From Anaerolineae bacterium (GTDB taxonomy: Bacteria > Chloroflexota > Anaerolineae > E26-bin7), in the NCBI GenBank assembly GCA_041862415.1, contig JBGVTF010000036.1, positions 1 through 61,342 of the forward strand: 61,342 nucleotides of DNA, given 5' to 3'. The notes beneath the pieces were generated by a model. That model searched no databases and was not told where the DNA came from. It saw only the letters and a program-made list of their open reading frames with translations. The translations under genes were made by a program, and so were the position numbers. The first letter of the stretch is position 1. Each line of letters starts with the position of its first letter. Below are positions 1-61,342 of this stretch, piece after piece.

Positions 1-114
1 CCCAGCGGGGAGTTCGCCTTCGTCATTATTTGTGATAGCTTCTGTTTCTCTAATGGTCTGGTTGGAGGAGGACTGGGAGCGCTAATTGCCCTCATTATTA
101 AGTCCAAGAAGTGA
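1..114 (+). CDS. 3' end of an upstream gene (partial); the product ends in a hydrophobic tail
   Basis: Frame 1 is open from the window edge to TGA at 112-114 and ends ...GLVGGGLGALIALIIKSKK*. No family was recognised. Confidence 0.3.
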   Translation, partial: PSGEFAFVIICDSFCFSNGLVGGGLGALIALIIKSKK

Positions 115-326
115 CCAGCTACGCTTATGACGCCGCCGACCGCTTGACGAACGTGGACGGAGTGGGCTACATCTGGGGCGAGAACGGCAGCCCTTCGGGC
201 TGAGCCTCAGGACGAAGCCTGCTCTCCGATGGGAGATGAGCAAGGCTTAGATGCGGAAAAGACTTTCTGCGCGTTAGGACCTGCCAAGCAGCATCTCTGA
301 ATGTAGCAAAATGATTTGGAGGGGCG

Positions 327-788
327 ATGAGTCTTAAAGATAGATTGACTGACGATCTTAAACAAGCTATGCGTCAGGGGGATGAGCGACGCAAATCTAC
401 CATCCGCCTGGTGAGGGCGGCCATCACCAACGCTGAGATCGAACGAGGTAAAGAGCTGAGCGATGATGAGGTGTTGGCTGTCATTGCCAAACAGGCCAAG
501 CAGCGTCGTGAATCGGTGACTGAATTTGCCAGGGGCGGGCGTCAAGACCTGGTGGATCAAGAGGAGGAGGAATTGCAGATTCTCCTCAGCTACCTGCCCG
601 CTCAGATGTCACGTGATGATATTGAGATCGCGGCTCGGCAAGTCATAGCCGAGGTGGGAGCAACCAGTATGGCTCAGATGGGTGAGGTGATGCGCCGACT
701 GATGCCCCAATTAAAGGGCAAAGCCGATGGCAGTTTAGTCAATCAGGTGGTGAAAGAGATTCTGACCGGCACGGCAAAGACATCCTAG
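327..788 (+). CDS. GatB/YqeY domain-containing protein
   Basis: 153 aa. The N-terminus MSLKDRLTDDLKQAMRQGDERRKSTIRLVRAAI and ...LLSYLP are typical of the YqeY family. Confidence 0.85.
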   Translation: MSLKDRLTDDLKQAMRQGDERRKSTIRLVRAAITNAEIERGKELSDDEVLAVIAKQAKQRRESVTEFARGGRQDLVDQEEEELQILLSYLPAQMSRDDIEIAARQVIAEVGATSMAQMGEVMRRLMPQLKGKADGSLVNQVVKEILTGTAKTS

Positions 789-945
789 TCTGTGCGCTAC
801 CGGGGAGGTCCGCGACTGGAGAGATGAAGCAGATTGCCGTACTGGTTACCTGGGAGCGCCTCAAGCGCTCCCTTTGTTCGAGATGGGGAGTGTGCAGTTT
901 CGGTGTCATGGTCAAGGATACAGAGGTTTGAGGAGCAGTTCATAA

Positions 946-3081
946 ATGTCAGCTGAGAGTGGTAACAAGCATGATCAGGGAGGGCCTCCTTCACCCAAAA
1001 GGACTCCCACCTTGGGGGTAGCGGTGCGAGCTATCCTCTTGAGTCTGCTGTTCGTCATAGTAGTGAGTCTGATTTTGGTCTTTCAGCTTCTCCCGACCAA
1101 GCAAGTGACTCTGGAGGAGGGTGATGTCAGTCCCATAGATATCCGCGCCCCACGCAAGATAACTTATGTCAGCCAGATTCTGACTGAACAGGCTCAGGCC
1201 AAGGCGGAGACAGATGTAAAAGATGCCTACGATCCGCCCGATGCCCGCATCGCTCGCCAGCAGGTCACCAGAGCCCGCCAGGTTTTGAACTACGTTGACT
1301 CCGTCCGCTACGATGCCTATGCCAGTTCGGAAGTCAAGATGGATTGGATAGCTGCTATCCCGGACCTGGACATCCCGCCCAAGGTCATCAGCCAGACCCT
1401 CCTCCTGTCTGAAGGAGACTGGTCAGAGGTATCCAATGAAGTGGTCTATGTTATTGATCAAGTTATGCGTGAGGAGATAAGAGAAAGTCAGCTAGCTGGA
1501 ACGAAGCGCGCTTTACCTGCCAAGGTCAGCCTGGACCTGTCTGAGGAAGAGGCTGAAATCGTCAGCGAACTGGCGAAGAACTTTGTCAAGGCCAACAGCT
1601 TTTACAACAAAGAAAGGACAGAGGAAAACAGACGCCTGGCTCAGGAGAGTGTGGAGCCAGTAGCTCGTGTTCTGGAAGAAGGAGAAGTCGTCCTGCGCGC
1701 CGGAGACATTGTTGACTCCCTTGACCTGGAAGCCCTCGCTGCTTTGGGATTGCGTCAGCCCGAAACTGAGTGGCGGGACATCGTGAGCACCGTGCTTTTT
1801 GTTTTGGCAGCTACGATTATTCTGGACCTGTATCTTCTGCGTCTTCGCTCAGATTTCTGGGCAAACCGGCGTCATACCTTTCTGGTGTTCCTGTTGGTCG
1901 CTCTCTTTATTCTCGGTGCCAAGTTGATGGTGCCTGGTCACACCCTCCTGCCCTATCTATTCCCTTCGGCTGCCCTTTCAATGTTGCTCATGGTTCTCCT
2001 TGGCCCACAAATGGCTATTGCGGTGACCATTGTGTTGGGTCTGATGGTGGGCTTCATGGCCGGTGGTTCTCTGGAGTTGACGGCCTATGCGATTGTGGGC
2101 GGCCTTATTGCTTCCCTCGGCCTTTGGCGAGCGGAGAGTTTGAACGCCTTCTTGAGGGCTGGGCTCTACGCCATCCTGGCCAACGTGGCCGTGATCCTGG
2201 CTTTTCGCTTGCCGGATCCGAAATTCGATCTCCTGGGGATGGTGCAGTTGGTGCTGGCCAGCGTTGGCAACGGTGGTCTCTCAGCTATCCTGACGCTGGG
2301 CGGCTTTTTCCTGCTGGGCAGCGTTTTCGACATCACCACCCCGTTGCGGTTGATGGAGCTTTCCCGTCCCACCCATCCCTTGCTGCGCCAGTTGCTGCTG
2401 AAAGCTCCGGGTACTTATCACCATAGCCTCTTGGTCAGCAATATGGCCGAACAGGCGGCCGAGCAGATTGGGGCCGACGCTCTTCTCGCCCGGGTAGGAG
2501 CCTACTATCACGACATTGGCAAGACCGTCAGGCCCTATTTCTTCGTTGAAAACCAAGCCGATGGGATCAATGTCCACGACCGCCTTGACCCCAAGACCAG
2601 TGCTCAGATTATCGTCAGTCATACCAAGGATGGGCTAGAACTGGCCAGGAAATACCGCTTGCCAGGCAAGATCCAGGAGTTCATCACGCAGCACCACGGG
2701 GCTGGGAGGGTCAGTTACTTCTACCAGCAGGCCCGTCAGCGGGAAGGAGATACAGGTGCAGTGAACGAGGATGACTTCCGCTATCCCGGTCCCCGACCTG
2801 TCTCCAGAGAGGTAGCCATCGTGATGCTGGCCGATGGCTGTGAGTCGGCCGTGCGCAGTGCTCGCCCGACTTCTCCTGAGAAGATTGACGAGTTGGTGCG
2901 GAAGGTCATCAATGACAGGTTGCTGCGTGGAGAGTTGGATGACAGCGACCTGACTTTGCGCGACCTGGACAAGATCAGAGAGGCCTTTACCAGCATCTTG
3001 CAGGGAGTTTTCCATCCTCGCATCAAATATCCCGCAGGGGCCCTGAAAGAGTCGGAACCAGCGACTGAGGGGGATGGCTAA
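946..3081 (+). CDS. 7TM-receptor/HD-domain phosphohydrolase (YqfF/PgpH family)
   Basis: 711 aa with an extracellular N-domain, a central block of TM helices and a C-terminal HD domain (HHSLLVSNMAE...YYHDIGK...HHG). It sits directly upstream of ybeY, as in the phoH-yqfF-ybeY arrangement. Confidence 0.85.
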   Translation: MSAESGNKHDQGGPPSPKRTPTLGVAVRAILLSLLFVIVVSLILVFQLLPTKQVTLEEGDVSPIDIRAPRKITYVSQILTEQAQAKAETDVKDAYDPPDARIARQQVTRARQVLNYVDSVRYDAYASSEVKMDWIAAIPDLDIPPKVISQTLLLSEGDWSEVSNEVVYVIDQVMREEIRESQLAGTKRALPAKVSLDLSEEEAEIVSELAKNFVKANSFYNKERTEENRRLAQESVEPVARVLEEGEVVLRAGDIVDSLDLEALAALGLRQPETEWRDIVSTVLFVLAATIILDLYLLRLRSDFWANRRHTFLVFLLVALFILGAKLMVPGHTLLPYLFPSAALSMLLMVLLGPQMAIAVTIVLGLMVGFMAGGSLELTAYAIVGGLIASLGLWRAESLNAFLRAGLYAILANVAVILAFRLPDPKFDLLGMVQLVLASVGNGGLSAILTLGGFFLLGSVFDITTPLRLMELSRPTHPLLRQLLLKAPGTYHHSLLVSNMAEQAAEQIGADALLARVGAYYHDIGKTVRPYFFVENQADGINVHDRLDPKTSAQIIVSHTKDGLELARKYRLPGKIQEFITQHHGAGRVSYFYQQARQREGDTGAVNEDDFRYPGPRPVSREVAIVMLADGCESAVRSARPTSPEKIDELVRKVINDRLLRGELDDSDLTLRDLDKIREAFTSILQGVFHPRIKYPAGALKESEPATEGDG

Positions 3082-3084
3082 CCG

Positions 3085-3546
3085 ATGAGGAACAAAGACC
3101 AGGTTGACGTGCAGATGGCGCCGCGTTTTGCAGGGAAGGTTGACGCGGAGCTGTTACGTCGCGTCACAGCCGAGACCCTGCGTCGCGAAGGGGTGGAAGG
3201 TGGAATGGCACTCTCCGTCGTCATCACCGACGACGAGGCCATGCGAGAACTCAACCGGCAATTCCGTGATGTTGACGCCCCGACCGATGTGCTGGCCTTT
3301 GGCAGCGGAGAGGAAGGCGATTTCGTGACGGCTCCCGAGGAACCAGCCTATCTGGGCGATGTCATCATCTCCTATCCTCGCGCCGTGGCCCAGGCTGAAG
3401 AATACGGTCAAACTGTAGATCGTGAACTGGCTCTGCTGACAGTGCATGGCCTTTTGCACCTTCTGGGTTACGATCACGTGGCTGAGGCGGAGAGGACAGA
3501 GATGTGGGCCCGGCAGAATGAAATCCTGGAGAGCCTGGTGCTGTAA
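3085..3546 (+). CDS. ybeY: rRNA maturation endoribonuclease YbeY
   Basis: 153 aa with the metal-binding motif HGLLHLLGYDH and the DVLAF...GDV pattern. Confidence 0.9.
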   Translation: MRNKDQVDVQMAPRFAGKVDAELLRRVTAETLRREGVEGGMALSVVITDDEAMRELNRQFRDVDAPTDVLAFGSGEEGDFVTAPEEPAYLGDVIISYPRAVAQAEEYGQTVDRELALLTVHGLLHLLGYDHVAEAERTEMWARQNEILESLVL

Positions 3547-4809
3547 ATGTTTAATGAGACCTGGGTTGCCCTGGCCCTTTTCATAACCCTTTTGGGATTG
3601 GCAATGGGTCAGGGTGGTCTTTTGCTCATCGCGGTCTTGATCCTGACGGTAGCCCCTCTGGCCTGGCTGTGGAGTGAGTATTCGTTGTATGGGGTGGGAT
3701 ATGAACGCCTCTTCAGCGAGCGGCGAGCTTTTCTGGGCGAAACCGTTGATCTCACCATACGAGTGGCTAACCGCAAGCTCCTGCCCTTGGGATGGCTACG
3801 GGTGGACGATCAGTTCCCCCTGGCGCTACCTTTGACTAAGGGCGAATGGACTCCCTCTCCCAAACCGGCCGTGGGCTACTTGAGCAATCTCCTCTCCCTG
3901 CGTTGGTACGAGCGCATCAGCCGGCGCTACCAGGTAGGTTGCCAGCAGCGGGGATTCTATGCTTTCGGGCCAGCCACTATACGCTCTGGTGATATTTTCG
4001 GCCTCTTCAGCAAAGAATGCAAATCGGACCATCTTGATTGGCTGATCGTCTACCCCAAAGTGGAGCCTATTGAGAGCCTGGGCCTGCCCGCCAAGGACCC
4101 TTTTGGCGAGACCAAAGCGCGCCAGCGCATCTTCGAGGACCCCAGCCGTACCATCGGCGTGCGCGCTCATCAGCCTGAAGACGGCTTCAAGCACATCCAC
4201 TGGAAAGCCACGGCTCGCCATCAGGAGTTGCAAGTCAAGGTCTACGAGCCTACCACTACTTTTAACCTCATCGTCTTCCTCAACGTGGCTACTCTGCCCA
4301 AACATTGGCAGGGTACCATCCCTCCCCTCCTGGAGCGGGCCATCAGCGTGGCGGCCTCCATCGCCAGCTACGGCGTGGAGCAGCGCTACACGGTGGGGCT
4401 CCTGGCCAACGGTTGCCTGCCCATGTCCGATCAACCCATCAAGGTCCCGCCCAGCCGCAGTCCCAACCAGTTGACGCGCATCCTGGAAGCCCTGGCTGCG
4501 GTGACCAGCTTTGCCACCTCTTCCATCGAGGACCTACTAGCCGCCGAGAGTCCCAAGCTGCCCTGGGGGGCGACTTTGGTGGTGGTTTCGGCGGTGCTCA
4601 CTGAGGAACTCCTTTCTACCGTGCTGCGCCTGCGAGACGCAGGCCGCCGCTTGGTCCTGGTTTCTCTGGCGGATGAAGCTCCCAGCCACGAACTGACGGG
4701 TGTCCTCACTTATCATCTGCCCGGGGAAGAACTCGACTTCAGACCCTGCGAAAGGACCGAGGCTGGTCTATTCAGAGTTGATTCAGTTGAAGGAAGGGTC
4801 AGGGTATGA
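3547..4809 (+). CDS. DUF58 domain-containing protein
   Basis: 420 aa with N-terminal TM helices and a DUF58-like core (IHWKATARHQELQVKVYEPTTT). The start ATG directly abuts the ybeY stop. Confidence 0.75.
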   Translation: MFNETWVALALFITLLGLAMGQGGLLLIAVLILTVAPLAWLWSEYSLYGVGYERLFSERRAFLGETVDLTIRVANRKLLPLGWLRVDDQFPLALPLTKGEWTPSPKPAVGYLSNLLSLRWYERISRRYQVGCQQRGFYAFGPATIRSGDIFGLFSKECKSDHLDWLIVYPKVEPIESLGLPAKDPFGETKARQRIFEDPSRTIGVRAHQPEDGFKHIHWKATARHQELQVKVYEPTTTFNLIVFLNVATLPKHWQGTIPPLLERAISVAASIASYGVEQRYTVGLLANGCLPMSDQPIKVPPSRSPNQLTRILEALAAVTSFATSSIEDLLAAESPKLPWGATLVVVSAVLTEELLSTVLRLRDAGRRLVLVSLADEAPSHELTGVLTYHLPGEELDFRPCERTEAGLFRVDSVEGRVRV

Positions 4810-6290
4810 ACTTGCGGGGGCTGAAGTGGCGTCAAGAGGTGCTCTATCTGAGCGTGGCCGCTATGGAGATTTGCTGGCTCTATCCCTGGTTTCTCTTGGG
4901 GCACCGGTTGCTGGGCGACAGCAGCCATCGAGCCTCGATTCTGCTCCTCTTTGTCCCGCTGCTGGCCGCTTTGTACCTCACCCGCGCTCTGCCCAGGTTG
5001 CACGTGGAGATGCACTGGAATCGGGTGATCATCGCTCTTTGGGCGGTGGTGGCCTGTCTGGCGGCTCTGAAATACTACCTCTATCACCAGTATTCCCTGC
5101 TGGACCCGGCCTGGCTGGGGGACATGGCTCGCTCTTTGGCTAATGTGATGAACGCTATCCCTGGGGGGATACTGGTCATCGTCGTCGTGGTCCTCTATCT
5201 CTGGTGGCGGGGCATCAGCCTGGGACAGCAGAGCCTCACTTTTGCAAAGGTCGGTTTCTATTTCCGTCTGGGCATCGTAGTTTTCATCTGGTACCTGTTC
5301 CTCGTGTTCTTCGGCCCCAGTCAGGAGGTAACGCTTCTCGTCTTTGTCTATTTCTTTTTCGGCCTCATCGCCGTGGCCTTGGCTCGCATCGAGGAGGTCA
5401 GTCAGTTGAAGGGTGGGATTCGTTCGCCCTTCAATGCCTACTGGCTGGGGGTCCTGGTGCTGGCTACTATCGTCGTTCTCCTGGTCGCTCTCCTGGCCTC
5501 TTCTGTCTTCTCTTTGCAGAACGCTTACTACGTGCTGGGGTGGCTGCGCCCCCTGGAACCTGTCCTTGAGGCAGCTTTATACCATGTCTTCATGATACTG
5601 GGCTATCTTTTGCAGCCTCTGCTGGAGGCTCTGATCCTGGTAGCTAATCGCTTGACTGGGCTTGGTCTCTCGGAAATCTTTGCCTCGCAGGAGAGGCCCC
5701 CGGAACTGGCAGCGACCCAGGCCGCCAGTTCTCCGGACTACCTGGGAATTCTGAGGGGTTGTGTCACCGTCTCCATTTTGCTGGCCGCACTGGTTGCGGT
5801 GGTCCTCTCCTTGCGGCGCTGGCGGGCCAGTCGGGAAGAGCGGGGTGATGCGTTCAGGGAATCGCTTTGGTCTTCCGACTCTATTGCCCAGGGGTTACTG
5901 GGCTCGGTGCGCAGCGGTTGGGATCGGCTGGGGGAGCTGGCCGGGATGGTACGGCGTTTTGGCGTGGGGCGGGACCTCTATTCGGTCATCTCTATCAGGA
6001 AGATCTACGCCAGTCTGGTCAGGCTGGCCGAGGTCAGGGGTTATCCCCGTCCTGCGGCGCGGACCCCCTACGAGTATCTGGACACTTTGTATCGCGCCTT
6101 GCCGGGCAGCGAGGCCGAGGTGGCGGCCATTACCGAGGCCTACGTGGGAGTGCACTACGGCGAGTTGCCCCACAGTGCCGAAGACCTGCGGCGCATCAGA
6201 GAATGTTGGGCCAGAGTGCGCTGGCGGGATGAGCAAAGGCAGCGTTTTGGGCTGGGTGAGAAGGCAGGAGAGGGGATGTCCACCCGTTGA
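4806..6290 (+). CDS. polytopic membrane protein with a C-terminal DUF4129-like domain
   Basis: 494 aa with many TM helices. The C-terminus TPYEYLDTLYRALPGSEAEVAAITEAYVGVHYGE resembles DUF4129. An ATGA start/stop overlap with the DUF58 gene suggests translational coupling. Confidence 0.65.
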   Translation: MNLRGLKWRQEVLYLSVAAMEICWLYPWFLLGHRLLGDSSHRASILLLFVPLLAALYLTRALPRLHVEMHWNRVIIALWAVVACLAALKYYLYHQYSLLDPAWLGDMARSLANVMNAIPGGILVIVVVVLYLWWRGISLGQQSLTFAKVGFYFRLGIVVFIWYLFLVFFGPSQEVTLLVFVYFFFGLIAVALARIEEVSQLKGGIRSPFNAYWLGVLVLATIVVLLVALLASSVFSLQNAYYVLGWLRPLEPVLEAALYHVFMILGYLLQPLLEALILVANRLTGLGLSEIFASQERPPELAATQAASSPDYLGILRGCVTVSILLAALVAVVLSLRRWRASREERGDAFRESLWSSDSIAQGLLGSVRSGWDRLGELAGMVRRFGVGRDLYSVISIRKIYASLVRLAEVRGYPRPAARTPYEYLDTLYRALPGSEAEVAAITEAYVGVHYGELPHSAEDLRRIRECWARVRWRDEQRQRFGLGEKAGEGMSTR

Positions 6291-6384
6291 TGCCATTGAC
6301 AACCTGATGGGTCGGTGTTATACTCTGATGGGCAGCCATATAGAGGACACACCGATTGGTGCATTTTGAGGAGGAGGTGAGCCA

Positions 6385-7092
6385 ATGTCCAACGAGAGAT
6401 CGGATCAGAAAGGTCAGCCGCTGCACGTCTGGCTGCCGACAATGGTGCTCAAGTTCCTGGTCTTCCTGGCTTTCGCCTTTGTGCTCTTCGCGGCGACGGT
6501 GGGGCTGGGGGAGCGGGACCTGAGCAGCAGCCGCGTGTGGGTCATCATCGCGGGGATGATGGGACTGCTGCTGTTGCTAGCAGTGGACCGGCTGACTGCG
6601 CTCAAGGTCTCCCCCACAGGCGTGGAAGCGACGCTGGCCCAGGTCAAAGCGCAGGCTCTGGGAGAAATGAGCGACATCGAGAATCGGGAAGCTGCAGAGG
6701 CAGCGCGGGCGCAGATTCTACAGGCCGAGAGCCCGGCGCAGGTGGAAGCAGCGCGGGCGATGGCGGTCGAACTGAATGTCAATCGGGTGATGGAGCGGGT
6801 GAAGCAGGCCATCGCCCAGAAGCGCAAGGTGTACGTGCGCTACCGGCCCGACCCGCAGGGCCCCGTAGAGACCTATCAGGTCGCCTGCCTGGACGTCAAG
6901 GCCGGCAAGACCCTGGCCACGCGGGCCAACGACTACCTGTGGGTCTACTCCTACGAGCACGAGAGCGTCATCTCGCTGCGCCTGGGGCGGGTCCTGGGGG
7001 TCGAGCTGAGCGAGGAGACCTTTGATCCGGCGGAGCTGATGGCGGACTGGAAGAAGAAAGAGCCGGAGTGGAATTTGCCGAGGGAGTGGTGA
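6385..7092 (+). CDS. membrane-anchored coiled-coil protein with a WYL-like C-terminal domain
   Basis: 235 aa with a strong SD (aggaggaggtga) upstream. It has two TM helices, an Ala/Glu-rich helix and the C-terminus KVYVRYRPDPQGPVETYQVACLDV...DYLWVYSYEHESVISLRLGRVLGVE, which resembles the WYL pattern. Confidence 0.6.
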   Translation: MSNERSDQKGQPLHVWLPTMVLKFLVFLAFAFVLFAATVGLGERDLSSSRVWVIIAGMMGLLLLLAVDRLTALKVSPTGVEATLAQVKAQALGEMSDIENREAAEAARAQILQAESPAQVEAARAMAVELNVNRVMERVKQAIAQKRKVYVRYRPDPQGPVETYQVACLDVKAGKTLATRANDYLWVYSYEHESVISLRLGRVLGVELSEETFDPAELMADWKKKEPEWNLPREW

Positions 7093-7142
7093 GTGGAAGC
7101 TAACAGAACGGATTTCTTAGAGAGGGGGGGTGAATCGGAAAA

Positions 7143-7343
7143 GTGACGGTAAAACTTAGACCGGGAGAATCACAGGAAAGCTTGCTCAAGCGTTTCCGCA
7201 ATGAGGTGACCAAGGGTCGTGTCCTGAGCGACGTGCGCAGAAGGAGATGGTTTGTCTCCAAAAGCGAACAGCGCCGGATAGCGAAGCGCAAGGGCATCCG
7301 CAGGGCCAAAAAGCGACAACGTCAGAGCACCAGACGGAGATAG
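7143..7343 (+). CDS. rpsU: 30S ribosomal protein S21
   Basis: 66 aa with a GTG start. The sequence (M)TVKLRPGESQESLLKRFRNEVTKGRVLSDVRRRRWFVSKSEQRRIAKRKG is typical of S21. Confidence 0.9.
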   Translation: MTVKLRPGESQESLLKRFRNEVTKGRVLSDVRRRRWFVSKSEQRRIAKRKGIRRAKKRQRQSTRRR

Positions 7344-7360
7344 GCAGGACACCCTGACGA

Positions 7361-7554
7361 GTCTGGCTAAAATGGGGGGAACGCTGTCAACGGATTCAGG
7401 GAATGGATTGAACGGATTCAAGTCAAGATCAAACGGGAGAAATCTCGCCTGAGGTGTGATCATCCGTTCAATCTGTTACAGAAATCCGTTGACAGCCTCC
7501 GGCCAGTAACGAGGCCGTCTGCTCACCTTGACGCCCAACCCATTTTAGCCAGAC
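7361..7554. repeat. 194-nt nested inverted-repeat element (three perfect stem segments of 16, 14 and 12 bp)
   Basis: GTCTGGCTAAAATGGG (7361-7376) pairs with CCCATTTTAGCCAGAC (7539-7554). GCTGTCAACGGATT (7383-7396) pairs with AATCCGTTGACAGC (7483-7496). GATTGAACGGAT (7406-7417) pairs with ATCCGTTCAATC (7462-7473). Confidence 0.85.
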
Positions 7555-7614
7555 CCAAGTAAAAACTGGTTGCTCGTTGCTTGCGGCTGGTCGGTGGGGT
7601 AGCAGGGGGGAGCG

Positions 7615-10437
7615 ATGGCGAAGAAGGCGAAGACCGGTAAGAAACTGGAGCGGCGCGTGGCAAACGCCTACCGCGAGATGGGGGCGTGGAAGGTCGAGCA
7701 CGATGTGGAATTGGCCGGCAACCAGATTGACGTCTACGTCGAACTGGAGACGCCCGGCCGCCTTCTGCACCGCATCACGATCGAAGTGAAGGACTGGACC
7801 GATCCAGTGGGCGTTGACATCGTCAACGGCTTCGCACAAATTGTGAAGCTTCTCCACAGCGAGCGGCTGATTGACGAGGGCATCATCGTCTCGGCGGCGG
7901 GTTTCAGCAGGCCAGCCCGCAACGCTGCCCAGACCTATGGCATCCAGCTGCTGGAGCCAGCCGACCTGGACGCAATGGTCGAGGAGGCGAAGGCGGCGGG
8001 GCGCACCCAGCCCACCGCGCCGCCCGTGCCCCCGCCCCCCACTCCCTACATCGCCCATCCCTACCCGGCCCAGGAGCATTTTACCGGGCGGGAGCAGGAG
8101 CGGGCCGACCTCACCGCCTGGCTCGCCGCCGACACCCAGTCCCTCCTGGCGGTCATCGCCATGGGCGGGATGGGGAAATCGGCCCTGGGCTGGCATTGGT
8201 TTCACAACGATCTCTTGCCATTGGGATTTGATCATTGGGATCTACGCGGAGCGCTATGGTGGTGCTTCTACGACCGGGAGTCCGGCTTTGAGCGCTTCCT
8301 GGAGCGAGCGGTGGCCTACGTCAGCGGCGGGGAGATGGACGCGGCGGACTGGCCTGTGCGGGACCGGATGGACTGCCTGCGCGCACTGCTGGCGGAGCGG
8401 CGCTTTCTGTTGATCCTGGACGGGGTCGAGCGGCTGCTGCGGGCCTACGCCCGCATGGACGCCCCCTACCTGGGGGACAAGGAGGTAGAGGCACAGCGCG
8501 ACGTGCACCAGGCGTCTCTCTACCAGTGTGCCGACCCCAACGTGGGCACCTTCCTCCAGTGGCTGGCGGGATTGGAGGCGACCAAGATCCTCCTGACCAG
8601 CCGTCTCCTGCCCCGCGAACTGGAGGGCCTGGCGGGCGTGACGGAGAAGAAACTCACTAGCATGGACCCCGAGGACGCCGTGCGCTTCTTTCGGGCCATG
8701 GACGTCCAAGGCACGCGGGCCGAGATCCAGGCCGCCTGTGCTCCCTACGGCTACCTGCCGCTGGCGCTGCGGCTGCTGGCCGGCCTGGTGGCGGAGGACC
8801 CGGCCCGACCGGGCGACATCGCCGTGGCCACCGACTATGAGATCACCGAGGACCTGCGGGGCAAGGAGCAGCACCACATCCTGGAGCGGGCCTACGACGC
8901 CCTGGACCCAGCGGTGCGGGAACTCCTGAGCCGCATCGCCGCCTTCCGCTCCCCGGTGGGCTATGGAGTGCTGCGGACGCTGTTTGGCCCGCTGTCCGGG
9001 GAGACGGGCGAGGAAGAGGATGCTTTCCGCTATGGGAATGAGTGGGCGCTCAAGGACGCGCTGCGGGGGCTGGTGAAGCGTGGCCTGCTGTCCCGCCAGG
9101 AGGGGACGGGCCGCTACGACCTGCACCCTGTGGTGCGGCGCTACGCCTACGACCGCCTGGCCGACAAGGAGGGCACTCACACCCGCCTGCGCGACTACTT
9201 CGCCGCCGTGCCGGAGCTGGAGCGGGTGGAGAGCTTGGACGACCTGGCCCCCGCCATCGAACTCTACCACCACACCGTCCGCGCCGGGCGGTATGATGAG
9301 GCGGTGCGGCTGTACCGCGACTGGCTCGACGAGCCACTCTACTTCCGCTTCGGTGCGTATCAACTCATCATCGAGTTGCTGCGCGTCCTCTTCCCCGGCG
9401 GTGAGCCGCTTACCCCCTTTGGTGAGGCGGCCCTGCCCCGCCTGAGCGACGAATCAGCCCAGGCCTGGACGCTGAACGAGCTGACCAACGTCTACGCCAT
9501 GTCCGGCCAACCCAGCCGGGCGGCGCGAATGCGTGAGCGAAACATTGGTATCCGCGAGAAGCAGGGCGACAAGAGGAACCTCGTCACCGGCTTGGTGAAC
9601 CTCGCTGACGACCAACTCGAGATCGGTATGCTGCCAGCGGCGGAGCGGAACCTGCGGCGCGCTATCGAGTTGGCCCGCGAGATCGGTGACGAGTTCCGGG
9701 AGGCGGTCGGCCACATAGAGCTGGGCCGCCTGCTGGCCTACACCGGCGCGTTCGGGGAAGCGAGAATCGAGCTGAAAGACGCCCGAAAGGTTTTTGACGC
9801 GTTTGGCGTAGCCCAGACAAACTATGTTTCTGTTGTCAGAGCATATGAGGCTCTGCTCGATCTACAAGAGGGACATCCTCGTTCAGCGCGTAACAAAGCT
9901 CAGCGAGCGCTTGAACTAGCACAGAGCAAAGTGCGCAGCATTTTCGGAGGAGAGCGTGACATCATCCGCGCCGAGTGGCTTCTGGGTGCGGCACACCGGG
10001 CGCGCGGGGAACTGGCCCAGTCGGAGCCCCGCCTGGCGGAGGCCCTGCGCCGCTGCCGCCGCATCAACCTGATCGAACTGGAGCCGAACATCCTGCTGGA
10101 ACTGGCCCGCCTCCGCCAGGCGCAGGCGCAGGAGAAGGTGCGACGCACCTCCGAGGTGCGTCGCACCTGGGAGGCCGAAGCCCTGTCCCTGGCCCAGGAG
10201 GCCCTGGACATCGCCGAGCGCTGCGGCTACCGGCTGGCGCAGGCCGATTGCCACAACTTCCTGGCCCAACTGGCGCTAGGGGAGGGGGACACCCAGAAGG
10301 CCCGGGAGCACGCCGAGATCGCCCGCGAACGGGCCTGGTGTGACGGCCCGCCCCACCGCTACGAGGCCGCCTTCCAGGAGGCGGAGCGCCTGCGGGAACG
10401 CATCGCCTCCGACGTAGAAAGAGCGCGAAGAAGCTGA
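7615..10437 (+). CDS. STAND NTPase with an N-terminal Mrr-like restriction endonuclease domain, an NB-ARC-type P-loop module and C-terminal TPR repeats (Avs-like architecture)
   Basis: 940 aa. The N-terminal roughly 120 aa carry a PD-(D/E)xK pattern (NQIDVYVELE...ITIEVKDW) and an Mrr_cat-like tail (GIIVSAAGFSRPARNAAQTYGIQLL). A Pro-rich linker follows. Walker A is GMGGMGKSAL and Walker B is FLLILDGVE. The C-terminal half is TPR-like. Confidence 0.85.
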   Translation: MAKKAKTGKKLERRVANAYREMGAWKVEHDVELAGNQIDVYVELETPGRLLHRITIEVKDWTDPVGVDIVNGFAQIVKLLHSERLIDEGIIVSAAGFSRPARNAAQTYGIQLLEPADLDAMVEEAKAAGRTQPTAPPVPPPPTPYIAHPYPAQEHFTGREQERADLTAWLAADTQSLLAVIAMGGMGKSALGWHWFHNDLLPLGFDHWDLRGALWWCFYDRESGFERFLERAVAYVSGGEMDAADWPVRDRMDCLRALLAERRFLLILDGVERLLRAYARMDAPYLGDKEVEAQRDVHQASLYQCADPNVGTFLQWLAGLEATKILLTSRLLPRELEGLAGVTEKKLTSMDPEDAVRFFRAMDVQGTRAEIQAACAPYGYLPLALRLLAGLVAEDPARPGDIAVATDYEITEDLRGKEQHHILERAYDALDPAVRELLSRIAAFRSPVGYGVLRTLFGPLSGETGEEEDAFRYGNEWALKDALRGLVKRGLLSRQEGTGRYDLHPVVRRYAYDRLADKEGTHTRLRDYFAAVPELERVESLDDLAPAIELYHHTVRAGRYDEAVRLYRDWLDEPLYFRFGAYQLIIELLRVLFPGGEPLTPFGEAALPRLSDESAQAWTLNELTNVYAMSGQPSRAARMRERNIGIREKQGDKRNLVTGLVNLADDQLEIGMLPAAERNLRRAIELAREIGDEFREAVGHIELGRLLAYTGAFGEARIELKDARKVFDAFGVAQTNYVSVVRAYEALLDLQEGHPRSARNKAQRALELAQSKVRSIFGGERDIIRAEWLLGAAHRARGELAQSEPRLAEALRRCRRINLIELEPNILLELARLRQAQAQEKVRRTSEVRRTWEAEALSLAQEALDIAERCGYRLAQADCHNFLAQLALGEGDTQKAREHAEIARERAWCDGPPHRYEAAFQEAERLRERIASDVERARRS

Positions 10438-10460
10438 ATCCCCGTGTGGAAACTATTATA

Positions 10461-10515
10461 GGAGTAGCGAAACTTGTTTCGCGTTTGGGCAGCGCGGAAC
10501 GAGTTCCGCTACTCC
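10461..10515 (+). repeat. pair of 7-2-7 hairpins (GCGAAACttGTTTCGC and GCGGAACgaGTTCCGC) enclosed by a 9-bp outer stem; possible terminator of the STAND gene
   Basis: Hairpin A is at 10467-10482 and is followed by GTTTGGG. Hairpin B is at 10494-10509. The outer stem pairs GGAGTAGCG (10461-10469) with CGCTACTCC (10507-10515). Confidence 0.6.
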
Positions 10516-10530
10516 GGGACGGCAATTGCA

Positions 10531-10773
10531 ATGACGACATTCGATCTGAAGTTCGACCCCATTGACTGGCAGCAACTGGAGCTGCTGGCCAGGCTGACGC
10601 CGGGAGAGCGGATGCGGGCCTCGGTGATGGCCCACGAGTTTGCCACAGCGTTGCTGCGCGGCACGTTACGAAGACGCTTTCCCGACCTTTCGCTGGCAGA
10701 GCTGAACATGATGGTTCTGAGGCACTGCACAGAGGTTCGAGGGTTGGAGGAAGGCACTCTTGATGAGGAGTGA
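10531..10773 (+). CDS. small hypothetical protein (80 aa from the ATG at 10531)
   Basis: The ORF is open from 10474, but its upstream part overlaps the hairpin cluster, so the ATG at 10531 is preferred. No family was recognised and the SD is weak. Confidence 0.4.
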   Translation: MTTFDLKFDPIDWQQLELLARLTPGERMRASVMAHEFATALLRGTLRRRFPDLSLAELNMMVLRHCTEVRGLEEGTLDEE

Positions 10774-11957
10774 GGTTGAGTAGAGAATCGGAGAAGTCAA
10801 GATGGAACCTGGCAGGATACTCCGTCAGTTTCTTCCTGACCATGCTGAACAATCTCTTGTTCTTTGCCAGCATGCATCTGCTCACGGTCCCTTTGCCCCT
10901 CTACGTGGAACGGATCGGTGGAGGCCCTTCGCAGGTTGGGTTGGTGATGGGGACCTTTGCCGTGGCCGCCATCCTGGCGCGGCCCTACGTGGGACGTTTC
11001 GTTGACAGGCTGGGCGGCAAACCCAGCCTGCTTCTTGGCTCGTTGATCTTTGCCATCGGTCCCCTGCTTTACGTCGTTTCTCGCTCTGTGCCTGCTCTGC
11101 TGGTGGGACGGTTCCTTCAAGGCCTTGGCATATCAGCTTCCAGCACAGCCTTTATCGCCATCATCGCTGTCCTGGCCCCCAGCGGACGGCGTGGTGAGGC
11201 CATTGGCCTGAGCGCCGCCGCCATGCCCATTGCCTTGATGACCGCTCCGGCCATAGGCGCCAGTTTGCTGGAGTCATGGGGATTCGTCCCCCTTTTTATT
11301 CTCTCTGCCTCTGTAGCTGCTTTGAGCCTGCTCACGGCTGTCTTCGTTTCCGAGCCCCGGTCAACGGACCCAGATGACCCTAGCCATGAGGAGAGCGAAG
11401 GCGCATTCTTCCAGGTTATTCGCCTGCGTAGCGTCTGGGTGCCCTCTGGGGCCATGGGAGTGATGGGTGTAACCTATGGCTCCATCCTCACCTTCTTACC
11501 CCTCTTTGCCATCCAACAGGGCATAGGCAATCCAGGGCTCTTTTTTACGGCCTATGGTCTGACCGTCATCGCCGCTCAGTTCCTGGCGGGGCGTGTGTCA
11601 GATTTAGTCGGTAGGTTTTGGGTGATTGTGCCGGCCATGGTCCTGCTGGCGCTCGCTTTCCCCGTGCTGGCTTTGGTGCGGAGTCTCCCTTTGCTTCTGG
11701 GGGTGGCCGTCCTCTATGGTCTGGGATTTGGGGGTGCGCGGGTCAACCTGAACGCTTTGATGGTGGACACGGTTCCCGCCTCGATACGGGGCATGGCCAT
11801 GAGCGTTGCCTACGGCAGTTTCGATCTGGGCGTCGGGTTGGGCTCCTATCTGTTGGGTTGGGTGGCCCAAATCTGGGGTTACCAGGTCATGTATGGCTCG
11901 GTGGGGGCAATCTGTTTGCTGGGGATAATAGTTTTTGCCTTTCTGGCGAAAGGGTAG
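10770..11957 (+). CDS. MFS transporter
   Basis: 395 aa with about 12 TM helices and an MFS loop 2-3 motif (ARPYVGRFVDRLGGKP). The GTG start overlaps the preceding stop. Confidence 0.85.
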   Translation: MRLSRESEKSRWNLAGYSVSFFLTMLNNLLFFASMHLLTVPLPLYVERIGGGPSQVGLVMGTFAVAAILARPYVGRFVDRLGGKPSLLLGSLIFAIGPLLYVVSRSVPALLVGRFLQGLGISASSTAFIAIIAVLAPSGRRGEAIGLSAAAMPIALMTAPAIGASLLESWGFVPLFILSASVAALSLLTAVFVSEPRSTDPDDPSHEESEGAFFQVIRLRSVWVPSGAMGVMGVTYGSILTFLPLFAIQQGIGNPGLFFTAYGLTVIAAQFLAGRVSDLVGRFWVIVPAMVLLALAFPVLALVRSLPLLLGVAVLYGLGFGGARVNLNALMVDTVPASIRGMAMSVAYGSFDLGVGLGSYLLGWVAQIWGYQVMYGSVGAICLLGIIVFAFLAKG

Positions 11958-12213
11958 GGTGCTTATTCGCGTAGTCATCATCTACAATTGCGACTGAGTC
12001 GGATGGGATGAATGAAGCGAGGGGAAAAGACGATGTCCTCGTTGTATAGACGGGGGCATTTGTGCGTTTGGGGAAAGAGTGGCCGTGGTGAGACCAGTCT
12101 CCATTCGCGTAGTCATTTGCTATCGAACCCGCTGGCAATATCACTGAGACTCAATACGATTCACAGTACATTTCAATCTATTCTGAAAATAGCCCTGTTA
12201 GCGAGTATGGAGT

Positions 12214-12250
12214 CCTCAACTTGTTGAGGGTAATCCCGAACAAGTTCGGG
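12214..12250 (+). repeat. second pair of 7-2-7 hairpins (CCTCAACttGTTGAGG and CCCGAACaaGTTCGGG)
   Basis: The hairpins lie at 12214-12229 and 12235-12250. Their centres, AACTTGTT and AACAAGTT, are mutually complementary, so an alternative long-range pairing is possible. Confidence 0.6.
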
Positions 12251-12348
12251 AATCCGGTGTGAATTTTCATACTTCATGGTGCCCCGCCGGGGCATGTGGA
12301 CTGCTTCGAGAACCCCCGTGTCATCTTACTTGCCATAAAGAGACAAAG

Positions 12349-15300
12349 ATGATAGAATATCTAATGCATTCCTTCAGTGGGGGGGATGACCTTATTTGTG
12401 GATGTAGGGAGGTCTTTGACTTGCAGCGGTTTGTGAACAGCCTGAAGAGGAACTGGGTTGAATTGGCCTTGGCAGCGGTGCTGCTGAGCGCTGCTGCCTT
12501 GCGCCTGTACAACGTCAATTGGGACGATCTCCAGTACGTCCACCCTGACGAACGCTGGATCGCCATGGTCGCTTCGGAAATCACCTGGCCCGAAAGCTTC
12601 AAGGACATCCTGGACCCCCGAGAATCCACCCTGAACCCTCTCTGGATACCCGCGGACAACGCCCCCCGCAATTACGCCTATGGCCATCTCCCCCTCTACT
12701 TATTGGTTCTTATGGCCAACCTGATGACCCGCTTTGCTCCCTTGGCCCGGCATCTCTCAGCTTACCCCGACTTGGCCGAGGCGGTGGGCGATCTGGCTCT
12801 CATGGCGAACTACAGCCACATCAACCTGGTGGGCCGCGTCATCTCGGCCTTTGCCGACCTGGGCATCATTTACCTGGTTTTCCTGCTGGGGAAACGCGTC
12901 TACGACAAGCGGGTGGGCCTCTTGGGGGCGGCTTTCGTTACCTTCACCGTCATGCACATCCAGTTGGCCCACTTTTGCGCTTTCGATGTGGTGACCGCTT
13001 TCTTCGCAGTGCTGACCGTCTACGGCGCAGTGAGGCTGGCCCAACGGGGTGACGGGTTTAGCGCGGCCATGGCTGGTGGGGCCGCCGGTCTGGCCGTGGC
13101 CTCCAAATTCAGTGCCATGCCCATTCTCTTGACCCTGGCGGTGGCATGTGGGGTCAGGGTCTTCACCAGGGAGACGAGCGGGGCGGAGAGCCAGCAACCA
13201 GGGACCAGGGGCCAGAGGCTGGCACACAGCCTTTGGCGCGCTTTTGGCCTTTTGCTGATCAGCCTGTTGGCAGCGGCGATGGCTTTTGCCGTCACTTCTC
13301 CCTTTGCCATTCTGGACCTGAGAGCCTATCTGAATCAGGTGAAGCAGCAGGGGGGCATGGTGCGGGGTACCAACGACTGGCCCTTCACCCGCCAGTACCG
13401 GGGCACGCTGCCCTACCTCTATCATATCGAGCAGCAGTTGCGCTGGGGGATGGGTTGGCCCCTGGGCCTGGTGGCCTTTGCTGGCCTGGCCTACGTCCTC
13501 TGGCGAGCTGTCCGCCGCAGGTGCCGGGGCGAGGAATGGGTCATCCTGTCCTGGGTGGTGCCCTACTTTTTGATCACCGGCAGCTTTCTGGTCAAATTCA
13601 TGCGCTACATGCTGCCCATCACGCCCTTCTTGTCACTGATGGGAGCCAGGATGCTGTTCACGATGCACGATGCACGACGTAGCATGCAAGGTGCACCTCT
13701 GAAAGAGCGTGTACCCTCCATTCTCCTGTATCTTGTCTCTGGCCTGGTAGTCATTTCCTCTATCTTCTATTCCCTGGCTTTCGTCAGCATCTACTCCCGG
13801 CCCCACACCTGGCTTGAGGCTTCGCGTTGGATCTATGCCCACGTGCCCGATGGCTCGACGATCGCCACCGAGCACTGGGACGATGATTTGCCCAAGCCCT
13901 TGCCTGAAGCAGGTCAGAACAGTGGCGCTCACAGCTATCATAGCCTGACCCTGCCTATGTACGAGCCTGACACCCTGGATAAATATGCTTTGCTCAAGGA
14001 CATATTATCCCAGGCTGACTATATCATCCTGGCCAGCAATCGCCTCTATCGCACCATCCCCCGCCTGCCACAGCGTTACCCCATCTCCATTCGCTACTAT
14101 GAACTCCTCTTTGCCGGGGAGTTGGGCTTCCGTCTGGAGAAGGTCTTCACCTCCTATCCTGGCTTGCCCTTCGACAACCCTTCGACGGGGCTCAGGACAC
14201 CGCCCTTCGACAAGCTCAGGACACTGCTTGGCTGGACCATCGTAGACGACGCCGCCGACGAGAGCTTTACCGTCTATGACCATCCCAAGCCTTTGATTTT
14301 CAAGAAGGAGCGAGAGTTGTCCGATGAAGAGCTCGACGCCCTCTTTGCGGAAGCGCTGAGCGTCGAGCCGAAGTGGGAGCTGAAGCCGGGGCTGTTCTCC
14401 AGAATCCTCGGACTGCTGTCCCAACTAAAGGCAAAGCCCGCATCTGAGGGGGGAGAAAGCAAGACGCTGTTGCTGGATAGGCCAGTGGATGAGCTGCCCG
14501 TCGTTGATGACTTTCGCTGGAACAAGGTGGCCAGCCGCAACCATCTGCTGGCCGTGGTCGTCTGGTGGGGGGCTATCGAGTTGCTGGGGTGGGTAGCCTG
14601 GCCTCTGGCCTTCACTGTCTTCCCTAATCTGCGCGACCGGGGCTACGTCCTGGCCAAAAGCCTGGGCTTGCTGTTCGTAGCCTATCTGACCTGGCTGGCA
14701 GCCAGCTTGCGTCTCCTCACCAATAGCCTCCTGACCATTTTGCTGGCCCTTTTCCTTCTCCTCGTCCTCTCTCTTTATCTTCTCTACAGGAATAGGGCCC
14801 AGGTGATCGGCTTCTGCCGAAGCCAATTCCGTTTGATAGTGATCAACGAGCTCCTCTTCGCTCTTGCCTTGCTTGTTTTCGTGGGTATACGCTTGCTGAA
14901 CCCTGATCTGTGGCAACCGTGGACCGGTGGCGAGAAGATGATGGAGTTCGCTTTCCTCAACGCCATCCTCAAAAGCCCCTATTTTCCTCCCTATGACCCT
15001 TACTTTGCCGGTGGCTACATCAATTATTACTACTACGGCCAGTTCATTGTGTCCATCATGGTCAAGCTGACGGGTATTCAACCCTCGGTGGCGTTCAATC
15101 TGGCGGTGCCGACGCTGTTTGCCCTGACGGTGGGAGGGGCTTTTTGTGTCGCCTACAACCTGGCGCCGGATGGCAAGTCCGGCGGGAGCGGTGGAGATAA
15201 GGAAGGCGAGATTCGAGATTCGGGATTCGCTGATTCGCGAGCCATTTACTGGGGGCTTCTCGGTTCTCTCTTCGTTGCCGTACTGGGCAATCTGGACGGC

Positions 15301-17031
15301 ACGATGCAGATGGTCAAGAAAATGGGCGATCTGGGCGGCAGCAGCTTTCACAGCACCATTCCCGGTCTGGAGGGGCTTGTCCGCCTCGTGCCCGGCCTCG
15401 TCAGGGTTATCTCCGGTCAGCCCCTGCCAGCTTTCAACTATTGGGACCCTACCCGGGTCATCCCTTTCACCATCAACGAGTTCCCCTACTTCAGCTTCCT
15501 CTTCGCTGACCTGCACCCCCACATGATCGGTATCCCTTTCACCATTCTCTTCCTGGCCCTGGCCTATAACGTGGTGGCCGGGGGCAGGAGGACGGGGGCA
15601 GATGCCAGGGGGCAATGGGTGGTCACTTTTGAGGAGTTCCTCGGCTGGGCTGTCATTCCTCTATGCCTGGGTGCTCTGGCCGTCATCAACACCTGGGATT
15701 TCCCCACTTACCTGGGCATCATCGGCTGTGCTTTTCTCCTCCGCCAGTGGCAGAGGGGCCGCGTCAACCTTCTCCGGGTGGTCGGCTTTGCCACCCTGAT
15801 GGGTAGCCTGAGCCTGGTCCTCTATTGGCCATTTTTCCAGCACTACAATGCCCTGAACGTTGGGGTAGGCCTGGTCAAGGGACGGACAGACTTCTGGGCT
15901 TTCATTACTATCTGGGGCTTTTTCCTCTTCGTGCTCATCACTTTCCTGTTGACCGAGTTGCTGCGGCAGCGGTCCAGGTCAGGCATCCTGCGGTGCCTGC
16001 GGTTGGTGGCCAGGCGCTGGGAGACCCTGCCCCATTTGAGCGAGCTCTACAGAGTGTTGGCGCGCGAGCAAACTATGGGCTATCTTCTCGGCGCGTATGC
16101 CCTGGGCATTTTGCTGATTATGGTGGCCGGGCTGGCCTTGCTTCGCTACTGGGTATTGGTTTTGCTGGTTCCCCCTCTCGTCTTGGCTGCACTGCTGCTT
16201 TTGTACCGCGAAGCTTCCGCAGAAGAGGTGTTCATCTATTTTCTGATCTTTACTGGCTTTCTCGTCCTGGAGGGCTGCGAGTTGTTTTACCTGAAGGATT
16301 TCCTCCAGGGGGGTGACCACCGGCGCATGAACACCCTATTCAAGTTCTATATCCAGGTCTGGGTGCTTTTTGGGCTGGCTGCGGCGGTGGCTCTGCCCCG
16401 GCTGTGGACCAACCTGGGGCGTTGGCGCTCAAGGGGGCTGCGCTACATCTGGGTGGGCCTTTTCTTCGCTCTGCTCCTCTCTGTCTGTGTCTACCCTCTC
16501 CTGGGCACACCTCAGCGGGTGGCGGACCGTTTCGCTGGCGAGAGGCCGCCCATTGGCACCCTGGATGGTATGGCTTACATGACCGTCGGGTCCTATGCCT
16601 GGCCTGACGACAGCAACCGCATCGAGCTGAAGTACGACTATGAGGCCATCCAGTGGCTGCTGGCCAATGTCAAGGGCACCCCCGTCATCGCCGAGGCCGC
16701 CCTGCCCTATTACCGCGAAGGCGGGTCGCGAGTGGCATCCTACACCGGTCTGCCCAGCCTCCTGGGGGCTCAGCACGCTGGTGAGCAACGCTACAGTTGG
16801 CAGGTCGGCCGGCGAGACGGCGAGGTCAGGGATTTTTACACGACGGGTGACATCGGACGTGCTTTGGAGCTCATTCGCAATCTGGATGTTTCTTACGTCT
16901 ACGTCGGCAGGTTGGAGCGAACCACTTATGATCCCATTGGCCTGGCCAAGTTCGACCGGATGGTTGAGGAAGGCTATTTGACAGTGCCATATTCCAATGA
17001 AGAAGTGAAGATTTACAGAGTAGTTGGCTGA
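12349..17031 (+). CDS. giant polytopic membrane protein: an N-terminal GT-C (PMT_2/ArnT-like) glycosyltransferase module fused to a DUF2298 / Chlor_Arch_YYY module
   Basis: The ORF is open from 12259, so the start is uncertain; 12349 is the first ATG. The N-terminal part has [20 protein letters not shown]. The second half has [40 protein letters not shown], which carries the YYYxG signature. Confidence 0.8.
   Translation: [1560 protein letters not shown]
14167..14224 (+). repeat. tandem copies of the short dispersed element CCCTTCGAC-N3/4-GCTCAGGACAC, in frame within the CDS
   Basis: cccttcgacaa cccttcgacggggctcaggacac cgcccttcgacaagctcaggacac is translated as [20 protein letters not shown]. 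Confidence 0.7.
15208..15236 (+). repeat. heptanucleotide tandem repeat (GAGATTC x2, GGGATTC, GCTGATTC) inside the CDS
   Basis: gagattc gagattc gggattc gctgattc encodes [10 protein letters not shown]. Its reverse complement belongs to the GAATCNC family seen at 22484. Confidence 0.75.
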
Positions 17032-17044
17032 TAGGGAGGATAGA

Positions 17045-18184
17045 GTGTCTAACATTGTCTATTTCGCTAGCGCCAGGGCAACCCGGTGGGATTACAAATA
17101 TAGCCTGATCGCCAAGCTGGAGGAACTGATCAAGTGCCTTGACTTTTCCCAGCACATCGCGGCGGACGAGTACGTGGCTGTCAAGACCCACTTCGGTTCT
17201 CAAGGGGTCCATCGCATCGTGCGGCCTATCTTCCTGCGCAAGATCGTCGAGGGGGTCAAGGCTGTGGGCGGCAAGCCTTTCGTGACCGATTCGACCCGCA
17301 TCATGGGCTGGGATTATCTTGAGGTGGCCAACCAGGAAGGCATCAATCCCATGTCGGTGGGGGCACCGGTCCTTTTGGCTGATGGCCTGTTCGGCTATGA
17401 TAGTATGCTGGTCCAGGCTGGCCCCATCCTGGGGCAGATCAACGTCGCTTCGGCCATCTACGATGCCCCGGCCATGGTCGTGGTCAGCCACTGCAAGGGG
17501 CACATCCAGTCCGGCTACGGCGGGGCCGTCAAGAACCTGGCCATGGGCGGCGTCAGCGGCCAGCACCGCAGCGGCGACTGGAAGCAGGCCCGTGGACACC
17601 TCCACGCCACAGGGGAGATGGACATGGTGCGCAATCTGGAGCTATGCACCCTCTGCTTGCAGTGCTATCACGTCTGTCCCACTGGCGCTGTCCTCTTCGA
17701 TGGGGAGGACATCTCTTTTGACGAGGACAATTGCTGGCGCTGTGGGCGTTGTGCCCGCGTTTGTCCTGAGGGGGCCATTGAACCAGGGGAAACGCGGGAG
17801 GACTTTCAGAAGGCCCTGGCCGAGGCAGCCCAGGCTGTGCTGAGCACTTTTGAACCGGGCAAGGTGCTTTACTTCAGCTTTGTGCTGGAGGTGCAGCCGG
17901 AGTGCGACTGTATGCCCACGGCCGACACCCCTGTGGTGCAGGATCAGGGCATCCTGGCCTCCACAGACATCGTGGCTATCGAGCAGGCGGCTTACGATCT
18001 GATCAACAAAGCCGCTCCCTTGCCCCAATCCCTGGCGGCAGACAAGGGGCTGCGCCAGGGTGACCGGATTCTGGCCGAGGCCCTGGGCGTTGACGGCCAG
18101 GAGCACATTGACGCGGCGGCTGAGTTGGGTCTGGGTAGTAAGGAATACGAGTTGGTTGAAGTGAAGGAGAAGAGCAATGCCTAG
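17045..18184 (+). CDS. DUF362 domain protein with an inserted 4Fe-4S dicluster ferredoxin domain
   Basis: The DUF362-like N-terminus includes VAVKTHFG. Two CxxCxxCxxxCP motifs are present (CTLCLQCYHVCP and CWRCGRCARVCP). A GTG at 17045 follows the SD gggagg; the ORF is open from 17024. Confidence 0.8.
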   Translation: MSNIVYFASARATRWDYKYSLIAKLEELIKCLDFSQHIAADEYVAVKTHFGSQGVHRIVRPIFLRKIVEGVKAVGGKPFVTDSTRIMGWDYLEVANQEGINPMSVGAPVLLADGLFGYDSMLVQAGPILGQINVASAIYDAPAMVVVSHCKGHIQSGYGGAVKNLAMGGVSGQHRSGDWKQARGHLHATGEMDMVRNLELCTLCLQCYHVCPTGAVLFDGEDISFDEDNCWRCGRCARVCPEGAIEPGETREDFQKALAEAAQAVLSTFEPGKVLYFSFVLEVQPECDCMPTADTPVVQDQGILASTDIVAIEQAAYDLINKAAPLPQSLAADKGLRQGDRILAEALGVDGQEHIDAAAELGLGSKEYELVEVKEKSNA

Positions 18185-18187
18185 TAG

Positions 18188-19348
18188 TTGGGGGTGTATG
18201 TGGTAAAAGATCAATACGATCCCGGCGATCTCAAAAAGCGATTGATGAATTTCGTTATGAGTGGACGTTTCAGGACCGAGTTCAGGCGGGCGGTGCGTGA
18301 GGAGTTCGGGGGTGATACTATCGTCGGTGATGAGCATGAGATGATCAATTTTATGGATTGGTTTGCTCTGGAGCGCCGCACTCGTGACGGTCGCACCCCT
18401 CTCGAGGTCTTTGTCGAAAGAGAACGGCGGAGGGGTATGCCTGAGAATGTAGCCCAGCAACTGTCGCGCTGGAGCAACGTTACTGAAGGGCTCTTTGAAA
18501 TGCGTAAGAAGGTTGACCCTGACACCATGCTGGCCTACGACCATCTGCGGCAGCGAGAACTGACCATCAAGTGCAACATCCCAGGCTTCTTGTCCAAGAA
18601 GGTCTCGCTTGGTTCTTATCTTATAGCTCGCATAGTTCCCTGGTATGATCACTATTACCTTTCAGGCGCTTCGGCTGTACTTCCACCGGAGTCAAAGGAG
18701 CAGATATTGGAAATAGCCAGAGACATGCAGCGAAAGCACCCTGCCCTGGCATACGCCAGTGCTACTGAGGAGGAACGAGAACAACTTGCGGCTGTGGAAG
18801 AGGAGATGTACCGCGCTTTTGTGGAATTCTTTGGCGATGACGAGGTCGTCTTTCCCACTGGTCGTGAGATGGCCAAGAGGCTTAAAGAGTTCACCCGCTA
18901 TCATATTTTTGAGCACGTGCAGGCCAGTGGCAAGACCATGGCTCAAGAGGCCAAGGAGCGCGGTCACGATGCCAAAATGCCCCAGCAAGCTCCCTATCCG
19001 CGTGAGTTGCTCAGGGCCAAGGACGTCGGGGTATTGTTGGATTCTGTTGAAGGGATGTTTTTCCTGCCCGAGTATGGCACCTTTCGCCGCATCTTTGCGG
19101 AACCTGACTTTCAGCAAGTCCCCGATTGGCGTGAGCTCATCTATGATTACCTCACAGAAGATAGCGTCCCGCCGTTACCCTTCAAACGCATGGTAGAACG
19201 CTATCCCGAAGGGGCGAGGCGCGTCTTCAAAGCTGCGCTGAAAAGGCGCAAGTTCAATCTCAGGCGGGATTTCCCCAAACTGATGCGGCGTTACAAGCGG
19301 AGTTGGTTGGAGAAGGAACCGGTACCTACAGTCATACCGTTTCGATAA
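18188..19348 (+). CDS. hypothetical protein (386 aa)
   Basis: A long ORF in the codirectional gene string. No motif was recognised, and the start codon (TTG at 18188 or downstream) is uncertain. Confidence 0.55.
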   Translation: MGVYVVKDQYDPGDLKKRLMNFVMSGRFRTEFRRAVREEFGGDTIVGDEHEMINFMDWFALERRTRDGRTPLEVFVERERRRGMPENVAQQLSRWSNVTEGLFEMRKKVDPDTMLAYDHLRQRELTIKCNIPGFLSKKVSLGSYLIARIVPWYDHYYLSGASAVLPPESKEQILEIARDMQRKHPALAYASATEEEREQLAAVEEEMYRAFVEFFGDDEVVFPTGREMAKRLKEFTRYHIFEHVQASGKTMAQEAKERGHDAKMPQQAPYPRELLRAKDVGVLLDSVEGMFFLPEYGTFRRIFAEPDFQQVPDWRELIYDYLTEDSVPPLPFKRMVERYPEGARRVFKAALKRRKFNLRRDFPKLMRRYKRSWLEKEPVPTVIPFR

Positions 19349-19413
19349 GTTTGCAGGCCGACGTCAACCGGAGCCAGACTGCTATTCTAACGATACTGAT
19401 TGGAGACGCGATA

Positions 19414-20760
19414 GTGTTTGTGCCTCACTGTTTCAAGATAGGTCGAGAGTGTCCTTTTGCAGATGAGATTGAAGAAGACCCCCGGCTGGTCTTCGTGTTA
19501 ATGCCCTTTGCATCAGAGTTCGATGAAGTCTACCAGCAGGGCATCAGGCCTACCTGGGAGGAGTTGGGCTTCCGGGTTCTGCGGGCTGACGAGGAGTTTC
19601 ACGTCCACGATATCATGTGCCGCGCCATCTGCCAGAACATTCAACGGGCTGGTTTCATCGTGGCCGACATGACTGGCCGCAACCCCAACGTTTTCTACGA
19701 ACTGGGTCTGGCTCACGCCTTTGGCAAACCGGTCATCCTCATCACCCAGCACAAGGACTATGTGCCCTTTGATTTGCAGGCTATTCTTTACATAAACTAT
19801 GGAATCGGCAGTGAGAATATCGCAGAGTTGAAGCGCGGGTTAAAGAGAATGGCCCAGGGTTTGTTGGCAATGGAGGCTGTGTCTCAACCGCCAAGCCAGA
19901 GGTTGGTAGACCTTGTCTCCAATAGAGAGGTCAGGAGGCTGCCGGAGGTCATTGTTTGGGAGAAGGACAGCAAGGAGATGGTCTTGATTCCGGCCGGTGA
20001 ATTTCTGATGGGCACCACTGAGGCCCGGGCTGAAGATTTGACCGGGCAAGTGGGACAGGATTTCTTTAGTCGGGAGACGCCGCAGCACAAGGTTTATCTG
20101 CCGGATTTCTACATTGACCGCTATCCGGTGACCAACGCCGAGTTCCAGCGATTTGTGGAGGCTACTGGTTACCGTACCCAGGCTGAGAAAAATGGGTATG
20201 GGCGGGTTTGGAGTGGCAGCAAATGGGAACAGGCCGAAGGGACAGATTGGCGTCACCCCCAGGGGCCGCACAGCAGCCTCGCAGAGAGGATGGACCACCC
20301 GGTGGTCCAGGTGAGCTGGAACGATGCCGTGGCCTACGCCCGCTGGGCTGGCAAACGGCTGCCGACCGAGCGCGAATGGGAGAAAGCAGCCCGGGGTAGT
20401 GATGGACGGGCCTGGCCCTGGGGCACCGAATGGGTTGAAGGCAAGTGCAACACCAGGGAAGCGGGAGTTGGAGACACAGCACCGGTGGGATTCTATTCTC
20501 CGATCAGCGATAGCCCCTATGGAGTGGTTGACGTGGCCGGTAACGTCTGGGAATGGACGGCCGATTGGTTTGCCGCCTATCCCGGTACTACGTACAAGTC
20601 CAATGATTTCGGGGAGAAATATCAGATGGTGCGGGGAGGCTCGTGGTTCCGCGACCATTTGTTCGCCCGTTGTGCCTGTCGCTTCTGGTACGTTCGCGGC
20701 GGCCGGGGCGGGGACATCGGCTTCCGTTGCGTGAAAAGTTCTCCCCTTCCAGGAGTCTGA
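19414..20760 (+). CDS. fusion of a TIR-like / nucleoside 2-deoxyribosyltransferase-like domain with a formylglycine-generating-enzyme (FGE/SUMF1) domain
   Basis: N-terminus: LVFVLMPFASEFDEVYQQGI...GFIVADMTGRNPNVFYELGLAHAFGKPVILI. C-terminus: MVLIPAGEFLMGT...DRYPVTNAEFQRFV...HPVVQVSWNDAVAYARWAGKRLPTEREWEKAARG...GNVWEWT...RGGSW. A GTG at 19414 follows the SD ggaga; the ORF is open from 19303. Confidence 0.75.
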   Translation: MFVPHCFKIGRECPFADEIEEDPRLVFVLMPFASEFDEVYQQGIRPTWEELGFRVLRADEEFHVHDIMCRAICQNIQRAGFIVADMTGRNPNVFYELGLAHAFGKPVILITQHKDYVPFDLQAILYINYGIGSENIAELKRGLKRMAQGLLAMEAVSQPPSQRLVDLVSNREVRRLPEVIVWEKDSKEMVLIPAGEFLMGTTEARAEDLTGQVGQDFFSRETPQHKVYLPDFYIDRYPVTNAEFQRFVEATGYRTQAEKNGYGRVWSGSKWEQAEGTDWRHPQGPHSSLAERMDHPVVQVSWNDAVAYARWAGKRLPTEREWEKAARGSDGRAWPWGTEWVEGKCNTREAGVGDTAPVGFYSPISDSPYGVVDVAGNVWEWTADWFAAYPGTTYKSNDFGEKYQMVRGGSWFRDHLFARCACRFWYVRGGRGGDIGFRCVKSSPLPGV

Positions 20761-20781
20761 GGTGGAGGTAAGGGGGATCAC

Positions 20782-23265
20782 GTGAATGAGGTCTTGGCTG
20801 TTTTCCGCTGGTGGCTGATCATCGAGATACTGGGTCTGATAGCCTTGCCGCTCGCTGTGCGGCTGTTCAGGCATCTGCCCGACCGGGGTTATGCCCTCGC
20901 CAAGCCTTTGGGGCTGCTCTTGGTCAGCTACGTGTTGTGGATCGGAGCCACCTTCGGCTTGTTGCACAACAACGTCGGAGGTATCGTTTTCTCGATCTTG
21001 GCGGTGGGGGCCTTCTCTGGATGGTTTTACGCCAGAGGGGACAAAGATGGCAACCTCCTTGCTCTTATGAGAGAAAGGAGATGGGTCATCGTCGCCAGCG
21101 AAGTGCTCTTCGCCCTGAGCTTTGGCTTGTGGGCCCTCTACCGGGCCTATAACCCGGAGATAGCAGGCACCGAGAAGCCCATGGAGTTTGGCTTCCTCAA
21201 TGCGATCCTGCGCAGCGAGACCTTTCCCCCTCATGATCCCTGGCTCTCCGGCTTTGCCATCAGCTACTACTATTTTGGCTATCTGATGATGGCCGTGCTC
21301 ACCAGACTGTCTGGCGTGCCGTCCAACATCGCTTTCAATTTGGCCATCGCCTTGCTGTTCGGCTGGACGATAACCGGGTCGTTCAGTCTGGTCCATAATC
21401 TGGTAAGGAGGTCTGAGGAGGACCCTTCTGTTCCTTCTGTACCCCTCAGCCCTATATTCCACGGCGTCCTGGGCGCAATACTGGTGGCCGTGATGGGCAA
21501 CCTGGAGGGATTTCTGGAGATCCTGCACGCCAAAGGAATCGGTTCGGCGGGCTTCTGGCGCTGGCTAGACCTGAAAGACCTGGGGCAAGCTCCGATCACT
21601 AACACCTGGCTGCCCACGCGCTATCTGTGGTGGTGGCGGGCTTCCCGCATCATCCACGACAGGGACCTGCTGGGCAATGATATGGAGGTCATTGACGAGT
21701 TTCCCTTCTTCAGTTTCATGCTGGGCGACATGCACCCCCACGTCTTGGCTTTGCCCTTTGTGTTTTTGGCCCTGGCGCTGGCCTTGAACTTGCTGCTTTC
21801 GCGGCGCAAGCTGACCTGGCCTGAGTTGAGTCTGACGGCCTTTTGTCTGGGGGCTTTGGGCTTTTTGAACACCTGGGATTTCCCCATCTATTTGTTCATA
21901 GCCGTCGCCGCTTATGCTGTCCAACGCTACTGGCATCACGGAGCCTTTGATGCCGAATGGATGAAGGACGCCGGATACACGTCCGTTCTGCTGGCAGTCC
22001 TGGGCTTTGCTTTCTATCTGCCTTTCTACATCGGCTTCCAGTCCCAGGCGGGAGGACTGTTGCCCACCCTTTTCACCATTACCAGGCTGAACCAGTACCT
22101 GGTTATCTTTGGCTTGTTCGTCTTTGCCCTTCTCGGTTTCCTCATCGCCCAGATTGCAGAGTTGCTCTCATTGCGGGATCAGGGTGGAGAGAGGGTCTTG
22201 AGTCCGCGGGTCTTGTTCCTCGATTGGCTGCACGTTCTTCTGTGGGCGGTGATCCTGCCGCCGCTGGTCATGTTCGTGGTCATCATGCCCATTGTCGTCA
22301 CCGAGAGGGGGCGGGCCTTTCTGCAGGGCGTCCTGGACAGCGAGCCCGTGCGCCAGGCGATTGGCCAGCAGACCATTGGCTCCCTTCTGGGAAAGAGCCT
22401 TGAGCTTCGTTTCAGCAACCCCTGGTTCTTCCTCTTCGCGGTTTCGCTGATAGCCCTGGTCGTCGTTTTGATTCTGTACAAGTCACGAATCACGGATCAC
22501 GGATCACGAATCACGGATCACGAATCACCTGATTTCTCTCCCAGCGTCCTCTTCGTCCTTCTGATGGCCTTCACTGCCCTGCTCTTGACCTTCAGTGTGG
22601 AGTTCGTCTATCTCAGAGACCTTTTCGGCACCCGCATGAATACCATCTTCAAGTTTTACTTTCAAGCCTGGGTGCTTCTGGCAGTCTCCAGTGCCTTCTG
22701 CGTCTACTACGTAGCTGGTCGAGGGAGGATGGGCTGGGCACGTTCTCTGTGGCTGACTGGCCTTGGAGCGTTGCTTGTGGCTGGCATGGTTTATCCTGTG
22801 GCGGCCGGTTACACCAAAGCCAGCAGCTTCAAGGTTGAGCCTACCCTTAATGGCACGGCATATATGGCCGATCACAACTCTGACGACCACGCGGCTATCC
22901 GGTGGCTCAACGAGAACGTGGAGGGAGCGCCGGTTATCCTGGAAGCCACGGGCGGTTCCTACACCCACTATGCCAGGGTTTCCTCTCAGACGGGGTTGCC
23001 TACGCTGTTAGGCTGGGATTTCCACGAGGTGCAGTGGCGGGGCACTGGCGAGGAGGGCAACAAGCGCAAGCCGGACATCGAGACGATCTATGGCAGTCTC
23101 GACGCGCAAGCGGCCTTGACGCTGATGGACAAATACGATATAAAGTATGTCTACGTGGGGTCTCTGGAGCAGAGCAGTTATCCTGCGGCGGCCCTCGACA
23201 AATTTGACTATATCATGGATGTGGTCTATCAGCAAGGGGAGGTGACGATTTATAGACGTCGTTAG
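20782..23265 (+). CDS. DUF2298 / Chlor_Arch_YYY family polytopic membrane protein
   Basis: 827 aa. EKPMEFGFLNAILRSETFPPHDPWLSGFAISYYYFGY is paralogous to the C-terminal half of the 12349-17031 product, and the C-terminal soluble tail is similar too (VGSLEQSSYP / [10 protein letters not shown]). Confidence 0.85.
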   Translation: MNEVLAVFRWWLIIEILGLIALPLAVRLFRHLPDRGYALAKPLGLLLVSYVLWIGATFGLLHNNVGGIVFSILAVGAFSGWFYARGDKDGNLLALMRERRWVIVASEVLFALSFGLWALYRAYNPEIAGTEKPMEFGFLNAILRSETFPPHDPWLSGFAISYYYFGYLMMAVLTRLSGVPSNIAFNLAIALLFGWTITGSFSLVHNLVRRSEEDPSVPSVPLSPIFHGVLGAILVAVMGNLEGFLEILHAKGIGSAGFWRWLDLKDLGQAPITNTWLPTRYLWWWRASRIIHDRDLLGNDMEVIDEFPFFSFMLGDMHPHVLALPFVFLALALALNLLLSRRKLTWPELSLTAFCLGALGFLNTWDFPIYLFIAVAAYAVQRYWHHGAFDAEWMKDAGYTSVLLAVLGFAFYLPFYIGFQSQAGGLLPTLFTITRLNQYLVIFGLFVFALLGFLIAQIAELLSLRDQGGERVLSPRVLFLDWLHVLLWAVILPPLVMFVVIMPIVVTERGRAFLQGVLDSEPVRQAIGQQTIGSLLGKSLELRFSNPWFFLFAVSLIALVVVLILYKSRITDHGSRITDHESPDFSPSVLFVLLMAFTALLLTFSVEFVYLRDLFGTRMNTIFKFYFQAWVLLAVSSAFCVYYVAGRGRMGWARSLWLTGLGALLVAGMVYPVAAGYTKASSFKVEPTLNGTAYMADHNSDDHAAIRWLNENVEGAPVILEATGGSYTHYARVSSQTGLPTLLGWDFHEVQWRGTGEEGNKRKPDIETIYGSLDAQAALTLMDKYDIKYVYVGSLEQSSYPAAALDKFDYIMDVVYQQGEVTIYRRR
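22484..22528 (+). repeat. heptanucleotide tandem repeat CACGRAT x6 inside the CDS
   Basis: cacgaat cacggat cacggat cacgaat cacggat cacgaat cac spans six full heptamers (42 nt) and preserves the frame. It encodes SRITDHGSRITDHES. Confidence 0.85.
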
Positions 23266-23467
23266 ACTTTGGTCAGTACCACCTGGGGGAAACCCGGCTT
23301 TACAATTTGCTTCCGCCAGACGACAGACTTCGGCGAGTTCAGTCGAGCCGTCCGGTGGCTTCCACAACGTTTCGGGGCGCTGGATTGTCATCCAGCGCGA
23401 GCAAAAGTGTAAAGGCATTAGGGGGCTAGTCACGTAGAAATAGACTGCTGCGAAAGGAGATATTTCC

Positions 23468-24214
23468 ATGAATGGGACTATACTGATAGGACGAGGGCGC
23501 CAAATGATCAAGATCCCTCGTAAGGAATGGGAAAAACATTTATCCACAGTTCCACAGCATAGTGAAACCAAACTCGGTTTTATGTCAGAGGAACATCACC
23601 TTGTACGCTATTTTGTTGTCAGAGAGCTCCCACGTACTGGGGAACCTATACAGCCAGAGTTCATTTCTCAGAAGTTAAAGTTGCCTCTCGCTCAGATAAA
23701 AGCCATCCTTGATGAGCTAGAGAAGAATCTATTCTTTCTGGTTCGAAACGAACAGGGGGCAGTGTCCTGGGCGTATCCTGTTACCGTTGACGATACGCCG
23801 CACCATTTAACTTTCAGTACTGGTGAACAGTTGTATGCAGCCTGAGCGGAGGATGCGATTGCAGCGCCCTTCGTGCAAGGGCGATTACGAAAAGAACATC
23901 TGTCAGTTGCAATAAGCACAGAATGTGCGCACTGTGCTCAGCCGATACACATCACGGTGGATAGCGAGTTGACGTATAGCGTCAATGAGGAGGGCGCTGA
24001 GCCCCTGGTCTTTGAACCTCACATAAACTGGGAGACATTTACCGAACCGAACATCATCCACGCATACTGACGCAATTCTGTATTCTTCTGGTCAGAAGAA
24101 CATGCAAGAGAATTTCGTGCCAAAGCGGATCATGTAGACGGTCTCTTCTTGACCTTGGAGCAAATTGCCTATTCAACGCGGATTGTTCAGGGTGCGCTTT
24201 TTGCGTTCAAATAG
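23468..24214 (+). CDS. MerB (alkylmercury/organomercurial lyase) family protein with two in-frame UGA codons (23843-23845 and 24068-24070); candidate selenoprotein
   Basis: A strong SD (aaaggag) lies 8 nt before the ATG at 23468. Three same-frame segments (23468-23842, 23846-24067 and 24071-24211) all retain MerB-like sequence. LYAA-[TGA]-AEDAIAAP aligns with LYAW-C96-ALDTLIFP, and HAY-[TGA]-RNSVFFWS aligns with SF-C159-CHVHFFAS, using MerB recalled from memory. Asp99 and Cys117 equivalents are present. Confidence 0.6.
23865..23883 (+). promoter_or_regulatory. SECIS-like hairpin 1 (CGCCCTT-cgtgc-AAGGGCG), 20 nt downstream of the first UGA
   Basis: A perfect 7-bp stem and a 5-nt loop containing GU. 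The loop begins 27 nt after the UGA. Confidence 0.4.
24083..24100 (+). promoter_or_regulatory. SECIS-like hairpin 2 (TTCTTCT-GGTC-AGAAGAA), 13 nt downstream of the second UGA
   Basis: A perfect 7-bp stem and a GGUC tetraloop. The loop G/U sit at positions 24/25 counted from the U of UGA, compared with G23/U24 in the E. coli fdhF SECIS as I recall it. Confidence 0.55.
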
Positions 24215-24578
24215 CTTGTTTGCCTGGGCTGAGCTCCATCGGGCGACTCTTACTCCAGTAAAAAGTCAGCGCTTTGCTGCTATAACGCTTGACATTTAAT
24301 GTGTTGCGTTATAGACTTCCTATATCAGAACCTTCCCGGAAGTGAAACTGTATGCTGCGACTGGTTAGTGGTCTGTCTTGCCGACTAACAACAACGCGAC
24401 GCTGCAGCCGAACGCTGAGCACTTCACTGGGGGGTGACGAGTGAAAATTAGATGAGTTACCCTGTAATACTCTTGGCCCTGAAGCATCTCTATTATTGAA
24501 AGTCCGCACGAGGAGACCGCCATCCACGACGAGTTTGCCCGGCGCTATCGTGAATATCTGCCTCGCATCCTCAACTTT

Positions 24579-25022
24579 ATGCGCCTGCGGGTGGACGATG
24601 AGGCCCTGGCTCAGGATCTGACCGCCGCTACTTTTGAGCAGGCCCTGGCCCACCTGGATCAACTCCGCTCGCCCGAGGCTTTTGGCGGCTGGCTGTTTCG
24701 TATCGCCCGCAACCAGGTGGCGCAGTATTACCGCCGACGCCGGGTGCACGTCCCGCTGGAAGCCGTGGCCGACCATCCGGATGACGCGCCATCGGTCGAA
24801 GCCCAGGTGGAGCGAAGCGAGGAACTGACTCGCCTGCTGGCGGCCATTCGCACCTTGCCGGAGCGTGAGCAGGAGATCATTGGCCTGAAATTTGTCGGCG
24901 GCCTGAATAACAAGCAGATCGGGCAAGCGATGGGGTTGCGAGCGGGCAACGTGGCGGTGATTCTTTACCGGGCGCTCCGCCGCCTGCGAGACCGGCTAGG
25001 AGAGGGGGAAAGGGATGCCTGA
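24579..25022 (+). CDS. ECF-type RNA polymerase sigma-70 family factor (the true start is probably upstream of the first ATG)
   Basis: Region 2 (DLTAATFEQAL...GWLFRIARNQVAQYYRRRR) and region 4 (LPEREQEIIGLKFVGGLNNKQIGQAMGLRAGNVAVILYRALRRLR) are present. The frame stays open back to 24483 and encodes sigma-like HDEFARRYREYLPRILNF without any ATG, GTG or TTG. Confidence 0.8.
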   Translation: MRLRVDDEALAQDLTAATFEQALAHLDQLRSPEAFGGWLFRIARNQVAQYYRRRRVHVPLEAVADHPDDAPSVEAQVERSEELTRLLAAIRTLPEREQEIIGLKFVGGLNNKQIGQAMGLRAGNVAVILYRALRRLRDRLGEGERDA

Positions 25023-25894
25023 TGGACGCGATGAGTGAACGCCAAGCGGCCCAACGGCTGTCGGGACGCATCGAGGAGATGCTGGGGATAACCAGGGACG
25101 AGGAAACAGCGGGAGACCTGCTGGACACGGCCCGGCAATTGGTTCGCCTGAGCGACCTGTTCGGTCGGCCGGATCCGACCTTCGAGCAGCAGTTGACGGC
25201 GCAGATCGAAGCCCGGCTGGCAGAACGACCACGCCGCCGGACCATCTGGCGTCCTCGCTTTGCCTGGCTCACAGCCGCGGTGTTGGTGCTCGTGCTGGCT
25301 GGCCTGCTCACTCCCCCAGGCCGGGCGGCCCTGGCCGAGTTCATGGCCATCTTTCGCCTGGACCAGGCCGAGGTGCACATCGCCGGGACGGTTCCCGTTG
25401 CCCAAGCTTACACCGCCACGGCCGAAATAACGCTTCCCGGCCTGCCCGAGGCGCAGGCGACCGTTGTGCCTCATACCTGCCAAGTGCCAGCCTACCTGCC
25501 CCAGGGCTACCAGTTGCACCGCATCAGCACCAGCCACTTTGACCAGTTCCCGGCGTGGGCGCAACCGCTGTTCATTGACGTGACCTACCGGCGAGAGACG
25601 AACGAGGCCATCTGGGAGCTCGCCTATCGTCAATATTTTATGTCGCTGGGTGGAGGCACCACCATTGGGAGCCTCACCTTCTCGTCAGAGGAGATCGAAT
25701 CAGCTCGTCGGGTGACCGTGAACAGCCATCCGGCGGTGCTCCTGACCGTACGACCAGCGAGTTCCGTCGGACAACCTGGGAGGGTCCTTCACCTGGTATG
25801 GGAACAGGACGGCGCGCTCTTTACCCTGACCACCACTGAGCTCTCGCCCGACGAACTTGTCCGCATCGCCGAATCTGTTGTGCCTTATCCTTAG
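25022..25894 (+). CDS. anti-sigma factor-like membrane protein with an extracytoplasmic DUF4367-like domain
   Basis: 290 aa. It is coupled to the sigma gene by a TGATG overlap. There is a single TM helix (FAWLTAAVLVLVLAGLL), and the C-terminus ...VWEQDGALFTLTTTELSPDELVRIAESV resembles DUF4367. Confidence 0.7.
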   Translation: MDAMSERQAAQRLSGRIEEMLGITRDEETAGDLLDTARQLVRLSDLFGRPDPTFEQQLTAQIEARLAERPRRRTIWRPRFAWLTAAVLVLVLAGLLTPPGRAALAEFMAIFRLDQAEVHIAGTVPVAQAYTATAEITLPGLPEAQATVVPHTCQVPAYLPQGYQLHRISTSHFDQFPAWAQPLFIDVTYRRETNEAIWELAYRQYFMSLGGGTTIGSLTFSSEEIESARRVTVNSHPAVLLTVRPASSVGQPGRVLHLVWEQDGALFTLTTTELSPDELVRIAESVVPYP

Positions 25895-26010
25895 GGTGCA
25901 TTTCAAATGGGTTGCAGGACAAGCCTGCCCTGAGCTCAGTCGAAGGGTTGGCATCTTGTCCCGGGGGCAACTTGCCAACTTGCCCTACGACTGATAAATG
26001 GAAGGAGCTT

Positions 26011-27822
26011 ATGGTAGCAGACAAAGGAGCGGAAAGAATAGGCGTCTCCGCCAGATTGACACCAGAACGTTCCACCGCGGCCCTGCCATGGCTCACGGTG
26101 GAGGTGGCTCTGTACGTTCTGATAGGAATGGTTGCCGCGGGCCTGCGCTTTTATGCTCTGGGGGCGCAGCCTTTGCGTGAAAGCGAGGCGACTCAGGCTC
26201 TGGCAGCCTGGCGATTCTCTCAGGGCAACTTGGAAGGTACGGCGGGCTATAGTCCCTTGCTTTTCCTGGGCAATGTCTTCGCCTTCGTCTTGCTGGGAGC
26301 CAGCAATGCCCTGGCTCGCCTGGTGCCGGCCCTCTTCGGCACGGCCCTGGCCGTCTTGCCCTATTTCCTGAGGCCTCGTCTGGGGCGGAGGGGAGCTTTG
26401 GTTGCTTCCATTCTCCTGGCCCTCTCGCCCTCGACCCTCTTCTTCTCGCGCTATCTGGGGGGACCGATTGTCGTCACCGCCTGTGTTTTGGCCGTGCTGG
26501 TCGGCTTCTTTGGCTACCTGGATAGCCGGCAGCCGAAATATGCTTATCTGATCGCTGCAGCTCTGGCCCTCTCTCTGAGCGCTGACCCCATGATCTACAC
26601 TTTCGTCCTCATCTTCGGCACCTTTCTGCTCCTTCTTGCCCTGATTGACAGACTGGCCAACGTGGACATGGGCTGGTCAGCGGTCCTGGCGGCCTGGCAG
26701 ACGGCGAGAGAAGAGACGGACCTGCTGAAAAAATCGGCCCTCGTTGTGGTCGCGGTCGTGGCGCTGGTCAGCACGGCTTTCCTGCTGAATTTCGCTGGCT
26801 TGCCGGCGGCTCTGGATTTCTTACCCACCTGGTTGGCCCAACTTGGGCCTCAGCCTGGTGATCAGCCATGGTACTACTATTTCCAGTTGTTGGTTCTTTA
26901 TGAGCCTCTCATTCTGATCTTGGGCCTGATCGGATTGGTCTATCATTATATCGGGCGGCGTGACCTCCTGACCACTTTTCTTCTCTATTGGACGGTGGCC
27001 GCTGCGGTCATCTATGCCCTGGCTGGACAGAAGGCACCGGGGAACGTTCTCCTCCTGGTGTTGCCCCTGGCGCTCTTGGCCAGCTTGCTGATAGGGCGTT
27101 TTTGGGATCAGTTGGCTCAGGCCGCTGCCTGGGGGGCAGAGGGTCTTTTCGTGGCCTTCTCTCTGCCTGTCGTGGTCTTCTTGGCCATCCAGTTGGCTGG
27201 CTACGCCTCCAGTGGCCAGACCGTCTATTTGTACCTGGCTCTCGTGGCCTTCCTCGTCCTGCCCACTCTGATAGCCCTTTGCTGGATGTGGTTGGGTCAG
27301 GGGCCAGCCTTGCGCTATGGTGAGATCATCTTGCTTTTGGTTTTGGCGATGCTCACAGTTAACCTCAGCGTGGGCCTGAACTATCACCGTGCCGCTGACC
27401 CCCGTGAGCCTATGGTGGCTGAGGCGACTTCGCCCGGTGTGGTAGACTTGGTGACGACTCTGGAACGAATCTCCAGCCATCAGGAAGGGGATCCTTACAC
27501 TATAGCTACTACCGTTGAGGAGGCTACAGGGCCCGTTCTGGCCTGGCATCTGCGGAATTTCAGGAATACGAGCTTTGTGGAGCAGTTATCGCCTTCCATT
27601 GAGACACCTGTTGTCGTCACCCTGGCCAGGGAAGAAGAACCAACATTGGGCGGTTCTTACGTGGGGCAGAGTTTTGCTTCGCAAGCGACGTGGAATCCCC
27701 TGGGGCTCACCCGGACCGAGCGTGTGCGCTGGCTCCTCTATCGTGAAGCGCCGACCCCGGTCGAGTCCCGTGACGTTGTGCTTTGGGTGAAACAGCAGGA
27801 GCAAATAGCCAATAACGAATAG
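26011..27822 (+). CDS. TIGR03663-like polytopic membrane protein (GT-C-related) with degenerate catalytic motifs
   Basis: It is paralogous to the N-terminal half of the next gene, but RESEA replaces HDESL and GYSPLLF replaces MHGPFLF. The ORF is open from a TTG at 25912; 26011 is the first ATG and has a very close SD, so the start is uncertain. Confidence 0.7.
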   Translation: MVADKGAERIGVSARLTPERSTAALPWLTVEVALYVLIGMVAAGLRFYALGAQPLRESEATQALAAWRFSQGNLEGTAGYSPLLFLGNVFAFVLLGASNALARLVPALFGTALAVLPYFLRPRLGRRGALVASILLALSPSTLFFSRYLGGPIVVTACVLAVLVGFFGYLDSRQPKYAYLIAAALALSLSADPMIYTFVLIFGTFLLLLALIDRLANVDMGWSAVLAAWQTAREETDLLKKSALVVVAVVALVSTAFLLNFAGLPAALDFLPTWLAQLGPQPGDQPWYYYFQLLVLYEPLILILGLIGLVYHYIGRRDLLTTFLLYWTVAAAVIYALAGQKAPGNVLLLVLPLALLASLLIGRFWDQLAQAAAWGAEGLFVAFSLPVVVFLAIQLAGYASSGQTVYLYLALVAFLVLPTLIALCWMWLGQGPALRYGEIILLLVLAMLTVNLSVGLNYHRAADPREPMVAEATSPGVVDLVTTLERISSHQEGDPYTIATTVEEATGPVLAWHLRNFRNTSFVEQLSPSIETPVVVTLAREEEPTLGGSYVGQSFASQATWNPLGLTRTERVRWLLYREAPTPVESRDVVLWVKQQEQIANNE

Positions 27823-27841
27823 CAAGGATAGAGGTTAAATC

Positions 27842-30800
27842 ATGCAGAAAATCACTGTTGAAAGAAAGAATGTCCTCGACATACCTTTACTGAGCCTGTT
27901 CAAGCTGGATTGGGAGAAGGCCATTTATCTGCTCATTCTGGTTGTGGCCATCGTGACGCGCTTCTGGGACCTGGGGGCGCGAGGCATGAGCCACGATGAG
28001 AGCCTGCATGCTCTCTATGCCTGGAAGCTCTACGCCGGTCAGGGCTACCAGCACAATCCGATGATGCACGGGCCCTTCCTCTTCCATTTCAATGCCCTGA
28101 TCTATTTCCTCTTTGGGGACAACGACTATACGGCTCGCATCTCCACGGCCCTCTTCGGGGTGATCCTGGTCATGTTGCCCTACTTTATGCGCCGCTGGCT
28201 GGGTCGCATTGGGGCCCTGCTCACCTCGGTTATGCTGCTCATCTCACCGTCTATACTCTATTACTCCCGCTACATCCGGCATGATGCTCTCATCGTTGTC
28301 TGGGTGCTGATTCTGCTCATCGCCTTCTTCCGTTATCTGGAAGAGAGGGCCGATCGTTGGCTGTACCTGGGGGTAGCAGCCACTGCTTTCATGTTTTGTG
28401 TCAAAGAGGTGGCTTTTATCTACGGAGGCATCCTCGGCACTTTTCTCGTTCTGCTGTTTCTGATCCAATGGCTGCTCCAACGGGACCGCCGTCCAACTGA
28501 ACTGCCTTCCTTTGACCTGGCTGTTGTGTTGGGTACTTTGTGCCTGCCGCTTCTCTCCCCCTTACTCATGCAACTGATGAACATCCTGTGGGGACATCTG
28601 TTGGGGCAGGTTTTCATTGACATGAACATCTTTACCGACCCCCAGCGTATTCCTTTGACCTTACAGAGCAACCCTGTGGAGGTGGCGCGTATTTTCCTGA
28701 TTTTCTTTGCCACCGTCGTTATCTCTGTGGTCATCGGGGTGTTTTGGGACCGACGGCGCTGGCCCCTTCTGGCCGGTATCTTCTACTTCATTTTTACCCT
28801 TTTCTATACCACCTTTTTCACCAACGGGGCAGGCTTTATCACCGGGGAACTGGGCTCCATGGGCTATTGGCTGGCCCAACAGGGTGTGAAACGGGGTGGG
28901 CAACCCTGGTTCTACTATGCCGTTCTGGTGCCCCTCTACGAGTTCTTGCCCCTTTTCTTCAGTGTAGTGGGCATCGTCTACTACTTTGTGCGAGGCATCC
29001 CCAAACGAGAGGGAGACTCTCAGACGTTTGTGCCCTTCTTGATGTATTGGGTGGCTTTCAGCATCGTTGGCTACAGCGTAGCCGGTGAGAAGATGCCCTG
29101 GCTCACCGTGCACCTTGCTTTGCCTATGATTTTCCTAACCGGTCGTTTCGTCAACGACGTTGTGGGGGAGACCGACTGGGGGCAGGTCTGGCGGCAGGGA
29201 GGGGCTATACTGGCCCTGTTCGTTCTGTTGCTCCTTGCGGCTCTCGTCTCTCTGGCCAGGAGCAGACCCTTTCAGGGCCAGGAGCTTTCTCAACTGAGTG
29301 CTACCATGCAATGGCTGGCTGCCCTGTTGGTAGCCGCCGTGCTGGTCTACGGCCTGTGGCGCTATGGGTTGCGCCTCGGCTGGGGACGTGTCCTTCGGGT
29401 GGTCTTTGTTACGCTTTTCGTCGTTCTCTCCCTTCTCACGGTGCGTTTCGCCTGGATGCTGACTTACATCAATTATGACTACGCCACCGAGTATCTGGTC
29501 TACGCCCACGCCACTCCCGACGTGAAACGGGTCTTGGCCGAGATCGAGGAAATCTCGCGGCGGACGGTGGGCGACAAGGAGATCAAGGTTGCCTACGACG
29601 ACGACTCTACCTGGCCTCTGGAGTGGTATTTCCGCGAATATAGAAATCGCTCTTTCTATGGGGCCAATCCGAGCAAAGAAGCCCTCGATGCGCCCCTGGT
29701 CATCGTGGGCAACAAGAACGAGAGCAAGGTCAAACCCTTCCTCGGCAACCGCTACCATCACTTCAGCTACCGTCTCATCTGGTGGCCCATTGAGAACTAT
29801 AAGAATGCGACCCTGAAGAAGATCATGGCTGACCTGCGTGACCCCCAGAAGATGGCGGCTTTCTGGGACGTTGTCTTCTATCGAAAGTACGAGACCCCCA
29901 CCACCGCCTGGCCCTATGTGCACCGCTTCTCTTTCTATGTGCGCAAGGACGTGGCCAGCCAGTTGTGGGACTATGGCGTCGGTCCTGCGGCTCCGGTTGA
30001 GATGCCTATGGATCCCTACGCCAAAGGACAGCGCAAAGTAGCCAGTATTCTGTCCTGGGGCAGCCAGGGTACGGCTCCAGGGCAGTTCTCCGATCCCAGG
30101 GGGTTGGCCGTGGACAGCGAGGGCAGGGTCTACGTGGCCGACAGCAACAACCACCGCATCCAGGTCTTTGATTCCAGTGGCCAGTTCATAACCGGGTGGG
30201 GCAGCCCGGGAGTTGGGCCGGGCCAGTTCCAAGAGCCATGGGGCGTGGCCGTGGACCAGGACGGCAACGTTTACGTGGCTGACACCTGGAACCATCGCTT
30301 CCAGAAGTTCGACTCGGAGGGCAGATTCTTGCTTCAGTGGGGCACTTTTGGCAACACTCAGGGGGCAACCGTTGGGCAGGAGAAGGTTTTCTATGGGCCG
30401 CGGGACATTGCCATTGACGCTGCTGGCGACCTCTACGTGACCGATACAGGCAACAAGCGGGTGATGAAATTCAGTTCCATGGGAGAGTTCCTTGGCCAGT
30501 GGGGTGGCCTTGGCCTTCAGAGCGGCCAGTTTCACGAGCCAGTAGGCATTGACATTGATGCCGATGGGAATATTTACGTGGCTGATACCTGGAACAGGCG
30601 CGTCCAGAAATTCGATAGCGACTTTGTCTTTCTGACCCAGTGGCCCGTCCACGGTTGGGAGAGCGAGTCGGTGATCAACAAGCCGTATCTGGCCGTTGAT
30701 GGAGATGGTCACGTCTATGTCACTGACCCCGAAGGCTACCGTGTGCTCGAATTCGATGCAGGGGGTACTTTCCTGGCCACCTTCGGCGAGTTTGGGGTAG

Positions 30801-30913
30801 GGGCTGGCGAGTTCAATCTGCCCATTGGCATTGCCGTTGACGAGTCGGGCAACGTCTACGTCGCCGACTCGGCCAACAACCGGGTGATAAAGTTCGGGCC
30901 GATAGGCGAATAG
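27842..30913 (+). CDS. TIGR03663-family GT-C-like membrane protein fused to a C-terminal NHL-repeat beta-propeller
   Basis: 1023 aa. RFWDLGARGMSHDESLHALYAW...MMHGPFLFH carries the family's DE and HGP signatures. The C-terminus has about six repeats of the type GQFxxPxGxAxDxxGxxYVADxxNxRxQKFD. Confidence 0.85.
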   Translation: MQKITVERKNVLDIPLLSLFKLDWEKAIYLLILVVAIVTRFWDLGARGMSHDESLHALYAWKLYAGQGYQHNPMMHGPFLFHFNALIYFLFGDNDYTARISTALFGVILVMLPYFMRRWLGRIGALLTSVMLLISPSILYYSRYIRHDALIVVWVLILLIAFFRYLEERADRWLYLGVAATAFMFCVKEVAFIYGGILGTFLVLLFLIQWLLQRDRRPTELPSFDLAVVLGTLCLPLLSPLLMQLMNILWGHLLGQVFIDMNIFTDPQRIPLTLQSNPVEVARIFLIFFATVVISVVIGVFWDRRRWPLLAGIFYFIFTLFYTTFFTNGAGFITGELGSMGYWLAQQGVKRGGQPWFYYAVLVPLYEFLPLFFSVVGIVYYFVRGIPKREGDSQTFVPFLMYWVAFSIVGYSVAGEKMPWLTVHLALPMIFLTGRFVNDVVGETDWGQVWRQGGAILALFVLLLLAALVSLARSRPFQGQELSQLSATMQWLAALLVAAVLVYGLWRYGLRLGWGRVLRVVFVTLFVVLSLLTVRFAWMLTYINYDYATEYLVYAHATPDVKRVLAEIEEISRRTVGDKEIKVAYDDDSTWPLEWYFREYRNRSFYGANPSKEALDAPLVIVGNKNESKVKPFLGNRYHHFSYRLIWWPIENYKNATLKKIMADLRDPQKMAAFWDVVFYRKYETPTTAWPYVHRFSFYVRKDVASQLWDYGVGPAAPVEMPMDPYAKGQRKVASILSWGSQGTAPGQFSDPRGLAVDSEGRVYVADSNNHRIQVFDSSGQFITGWGSPGVGPGQFQEPWGVAVDQDGNVYVADTWNHRFQKFDSEGRFLLQWGTFGNTQGATVGQEKVFYGPRDIAIDAAGDLYVTDTGNKRVMKFSSMGEFLGQWGGLGLQSGQFHEPVGIDIDADGNIYVADTWNRRVQKFDSDFVFLTQWPVHGWESESVINKPYLAVDGDGHVYVTDPEGYRVLEFDAGGTFLATFGEFGVGAGEFNLPIGIAVDESGNVYVADSANNRVIKFGPIGE

Positions 30914-30926
30914 TCTAAAAGGCGAT

Positions 30927-33900
30927 ATGCAAGAGCGACGGAAACTCACCAATCTAGTTCTAGCTCTGGGGGCATTGGCCCTGGGTGCTATCGCCCAGGG
31001 CCGTTTCGTTGCCAGGGAGCCTGGAGACGCCCTCATTCTCTATCTGGTGGCTGTCATAGTGTTCATCTATGCCGGCCGTCCCTGGGAGAAGGTTGAGGCC
31101 GTGGACACATCTGGCGGGGGTCACGATGCTGCGGCAGGAGCGGAGCCGCCGACGGAGCCCGTAGCGTCCCCCTGGCGGCTGCGCGGGGGCATCGCCCTTC
31201 TCCTCCTGGCAATGCTGTGCAGTCTCTTTGCCTTGCGTTCTTTCAGACAGGTTAGCGGCTCGTCTGAGGCCTGGTACCTCTATCTGACCAGCCTGGTCTT
31301 CTTGGTCGGTTCTTTCTATGTCTGGGCAGGAAGCCGTACTCAGAGACCTTGGGTTATCACCTCTCCCTATTGGAAGGAAGCGGCCCTCCTAGCTATGATC
31401 CTTCTCATTGGGGCCTTCATGCGTCTCTACAAGTTCACTGCTCTTCCCTTTGGCACCTGGTACGATGAGGCCGACAACGGCCTGTGGGCCCTGAAGGTCC
31501 TCAATGATCCTTCCTACCGCCCTATCTACATCGAGTCCACCAACCTGCCGGCCCACTTTGTCTTTCTCATTGCTCTCTCTTTCAAGCTGTTGGGGGCAAC
31601 CACTACCCTGGCTATCCGCGCTGTGACCGTGGTCTTTGGCCTGGCGACGGTGATGGTTGCCTATCTCCTGGGCCGTGAGTTTTTCAACCGGAAGCTGGCC
31701 CTCGTGCTGGCCTTCTTCCTGGCTGTCTCCCGCTGGGATGTCAATTTCAGCCGGATTGGTTTGCATGGTGTGACCACCCCCTTCTTCGAGTTGGCTGTCA
31801 TCTATTTCCTGCTCAAGGGGCTGCGACGTAAAGCCGTCCAGGACTTTGTCTGGGGTGGCCTGAGCCTGGGATTGGGTCTCTGTTTCTATGCCCCTTACCG
31901 TCTTTTTCCTGGGGTGATCGCCCTTTTTCTGCTCTATCAAGTGGTCACGCGCCGGGGCTTTTTGCGAGAGCACTATCGCCATCTGCTCGTCTTCAGTCTG
32001 GCGGCCCTTTTGGCTGTGGCTCCAGTGTTGCAGTTCGCCTGTCAGCACACCGAAAAGTTCCTGGCTCGTACACGGAGGACCTCTATTTTCAGCCAGGAAG
32101 TCAACCAACCTGGCTGGAAAGCGGTGGATGACAATCTCGGCAAACACCTCTTGATGTTTAATTACCGAGGCGATCCCAATGGTAGACATAACTTGCCTGG
32201 CGAGCCCATGCTCGATTCCACAACATCTGTCCTCTTTCTCATCAGTCTGGGCTACAGTCTCTACCATTTGCGGAGACGCCAGTGCTTTCTGTTGATCATC
32301 TGGTTTGCAGTGATGCTCTCTGGGGGTGTTTTCTCCCTTGACTTCGAAGCGCCTCAATCGTTGCGGGCCATCGGGACCCTGCCGGTGGCCTACGTGTTAG
32401 CCTGTGTTGTCCTGCAACAACTGGAGGGGGCATTCACTCGGGGTTGGGGGGCTCGGGGAGGCAGGTATTTCAGTGGGGCCTTGGTTTTCCTCCTGGCCTG
32501 GATTGGATACGCTAATTTTCACACCTATTTCTACCGCCAGGCGCGGGACTTTGCTGTCTGGAATGCCTTCTCTACGCCCGAGACCCTAACCGCCCGGGCC
32601 ATGAAAGCCGCGGCTGGTCACTACGACTTTTACGTAACCTCCCTCTATTATCAGCATCCCACTGTGCGTTTCATTGTCCCTAATGTAGTCAGCTACAAGA
32701 GGTGGGATACTTCGGACAACTTGCCCATTCGCGAACCGGGTGAGAGGCCGTTGTTCATCCTCCTTGATGCTGAAAAACGCTCGGACTTTTTGGAGGCTCA
32801 AAGCTACTATCCCGACGCCGATTTCGAGGAACTAGCCCCCCCCTTTGGCGGCCCAACGGTGCTCTACACCATCCGTCTGACAGGCGATGATCTCAGGGGC
32901 GTCCAGGGCCTGATGGCTTACTATTATCGGAGCGAGGAGTGGGAGGGGGAAGCAGCTCTAGAGCACCAGGAAGAGCCTGTTCTGAGCAAAGTCGAAGGGA
33001 GCCTGGACTTGAACTGGCCGGGTGAGGCTCCCTGGGCCGGACCATTCAGCGTTGAGTGGCGGGGTGTGCTCTATGCCCCTCAATATGGGCCGTATCTTCT
33101 GAGGCTGGAAGCGCCGGCCGAAGCGCAGTTGTACCTGGACGAGAGTCTGCTCCTGGATGGCAGTGGGGTGATGGCTCAGGATATCACCCTGGCCGAAGGC
33201 AATCACGCCTTGCGCGTCCGAGCCGTGGGGGCCGAAGGGCGGTTGAGGCTCCAGTGGCGAGCACCCGGTGATGAGGAGACCCTCGTTCCCACCTGGGCTC
33301 TCTACAGGCCGCCGGTGACCAACAACGGTCTTTTGGGAACCTATTATCAGAACCTCGACTGGGCTGGACCTCCAGCCTTGGCCCGGATTGACCCCATACT
33401 GTCCATGTATTTTCACATTACCCCTCTGCCTCGGCCCTACACTGTAGAATGGCAGGGGGTGATTTCCATCCCCTACGCGGGTGTCTACGCCTTTGGCCTG
33501 GAATCCATTGACGACTCTCACCTGTACATAGATGGCCGTTTAGTGGTTGAGGCCACGGAGCCCAACGTTTACAGTGAGGGGTCCGTCGAACTTATGGAAG
33601 GCTTCCATGACATCCGCCTGCGTTATACCGACCGTAGTGGTTACTCTCACATTAACCTGTACTGGACACCGCCTGGCCAGGGCCGTCAGATTGTGCCTTC
33701 GCAGAACCTCTATCCGCCTCAGGGCAGCTATGCCCAGGCTCCCCCGCCTTCGCCACCTCCCGTAGCCTCGGTTGAGTTGGGTGAACTGGCCCTCGATTTT
33801 GTCTCGGCCTGGGGCACCCAGGGGACCGGGCCGGGTGAGTTCAACGAGCCCCGTGACATCGCTGTAGACGCAAAGGGCCGCCTCTACGTGGCCGACACGG

Positions 33901-34622
33901 GCAACCGCCGAGTGCAGGTCTTCGACAGCGGGGGGCAATTCATCGCCAGTTGGGATGGTGGGGAGGACGAGTTTGTGGAACCGTTGGCCCTGGTCATTGA
34001 CAGTCGGGGGGACCTCTATGTTCTCGATTCCGAGCCGGGCTGGATCTACCGTTTCGCCGCTGATGGTACCCTTTTGGGGCGCTTCGCCGGGCCCGAAGCC
34101 CGTTTGTTCCACCCGCGAGGTCTGACCATTGATGAGGCCGACAGGCTCTATGTGGCCGACACGGGGGGATGCCGGGTGGTCGTTTACAACACCGCTGGCG
34201 AGCGCCTGGGCCTGTTTGGATCGAAAGGGTCAGGGCCGGGCCAGTTCTTGGAGCCCACGGATGTAGCCCTGGATGGCCGGGGTGCCCTCTACGTGGTGGA
34301 CAGCAGCAACCAGCGGGTGCAGCATCTTGACCCCTGGGGTGGCTACCGGGCCGAGTGGCCCATACCTGCGGCTGGTACTTACAACGGCTCTCATCTAGCC
34401 CTGGCCCCGGACGGCTCCCTTCTCATGACCGCTCCTGAGCAGCACCAAATTCAGCGTTACTCTCCCGTCGGGACGCTCCTGGGCCAGTGGGGAGACGATG
34501 GTACGGCCGCTGGGCAGTTTCACATCCCGGTAGGGCTGGCGGTGGACCAGGACGGGAACGTCTACGTGGCCGATACTCTGAACCACCGCTTGCAAAAGTT
34601 CGTGTTGCGGAGAGAGGAATAG
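30927..34622 (+). CDS. GT-C (ArnT/PMT_2-like) membrane glycosyltransferase fused to two PA14 domains and an NHL-repeat propeller
   Basis: 1231 aa. The N-terminal polytopic part has FGTWYDEADNGLW. The PA14-like blocks are GLMAYYYRSEEWEG...FSVEWRGVLYAPQYGPYLLRL and GLLGTYYQNLDWAG...YTVEWQGVISIPYAGVYAFGL. NHL repeats occupy the C-terminus. Confidence 0.85.
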   Translation: MQERRKLTNLVLALGALALGAIAQGRFVAREPGDALILYLVAVIVFIYAGRPWEKVEAVDTSGGGHDAAAGAEPPTEPVASPWRLRGGIALLLLAMLCSLFALRSFRQVSGSSEAWYLYLTSLVFLVGSFYVWAGSRTQRPWVITSPYWKEAALLAMILLIGAFMRLYKFTALPFGTWYDEADNGLWALKVLNDPSYRPIYIESTNLPAHFVFLIALSFKLLGATTTLAIRAVTVVFGLATVMVAYLLGREFFNRKLALVLAFFLAVSRWDVNFSRIGLHGVTTPFFELAVIYFLLKGLRRKAVQDFVWGGLSLGLGLCFYAPYRLFPGVIALFLLYQVVTRRGFLREHYRHLLVFSLAALLAVAPVLQFACQHTEKFLARTRRTSIFSQEVNQPGWKAVDDNLGKHLLMFNYRGDPNGRHNLPGEPMLDSTTSVLFLISLGYSLYHLRRRQCFLLIIWFAVMLSGGVFSLDFEAPQSLRAIGTLPVAYVLACVVLQQLEGAFTRGWGARGGRYFSGALVFLLAWIGYANFHTYFYRQARDFAVWNAFSTPETLTARAMKAAAGHYDFYVTSLYYQHPTVRFIVPNVVSYKRWDTSDNLPIREPGERPLFILLDAEKRSDFLEAQSYYPDADFEELAPPFGGPTVLYTIRLTGDDLRGVQGLMAYYYRSEEWEGEAALEHQEEPVLSKVEGSLDLNWPGEAPWAGPFSVEWRGVLYAPQYGPYLLRLEAPAEAQLYLDESLLLDGSGVMAQDITLAEGNHALRVRAVGAEGRLRLQWRAPGDEETLVPTWALYRPPVTNNGLLGTYYQNLDWAGPPALARIDPILSMYFHITPLPRPYTVEWQGVISIPYAGVYAFGLESIDDSHLYIDGRLVVEATEPNVYSEGSVELMEGFHDIRLRYTDRSGYSHINLYWTPPGQGRQIVPSQNLYPPQGSYAQAPPPSPPPVASVELGELALDFVSAWGTQGTGPGEFNEPRDIAVDAKGRLYVADTGNRRVQVFDSGGQFIASWDGGEDEFVEPLALVIDSRGDLYVLDSEPGWIYRFAADGTLLGRFAGPEARLFHPRGLTIDEADRLYVADTGGCRVVVYNTAGERLGLFGSKGSGPGQFLEPTDVALDGRGALYVVDSSNQRVQHLDPWGGYRAEWPIPAAGTYNGSHLALAPDGSLLMTAPEQHQIQRYSPVGTLLGQWGDDGTAAGQFHIPVGLAVDQDGNVYVADTLNHRLQKFVLRREE

Positions 34623-34679
34623 GGTGCTTCCGAGATGGGAATCGTTCGTGCAGGCCTGACCTGCATATAGGAGGTCGTC

Positions 34680-37511
34680 TTGACAAATCTCGTCCCGGTC
34701 GCTTTGGCCTTTGGCTTGGCAGCCGTCGCCCAGATTTTCTTCGTCAAGCGCATTCATTTCAATGCAGCCCTGATCCTCTACGCTCTAGCCATCCTGGCAG
34801 TTTGGGCCCTGCGGTGGGCGGAGAAATCCTCTCCAAAAGAGGGGAGGGTTGGAGTATTGAAGCCATCCCCAGGAGGGAGGTGGAGAGGTGTCATTTATCT
34901 GGCGGCCGCGGTGGCCTTGGGCGGTTGTGCCGCCTGCTACCTGAGCCACGATTGGGCGTATCTAAATCGAGCATCGCTCCTGTACGGGGTGGGGTTGGCT
35001 CTGGCCACCTATGCTTTCTCCCTCCTTGAGGGTTGGGGCATCAAGGATTCGCTGGTCCAAACATGGCAAGCGATGAGGCGTAATAAAGCCGAGCTCCTCC
35101 TTTTAGGAATCGTCCTTCTCCTTGGTCTTTTCTTGCGTTTTCATCGTCTGAATGACTACCCGCCGCCTGGTGGCATCTCCTGGAACGATGAGGCCCAGAT
35201 GGGAAAGGACGCCCACGAATTCCTCCGGGGCCGCGCTCATCCTTGGCAGTTTCCCTTCTCCGTCTATCTGCCTGTTCTTTCCTTTATGGTTTTTGGCGAG
35301 AGCGTCCTTGCCCTTCGTTTGCCTTTCATCTTGATGGGCTTCGCTATGCTGATCCCCTTCTACCTTTTCGTGAGGGACCTTTTCAGCCCGAGGATCGCCT
35401 TGCTGGGAACCTCTCTTTTAACCATCTCCCGCTGGCATATAAGTTTCACCAAGCTTGTTCTACCTTCCACACCCACTGCCCTTCTCGGGCTTTTGAGCTT
35501 CTATTTCCTCTTCCGAGGGCTGCGCACCAAGAGAAAGATGAACTACGCTTTGGCGGGCATGACCACGGCTCTGGGACTCTACAGCCATGCTTCCTACCGG
35601 ATTGTTCCGTTAATCATTTTCACCCTCTTCCTCGCCAAGGTCGTCTCCACCTGCGGCGCCCTCCTTCTCTCACCTCAGCCCACAAAATGGAGGAGGGTCT
35701 TGGCCATCTTTCGCGAAAACTATCAAGGCCCATTAGTCCTTCTCATCACAGCCCTCTTATTCGCCGTCCCCTTTATTGCCATCGTCAAGCGGGCCCCGCA
35801 GACGATATTCATGGAGCGGTTTACCAGCGTCATGCCTATCCTCTTTGCCCCCAACAAGTTCAACCACCTGAGGGACCTTGGCCCCAGAATCCGAGAAGTG
35901 TTTTTACTTTTTAATCATAAAGGGGAGAGGTGGGGGGGCATCAACCTTCCGGCGACACCCATGCTGGACCCTTTCACCGCCGTCCTCTTCGCTCTTGGTT
36001 TGGGATACTGCCTCTTCTACTTCTGGCGAGATGAGAACCTCTTCTTCCTCCTTTGGTTCTTCTTTGCCATGATCGGTGGCGGGGTTCTAGTTGAGGGCTT
36101 TCGCAGCCATCGTATCTTCATTGTGATACCCGTCGTCTACATCTTTGCCTGCGTCACCCTGGACTGGGCCTGGCGGGAGTTTGAAAGCGTTCTTCAGCTA
36201 AGGGGAAAGGTGAAATACGTTGTTCCTGTGGCTCTCCTGGTGGTCTTGCTCTGCCTGTCCGCCTGGACAAACTATGATACCTTCTTCAACAAGCAGATCA
36301 GTGCCCCCGAAGTGCGCCAAGAGTTCCTGAGAGATATCGCCGCTATTGCCAATCACATCGGCTCATTGGGACAAGGTTACCACGTCTATCTCTTGGCCAA
36401 TTTCCCCTTTTATGTGCAGGGGCACGATTTCGCCTGGATGGCTGGGGACCCCCAGGGGCGGCGAGGCGTGGACATCACGGAGATACTCCCTAGCCGTGAC
36501 TCCACCCAGGCCGACGTCGCTTACATCTTTAGCGTCCCCTACGACGTCCAAGCCCTGTCGGCCCTCGTCCGCCGTTTCTACCCTGGAAGCGAGGTACAAA
36601 TCTTTCACGGCGATTACAACCGCTACACCTTCGCCTCCTGCCTGGTTCAACGGGAGGAGGTGGAATCGCTGCAGGGGCTCGTGGGCTGGTATCACCACGG
36701 GTTGGATTGGTCGGGCGAGCCTGCCCTCATCAGGAAAGACGCGACGATTTCGTTCGATTTTAGTCATCCCCCTATCCCATTTCCTTTCAGCGTCCAATGG
36801 GAGGGTGCGATCTATGTCCCCATTTACGGCGAGTATGTCTTTGCTGCTGAATCCGAGGGGAAGTCATGGGTCTATCTGGACGATTCCCTCTTAATCGAGG
36901 GCGAGGGTGAAGGGAAGGCTACCCTGGCCATAGGTTGGCACCGGCTTAAGGTTCGTTATGTGGCGGAAGAAAAGGGGGGAGCCATGAGGCTCCACTGGCA
37001 TCCGCCGGGAGGGAAAAGGGAGATCATCCCCCCCTATGCCCTCTCCACCGCGGCCCCCGTCAACGGCTTGGTGGGCAGCTATTATCGCGGCAGGGATTGG
37101 ACAGGGGAGCCTGTCTTCAAGCGTATCGACCCTTTGGTTCTCCTGACCTGCATCCCATCCCTGTGGCGTGGTCGCCCCAGCCCTGATTTAGAAGGCCAGC
37201 CTTACAGCGTACAGTGGGCAGGTTATCTCCGCTTGGAAAAAGAAGGAGATTACACCTTCCAGGTGGAGTCCCGGAGCGGTGGGACGACGGTCTACATAGA
37301 TGATCGCATAGTGCTGGAGGAGCCGGGACGTCCTTACGTCCTCTCTACCAAAGAGACTCGGGTGGCTCTGGAGGAGGGCTGGCACGAGATCGAGGTAAGA
37401 TATTCCTACCAGGATGGGGAGTCCAGCGGTGTAAGTCTGTATTGGATCACTCCCTTTGGTGAGAGAGAAGTCGTGCCGCCGGAGGTTCTTTATCCCTCGC
37501 CCATCGAGTAG
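34680..37511 (+). CDS. GT-C (ArnT/PMT_2-like) membrane glycosyltransferase fused to two PA14 domains
   Basis: 943 aa. A TTG start lies 5 nt after the SD AGGAGG (34669-34674). It has ISWNDEAQMGKDAHEFL and two PA14 blocks (GLVGWYHHGLDWSG...FSVQWEGAIYVPIYGEYVF and GLVGSYYRGRDWTG...YSVQWAGYLRLEKEGDYTF). Confidence 0.85.
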   Translation: MTNLVPVALAFGLAAVAQIFFVKRIHFNAALILYALAILAVWALRWAEKSSPKEGRVGVLKPSPGGRWRGVIYLAAAVALGGCAACYLSHDWAYLNRASLLYGVGLALATYAFSLLEGWGIKDSLVQTWQAMRRNKAELLLLGIVLLLGLFLRFHRLNDYPPPGGISWNDEAQMGKDAHEFLRGRAHPWQFPFSVYLPVLSFMVFGESVLALRLPFILMGFAMLIPFYLFVRDLFSPRIALLGTSLLTISRWHISFTKLVLPSTPTALLGLLSFYFLFRGLRTKRKMNYALAGMTTALGLYSHASYRIVPLIIFTLFLAKVVSTCGALLLSPQPTKWRRVLAIFRENYQGPLVLLITALLFAVPFIAIVKRAPQTIFMERFTSVMPILFAPNKFNHLRDLGPRIREVFLLFNHKGERWGGINLPATPMLDPFTAVLFALGLGYCLFYFWRDENLFFLLWFFFAMIGGGVLVEGFRSHRIFIVIPVVYIFACVTLDWAWREFESVLQLRGKVKYVVPVALLVVLLCLSAWTNYDTFFNKQISAPEVRQEFLRDIAAIANHIGSLGQGYHVYLLANFPFYVQGHDFAWMAGDPQGRRGVDITEILPSRDSTQADVAYIFSVPYDVQALSALVRRFYPGSEVQIFHGDYNRYTFASCLVQREEVESLQGLVGWYHHGLDWSGEPALIRKDATISFDFSHPPIPFPFSVQWEGAIYVPIYGEYVFAAESEGKSWVYLDDSLLIEGEGEGKATLAIGWHRLKVRYVAEEKGGAMRLHWHPPGGKREIIPPYALSTAAPVNGLVGSYYRGRDWTGEPVFKRIDPLVLLTCIPSLWRGRPSPDLEGQPYSVQWAGYLRLEKEGDYTFQVESRSGGTTVYIDDRIVLEEPGRPYVLSTKETRVALEEGWHEIEVRYSYQDGESSGVSLYWITPFGEREVVPPEVLYPSPIE

Positions 37512-37572
37512 CAGGCGTTGCAGGTGGGCGTGCAAGATTTCTATCTCAGGATTTAGGCCACATACCAATGAG

Positions 37573-37600
37573 TTGACAGAAGACCAGAAGTGGGTATAGT
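37573..37600 (+). promoter_or_regulatory. candidate sigma-70-type promoter TTGACA-16-TATAGT
   Basis: TTGACA is at 37573-37578 and TATAGT at 37595-37600, in the 266-nt gap upstream of the DUF2284 gene. Confidence 0.4.
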
Positions 37601-37777
37601 ATTTGTGGTCCTGATCAGCGCCGTCACTGTGGCCATGCTGTCCGCAGCTACTGTCGGTGAACTCATGTGGCTCATGCCTTTGCATCCCTCCATCGGCGAG
37701 GCGATGGAGGACGCTGTGCTGGGTGTGGACAAGCGGTCGTTGCATTTGCCCAAGTGGTAGCGAAAGGAGGCGTAGCA

Positions 37778-38440
37778 TTGACGACACAGGGAGTAATGCC
37801 CAGGGCTTTGGGCAAAGCAGTGGATGAAGAGACTTTAGGAACCGATTTGGAGCGTTACCGCGAATTGGCGTTAGAGTCGGGAGCTTCAGGGGCGGCGGTC
37901 ATTCCTGCCAGCGACGTCATCATAGATGAGCGGGTACGGCTGAAATGCGTGGTACCCCGTTGTCTCCGTGCCGGGGAAACCCCCAACTGCCCTCCCTATG
38001 CCCCAGACCTGGACCTGGTACGCCGTGCCATGAGCCGGTTCTCCTGGGCGATACTGTTCAAGTGCGACGTTAAACCGATAGAGAAGTATGCACCGGGTAG
38101 AGGAGCGACCAAAGCAGAGCAGCGGCGTACGCTTTCTTTTCACCAGAAGAGCGGCGAGGTGGTCTACGCCCTGGAGCGCCAGGCGTACAAGGACGGCTAC
38201 CATCTGACCATGGGGTTCGGAGGCGGCTCCTGCAAGGATTACCTGTGCCAGGGGATGATATGCCAGTTTCTGGATAGTGGCAGGTGTCGTTTCCCTCATC
38301 GCGCCCGGCCGGCGATGGAAGCGATGGGCATAGATGTAATCGCTCTGGTCAACAAAGCGGGCTGGGAAGCTTACGCCCTGCTGGATGACCTCAGTGTCGT
38401 CCCTTGTGCCGTCACTGTGGGTATCGTCTTTATTTTTTGA
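37778..38440 (+). CDS. DUF2284-family predicted metal-binding protein
   Basis: Cys-rich motifs are present (KCVVPRCLRAGETPNCPPY and GGGSCKDYLCQGMICQF...GRCRFP). A TTG at 37778 lies 7 nt after the SD AGGAGG (37765-37770); the ORF is open from 37667. Confidence 0.75.
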   Translation: MTTQGVMPRALGKAVDEETLGTDLERYRELALESGASGAAVIPASDVIIDERVRLKCVVPRCLRAGETPNCPPYAPDLDLVRRAMSRFSWAILFKCDVKPIEKYAPGRGATKAEQRRTLSFHQKSGEVVYALERQAYKDGYHLTMGFGGGSCKDYLCQGMICQFLDSGRCRFPHRARPAMEAMGIDVIALVNKAGWEAYALLDDLSVVPCAVTVGIVFIF

Positions 38441-38452
38441 GTGAGGTGAAAA

Positions 38453-38632
38453 ATGGGCCGAGATGTGGCAGAGTTGGTAGAACCTTATCTCTCGGAAGAG
38501 CCTGCCAGGTGGAGCAAGTTGGCCAGTAATATCCAATGGCGTCGCCTGCAGCTTTTGCTGCTGAGAGAGATTCTTATCGAATTGCGAAAACTGAGCCGCG
38601 GGGGTTTGAAGCAGGAAGAGGCTGGGGAATAG
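38453..38632 (+). CDS. small hypothetical protein (59 aa; below the ORF-track cutoff)
   Basis: An ATG at 38453 follows the SD gaggtga. It encodes MGRDVAELVEPYLSEEPARWSKLASNIQWRRLQLLLLREILIELRKLSRGGLKQEEAGE*. No family was recognised. Confidence 0.3.
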   Translation: MGRDVAELVEPYLSEEPARWSKLASNIQWRRLQLLLLREILIELRKLSRGGLKQEEAGE

Positions 38633-38754
38633 GGCCTTTTATTCCTCCATCCACGAATTTCCCCAATTCTGGAACAGTCGCCACGTCATCTGGGTTATAC
38701 CTTTGACACCCCTTATAGCCCATGCTATACTTGTCCCCAGGGGGACAGCAGTAG

Positions 38755-41700
38755 ATGACCAATAGTTTTCTCACCCCATTGCCACAGAAATCAATTCTCT
38801 CCCACCTTCAACTTAAAGGCCGTCAGGCTGAGGCTGCCACGACACGTGGGGTGGACGTGGCCGTCACCGCCGGAGCCGGTTCGGGCAAGACCCGTGCCCT
38901 GGTAGGGCGCTATCTCAGCCTGCTGGAAGAGGGCCAGCCGCTGCGCTCGCTGGTGGCTGTCACCTTCACTGAGAAGGCCGCCCGCGAGATGCGCTCCCGC
39001 ATCCGCAGCAGCATCGAGCAGTGGCTGGCTGAGGGCGTGGCTGCCGACCGCGATCTTTGGGAATCGGCCTTCGCTGAACTCGATGCGGCGCGCATCGGCA
39101 CCATCCACAGCCTGTGCGCCGCTATCCTGCGTGCTCACCCTGCCGAGGCCAACGTTGATCCGGCCTTCACTGTGCTGGAAGAGAACGCGGCCGCCGTACT
39201 AAAGTCCCGTGCGGTGGAGGCCGCCCTGGCCTGGGCCGTTAGTGAGCCCAACGCAGCGCGATTGTTCGGACTGCTCAGTGAGCATCGGCTGCGCGCCGCC
39301 CTGGCTTTTCTGCTCGAGCGGCGGCTTGATGCGGTGCCAGCCTTCGATGCGCTGGGCGACGAACGACTCGACCGTTGGACAGGTGAATTGGCGGCCTGGC
39401 TGGAGGCACGGCTGGGTGTACCAGTCTGGCTGGATTCACTCGATGTGCTGGGGGTAGTGCAGGCTCGCAAACCCGACGACAAACTGGAGGGAGCCCGCCG
39501 CGCGGTACTGTCTCGCTGGGCCGAGATTTGCGCCGCCTGCGCAGAGCAAGATTGGGATACTGTCTTCGCGGGCCTGATCGCGCTGCGGGACTCGATTTCC
39601 ACTGGCGGGGCCAAGGGCAACTGGGAAGCGGACGACTTGGCAGCAGCACGAGAGGCGATGTCCACGTTGAGAACGCATTACGACGGCGAAATCGCGCCGC
39701 TGGTCAGCAAGAAAAAGCCGGTCAGTTGGGCCCTCGACCGACAGGTCGCTGAGGCCCTGCCCGACTTGAATCGGCTGTTCGAGCAGGCCATCGCCGTGTA
39801 TCAGCAGTTAAAGGACGAAGGTCAAGCGCTGGACTTTGACGACCTGGAAATGCGGGCAGCGAGGCTCTTGACTGAGAATCCCACCGTGCGGGTGCGCTGG
39901 CAATCCGAGATCAGCGCCGTGCTGGTGGACGAGTTCCAGGACACCAATGAGCGCCAGCGTCGCATCGTCTACGCTCTGACAAGATTTCCCAAATCCCAAG
40001 CCCCAAATCCCAAATCCCAGGTCGGCTCTCTGTTCGTGGTGGGCGATGCGAAACAGTCCATTTATCGGTTTCGCGGCGCTGACGTGACCGTGTTCCGTCG
40101 CGTGCAGACCGACGTGGCTGAAGCCGGTGGGCAGCACATTGATCTGGATCTCACCTTCCGCCCTCACAAACCGCTGTTGACGGTAACCAGTGCCCTGCTC
40201 CGACCCATCCTCGGCACGCAGGACGAGCCAGCTCACCCTTACGCTGTGCCCTTTGCGCCGTTGCGCGCCTACCGACAGTCGCCCGCTGAGGGGATCCGTG
40301 AGCCATTTATCGAACTGCACCTGGGGATTGGCGGAGACGCCGACGAAGGGCGTCGGGCAGCCGCAGCCGGACTGGCCCGGCGGTTAGTGGAGCTTCACAC
40401 AAGTGAAGGCGTTGAATGGGGCCAGGTCGCTCTACTGTTCCGCGCCTCGACCCATTTCGGTGACTACGAGGACGCCCTGGAGTGGGCCGGCATTCCCTTT
40501 GTCACCGTCGCCGGGCGCGGCTTCTACGACCGGCCCGAGGTGCGTGACCTGCTCAATGCCCTGTCGGCTATCGCTGCTCCTGACGATGACCTGGCTTTGG
40601 CTGGCCTGCTCCGCTCGCCAGCCTTCGGCCTGACCGATGCGGCCCTGTACCTGTTGCGCTGGGGGCCAGACGGGGAACGCCGCCCGGTGTGGGCAGCGCT
40701 GAACGGCGACCTGGCCAGCCTCAACCCAATTGAGGCAGCACGGGCTGAGCGCGCACGACAGACTATCGCCAATCTGCACGAGCTAGTTGGCCGTGCGCCG
40801 GTGGCCGAGATCCTCAAGCGCTTTCTTGACGCTACCCATTACCGCGCTGCCCTGCGCCTGGTCTCCGGGGGCGAGCGTCTGCGCCGTAACCTGGACAAGC
40901 TGCTGGCAGACGCTCACCGTAGCGGGCTGGTCAGCGTGAGTGAGTTTCTGGAGTATGTGCGGGCGCTGCGCGATGTGGGGGCCCGTGAGAGCGAGGCGCC
41001 TGTCGAGGCTGGTGGGGCGGTGCAGTTGATGACCGTCCACAAAGCCAAAGGGTTAGAGTTCCCTGTGGTAGTGATCGCCGATGCGGCTCATGGAAAAGGC
41101 AGTGTCAGGCCCGCTGTTCTCATCGAATCCGATCTGGGGGTACTGCTCGATGTGCGTGAAGACGACGCCCGCCCGGCGATGCACCAATTGGCTGCACTGC
41201 GCCACTCGGCCATGGAGGAGGCCGAGGACAAACGGCTGCTGTACGTCGCCGCCACCCGGGCCAGGGAGAAGCTGCTGATCAGCGGGCACGTCAAGGTCAG
41301 CTCGGCCAAGGCTGATCCAGGGCGATTGCTCTTAAGTGGCTGGCTGGCGCGTCTGGGTGAGGTGGTCGGGCTGAACGAGGTGCGCCTGCCCGAGGCGCCG
41401 ACGGCCCCGCAGCCCCTTGACTTGAACTGGGACGGTGGCCCGCTAGCCTGCTTGCTACATCCGCCGCTGGCAGAACTCGCAGCGGATTTCAAATCCGTCG
41501 TCTCTGGGCTTCAGGCGGCGCTGGACAGACTTCCTGCCGCTGTGCCCACAGATTTGTCTCTCCCACCTGATCTGGTGGCCCCCCTGGCTTTCGCCGCGCA
41601 CGACGGCGCCGGTTACAAAATCCAGGATCGCGAGAGTGATCCGCCGCCGCGTGTGTGGCGCGTCGTGCCCAAGGCGGTACGCCCGACCGGCCCGGCCTGG

Positions 41701-42195
41701 GTGGTGGGTACCCTCGTTCACGCTGCACTTCGCCGCTGGCGCTTCCCTGATGGCGAGGGCTTTGAAGCCTTCCTGCAGCCCTATGCCCTGGAGGCTGGCC
41801 TGACCGACAAGACCGAGATTGACAGGGTCGTCGCTGAGGCCCGCCGACTGCTGGCGCGCTTCCAGGCCCACCCGTTGTACGCCGAGATGGCCGCCGCCGA
41901 CCGATACCACGAGGTGCCCTACAGCGTGACTCTGGACGATGGCCGGCGCAGTGGCCTTATTGATCTGCTCTACCGGACCGACGAGCGCTGGACCATCGCC
42001 GAGTTCAAAACCGACCGTCTTGAAGATGAGGCAGAGATGAGCGCACGCATCTGTGAGGAGAAATACGACGAGCAAGTGCGCGGTTACGTCCAGGCCGTAA
42101 CTCAGCAGCTAGGAGAGCAACCACGCGCCTTGCTCGTGTTCTTGAATGTGGGGCGTCAGGTGCGCATCGTGCCGTGCAGCTTGGGATGTGGTTAG
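38755..42195 (+). CDS. UvrD/PcrA-type SF1 helicase fused to a C-terminal PD-(D/E)xK nuclease (AddA/RecB-like)
   Basis: 1146 aa. Walker A is AGAGSGKT, motif II is LVDEFQDTN and motif III is VVGDAKQSIYRFRGA, followed by MTVHKAKGLEFPVV. The C-terminal nuclease motif is GLIDLLYRTDERWTIAEFKTD. Confidence 0.85.
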   Translation: MTNSFLTPLPQKSILSHLQLKGRQAEAATTRGVDVAVTAGAGSGKTRALVGRYLSLLEEGQPLRSLVAVTFTEKAAREMRSRIRSSIEQWLAEGVAADRDLWESAFAELDAARIGTIHSLCAAILRAHPAEANVDPAFTVLEENAAAVLKSRAVEAALAWAVSEPNAARLFGLLSEHRLRAALAFLLERRLDAVPAFDALGDERLDRWTGELAAWLEARLGVPVWLDSLDVLGVVQARKPDDKLEGARRAVLSRWAEICAACAEQDWDTVFAGLIALRDSISTGGAKGNWEADDLAAAREAMSTLRTHYDGEIAPLVSKKKPVSWALDRQVAEALPDLNRLFEQAIAVYQQLKDEGQALDFDDLEMRAARLLTENPTVRVRWQSEISAVLVDEFQDTNERQRRIVYALTRFPKSQAPNPKSQVGSLFVVGDAKQSIYRFRGADVTVFRRVQTDVAEAGGQHIDLDLTFRPHKPLLTVTSALLRPILGTQDEPAHPYAVPFAPLRAYRQSPAEGIREPFIELHLGIGGDADEGRRAAAAGLARRLVELHTSEGVEWGQVALLFRASTHFGDYEDALEWAGIPFVTVAGRGFYDRPEVRDLLNALSAIAAPDDDLALAGLLRSPAFGLTDAALYLLRWGPDGERRPVWAALNGDLASLNPIEAARAERARQTIANLHELVGRAPVAEILKRFLDATHYRAALRLVSGGERLRRNLDKLLADAHRSGLVSVSEFLEYVRALRDVGARESEAPVEAGGAVQLMTVHKAKGLEFPVVVIADAAHGKGSVRPAVLIESDLGVLLDVREDDARPAMHQLAALRHSAMEEAEDKRLLYVAATRAREKLLISGHVKVSSAKADPGRLLLSGWLARLGEVVGLNEVRLPEAPTAPQPLDLNWDGGPLACLLHPPLAELAADFKSVVSGLQAALDRLPAAVPTDLSLPPDLVAPLAFAAHDGAGYKIQDRESDPPPRVWRVVPKAVRPTGPAWVVGTLVHAALRRWRFPDGEGFEAFLQPYALEAGLTDKTEIDRVVAEARRLLARFQAHPLYAEMAAADRYHEVPYSVTLDDGRRSGLIDLLYRTDERWTIAEFKTDRLEDEAEMSARICEEKYDEQVRGYVQAVTQQLGEQPRALLVFLNVGRQVRIVPCSLGCG
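39988..40022 (+). repeat. heptanucleotide tandem repeat CCCAAAT-like x5 inside the helicase CDS
   Basis: cccaaat cccaagc cccaaat cccaaat cccaggt encodes FPKSQAPNPKSQV and lies between helicase motifs II and III. Confidence 0.8.
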
Positions 42196-43280
42196 GGCTC
42201 GATGACAGCCTTGACCACCTTGAGTTCTTCCACGTCAGCCAGGGCCTGGTTGGCCTCTTCCAGGCTGTATTTGCGGCTGATGAATCGCTCGTAGCCAAAG
42301 CGCTCCCCGTGTTTGGCCAGCACCTTCACCCCGCGGTACAGGTGGCTAAAGTCGGTGCCCCAGCAACCCCGTATCTCGAGATGCTTCCTGTTGATATCCC
42401 AGTGGGGGTTGATCTCGACCGTCCCGGCGTCGGTGTACTGACCCACCACCACGAAGCGGCCATTGTCTCGGGTCATGTGCATCCCCTCCCGCACGGCCGC
42501 CGGGTTGCCCGTGGCTTCGATGGTCACGTCAGCCCCGCGTCCGCTGGTCAGTTCCCGCACAAGGGCTACCCGCTCCTCCGGCCCGTACTGCTCGATGTCC
42601 ACAACGTGGTCGGCCCCGACGGCCAGGGCCATCTCCAGGCGCGCCTGAGGTGCGCCGAGCACGATGACCTGGGTGGCCCCGGACAGTTGGGCCAGGATGG
42701 CCGCGCTCAGCCCCACGGGGCCGCTGCCCTGCACGGCTACACTGTCGCCCAGTTGGACCTGGGCCCGTTCCAGGGCATGGACCGCCGTGGGCAGGCCACA
42801 GCCAGCGGCAATGAACCGCTCTGGTGTCAACTCCTCCGGCAGCCTGATGACCCTGACCCCTGGCTTGAGGTAGATGGCCTGGCTCCACCCACCCAACAGT
42901 CCTTCGTCGGCCGAGTAGGTGATGCCGTAGACCCTGCGGCTGGGACACCTGGTAGACGCTTTGGCGACGAGGCAAAACCAACAACTTCCACAGGTCTCGT
43001 GGACGTCGAGGAAGGTGACCACGTCACCCTCGTGCAGCGCGTTGCCTTCCACATCCATCACCTCTCCCGCCAGGCGGGCAATGCGCCCCACGCTGACGTG
43101 TCCAGGGATGATGGGGTAAGGCACCCCTGCCAGGTGCCCGTGGTGGAGATGCACATCGGTGCCGCACACCTCGCTGTAGATCGTCTCCAGCAGGATAGCC
43201 CCCGGTTCCAGTTCTGGCTGGGGGAACTCTTGCACCTCCAGCGGTTTTTTAGGAGCATCCATGACAGCGGCTTTGACCAT
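42192..43280 (-). CDS. zinc-dependent alcohol/polyol dehydrogenase (MDR superfamily)
   Basis: 362 aa. It has EVCGTDVHLHHGHLAGVPYPIIPGHVSVG (catalytic Zn), a structural Zn Cys cluster (CGSCWFCLVAKASTRC) and the Rossmann motif VQGSGPVGL. It is the only minus-strand gene in the window. Confidence 0.85.
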   Translation of the reverse strand: MVKAAVMDAPKKPLEVQEFPQPELEPGAILLETIYSEVCGTDVHLHHGHLAGVPYPIIPGHVSVGRIARLAGEVMDVEGNALHEGDVVTFLDVHETCGSCWFCLVAKASTRCPSRRVYGITYSADEGLLGGWSQAIYLKPGVRVIRLPEELTPERFIAAGCGLPTAVHALERAQVQLGDSVAVQGSGPVGLSAAILAQLSGATQVIVLGAPQARLEMALAVGADHVVDIEQYGPEERVALVRELTSGRGADVTIEATGNPAAVREGMHMTRDNGRFVVVGQYTDAGTVEINPHWDINRKHLEIRGCWGTDFSHLYRGVKVLAKHGERFGYERFISRKYSLEEANQALADVEELKVVKAVIEP

Positions 43281-43512
43281 GATTTGAATCCTCCCTTCTC
43301 TGTTGTACCCCTATTATATCACAGGTAGCGGAAATCGGTAACAGAGGACGACCTCTTGGGCCACTTTTACGGGCGCAACCTCCCGTTTCAGCCTGCCTGC
43401 CTGTCCCCAATATGGAACGCTTACAGAGAGCATGTGCGGCGATGTGAGTGTTCCAAGTTTGGTGAAACACATTGAGTAAACTGCCCTATCCTCTTGTTGT
43501 ATCCACTGGCTC

Positions 43513-43541
43513 TTGACAAATAAGCAAAAATGTGCTATTAT
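43513..43541 (+). promoter_or_regulatory. near-consensus sigma-70 promoter TTGACA-17-TATTAT overlapped by operator-like repeats
   Basis: TTGACA is at 43513-43518 and TATTAT at 43536-43541. The inverted repeat GAGCATAA (43544-43551) / TTATGCTC (43561-43568) and the direct repeat TATATGAGC (43539-43547 and 43570-43578) follow immediately. Confidence 0.5.
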
Positions 43542-43629
43542 ATGAGCATAAACAATCTTATTATGCTCGTATATGAGCGGATAGTTGAGCATACCTGACA
43601 AGTGGGATTATTTAAATGGTGAGAAAGAC

Positions 43630-44430
43630 ATGTTACTGAACACAGAAAGGCAGCAACAGATTGTACAATTCATCAGGGAACGCAAGCGAGCTACTGTTGC
43701 AGAATTAAGTGAGCGCTTCGGTGTCAGCGAGGCCACCATCCGGCGTGATCTGGAGAAGCTGGACGGCCAAGGGGAAATCCGACGTGCTCACGGTGGAGCC
43801 GTCACCGTGGAACGGGCAGCCCCAGAGCCTCCGGTGGTGCACAGAATGGTGGAGAACCAAGAAGAGAAGAGAAGGATTGGGCAGGCGGCTGCCCAACTCG
43901 TCCAGGATGGTGACGTCATCTTTTTGGGCTCAGGGACCACCACTTTGGAAGTAGCTCGCAACCTGGACGGCAAAGAGAACTTGACCGTGATCACCAACGC
44001 CCTCAACATCGCTAACCAACTAGCAGGCAAACAGAATATCACGGTGATCGTCACAGGTGGGCTCCTTCGTCACTCAGAGTTGTCGCTGATTGGTCATCTC
44101 ACCGAACAGGCGTTAAAGGAACTGCGCGCCGACAAGGTCATCATGGGGATGAGAGCCATCAGCATCGACGAAGGCCTGACCAATGATTACCTTCCTGAAA
44201 CCAAGACCGATAGAACCATTATCCAGTTCGCTCCAGAGGTGATCCTGGTGGCCGATCACAGCAAGTTTGGCAAGGTTTCCACCGCCTTGGTAGCGCCCAT
44301 CACCAGTGTCAACAAGATCGTGACTGACGCAGGCACCCCACCCCAAGTCGTGGCGGACTTGAGGGCCATGGGCATAGAGGTGATCGTAGCGCCAGATGTT
44401 GAACCAGAGGGCCAGCAGCTTCAAGCCTGA
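43630..44430 (+). CDS. DeoR-family transcriptional regulator
   Basis: The N-terminal HTH is RQQQIVQFIRERKRATVAELSERFGVSEATIRRDLEKL, followed by a DeoR C-terminal sugar-binding fold (IFLGSGTTTLEVA...DKVIMG). The ATG at 43630 is preferred over 43585. Confidence 0.85.
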   Translation: MLLNTERQQQIVQFIRERKRATVAELSERFGVSEATIRRDLEKLDGQGEIRRAHGGAVTVERAAPEPPVVHRMVENQEEKRRIGQAAAQLVQDGDVIFLGSGTTTLEVARNLDGKENLTVITNALNIANQLAGKQNITVIVTGGLLRHSELSLIGHLTEQALKELRADKVIMGMRAISIDEGLTNDYLPETKTDRTIIQFAPEVILVADHSKFGKVSTALVAPITSVNKIVTDAGTPPQVVADLRAMGIEVIVAPDVEPEGQQLQA

Positions 44431-44455
44431 GGGGTGAAAGGGAGAGAATCAAGCA

Positions 44456-45514
44456 ATGACACAAAGAGGACAGCACACCTGGATTGAGATCACTGGGCAG
44501 CCGGAGGCCTGGCGCGCGACCTTGAAGGTCTTCACCGCTGATCGGACAGCGCTGGATGATTTCCTGGCCCAAACGGACTTTACGCAGATTCTCGTCGTGG
44601 GGTGTGGGTCCACGCACTACCTGGCCCAGACGGCTGCTGCTATCCTCACTCGTCGAACTCGTACCCCTGCCTATGCCCTTCCCTCCTCCGAACTGTGGCT
44701 CTTCCCTGACACAGCCCCCTCTGATCGGACACTACTCCTCGCTGTTTCTCGCTCTGGGACGACAACAGAGACGCTACGGGCGCTGGAACGCTTCAGAGAG
44801 ACCCACGGCGGGCCCGTTCTGGCCATCACTTGCTACCCCGAAGGCCCTCTGGTCCAGCAGGCCGACTTTGCGCTGGTCACCCCGGCCGGGCAGGAACGGA
44901 GCGTCGCTCAGACCCGCTCCTTTACCAACATGCTCCTCCTCACCCAGGCTCTGGTTGCCACCTTGGCCCACGACGAAGGGATGTTAGAGCACCTGCAGCG
45001 GCTTCCCGATGCTCTGGAAGACCTGGTAGCCCGGCTGGGAGATTTGCCCCAACGACTGGGGACAGACCTGGACATCGAGCGGGTCTTTTTCCTCGGCGGT
45101 GGCCCGCTCTACGGGCTGGCCAACGAGGCAATGCTCAAGACGAAAGAGATGTCCCTCTCTTACGCCGAGGCCTACCACCCCCTGGAGTTCCGCCACGGGC
45201 CGATGTCTATGGTGAACGAGCACACATTGACAGTAGGATTACTCTCGGATACAGGCCTGGCGGAGGAACTCCGCGTGCTGGAGGATATGCAGGGACTAGG
45301 GGCTCGCACGCTGGCATTGGTCGAGGATGGTTCGGCGTTCTCCGGCTGGCGGGCCGACCACATCGTCGAAATGTGCAGCGGTCTGGACGAGTGGGTGCGT
45401 GGGCCGCTCTACCTCCCGGTGCTCCAGCGCATGGCTTATCAACGAGCGTTAGCAAAAGGACTAAACCCAGACCGACCGCTTAATCTTGAAGCAGTGGTGA
45501 CGTTGGATGAGTAA
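44456..45514 (+). CDS. double-SIS-domain sugar-phosphate isomerase/deaminase (AgaS/GlmS C-terminal-like)
   Basis: 352 aa with VVGCGSTHYLA, LLLAVSRSGTTTET and a second SIS half (FLGGGPLYGLANEAMLKTKE). Confidence 0.8.
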   Translation: MTQRGQHTWIEITGQPEAWRATLKVFTADRTALDDFLAQTDFTQILVVGCGSTHYLAQTAAAILTRRTRTPAYALPSSELWLFPDTAPSDRTLLLAVSRSGTTTETLRALERFRETHGGPVLAITCYPEGPLVQQADFALVTPAGQERSVAQTRSFTNMLLLTQALVATLAHDEGMLEHLQRLPDALEDLVARLGDLPQRLGTDLDIERVFFLGGGPLYGLANEAMLKTKEMSLSYAEAYHPLEFRHGPMSMVNEHTLTVGLLSDTGLAEELRVLEDMQGLGARTLALVEDGSAFSGWRADHIVEMCSGLDEWVRGPLYLPVLQRMAYQRALAKGLNPDRPLNLEAVVTLDE

Positions 45515-45660
45515 TCAGGAATGGGGAGAACTTTTCAACGATTGTACACGATGCTGACTGCGCGAGCTGAGTGAAGAGGTGACCGGAGCATCTTCCTCCA
45601 GCCAGCGATCTGGCGCCAAAAAAGAAGTAAAGCCATCAACCGATCAAGAAGGAGATTCAA

Positions 45661-45942
45661 ATGCGCATTGCAACATTGTGTGGCATGGGATTCGGCACCA
45701 GCATGATGCTCAAGCTGTTCATCGACGAGATCTTGAAGGATCTGGGGATGAAAGCCGAGGTGGTGCCCTGGGACTTGGGCACCTTCAAGGGGCAGCAAGC
45801 CGACATCGTAGTGGCCCCCACGGACATGGAGATGCACCTTAGGAGCACATCGGCCAAGGTGGTGCTCATCAGGAATTTGCTTGACAAGAAGGAGTTACGC
45901 GACAAACTGCTACCCGCTCTAGAAGAATCTCGGGGTTCGTAG
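45661..45942 (+). CDS. PTS EIIB component, L-ascorbate (UlaB/SgaB) type
   Basis: 93 aa. MRIATLCGMGFGTSMMLK carries the phospho-Cys loop. The gene is adjacent to a UlaA-type IIC gene. Confidence 0.8.
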   Translation: MRIATLCGMGFGTSMMLKLFIDEILKDLGMKAEVVPWDLGTFKGQQADIVVAPTDMEMHLRSTSAKVVLIRNLLDKKELRDKLLPALEESRGS

Positions 45943-46138
45943 GCACCCATCCGCCGGAATAGAGGTCAGGCCGAAGACTTCTAGTCCTTTCGACTAGCCA
46001 GGAACCAATAGCTCCGCCTCGCACAGGGCACGAATATTGGGAGCTGTTGGGTCAAGGGAAGGGGGTGATAGATGAACTGTGGTGGTTAGTGTTTTTACCA
46101 TTCCTGTCAGTGCCGATTCTTGCTAAGGAGGTAAATCA

Positions 46139-47428
46139 ATGTTTCAGTTAATCTTGGAATTGGTCACGACGCCTGCAGTCATCTTAGGCTTGATGGCCTT
46201 GGTAGGCCTGCTCATCCAGCGCAAGAGCGCAGGCGAGGTCCTCAGCGGCACGCTGAAGACCATCTTGGGCTTGCTCATCATGAGCGTGGGCATCGGAGCC
46301 TTGATCAACGCCCTGGTCCCCATCCAGCAGATGTTTACCCAGGCCTTCAAGATCGAGGGCTTTGTGACCTTCGATGAGGCATGCGTCACCGCCGTGCAGA
46401 CCGCGAATGTGGGTCGCGTCGCCGGGGCCATTGCCCTGACGATGCTCTTCGGCTATATCCTCCACATTCTCTTGGCCCGCTTCACCCCCTGGAAGTACAT
46501 CTACCTGACGGGGCACATGATCTGGATCCACGCTGGCGCTTTTGCCATACTCTACCACTCCTTCGGCCTGCCCTTTTGGCTGGTGGTGGTCCTGGCTTCC
46601 ATCACTGATGCCCTGTACATGACCCTGGCCCCAGCTTTGGCCCAGCCCTTCATGCGCAAGATTACGGGCTCGGATGAGATCGCCTTTGGCCATGGCCAAA
46701 CTCTGCTGAACGTGACGGGCGGCTGGCTGGGCGGGCTGGTGGGCAACCCGGAGGACAGCGCCGAGGAGTTGAAGCTGCCTGAGGGCCTGGCCTTCTTCCG
46801 CGACATGTCCATCTCCATCTCGCTGATCATGCTAGTCGTAGTCATCGTGGCCATGATCTTCGCAGGGCCGACCTTTGTGACCGAACTCAGCGAGGGCCAG
46901 AACTGGATCGTCTTCTCCATTCTCCAGGCCCTGGGCTTTACCGCCGGCGTCCTGGTCCTGATCCAGGGAGTGCGCATGCTGATCGCTGAGATCGTGCCGG
47001 CCTTCAAGGGCATCGCCGATGTAATCGTGCCTGGCGCCAGGCCTGCCCTGGATTGCCCGGTGATCTATCCCTTTGCGCCCGTCTCCCTGATGATTGGGCT
47101 GATCACCGGCAGCATCGCGCAGGTGGTGGCCATCGCCATCCTGGGCGTTCTTGGCTGGCCCATCCCCATCCCCAGCATGATCGCCGCTTTCTTCGCCAGC
47201 GGCTCAGGGGCTATCTTCGGCAACGCCTATGGTGGCAAGTGGGGGGCTATCATCGGCGGTTTCTGGTGGTGCTTCGCCGGGTGGTTCATGATCAGCATCG
47301 GCTATCAGCTCCAAATCTTCGGCAACCTGGCGGGCATGGGTGCGGAAAGCTTGTTCTTTACCTGTCCCGATGCCATCCTGCCAGCTTTCGTTATCTGGGG
47401 CATCGCCAAGCTCTTCGGACTCCCATAG
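46139..47428 (+). CDS. PTS EIIC component, L-ascorbate (UlaA/SgaT) family
   Basis: 429 aa and polytopic. The N-terminus is MFQLILELVTTPAVILGLMALVGLLIQRKS...LKTILGLLIM, and the protein shows family-typical length and organisation. Confidence 0.85.
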   Translation: MFQLILELVTTPAVILGLMALVGLLIQRKSAGEVLSGTLKTILGLLIMSVGIGALINALVPIQQMFTQAFKIEGFVTFDEACVTAVQTANVGRVAGAIALTMLFGYILHILLARFTPWKYIYLTGHMIWIHAGAFAILYHSFGLPFWLVVVLASITDALYMTLAPALAQPFMRKITGSDEIAFGHGQTLLNVTGGWLGGLVGNPEDSAEELKLPEGLAFFRDMSISISLIMLVVVIVAMIFAGPTFVTELSEGQNWIVFSILQALGFTAGVLVLIQGVRMLIAEIVPAFKGIADVIVPGARPALDCPVIYPFAPVSLMIGLITGSIAQVVAIAILGVLGWPIPIPSMIAAFFASGSGAIFGNAYGGKWGAIIGGFWWCFAGWFMISIGYQLQIFGNLAGMGAESLFFTCPDAILPAFVIWGIAKLFGLP

Positions 47429-47545
47429 TTGCTGAAGCTACGGGGCGTGCGCTCTCGCTCCAGTAGGGATTGGGGGCCAGCAGGGCCAGTACGATTTTCC
47501 GCTGGCCCCCTTTCCCCTGTGTTATCCACAGCCTTCCAAAGACTG
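47424..47545 (+). repeat. copy 1 of a structured intergenic element of about 120 nt (second copy at 55427-55548)
   Basis: It aligns without gaps to 55427-55548 at roughly 80-85% identity by eye. It contains the 10-bp inverted repeat GGGGGCCAGC-N19-GCTGGCCCCC. Confidence 0.8.
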
Positions 47546-47566
47546 CGAAAGGCGGAACCTTTGGTC

Positions 47567-48031
47567 ATGGCCGCTGGCTTACTGGATTTGCTGAACGAAA
47601 CAACGATCAGGCTGGATGCGGAGGCCGCCGATTGGCCGGAGAGCATTTGCTTGGCTGGGGCGCTCTTGGTGGACATCGGCGCAGTTTCGCCCTCCTACGT
47701 TGATGCCATGGTGAGAGTCGTAGAGGAGCTTGGTCCCTACATGGTGGTAGCCCCCGGCATTGCCTTGGCCCATGCCAGGCCAGAGGACGGGGTGAAACGG
47801 ATGTGCATGAGCTTGGTAAGGCTGACTTCCCCGATCGAGTTCGGCTCTGAGGCCAATGACCCCGTGGACTTGGTTTTCGCTTTTGGAGCTGTGGACAAGG
47901 AAGCCCATCTTCATGCTTTAAAGGACCTGGCTACGTTCCTGCAAGAAGAGCAGGCGGTGTCTGCCCTTCGCCGATGTGATAGCGTTGAAAAAACGGTTCG
48001 GTTGATCAAGGAGTACAGCCAGGAGGCTTAG
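47567..48031 (+). CDS. PTS EIIA component (type 2, mannitol/fructose/ascorbate class)
   Basis: VAPGIALAHARPEDGV carries the phospho-His loop, and DPVDLVFAFGAVD is present. The ATG at 47567 follows gaaaggcgg; the ORF upstream of it overlaps the repeat element. Confidence 0.8.
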   Translation: MAAGLLDLLNETTIRLDAEAADWPESICLAGALLVDIGAVSPSYVDAMVRVVEELGPYMVVAPGIALAHARPEDGVKRMCMSLVRLTSPIEFGSEANDPVDLVFAFGAVDKEAHLHALKDLATFLQEEQAVSALRRCDSVEKTVRLIKEYSQEA

Positions 48032-48055
48032 GGGGATCTCAACGGAGCAAATCAA

Positions 48056-48802
48056 GTGGATGATAAGAGAGGCTTTGCGCTTTATCTGAGCAAGATCCAA
48101 GGCATGATAGACGATGTCCGAGAGAAGCAGGCACCGAAGATCCTCAAGGCCGCCGAGATGATCGCCGCCTCCCTGGGACAAGGGGGCATCCTCCACGTCT
48201 TGGGCACCTCTCACTCCCAACTTCTGGCCCAGGAGATCTTCTACCGAGCTGGCTGCCTGGTACCCACCAACGCGATGATCGAACCGGCACTGGGGCTCCG
48301 GGAGGCAAGCGAGAACTGCTACTGGTATGAACGTCAAGAAGCCTATGGCAGGGTTGTCTTGGACTCGTATCGGACCGGGCCCGGCGACGTCGTCCTCGTC
48401 ATTTCCACCTCTGGGTGCAACGAGGTGCCTGTGGAAGTGGCCCTGCAGGCGAAGAAGCGGGGACTGAAGGTGATCGCTTTGGTCTCGCTCCCCTATTGCG
48501 CCGGCGTCGAGGCCCGGCACTCCAGCGGGAAAAAGCTCCCTGATATAGCCGATGTAGTGCTGGATAACGGTGCTGTACTGGGGGATGCTGCCATAGAGCT
48601 GGATGGCATCCCATATAAGGTGGGGGCCACGTCAGGGGTCATCGGCGCTGCCATCCTCCAGGCATTGGTGGTCCAGGTGGCGGAGACTTTATCTGGAAGG
48701 GGCGTGGAGCCTCCCATTTGGGTTTCTATCAACCTGCCTGGCGGGACTGAAATCAACGCCAAATATCTGGAGCGATATAAGGGTAGGGTAAAGCATCTGT
48801 AG
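48056..48802 (+). CDS. single-SIS-domain protein (UPF0309-like)
   Basis: 248 aa with AAEMIAASLGQGGILHVLGTSHSQLLAQEIFYRAGCL and VVLVISTSGCNEVPVEVA. It is a paralog of the gene at 50111-50851. Confidence 0.75.
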   Translation: MDDKRGFALYLSKIQGMIDDVREKQAPKILKAAEMIAASLGQGGILHVLGTSHSQLLAQEIFYRAGCLVPTNAMIEPALGLREASENCYWYERQEAYGRVVLDSYRTGPGDVVLVISTSGCNEVPVEVALQAKKRGLKVIALVSLPYCAGVEARHSSGKKLPDIADVVLDNGAVLGDAAIELDGIPYKVGATSGVIGAAILQALVVQVAETLSGRGVEPPIWVSINLPGGTEINAKYLERYKGRVKHL

Positions 48803-48818
48803 AAGTCGAAAGAAGTCA

Positions 48819-49976
48819 ATGGATAGAGTTATCATCGCCAATGGGCGGGTGATCACCCCATGGCAAGTGTTGGAAAAGGGCGTAGTGGTTGTCGAGGGGG
48901 GAAAGATCGCAGAGATTGGAGAGGGGTTTGAGCCTTCGGGGAAGTCAGGGGCAACCGTCATTGATGCTACGGGGAGGACAGTAGCCCCAGGCTACATTGA
49001 CATCCACGTCCATGGTGGGGCTGGCCATGACACCATGGACGCCACCCCACAGGCCATCCAAGGGATGGCGCAGTTCTTTTCCAGCCACGGTGTGACCGGC
49101 TTCCTTCCCACAACGGTCGCAGCGTCCAAGGAGGAGATCCTTGCGGCCATCGAAAACGTAGCCCTGTGCCAAAGGGAGCAGGCCGGCGGTGCGCAAGTGC
49201 TGGGTGTACACGTGGAGGGCCCCTACATCAGCCCCAGCAAGCCAGGCGCTCAGCCTGCGCAGTTCATCCGGCCCGCTGAGCCCGATGAGTACTGCGAATT
49301 CTTCGCCTGGGATAACATCAAGGTGATCACCCTTGCGCCAGAGATCCCCGAAAACAATGAACTCATCACCTATGCAATTCAACAGGGGGCGACTGTGGCT
49401 GTGGGCCATTCTGCAGCCAGCTACGATGAGGTGCTGGCGGCCGTGCGGCTGGGTCTGAGCCACTCCACCCATACCTTCAATGGCATGAGAGGTCTCCATC
49501 ATAGAGAGCCGGGAACCGTTGGAGCAGTGCTGACCTGCGATGAGATCATGGCTGAGATCATCGCCGACAACATCCATATCCATCCGATAGTGATAAAGCT
49601 CCTGGTGCAAGCCAAGAGCGTGGAGCGGACGGTGCTAATAACCGATGCCATCAGGGCAGCAGGCATGCCTGATGGCATCTATGGGCTGGGGGGCCAGCGG
49701 GTGACTGTAAAAGAGGGCGTAGTTCGGATCGCTACGGGGAGTCTGGCTGGCAGCACTCTGACCATGGATAGGGCGGTGGAGAACGCGATGGCGGCCGCTG
49801 ATCTCTCTCTGGCCGAGGCCTTGCGGATGGCCAGCTACAACCCAGCACGGGTCATCGAGATGGAGAAGAAGAAGGGCAGTCTGGAGCCGGGCAAGGATGC
49901 GGACATCGTCTTGTTGGACGATGAACTCAAAGTGGTCTTGACCATGGTCGGCGGCAAGGTGGTTTATCAGGCTTGA
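48819..49976 (+). CDS. nagA: N-acetylglucosamine-6-phosphate deacetylase
   Basis: 385 aa with GYIDIHVHGGAGHDTMD, HVEGPYIS, VGHSAA, HTFNGM and AGSTLTMD. Confidence 0.9.
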   Translation: MDRVIIANGRVITPWQVLEKGVVVVEGGKIAEIGEGFEPSGKSGATVIDATGRTVAPGYIDIHVHGGAGHDTMDATPQAIQGMAQFFSSHGVTGFLPTTVAASKEEILAAIENVALCQREQAGGAQVLGVHVEGPYISPSKPGAQPAQFIRPAEPDEYCEFFAWDNIKVITLAPEIPENNELITYAIQQGATVAVGHSAASYDEVLAAVRLGLSHSTHTFNGMRGLHHREPGTVGAVLTCDEIMAEIIADNIHIHPIVIKLLVQAKSVERTVLITDAIRAAGMPDGIYGLGGQRVTVKEGVVRIATGSLAGSTLTMDRAVENAMAAADLSLAEALRMASYNPARVIEMEKKKGSLEPGKDADIVLLDDELKVVLTMVGGKVVYQA

Positions 49977-50110
49977 GTGTGCAGGCCTGAGCAACTCTTC
50001 AAACGTTTCTTGCGCACTCCCAGTTGCCACCCATTGGGTGGTGGTGGGTGCTTATAGCGGTGTATTTGGATCACCGCAAAGTCTGAATTCACAACAGGAG
50101 ATAAGGAAAG

Positions 50111-50851
50111 ATGCTAGCTAAAGAGTATTTAGAAAAGGCTTCGGCCATCCTCAAAAAGATCGAGGAGAGCCAGCTAGGGAAGATCGAGGAAGCGGCTGAG
50201 ATCATCAGCCAGGCCATCATTGACGGGCACATGCTCTTTGCCTTCGGCTGTAGCCACTCCTCACTCCCGGTGCAGGAGATCTTCTACCGGGCTGGAGGCC
50301 TGATGTTGGTCAATCCCGTCTTTGGCCCTGGCCTGTCCCTGGAGGATTTCCCGTCCACCTTCACCTCCAAGATGGAGCGGCTAGAGGGCTACGGCAGGCT
50401 GTTGCTGGATAGGCTCCCTACCAAGGCAGGCGATGTTTTGATCCTGGTGTCCGTATCTGGGCGAAACGCCGTGCCTGTTGACATGGCCATGGCTGCCAAG
50501 GAAAAGGAGATGAAGGTCATCGGCCTGACCTCCATGGAATACACCACCAGCTTCAGCTCCCGCCACCCCAGCGGGAAGAGGATGTATGAGCTGGTAGACG
50601 TGGTGATTGACAATCCGGTTCCCCCCGGCGATGCCATTCTGCAGGTCGAGGGGGTGCCGCAGAAGATCTGCCCTATCTCGGGCGTCACCAGTTGTGCTAT
50701 CCTCCATGCCCTTATGGCCGCCACGGTGGAGAAGTTAATGACCAAGGGCGTCACACCTCCGGTCTATCTGGCCGCCAATGTGCCGGGTGGAGACGAGTAC
50801 AATAAGCGATTGATGACCGAATACAAAGACCGCATGCTCTATGTCTTCTAG
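50111..50851 (+). CDS. single-SIS-domain protein (UPF0309-like), paralog of 48056-48802
   Basis: 246 aa with AAEIISQAIIDGHMLFAFGCSHSSLPVQEIFYRAGGL and VLILVSVSGRNAVPVDMA. Confidence 0.8.
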   Translation: MLAKEYLEKASAILKKIEESQLGKIEEAAEIISQAIIDGHMLFAFGCSHSSLPVQEIFYRAGGLMLVNPVFGPGLSLEDFPSTFTSKMERLEGYGRLLLDRLPTKAGDVLILVSVSGRNAVPVDMAMAAKEKEMKVIGLTSMEYTTSFSSRHPSGKRMYELVDVVIDNPVPPGDAILQVEGVPQKICPISGVTSCAILHALMAATVEKLMTKGVTPPVYLAANVPGGDEYNKRLMTEYKDRMLYVF

Positions 50852-50903
50852 CGAAGGTTAAGAGAAGAGAGAGAGGTCTATAGCTAAAAGGGCAATTCAT
50901 ACC

Positions 50904-51104
50904 CTTCTCCCCGATTCATCCCTGGTGCGGGGAGGACCAACCCTATTGTTGGCCGTCTCCCGCTCCGGTGAGACGACGGAAACCCTATGGGCGGTGCGTG
51001 GTTTCAAGGAAGGCTCGGGAAAGACCGTCTTAGTTATCATCTGCTATGAGGACAGCCCCTTGGCACCCGAGGCTTCCCGCGGCTTGATCGCCCGAGAGGG
51101 AAAG
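50904..51104 (+). pseudogene. internal fragment of an AgaS/GlmS-type SIS gene (relic)
   Basis: LPDSSLVRGGPTLLLAVSRSGETTETLWAVRGFKEGSGKTVLVIICYEDSPLAPEASRGLIAREGK matches roughly residues 70-135 of the 44456-45514 product (FPDTAPSDRTLLLAVSRSGTTTETLRALERF...). Both the N- and C-terminal parts are missing. Confidence 0.55.
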
Positions 51105-51129
51105 TATGTAGGGATGGATGTACCCCTAT

Positions 51130-51408
51130 ATGGAATACCGACGTATTAAGGTGACTAATGAAGTAGGACTTCACGCCCGGCCAGCAGCCTTGTTCGTCAA
51201 GGAAGCTGGCCTATTCAAATCTGACACCCGCGTCCGCAACGCGACAACGGATAGTGATTGGGTAGATGCTAAGAGCATCCTGAGCGTGCTCACATTGGGC
51301 GTCGAGAAGGGCCACGAAATTGAGATCACTGCGGAGGGTTCGGACGAGACCCAAGCTGCCACAGCATTGGAGAAACTGATCCGTACCGATCTAGCGGGTC
51401 AACTCTAA
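51130..51408 (+). CDS. ptsH: phosphocarrier protein HPr
   Basis: MEYRRIKVTNEVGLHARPAALFVKEA carries the His15 motif, and KSILSVLTLGV carries the Ser46 region. Confidence 0.85.
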   Translation: MEYRRIKVTNEVGLHARPAALFVKEAGLFKSDTRVRNATTDSDWVDAKSILSVLTLGVEKGHEIEITAEGSDETQAATALEKLIRTDLAGQL

Positions 51409-51473
51409 CCGCTTGGCGCAGCCTGGTCTGCGGCAGGCACAAGCAGAACATTGTCTTCTGAAGGCAGACAGTC

Positions 51474-53210
51474 GTGATGCGAACTCAAAAGAACAAGACC
51501 CGTACCCTGAGAGGTATCGCCGCCGCCCCTGGGCTGGCTCAGGGGCCGGCCGTCGTATGGTCTGAGGAAACCGTCGTCGTTTCGCGGCACACCGGCCAGG
51601 ACCGGGCGACCGAATGGGCCAGATTGGAAGCAGCGCGCCGGGTTGCCCGGGAGGAGATCAGCCGTCTAAAGGACAAGGTGGCCAAAGAAGCCGATCTGGC
51701 CGAAGCAGCAGTGTTTGACGCCCACATAATGATCCTGGACGATGCCGCTTTGCTCAACAGGTCTGAGACTGCCATAAAAGGTGGTCTGAACGCCGAGGCC
51801 GCCTGGATGGATGCCGCGGAGCATTACGCTGGGCAGCTTGATAGCCTGCCCGACCCGACCCTGCGCGCTCGAGTTGCCGATGTGCGCGACGTCGGTCTTT
51901 GTGTTCTACGCCACCTGCTCGGCCGAGAAGCTCAGCCTGGCCTCGACCTACACGAGCCCTCAGTGATTATCGCCCAGGACCTGACCCCTTCGCAAACTGC
52001 TTCTCTGGACAAAAGGCTGGTGCTTGCCTTCTGCACCGCCGAGGGAGGACCGACATCCCACACCGCTATCCTGGCCAAGGCGCTTGATCTGCCGGCTGTT
52101 GTGGGTCTTGGGCTGGCTGCGCTTGACCTACCCCCTGGTGCGTTTCTTCTCGTAGACGGCGATCGCGGCGAGGTAATCGCCTATCCGGACGAAACAACCC
52201 TGCAAGACTTCCAGACGCGACGTCGCAAAGCCTTGCGGGTAGCCCGGGCTGAGATGGCAGAGGCTCATGAGCCAGCGATCACCCGGGACGCCCACCAAGT
52301 GAAAGTTGTGGCCAACGTGCGAAACCCGGAGGAGGCTGTCGCCGCCCTAGAGTTTGGTGCCGAGGGGATTGGGCTGCTACGCACCGAGTTTCTGTATCTA
52401 AACCGAATGACGGCACCCGACGAGGAAGAGCAGCTCGCCGCCTACAACTCAGTGTTAGGTGTAATGGAAACCCGTCCCGTGGTTGTTCGCACCTTGGACG
52501 TCGGGGGTGACAAGGACCTGCCTTATCTGGATCTGGGGCGTGAGTCCAACCCCTTCCTCGGCTGGCGAGCCATCCGCATGTGCCTGGACCAACCAGATTT
52601 CTTCAAGGTTCAACTGCGGGCGCTACTGCGCGCCAGCCTAGGCCATGACCTGCGAATCATGTTCCCGATGATCACCACCCTCGATGAGGTGCGACAAGCC
52701 AAGGCTCTGCTGGATGAGGCCCGTCGTGAGGTCCAGGCTGCCGGTCATCCAATGGCAGAGACGATTCAGGTGGGAATCATGGTCGAAGTGCCCTCGGTGG
52801 CGATGTTGGCGGACTTGTTCGCCTCCGAAATTGATTTCTTCAGCATCGGTACAAACGACCTCACTCAGTACACAATGGCTGCCGAGAGCACCAACGACAG
52901 AGTGGCTCATCTGAGTGACGCCTGTCACCCGGCAGTGCTGCGCCAGATTCAGCATGTGGTCGTGGCTGGGCATCAGGCGGGGATATGGATTGGCGTGTGC
53001 GGTGAGTTAGCTGGTGACCCAGAGGCAGTACCGATTCTGCTTGGGCTGGAAGTAGATAAGCTTAGCATGTCTCCCGCAAGCATCCCGCACATCAAGGCGA
53101 CAATTCGCCACTGGTCTCTTCAGGCCGCCCAGAGATTAGCCAGTGAAGCTATCAATCTGGACTCGGCGGTAGCTGTGCGCAGGCTGGTGCGGAGTCGTCA
53201 GCCAGCGTAG
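51474..53210 (+). CDS. ptsI: phosphoenolpyruvate-protein phosphotransferase (PTS Enzyme I)
   Basis: 578 aa with GGPTSHTAILAKAL (phospho-His), LRTEFLYL, RTLDVGGDK, FFSIGTNDLTQY and CGELAGDP. Confidence 0.9.
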   Translation: MMRTQKNKTRTLRGIAAAPGLAQGPAVVWSEETVVVSRHTGQDRATEWARLEAARRVAREEISRLKDKVAKEADLAEAAVFDAHIMILDDAALLNRSETAIKGGLNAEAAWMDAAEHYAGQLDSLPDPTLRARVADVRDVGLCVLRHLLGREAQPGLDLHEPSVIIAQDLTPSQTASLDKRLVLAFCTAEGGPTSHTAILAKALDLPAVVGLGLAALDLPPGAFLLVDGDRGEVIAYPDETTLQDFQTRRRKALRVARAEMAEAHEPAITRDAHQVKVVANVRNPEEAVAALEFGAEGIGLLRTEFLYLNRMTAPDEEEQLAAYNSVLGVMETRPVVVRTLDVGGDKDLPYLDLGRESNPFLGWRAIRMCLDQPDFFKVQLRALLRASLGHDLRIMFPMITTLDEVRQAKALLDEARREVQAAGHPMAETIQVGIMVEVPSVAMLADLFASEIDFFSIGTNDLTQYTMAAESTNDRVAHLSDACHPAVLRQIQHVVVAGHQAGIWIGVCGELAGDPEAVPILLGLEVDKLSMSPASIPHIKATIRHWSLQAAQRLASEAINLDSAVAVRRLVRSRQPA

Positions 53211-53244
53211 TGCTGGAGCAAGTTTCTATGAAGGGACTGGCAAT

Positions 53245-54087
53245 ATGATTGACTTTCACACCCATCCTGTACTGGTCCGCGAGATGATTGAGCGACACCC
53301 CGAGCTGGAACGAGCCGCTCGCGAGATCTTTTTCATCGGCAACAATTTCCAGCCCCTGGAGACCTTTCTGCTGGAGTTGGATGTAGCGGGCCTCGACCGT
53401 GCCGTGCTGTTGCCCATAGACTGCACCTCTACGCGCGGTGCATCGATCTGGAGCAATGAACAGATCGAGGAGCTGTGTCAAATGAGCGAGCGCTTCATTG
53501 GCTTCGCCAGCGTTGACCCCCATCAGCCCAAAACGGTGCAAAAGCTGGAGCAGGCAGTCAGGGGGCTGGGGCTGCGAGGACTCAAGTTGGCTCCGGGCAT
53601 TCAGGAGTTCTACCCGAACGATCCGGCTCTCTATCCTCTCTACGAGAAGGCACAGGAACTGGGCATACCCATTCTGTTCCACGCTGGAATGACCTGGGAG
53701 CCTCGCGCTAAGACCGGGTATGGCCGGCCCATCTATTTCGAGGATGTGGCCTATGACTTCCCGGAGCTAAGGATCGTCCTGGCTCATCTGGCCTGGCCCT
53801 GGGTTCTGGAGGCGGTGGCCCTGGCGCTCAAGTATCCCAGCGTCTACCTGGACACCTCGGCGCTGTACTTCGACAACCCCAAGGATTTTATCCACTTTGC
53901 GATGGCCGAGCAGGTGCCTGTCACAGTATGGGAGCGCAGCCTGCGCAAGCAGCTTGTCTTCGGCTCGAACTATCCTCGCGTAGAGATCAAGAACATGGCC
54001 ACTGCGGTACGTAGCCTGGGGCTGAGCCAGGGCTGTCTGGAGCTGGTCTTCAGAGGTAATGCAGAGCGGCTGCTGGGGGAGACCTGA
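53245..54087 (+). CDS. amidohydrolase-2 family (TIM-barrel metal-dependent hydrolase)
   Basis: 280 aa with MIDFHTHP, ...FHAG... and ...VLAHLAWPW...DTS, which is the Amidohydro_2 pattern. Confidence 0.8.
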   Translation: MIDFHTHPVLVREMIERHPELERAAREIFFIGNNFQPLETFLLELDVAGLDRAVLLPIDCTSTRGASIWSNEQIEELCQMSERFIGFASVDPHQPKTVQKLEQAVRGLGLRGLKLAPGIQEFYPNDPALYPLYEKAQELGIPILFHAGMTWEPRAKTGYGRPIYFEDVAYDFPELRIVLAHLAWPWVLEAVALALKYPSVYLDTSALYFDNPKDFIHFAMAEQVPVTVWERSLRKQLVFGSNYPRVEIKNMATAVRSLGLSQGCLELVFRGNAERLLGET

Positions 54088-54095
54088 GTGCGGCG

Positions 54096-54788
54096 ATGCC
54101 AAGGGATGCGGGAAACATGGGCGGGCTGCCCAAGGCTGTGATTTGGGACATGGACGGCGTCATCGCCGACACCGGAGCTGCTCATTTCGCTGCCTGGCGA
54201 CAGGTCATGGCCGAGTTGGGTCGCCCTTTCGATGAGGCCGACTTTCGTCGTATTTTTGGAATCGTCAACCCCGATGCCGTCCGGCTCTTGTTGGGAGAGA
54301 CGGTCTCGTCCTACGAGATAGGGCGGATCAGCGAGCGCAAGGAAACCCTCTTTCGAGAAGCGGTGCAAGTCCATGTCTCCCTCTTGCCCGGGGTGAAGAC
54401 CTGGCTGGAGCGGCTCAGGCAACAGGGGTATCGTCAGGCTATCGCTTCATCGGCACCGCGAGCCAACATCGAGGTCTTGCTCCATGTGCTGAACGTAGGG
54501 CTGTATTTCCAGGCCACTGTCTCGGCAGACGATGTGACCAAGGGTAAGCCGGATCCGGCTATTTTCCTCAAGGCCGCTGCCGCCTTGGGGGTATCCCCTG
54601 CACGTTGTGTAGTAGTCGAAGACGCCGTGGCTGGCGTGGAGGCAGCCCGTAGAGCGGGAATGATTTGCCTGGCTGTGGCCACCACGCAACCAGCAGAGAG
54701 GTTGAGCGATGCCGACCTGGTCGTAAAGCGCCTGACCGAGCTAGCAGATGATGCTTTTGAACGACTTTTGACCCTTCGGCCGGGCTAA
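54096..54788 (+). CDS. HAD-superfamily hydrolase (beta-phosphoglucomutase-like subfamily IA)
   Basis: It has VIWDMDGVIADT (DxDG motif I), SSAP, KGKPDP and VVEDAVAGVEAA. An alternative start is at 54117. Confidence 0.8.
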   Translation: MPRDAGNMGGLPKAVIWDMDGVIADTGAAHFAAWRQVMAELGRPFDEADFRRIFGIVNPDAVRLLLGETVSSYEIGRISERKETLFREAVQVHVSLLPGVKTWLERLRQQGYRQAIASSAPRANIEVLLHVLNVGLYFQATVSADDVTKGKPDPAIFLKAAAALGVSPARCVVVEDAVAGVEAARRAGMICLAVATTQPAERLSDADLVVKRLTELADDAFERLLTLRPG

Positions 54789-54789
54789 T

Positions 54790-54857
54790 GGGGCTTGCGC
54801 AAAGCCCGGGGAGCTTGAGGGGACTTCGTCGAGCTCAGTCGAGACGTACCCCCTCAA
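54790..54857 (+). repeat. intergenic hairpin cluster containing a copy of the GAGCTCAGTCGA dispersed repeat
   Basis: GGGCTT-gcgca-AAGCCC lies at 54790-54806. TTGAGGGG (54815-54822) pairs with CCCCTCAA (54850-54857) and encloses cttcgtcgagctcagtcgagacgtacc. Confidence 0.7.
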
Positions 54858-54989
54858 CCCCACTTTTTCCTCCTGAGAGCAAGGTTGGTGGGCCAATGCA
54901 GCACACCGGGAAAAGGGAGAGGGACATTGAGGGGACACCTCCGCCCCCGACTTGTTGTGCAGGTCCTAATAGCGTGAAGAGAGTCTCAA

Positions 54990-55421
54990 ATGAAAATCAA
55001 GCTGGAGAAGATTGAGGTTCAGACCCGAACAGATAAGGAACTGATTGATATCACCCCAGAGGTCGAGCGAGTAGTGGCCGAGAGCGGGGTGCGCGAAGGG
55101 CTAGTTTACGTGATGACTACCCACACCTCATCGGGTCTGCTGGTCAACGAGGGGCTGGAATGTCTGGAGCGAGACGTGATCGCCCATCTGGAGCGGTTGG
55201 CTCCAGACGGGGGCGACTACTGGCACAGCCGCTACCTGGACACTGATGGGCGGCTGGGTTTTAATGCTGGGTCGCATCTAAAGAGCATATTGGGTGGCTA
55301 CTTTGCCTATTTCCCCGTTGCCGAGGGCGAGATCGTCAAAGGCTCGCGACAAAGGATCTATTTTGCTGAGTATGACGGTCCTCTGTGTCGGACCTATTGC
55401 ATACAGGTTATAGGGGAATGA
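54990..55421 (+). CDS. YjbQ/UPF0047 family protein (secondary thiamine-phosphate synthase-like)
   Basis: 143 aa with GLVYVMTTHTSSGLLVNE and HLKSILGG...GEIVKGSRQRIYFAEYDGP. Confidence 0.85.
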   Translation: MKIKLEKIEVQTRTDKELIDITPEVERVVAESGVREGLVYVMTTHTSSGLLVNEGLECLERDVIAHLERLAPDGGDYWHSRYLDTDGRLGFNAGSHLKSILGGYFAYFPVAEGEIVKGSRQRIYFAEYDGPLCRTYCIQVIGE

Positions 55422-55426
55422 GATAA

Positions 55427-55548
55427 CATAGTTGATAGGGCTATGGAGCGTGTGCTCTCACTCCAGTAGGGCAAGGGGGGGCAGCAGGCCCAGTACGATG
55501 TTCCGCTGGCCCCCTGTCTTCTGCGTTACCCACAGTCCTAGCTGGCGA
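55427..55548 (+). repeat. copy 2 of the structured element of about 120 nt (copy 1 at 47424-47545)
   Basis: It has the same orientation and the same position directly after a stop codon. The stem has one mismatch (GGGGGGCAGC...GCTGGCCCCC). Confidence 0.8.
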
Positions 55549-55623
55549 GACTGAAATCAAAGCCGAATCTCTGGAGCCTAGCAGAGGATCTGCCTACCTC
55601 GGGCGTTACCAAATGTCTGCCTC

Positions 55624-55702
55624 TTAAGGTCATCAACGACGTAGGACTCTGCCCGGCTGGCGGCCTTGTTCGTCGGACTGGATGATCCCGGACACCCGGG
55701 CG
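55624..55702 (+). pseudogene. relic of a ptsH (HPr) 5' region
   Basis: cttaaggtcatcaacgacgtaggactct---gcccggctggcggccttgttcgtcgg aligns with the ptsH stretch attaaggtgactaatgaagtaggacttcacgcccggccagcagccttgttcgtcaagg (51146-51200). The His15 codon region is deleted, the frame is broken and there is no start codon. Confidence 0.45.
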
Positions 55703-55708
55703 AGAGGC

Positions 55709-55737
55709 TTGACAAATCTCGAACCGTAGATTATAAT
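55709..55737 (+). promoter_or_regulatory. consensus sigma-70 promoter TTGACA-17-TATAAT
   Basis: TTGACA is at 55709-55714 and TATAAT at 55732-55737, about 420 nt upstream of the next confident CDS (56163). Confidence 0.5.
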
Positions 55738-56162
55738 TTTGCTTGGTGAAAGCGTTTTTCGAGTAGTGACATTTGACGTTCGGATAACCTTGGCACATGG
55801 TGCTTCAGATGATAGGGAGGTTAGTCCAATGGCGGATGGTGGTTCTGGCAATCAGCAATCCGCTGCACGAAGGGCTGCCCGTGGTGAGCCCCGTCGAACC
55901 GCTCTCAGCAGATAGTCTGGCACGTCTCTGGCACGGCGTCAGCCCGGTGACCGGAGGCGTGCTTTTTGATTTGGCGCAGGGTCACTTATCATTGAAGTAA
56001 CGGTGTCGAATATTTACTTTGACTGACAAACATATGAGACTCTTCACTTGATCTGGAAGCATTTACTGTAGTTCTGACTCACGAACTGGGCTTGTTTGCT
56101 CCTTGGCAGGCGGAGTTCAGCAAGGCGATGGCGCCTTTGGAACTGGGTGAAAGACGTGTTAC

Positions 56163-57560
56163 ATGATTGAGGGTTTTAAGCTGGTAGAACCGAGGTTCTT
56201 GCCCCCGCTCGATAAAGATTTTCGACCTGCGGTATTGGCCAATCGCGCATTTCGGCAGGAGGTAGAGGATTCGGGGGTTGGTGTGCCATTGGTGCTTGGT
56301 CTGGAGCGCCCAGACGGGTCCGTGTCGCGTTATGAGACACAGGTTTTCCCCGAAGGTCACCCGCAGGCCGATGCGAACCTGATGTGTGCCGAGCGGATCT
56401 TCAAGTTTCTTCTCTGGCAGCGAGGAGGTTGGAAGGTTTACGTGGGTGGCCCCAAGAGCATTGGGGACTACATCAGGGAGTGTTACTCGCCGGGTGGTGC
56501 GCGGGAGTTCGACTACTATTTCATGGGGGAAGATGTCTACGAGAAGACATTCACCGTGGTTTCCTGTGATCCGTCTGAAGTGCCCGCCGAGCGAGAGAGC
56601 GGGAAGCCACTGGGCCGTCACTTGGACGGATGCCGTATCGGGTTTGATCTGGGGGCCTCGGACCGCAAGGTTTCAGCGGTGGTCAACGGGGAGGCAGTCT
56701 ACAGCGAGGAGGTTGTGTGGGAGCCGCGCATACAAAGCGATCCGCAGTATCACTACAGGGAAATCATGACGGCTTTGAAGACAGCGGCCTCGAAGATGCC
56801 CCGTGTGGATGCGATAGGGGGCAGCGCGGCAGGGGTTTACATCAATAACAGGGTCAGGATCGCCTCTTTGTTCCGCGGTGTTCCAAAGGACCGGTATGAC
56901 GAGGTCAGGAACCTGTTCTTACGCATCCGTGATGAGATGGGGGTACCCCTAGAGATTGTGAATGACGGAGATGTAACGGCGCTGGCGGGTTCGATGTCGC
57001 TGGAGGACAACGGCGTCCTGGGCATAGCACTCGGCTCGAGCGAGGCCAGTGGCTATGTGACGATGGAGGGGAACATCACGGGCTGGCTGAACGAGTTGGC
57101 CTTTGCGCCAGTGGACTACAATCCTGAAGCTCCTGTGGATGAGTGGTCAGGGGACAGGGGGTGTGGTGCCCTCTACTTTTCACAGCAGTGTGTGTTTCGC
57201 CTCGCGCCCAAGGTTGGCATAGAAATCCCTGGGGATGTCACGCCAGCTGAGAAACTGGAGTTCGTCCAGGAAAAACTGGAGGCGGGACACGAAGGTGCTA
57301 CAAAGATCTGGCAAAGCATAGGCTATTATATGGGCTATACCATCGTCCATTATGCCGACTTCTATGAGTTGAAGCACACGCTCATTATGGGGCGTTGTAC
57401 CTCTGGGAGAGGTGGTCAGCTTATCCTGGATGGTGCCAACGAAGTGCTTCAGTTGGAGTTCCCGGAGCTTGCAGCTCGGATCAACCTTCAACTACCGGAT
57501 GAAAAGAGCCGGCGCGTGGGACAAGCAATCGCAGCAGCAAGCCTTCCGGCGATTGGGTAG
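56163..57560 (+). CDS. ASKHA-fold sugar kinase-like protein (ROK/glucokinase-related) with an N-terminal extension
   Basis: 465 aa with IGFDLGASDRKVSAV (phosphate-1-like), IVNDGDVTALAGS and GIALGSSEASG. No ROK Zn-Cys motif was seen, so the subfamily is uncertain. Confidence 0.65.
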   Translation: MIEGFKLVEPRFLPPLDKDFRPAVLANRAFRQEVEDSGVGVPLVLGLERPDGSVSRYETQVFPEGHPQADANLMCAERIFKFLLWQRGGWKVYVGGPKSIGDYIRECYSPGGAREFDYYFMGEDVYEKTFTVVSCDPSEVPAERESGKPLGRHLDGCRIGFDLGASDRKVSAVVNGEAVYSEEVVWEPRIQSDPQYHYREIMTALKTAASKMPRVDAIGGSAAGVYINNRVRIASLFRGVPKDRYDEVRNLFLRIRDEMGVPLEIVNDGDVTALAGSMSLEDNGVLGIALGSSEASGYVTMEGNITGWLNELAFAPVDYNPEAPVDEWSGDRGCGALYFSQQCVFRLAPKVGIEIPGDVTPAEKLEFVQEKLEAGHEGATKIWQSIGYYMGYTIVHYADFYELKHTLIMGRCTSGRGGQLILDGANEVLQLEFPELAARINLQLPDEKSRRVGQAIAAASLPAIG

Positions 57561-57573
57561 GAGGAACCGACAG

Positions 57574-58434
57574 ATGAAGCTCAATCTTGAAACGGCAGAT
57601 ATCTTTGTGCCAGATGGACTTGAGGCTGAGGAGGCATTGGCCCGAACTACGCACATGGCGGTTGGGGCACATCAGGATGACCTTGAGATTATGGCCTACG
57701 ATGGTATCCTGAAGTGCTTCCAGCGGGACGATGAGTGGTTTTGTGGGGTTGTCGTGACCAACGGTAGCGGGTCGCCTAGGGACGACTTATATAGGGATTA
57801 CACCGACGGAGCGATGCGGGTGGTCAGGCGCAAGGAGCAGAAGAAAGCGGCAGTGGTGGGGGAATATGGGGCGCAAGTCCTGCTGGACTATCCAAGCTCA
57901 GCGGTGAAGGACGCTTCCAACAAAGCGCCCGTGGAGGACCTGCGGCTACTGTTGGAGAAGGCCAAGCCCCAGGTGGTATACACGCACAACCTGGCCGACA
58001 AACACGACACGCACGTGGGCGTGGCGCTCAAGGTGATAGAGGCAATCCGAGGTCTGCCGGCAGCGGAACGGCCGCAGTGGTTGTACGGATGCGAGGTGTG
58101 GCGCGATCTCGATTGGATGGTGGATACGGACAAGGTTGCCTTTGACGTCTCGGCCCATGAGAACCTTCAGGCAGCGCTGCTGGGGATATTTGACTCGCAG
58201 ATTTGCGGCGGAAAACGGTATGACCTGGCAACGGCGGGACGCCGGCGCGCGCAGGCGACGTATCATGAAACACACGGCACGGATGTGGCCACCGGGATAA
58301 TCTTCGCCATGGACCTCACGCCATTGATTGAAGACCCGGGCAAGAGTATCCAGGCCTACGTTCAGGAATTCACCGAGCGGTTTGCACAAGAGGTGGCGGA
58401 GCGATTGACCAGACTGCAAGAGGAGACTCGATGA
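57574..58434 (+). CDS. PIG-L/LmbE family N-acetylglucosaminyl deacetylase
   Basis: It has MAVGAHQDDLEIMA (an AHPDDE-type motif) and HDTHVGVA. The ATG at 57574 follows the SD ggtaggagg; the ORF upstream of it overlaps the kinase gene. Confidence 0.8.
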   Translation: MKLNLETADIFVPDGLEAEEALARTTHMAVGAHQDDLEIMAYDGILKCFQRDDEWFCGVVVTNGSGSPRDDLYRDYTDGAMRVVRRKEQKKAAVVGEYGAQVLLDYPSSAVKDASNKAPVEDLRLLLEKAKPQVVYTHNLADKHDTHVGVALKVIEAIRGLPAAERPQWLYGCEVWRDLDWMVDTDKVAFDVSAHENLQAALLGIFDSQICGGKRYDLATAGRRRAQATYHETHGTDVATGIIFAMDLTPLIEDPGKSIQAYVQEFTERFAQEVAERLTRLQEETR

Positions 58435-59468
58435 GTCTGAAATCAGAAATCTTTGAGCAACCACTGGTGCTTGCCCGCCTTCTGGAAAACCAGATGGAGG
58501 GCATTCAGGAGATAGCCCAGGCAATCCGCGCCAGAGAGATTGACTACATTTTCCTCGCTGCACGGGGCACCTCCGATAACGCCGGGTTGTATGCGAAGTA
58601 TCTATGGGGATCCTTTAATCGGCTCCCCATCGCTTTGGCTGCCCCCTCTCTCTTCAGCATCTACGGCCAGCCGCCCGCCTTGCGGCATGCACTGGTGGTG
58701 GGCATCTCCCAATCCGGCCAGTCGCCCGACATCGTCAGCGTGGTGGCCGAGGGAAGCCGCCAGGGCGCACCGACCCTGGCCATTACCAACGATCCTGGCT
58801 CGCCGCTGGCGCAGGCATCCGAGTTCGTGATTGACATCGGCGCTGGACCTGAGAAGGCCGTGGCTGCGACGAAAACCTACACGGCTCAACTGCTGGCCAT
58901 CGCTATGCTTTCGGTGGCGTTGAGTGGAGAAAGCGACCGCTTGGAGGCGCTGCAGCGCGTGTCGACGCTGGTACAGCAGGCGCTGGCGCTGGACGCCACC
59001 ATCGAACGGGTAGCCGAGCGCTACCGCTATATGGAAGAGTGCGTGGTGCTGGGCCGTGGCTACAACTATGCCACCGCTTTTGAGTGGTCGCTGAAGCTAA
59101 AGGAACTGGCCTACGTGGTCGCAGAACCCTATTCCTCGGCTGATTTTCAACATGGCCCTGTTGCCATTGTGTCCCAAGGCTTCCCCGTTATGGCGGTCGT
59201 GCCGGGTGGGGCCGTCTTCGATGATATGCTGGCTCTGTTGTCCGGCCTGGTTAGCGAGCGCCAGGTTGAGCTGTTGGTCACTTCGGACGAAGAGGAGGCT
59301 CTGGCACTTGCCCATACGCCGCTGCGCCTGCCGGCTGGGTTACCGGAATGGCTTAGCCCCCTGGTGAGCATTGTGCCTGCCCAACTGTTCTGTTATCACT
59401 TGAGCCGCGCGAAGGGGTATGACACCGAAACGCCGCGCGGGCTGAGCAAGGTTACGCTCACTCGGTAG
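58431..59468 (+). CDS. double-SIS-domain protein (GlmS isomerase-domain-like; glucosamine/fructosamine-6-P deaminase class)
   Basis: 345 aa with IFLAARGTSDNA, VVGISQSGQSPD, ATKTYTAQL and VLGRGYNYATAFEWSLKLKELAY. An ATGA overlap links it to the preceding gene. Confidence 0.8.
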   Translation: MSLKSEIFEQPLVLARLLENQMEGIQEIAQAIRAREIDYIFLAARGTSDNAGLYAKYLWGSFNRLPIALAAPSLFSIYGQPPALRHALVVGISQSGQSPDIVSVVAEGSRQGAPTLAITNDPGSPLAQASEFVIDIGAGPEKAVAATKTYTAQLLAIAMLSVALSGESDRLEALQRVSTLVQQALALDATIERVAERYRYMEECVVLGRGYNYATAFEWSLKLKELAYVVAEPYSSADFQHGPVAIVSQGFPVMAVVPGGAVFDDMLALLSGLVSERQVELLVTSDEEEALALAHTPLRLPAGLPEWLSPLVSIVPAQLFCYHLSRAKGYDTETPRGLSKVTLTR

Positions 59469-59528
59469 AACCATTGGCACCATACTTGTTGGTAAGCGGT
59501 TTTGTATACTCAGTGAGGAGTGGAAAAG

Positions 59529-60185
59529 GTGAGCAAACCGTCGGTTGTCTGCAAGGAAGTCACCGGTCAGGTTCGTGACTTCGGTCTCGAACACCCTGAG
59601 GAATACCGAGCATCTGAGCCGCTACAGCTTGTGCAGTGGTGGGAGGGTGCGGGTCATATGCCTGACGAAAGCGGCCTAAGCTACGTGGGGTACAATGCAG
59701 AGGGTCTGTGCTTCTACGTGTGTCTGGAGGACAGTAACATATACACCCAGGCCCGGAGTGACAATGAGAAACTGTGGACTCTCGGAGATGTTGTCGAGTT
59801 CTTCGTCAAGCCCGGAGAAATCAGGGACGATTATTGGGAAATCCACGTTTCTCCAAATGACTTGATTATGGACATCCACATTCCATCGCGTGACAAGTAC
59901 ATGAACAACGTCATTTCCTGGGATGAGGTTGTAGCAGCAGACAGTGGAAGCACGAAACGGGTTCAGGTCATAGCGGCAGAGAATACGTGGACCGTGGAAC
60001 TATGTATACCCTGGGCGGCATTCGGATTCGAGACGGTTCCCGTTTCTGGAACGGTTTGGCAATTTGCTGTGTGTAGATACAATTACTCTGGCGACCTTGA
60101 GAGTCTGGAACTTTCGGCGACAGCGCATTTCACAGAACTAGACTTTCACCGATACGAGGAATACACGGACCTCATCTTTGGCTAA
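59529..60185 (+). CDS. CBM9/DOMON-like carbohydrate-binding-fold protein (tentative)
   Basis: It has GDVVEFFVKPG...YWEIHVSPNDLIMDIHIP...WTVELCIPWAAFG. A GTG at 59529 lies 8 nt after GAGGAG; the ORF is open from a GTG at 59520. Confidence 0.5.
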   Translation: MSKPSVVCKEVTGQVRDFGLEHPEEYRASEPLQLVQWWEGAGHMPDESGLSYVGYNAEGLCFYVCLEDSNIYTQARSDNEKLWTLGDVVEFFVKPGEIRDDYWEIHVSPNDLIMDIHIPSRDKYMNNVISWDEVVAADSGSTKRVQVIAAENTWTVELCIPWAAFGFETVPVSGTVWQFAVCRYNYSGDLESLELSATAHFTELDFHRYEEYTDLIFG

Positions 60186-60214
60186 ATACGTTTCAACCGT
60201 TACCAGGAGAAGAT

Positions 60215-61141
60215 ATGTCAGAACCTACCCTTGTCGTGATGGCTGCCGGCATAGGAAGCCGCTATGGCGGACTGAAGCAGACTGAACCTGTCGGCCCCAA
60301 TGGTGAAATCATCATTGAATATTCCATTTATGATGCGCTGAACGCGGGGTTTGGAAAAGTCGTCTTTGTCATAAAGCAGGACATCGAAGAAGCGTTTCGG
60401 GAAAGGGTGGGTAAGACCATCGAAAAACAGTGTGAAACTATCTACGTATTTCAGCAAGTTGAGGATGTGCCAGAAGGCTTTGAGGTTCCGCCGGACAGGC
60501 AAAAGCCTTGGGGGACGGGCCACGCGACACTCAGTTGCAGGAATGTGGTTGATTCCCCATTTGCAGTGATCAACGCCGACGATTTCTATGGACGGTCCTC
60601 CTATCAGACCCTTTGCGACTACTTGAGAAGCGCACAGGACCACGATGGTGTGTATGATTACTGTATGGTCGGCTATGTGCTGAAAAACACACTGACAGAG
60701 CACGGTCACGTGGCAAGAGGCGTCTGCATGGTAGACGAGGACGGGTTTCTCGTGAAAATTCGCGAGCGCACCCGGATAGAGAAATTGGGCGAGATCGTGA
60801 AGTACACTGAGGATGGCGAGACCTGGGTTGAGATACCAGGCGAAAGCGTTGTTTCGATGAACATGTGGGGCTTTACGCCAAGTCTGTTCCTGGAGCTAGA
60901 AGTACGCTTCCCGCAGTTCCTCCAAGAGAACAGGGGCAACATACAAAAAGCGGAATATTTCCTTCCCGACGTTGTAGGAGACCTAATTCGAGAGAATAAG
61001 GCGCGTGTTAGAGTCCTTTCGACAAACGAGAGATGGTTCGGGGTCACCTACAAGCAGGACAAACCCAGGGTCAGGCAGGCCATACGAGGTTTGATCCGTT
61101 GCGGCGTCTATCCAGAGAACTTGTGGGGTGATGTCAAATGA
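60215..61141 (+). CDS. sugar-1-phosphate nucleotidyltransferase family protein
   Basis: 308 aa with an N-terminal VVMAAGIGSRYGGLKQ signature (GxGxR) and VINADDFYG. Confidence 0.8.
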   Translation: MSEPTLVVMAAGIGSRYGGLKQTEPVGPNGEIIIEYSIYDALNAGFGKVVFVIKQDIEEAFRERVGKTIEKQCETIYVFQQVEDVPEGFEVPPDRQKPWGTGHATLSCRNVVDSPFAVINADDFYGRSSYQTLCDYLRSAQDHDGVYDYCMVGYVLKNTLTEHGHVARGVCMVDEDGFLVKIRERTRIEKLGEIVKYTEDGETWVEIPGESVVSMNMWGFTPSLFLELEVRFPQFLQENRGNIQKAEYFLPDVVGDLIRENKARVRVLSTNERWFGVTYKQDKPRVRQAIRGLIRCGVYPENLWGDVK

Positions 61142-61342
61142 GACCTGACTTTGCGGCAATGGTCAAGCACTTCAGATTTGAGGACGATTTCTTAGAAGCC
61201 AACCTCTGGAAATTCGGGCACATCAACGACACGTACGTTGCTCGTTTTCGAAAAGGGGACGGTGCGGTCCGCCGCTACATTCTTCAGCGGATAAACCATA
61301 ATGTCTTCAAGAGCCCAGAAGAGCTTATGCACAACATCGAAA
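61138..61342 (+). CDS. N-acetylhexosamine 1-kinase-like phosphotransferase (APH/NahK family), 5' partial at the window edge
   Basis: The ATG at 61138 overlaps the preceding stop (ATGA). ...FGHINDTYVARF...RYILQRINHNVFKSPEELMHNIE resembles the NahK N-terminal motifs. The ORF runs off the window. Confidence 0.7.
   Translation, partial: MRPDFAAMVKHFRFEDDFLEANLWKFGHINDTYVARFRKGDGAVRRYILQRINHNVFKSPEELMHNIE

Follow-up and report, generated by a model that had tools for sequence, protein, structure and literature searches.

A MerB-fold gene with in-frame UGA codons at both catalytic cysteine positions, predicted to encode a double-selenocysteine protein

The window analyzed here is the whole stretch of 61,342 nucleotides, and it contains a locus that we read as a single intact gene encoding a MerB-fold protein of 248 residues, in which UGA codons 126 and 201 would both be decoded as selenocysteine (Sec). 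We put the probability of this reading at roughly 85%. The two codons occupy the columns of the metal-binding cysteines of MerB, Cys96 and Cys159, and each is followed by a hairpin that resembles a bacterial SECIS element. The parts of the locus are as follows.

23454..23459, + strand: Shine-Dalgarno sequence AAGGAG, 8 nt 5' of the ATG, read from the sequence
23468..24214, + strand: MerB-like gene, 248 codons plus a TAG stop, with two in-frame TGAs predicted to be read through
23843..23845, + strand: TGA codon 126, predicted Sec, aligned to MerB Cys96
23852..23854, + strand: Asp129 codon, aligned to the MerB proton donor Asp99
23865..23883, + strand: hairpin 1, predicted SECIS for codon 126, CGCCCTT-cgtgc-AAGGGCG
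23924..23935, + strand: conserved Cys153-x-x-Cys156 pair (CAHC), Cys153 aligned to MerB Cys117
24068..24070, + strand: TGA codon 201, predicted Sec, aligned to MerB Cys159, the Sec position of SaoL
24083..24100, + strand: hairpin 2, predicted SECIS for codon 201, TTCTTCT-ggtc-AGAAGAA

A single frame conserved among relatives

The frame runs from ATG 23468 to TAG 24212-24214, and TGA 23843-23845 and TGA 24068-24070 are its sole internal stops. The original prediction, which was made from the letters of the window, described one frame split only by these two codons, with a perfect 7-bp hairpin after each, and both points are borne out. It also took TGA to be a normal stop elsewhere in the window, and this is the case: TGA is the ordinary terminator of 11 of the 34 long ORFs, with other stops soon after. 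On this ground, genome-wide reassignment of TGA was rejected.

Relatives were retrieved as 80 species-representative genome loci at 54-79% identity from Chloroflexota, Acidobacteriota, Desulfobacterota, and other phyla; the sources are mostly soil and sediment bacteria. All 80 loci carry TGA at both sites and have no frameshifts, in an otherwise open frame. The same is seen in the locus L001 and in 11 of the 12 metagenome loci that cover site 1 (found in a scan with the protein P0042 as single query), which have TGA at both sites where these are covered. Across the genome, L001, and metagenome loci, the sole extra stop is one TGA in L017, in place of Trp188. When counted over the 84 sequences, codon 126 is TGA in 82 and codon 201 in all 84, and the Asp129 codon is GAT or GAC in 83. 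Apart from this one, stops are confined to two columns instead of being scattered as the original prediction expected of a pseudogene, and to its question of whether some homologues carry Cys at these columns, the relatives answer with both Cys and Ser variants.

Identity to the window protein is 0.59 before, 0.61 between, and 0.70 after the TGAs; third-position changes dominate all three segments, and each segment is under purifying selection (73 homologues). At conserved residues, synonymous codon choice has an entropy close to its maximum over the gene as a whole; the two hairpins, at aa 134-138 and 206-211, are the only exceptions, with 0-0.57 bits. At an E-value cutoff of 1e-10, the family comprises 366 species-representative genomes and 433 representative clusters, found mainly in Chloroflexota and Acidobacteriota. 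The gene is also carried by the complete genomes CP070639.1 and OZ252150.1, and by JABTUW010000002.1.

MerB fold and the active-site columns

With X at both TGAs, the translated product matches the Pfam MerB family (PF03243) at E 2.6e-10 and 40.8 bits against a cutoff of 27, in agreement with the MerB homology claimed from the letters alone. Alignment to PDB 1s6l, with C put in at the TGAs, places TGA1 on Cys96, the Asp at +3 on Asp99, Cys153 on Cys117, and TGA2 on Cys159. The placement on MerB and MerB2 (5c17) is unchanged with a family profile that is unable to favor Cys, since W, from miscalled TGA, predominates in its two columns. The original assignment of the TGAs to Cys96 and Cys159, with Asp99 kept, is upheld by both routes, and the arrangement of TGA, Asp, and TGA at these columns is conserved in 82-84 of 84 sequences.

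The AlphaFold model that we used is of a natural homologue, P0014 (a Ser/Cys form), which is 55% identical to the window protein and is not the window protein itself. The model has a pLDDT of 93.7 and a pTM of 0.90, and a PDB search with it returned MerB and MerB2 as the sole significant matches (E about 1e-10, TM 0.76-0.83, 220-230 columns). Judged from sequence and from this homologue's model, the window product belongs to the MerB fold as a distant member. We note that it scores far under the NCBIfam models for true MerB (EC 4.99.1.2), with 39.5 against a cutoff of 193 for NF009710 and 32.3 against 200 for NF033555, and that it also fails the SaoL model NF040728 (43.3 bits against 140). The name "organomercurial lyase" in the original prediction is consequently supported as to fold and active-site columns but not as to membership in the true-MerB models, and we use it as a reading of fold and active site rather than of an established activity.

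Sense codons at the two columns are informative. Cys at site 1 is found with Sec at site 2 in 25 proteins and at loci L003 and L089, and Ser at site 1 with Cys at site 2 in P0010, P0014, and P0123; relatives that lack Cys at the two columns also occur. Each site therefore has Cys in some relatives, and MerB has Cys at both, although no Cys/Cys member of the window protein's own subfamily was present among the relatives found. Elsewhere the site 1 column holds Cys, Ser, or Trp, and the commonest sense replacement is Cys (n=27), not Trp; TGG stands at site 1 in L002 and P0046. In 45 database proteins W appears at both sites. We rejected true Trp in these, since the DNA of L001 has TGA, which identifies the W as the product of a code-4 gene call. 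The motif FFWSEE accompanies 45/48 forms with Sec at site 2 and 1/8 forms with Cys there.

Hairpins after the two UGA codons

Hairpin 1 has a 7-bp stem, the loop CGUGC, and 26 nt from UGA to loop, and hairpin 2 has a 7-bp stem, the loop GGUC, and 19 nt from UGA to loop. The published bSECIS model (PMC13188914) specifies a loop of 3-9 nt, a stem of 4-16 bp, a G in the first two loop positions, and a distance of 16-37 nt from the UGA, and both hairpins fall within these loop, stem, and spacing limits. The model's energy threshold, an MFE at or below -7.5 kcal/mol, is reached by 69 of 82 sequences for hairpin 1, with a mean of -9.4 kcal/mol. The 7-bp core of hairpin 2 is weaker than this at -5.6 kcal/mol; its 45-nt context reaches -7.5 in 53/84 sequences, and in the window its own 41-nt stretch folds at -8.0 kcal/mol. 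Taken from the window sequence alone, the thermodynamics of the hairpins are unexceptional (z -0.4 to -2.0), so it is the comparative evidence, not single-sequence energy, that sets them above chance.

That evidence takes a different form for each hairpin. Across the alignment, 93.9% of the hairpin 1 cells are paired, compensatory changes occur at three pairs, and the covariation score is reached by 0/500 shuffles, while codon entropy at aa 134-138 is 0-0.38 bits. For hairpin 2, the loop GGUC is kept in 83/84 sequences and the codons are fixed (e.g., Ser as TCA in 74/75). On the question of whether the hairpins covary, hairpin 1 shows compensatory changes, and both hairpins are synonymously conserved; hairpin 2 is invariant and offers no covariation. 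An alternative fold that pairs the UGA-proximal GCGGAGG with CCUUCGU was rejected, because 105/500 shuffles reach it and two of its pairs are mismatched in 39/84 sequences. Rfam returned no family at the gathering score or at E<=10.

The presence of hairpin 1 is not strictly tied to TGA, as L003 and L089, with Cys at site 1, and L002, with Trp there, retain it. The Cys form carried by L089 is P0042; loci L090 and L091, which have TGA, share 80-81% identity with it, and this closeness explains the retained hairpin by recent conversion. Locus L084, a Ser/Cys form, no longer has hairpin 1, and its hairpin 2 codons have drifted.

We propose that each UGA is served by its own in-frame bacterial SECIS hairpin, with apical loops 26 nt and 19 nt downstream. 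SelB-GTP-Sec-tRNASec would bind the hairpin and deliver Sec once the UGA is in the A site, and the two decoding events, 75 codons apart, would be independent. The 61-kb window contains no tRNA gene, and Pfam found no SelA, SelB, or SelD among its 29 proteins. No tRNA-Sec was found in 60 loci, and neither selA, selB, selD, nor tRNA-Sec was found in the window or in the retrieved flanks of the relatives' loci; a tblastn search of 579 kb of retrieved DNA for selD, with an E. coli SelD probe, gave no match. For Anaerolineales, genes for SelB and Sec-containing formate dehydrogenases have been reported (PMC4959059), and the bacteria richest in selenoproteins include Dehalococcoidia and Desulfobacterota (PMC13326102).

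Alternative readings, possible function, and known systems

The locus could be a pseudogene, a MerB-like gene killed by two nonsense mutations whose product is at most 125 residues. Gene callers do split the locus, 136 of 265 database proteins are 125-aa fragments, and the window contains no visible Sec machinery. However, the shared TGA pair in 80/80 species without frameshifts, together with the third-position bias in a segment after the second TGA that is the most conserved of the three, is a pattern that independent decay cannot produce. The codon census and the selection acting on every segment led us to reject this reading, and we regard its probability as negligible, in line with the original argument that random pseudogenization would not be expected to strike these two codons. 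A gene that is read through could still insert something other than Sec, by a near-cognate or suppressor tRNA (Trp, Cys, or Arg) or by local reassignment, with the hairpins as mere stimulators. The rare TGA/TGG exchanges would fit this: L002 and P0046 have TGG at site 1, and L017 has TGA for Trp188. We nevertheless consider it improbable: both sites are metal-binding cysteines of MerB, site 1 is replaced mostly by Cys (27) and not by Trp, TGA terminates genes normally in the window, and the 680-kb contig with L003 has genes of normal length. The hairpins also have G-containing apical loops at bacterial SECIS spacing, including the fdhF loop GGUC, and the host lineages include the Sec users cited above. 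The frame, its conservation, the constraint on the RNA, and the fold are direct results; from these sequence comparisons, we strongly infer Sec insertion at both sites.

Given Sec at both sites, predicted selenols at the Cys96 and Cys159 positions and Asp129 at that of Asp99 make MerB-type protonolysis of a carbon-metal(loid) bond the most likely activity, where both catalysis and substrate are read from homology and the substrate need not be an organomercurial. Selenolates 126 and 201 would bind the metal and Asp129 would protonate the leaving carbon; more speculatively, Cys153-x-x-Cys156 may take over tightly bound metal or resolve a diselenide. A Hg-diselenolate product would be very stable, and turnover as a mercury lyase is therefore chemically questionable. 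The protein may instead be a double-Sec protein that is not a lyase, either a stoichiometric metal(loid) binder or chaperone, or a redox protein that acts through a diselenide or a selenenyl-sulfide with the CxxC pair. General chemistry leads one to expect very strong metal-selenolate bonds that slow product release, and the score of 39.5 against the NCBIfam MerB cutoff of 193, the extra conserved Cys pair, and the occurrence of Ser/Cys and no-Cys relatives point the same way.

Gene context also leaves room for a protein that is not a lyase, as it is neither that of mer nor that of SAO. Neither in the window nor across the relatives' loci does the gene show a mer operon context (merR, merT, merP, and merA) or lie in the nine-gene SAO neighborhood. 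The window neighbors encode DUF2298, FGE-sulfatase, and unknown proteins, and no neighbor is conserved across the 80 loci, where the largest clusters are overlapping frames of the gene itself and YfiH-type Cu-oxidase_4 and VWA neighbors occur at no more than 8 loci. The plasmid search returned nothing closer than MerB/MerBA at 27% identity, carried by four plasmids, and phages gave no match. Against a non-lyase stands the alignment-implied catalytic triad, which is kept, including Asp129 in 83/84; a pure binder would not need Asp129. We regard a non-lyase function as the less likely outcome, though one with a real share of the probability, and prefer protonolysis.

To the best of our knowledge, no enzyme class other than MerB cleaves carbon-mercury bonds, and MerB relies on two cysteine thiols to do so. 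If selenols do occupy both MerB positions, organometallic biochemistry would gain a new type of active site, and this raises the question of whether a diselenol speeds C-metal protonolysis, shifts metal specificity, or traps the metal. Our broadest picture is a tentative one, on which we would not wager: an uncatalogued, widespread enzyme family of soil and sediment Chloroflexota and Acidobacteriota, with a diselenol and an Asp on the MerB scaffold, might carry carbon-metal(loid) chemistry beyond that of dithiol MerB to a non-organomercury substrate (e.g., organo-arsenic, -antimony, -tin, -lead, or -tellurium), with Sec/Sec ancestral and forms carrying Cys or Ser derived recently. Uncultured lineages of soil, sediment, and groundwater, chiefly Anaerolineae and Blastocatellia, carry the family in abundance. 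The family has been hidden because gene callers take TGA as a stop; database entries show a "hypothetical protein" of 125 or 200 aa, or a protein in which both sites read falsely as Trp. As the family is invisible in annotation, selenoproteome counts for these phyla and MerB-like gene counts in mercury-cycling surveys are both too low. The gene also offers a clean natural case of two independent in-frame predicted SECIS elements in one short bacterial mRNA.

Among known systems, the predicted second SECIS candidate is best compared with that of E. coli fdhF, whose sequence we confirmed in 5,419/5,426 E. coli genomes. Both are in-frame hairpins just 3' of the UGA, and the GGUC loop lies at nt 22-25 in fdhF and at nt 23-26 in hairpin 2, as counted from the U of UGA, so that the original observation of the same loop with spacing off by one nucleotide was correct. 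The stem of hairpin 2 is unrelated, however; it is AU-rich, with no bulged U evident. The window gene further differs from fdhF in having a second, different SECIS candidate (CGUGC, 26-nt spacing) for its first UGA.

The likeness to MerB (R831b; PDB 1s6l, 3f0o, 3f0p) and MerB2 (5c17) lies in the fold, with TM 0.76-0.83 for the P0014 model, and in the columns, where Cys96, Asp99, and Cys159 correspond to U126, D129, and U201 of the window protein and Cys117 to Cys153. The window protein differs in its identity of 14-18%, an N-terminal extension of about 35 residues, predicted selenols for thiols, and the lack of Cys160, and its family lacks a mer operon and a plasmid location and falls under the NCBIfam MerB cutoffs.

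The original prediction knew of no characterized Sec-containing MerB, which overlooked SaoL (NF040728; Haft & Gwadz, bioRxiv 10.1101/2022.07.06.499078; PMC13188914). This MerB-like selenoprotein, already described, is encoded in the SAO locus of anaerobes such as Clostridioides difficile and has one Sec at the Cys159 position. SaoL and the window family share the MerB fold, Sec at this position, equivalents of Cys96 and Asp99, and truncation at TGA in databases. In SaoL, however, the single Sec is part of a CU dipeptide and the Cys96 position is still Cys, whereas the window family is predicted to have Sec at both MerB positions and has no CU (AY-U-RN; in the window protein HAY-U-RNS, with no adjacent Cys). 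SaoL belongs to a conserved nine-gene locus of strict anaerobes, mainly Firmicutes, whereas the window family is a stand-alone gene, mainly of Chloroflexota and Acidobacteriota. By these sequence and context differences, the window family is distinct from SaoL. It is absent from the 2026 selenoprotein inventory, and a listing in Haft & Tolstoy 2025 (mSystems) or in the BSepDB supplementary tables is possible. The novelty therefore lies in the predicted second Sec and in a distinct family, rather than in a first Sec-containing MerB.

Gene structure and genetic code

Re-reading the window sequence bears out the original prediction of one frame with two TGAs and a hairpin after each. Positions 23468-24214 of the forward strand hold 248 sense or TGA codons in a single frame with a TAG terminus, and the only internal stops are TGA1 at 23843-23845 (codon 126, site 1) and TGA2 at 24068-24070 (codon 201, site 2). 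The ORF lists break this MerB-like locus into 23468-23845 and 23873-24070, the same two ORFs into which the ORF track had been said to divide it. Its elements are as follows.

8 nt 5′ of the ATG, + strand: Shine-Dalgarno sequence AAGGAG
23865-23883, + strand: hairpin 1, perfect 7-bp stem, loop CGUGC
23924-23935, + strand: Cys153/Cys156 CxHC pair, conserved in nearly all Sec/Sec members
24083-24100, + strand: hairpin 2, perfect 7-bp stem, loop GGUC

TGA terminates 11 of the 34 long ORFs in the window, as expected of a normal stop, with other stops soon after each, and code 11 yields normal gene lengths on the 680-kb contig bearing the related locus L003, so the standard code applies. The 61-kb window holds no tRNA gene, SelA, SelB, or SelD, tRNA-Sec is absent from the 60 flanks searched, and a SelD probe had no match in 579 kb. 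SelB is encoded by Anaerolinea thermophila and, together with Sec-containing formate dehydrogenases, by Anaerolineales single-cell genomes (PMC4959059); Dehalococcoidia and Desulfobacterota are among the bacteria richest in selenoprotein genes (PMC13326102).

The gene's neighbors in the window are a DUF2298 membrane protein and unknown ORFs; those downstream, 24309-24926 (-) and 25022-27822 (+) (205, 290, and 636 aa), gave no Pfam hit at E ≤ 1e-5. Very large predicted membrane proteins with PMT_2 glycosyltransferase-like, DUF2298, NHL-repeat, and PA14 domains cluster at 12259-17031, 20782-23265, and 27842-37511, adjoined by a DUF362 Fe-S protein and an FGE-sulfatase-domain protein. The FGE-sulfatase-domain ORF (19303-20760) stops at TGA 20758, and its frame is open onward into the DUF2298 ORF (20782-23265); because this TGA lies beyond the end of the Pfam domain, it is probably an ordinary stop, with the continuity due to chance.

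Conservation of the TGA codons and hairpins

A search of 5.8 billion proteins returned 226 relatives. Length classes are sharp among the 265 proteins retrieved: 136 stop exactly at residue 125, another 25, with Cys at site 1, run to residue 200 exactly, and 45 "full-length" entries carry Trp at both sites. Genuine Trp was rejected, as the DNA of locus L001 reads TGA and the JGI gene caller used code 4; the false W stands at both positions in L001:59-805 and in 45 proteins such as P0001-P0009, which are short-contig JGI calls. NCBI entries of the family are truncated "hypothetical proteins" (P0077, 199 aa; P0109, 136 aa). Searched exhaustively with a profile, 1.84 billion representatives yielded 924 clusters at E ≤ 1e-3 (433 at E ≤ 1e-10), and most top clusters terminate at residue 125.

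Screening one genome for each GTDB species turned up 366 relatives. The top 80 of these are 54-79% identical and come mostly from Anaerolineae and other Chloroflexota, with Blastocatellia and other Acidobacteriota, Desulfobacterales, Clostridia, Ktedonobacteraceae, Dehalococcoidia, and others as further hosts. All 80 have TGA at both sites, the only other in-frame stop being one additional TGA in L017, and eleven additional metagenome loci have TGA at the sites covered. Relative to the window protein, identity is 0.59 in the segment up to TGA1, 0.61 from there to TGA2, and 0.70 past TGA2, and nucleotide differences in each segment are concentrated at third positions (0.53-0.63 vs 0.19-0.30 at positions 1 and 2). 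The whole frame is thus translated and under selection in many lineages, which excludes a pseudogene, in keeping with the intact homology noted past each stop.

We note single-base TGA/TGG exchanges in two loci: L017:3001-3741 has its third TGA at codon 188, where all other members have Trp188 (TGG), and L002:1876-1878 (probably also protein P0046) has TGG in place of TGA at site 1. Sequencing error, an inactive allele, or near-cognate decoding could each explain such an exchange. Two loci (L009 and L054) place the double-TGA gene twice in one MAG (CAVWDI01, MFD03804.bin.2.42), so some genomes carry paralogues.

The original prediction had proposed looking for Cys in place of TGA among homologues, and such forms exist: Cys at site 1 with TGA at site 2 (L003, L089, and the 25 proteins ending at residue 200) and Ser at site 1 with Cys at site 2 (P0010, P0014, P0123). 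More distant relatives have Gly, Glu, or Leu in these columns, and no Cys/Cys member was found among the retrieved relatives. L090 and L091, which share 80-81% identity with P0042 (the Cys form in L089), read TGA at site 1, so the Cys forms look like recent offshoots of Sec forms; such recency would account for hairpin 1 still being present in L003 and L089. In the Ser/Cys locus L084, hairpin 1 is lost (AAYVGGQ), with drift in the codons of hairpin 2 (TTT TTC TGG TCG GAG GAT). Among forms whose site 2 is TGA, 45 of 48 have FFWSEE, vs 1 of 8 forms with Cys there. This suggests that the elements decay after older replacements, a pattern supportive rather than decisive since the non-Sec samples are small and more divergent overall.

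Codon entropy, computed at residues conserved in ≥80% of sequences, is near its maximum throughout the gene, so synonymous sites are saturated; the two exceptions are exactly the two hairpins. Codons 134-138 (CCC TTC GTG CAA GGG, hairpin 1) have 0-0.38 bits and codons 206-211 (TTC TTC TGG TCA GAA GAA, hairpin 2) have 0-0.57 bits, with the six-fold degenerate Ser written TCA in 74 of 75 sequences. The covariation that the original prediction proposed to look for is present in hairpin 1, in which 93.9% of cells pair vs 32-60% with the 3′ arm slid, three pairs show two-sided changes (e.g., GUCCUU/AAGGAC, CCCCCUU/AAGGGGG), and the score is reached by 0 of 500 shuffles. An alternative hairpin 1 fold favored by single-sequence MFE is unsupported. 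Hairpin 2 is constrained and shows no covariation, being essentially invariant (loop GGUC in 83 of 84 sequences). Only two retrieved loci depart from GGUC: L091:1501-2121 has GCUC (Trp208 to Cys), and L002, with TGG at site 1, has UGUC.

Both hairpins fit the published bacterial SECIS model (PMC13188914, Figure 2 legend) in loop size, stem length, loop G, and a spacing of 16-37 nt. On average, hairpin 1 also passes its energy rule (mean -9.4 kcal/mol). The hairpin 2 core, at -5.6 kcal/mol, does not; flanking pairs are needed to bring it to -7.5, as happens in 53 of 84 sequences. Judged from the window sequence by itself, neither hairpin stands out (z -0.4 to -2.0), and Rfam has no matching family; the case for them depends on comparison across homologues.

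Fold, active site, and possible function

The read-through product, with X at both TGAs, passes Pfam MerB PF03243 (40.8 bits, E 2.6e-10; cutoff 27 bits), in line with the predicted MerB homology. When aligned to PDB 1s6l with C at both TGAs, codon 126 matches Cys96, Asp129 matches Asp99, Cys153 matches Cys117, and codon 201 matches Cys159. Because C had been substituted there, a second alignment used a profile built from 20 natural members of the family, whose two TGA columns are mostly W; the two columns again fell on Cys96/Cys159 and on the corresponding cysteines of MerB2 (5c17), as predicted. A confident AlphaFold2 model (pLDDT 93.7, pTM 0.90) of the natural full-length Ser/Cys protein P0014, 55% identical to the window protein, has only MerB and MerB2 as significant PDB matches (E about 1e-10, TM up to 0.83, 220-230 columns, 14-18% identity); MarR-type winged helices follow at E above 0.06. 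Asp129, Cys153, and Cys156 are conserved in the 80 genome loci. Cys153 aligns with the noncatalytic Cys117 of MerB, Cys156 is without a MerB counterpart, and the pair might serve to hand off metal or as a resolving site.

The conserved TGAs on the Cys96/Cys159 columns and the constrained hairpins argue for a MerB-fold protein with selenocysteine at each of its catalytic positions, as originally proposed, with a probability of roughly 0.85. The name "organomercurial lyase" fared less evenly: the MerB fold and active-site columns stand, and the product lies far under the cutoffs of the true-MerB NCBIfam models (39.5 vs 193 and 32.3 vs 200). The 80 loci share no conserved neighbor gene and have neither a mer operon nor an SAO locus around them, so we infer this activity from fold and active site alone. 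A plasmid search matched only 27%-identical MerB/MerBA genes, and a phage search had no match to the family.

Two selenolates and Asp129 in a MerB-like arrangement suggest protonolysis of a carbon-metal(loid) bond. Since metals bind selenolates more strongly than thiolates, release of Hg(II) would be hard; the protein may instead have a different substrate, act in a single-turnover or chaperone role, or hand the metal to Cys153-x-x-Cys156. A substantial, though less likely, alternative is that it has no lyase activity.

Relation to known selenoproteins

The predicted likeness of hairpin 2 to the E. coli fdhF SECIS holds: the GGUC loop occupies nt 22-25 from the U of UGA in fdhF, a sequence 100% identical in over 5,400 E. 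coli genomes, and nt 23-26 in hairpin 2, one nucleotide apart.

The original prediction knew of no characterized selenocysteine MerB, but a MerB-like lyase with Sec has been described before. This protein, SaoL (NF040728), carries a single Sec within a CU motif that aligns with MerB Cys159, sits in a nine-gene locus found in anaerobes such as Clostridioides difficile, and is described in a preprint with no mention of Chloroflexota or a second Sec in the lyase (bioRxiv 10.1101/2022.07.06.499078). The 2022 and 2026 inventories (PMC9312934, PMC13188914) list no other MerB-like family and give this one a single Sec. The double-TGA family lacks a model in NCBIfam release 20; Haft & Tolstoy 2025 or the supplementary tables of recent catalogues may list it. 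The family differs from SaoL in score (43.3 vs a cutoff of 140), CU motif, and neighborhood. What is new and directly testable is a large unannotated family across major soil phyla with a conserved, predicted diselenol active site and two in-frame SECIS elements: whereas SaoL has one Sec, the double-TGA family is predicted to add a second at the Cys96 position, with a SECIS of its own.
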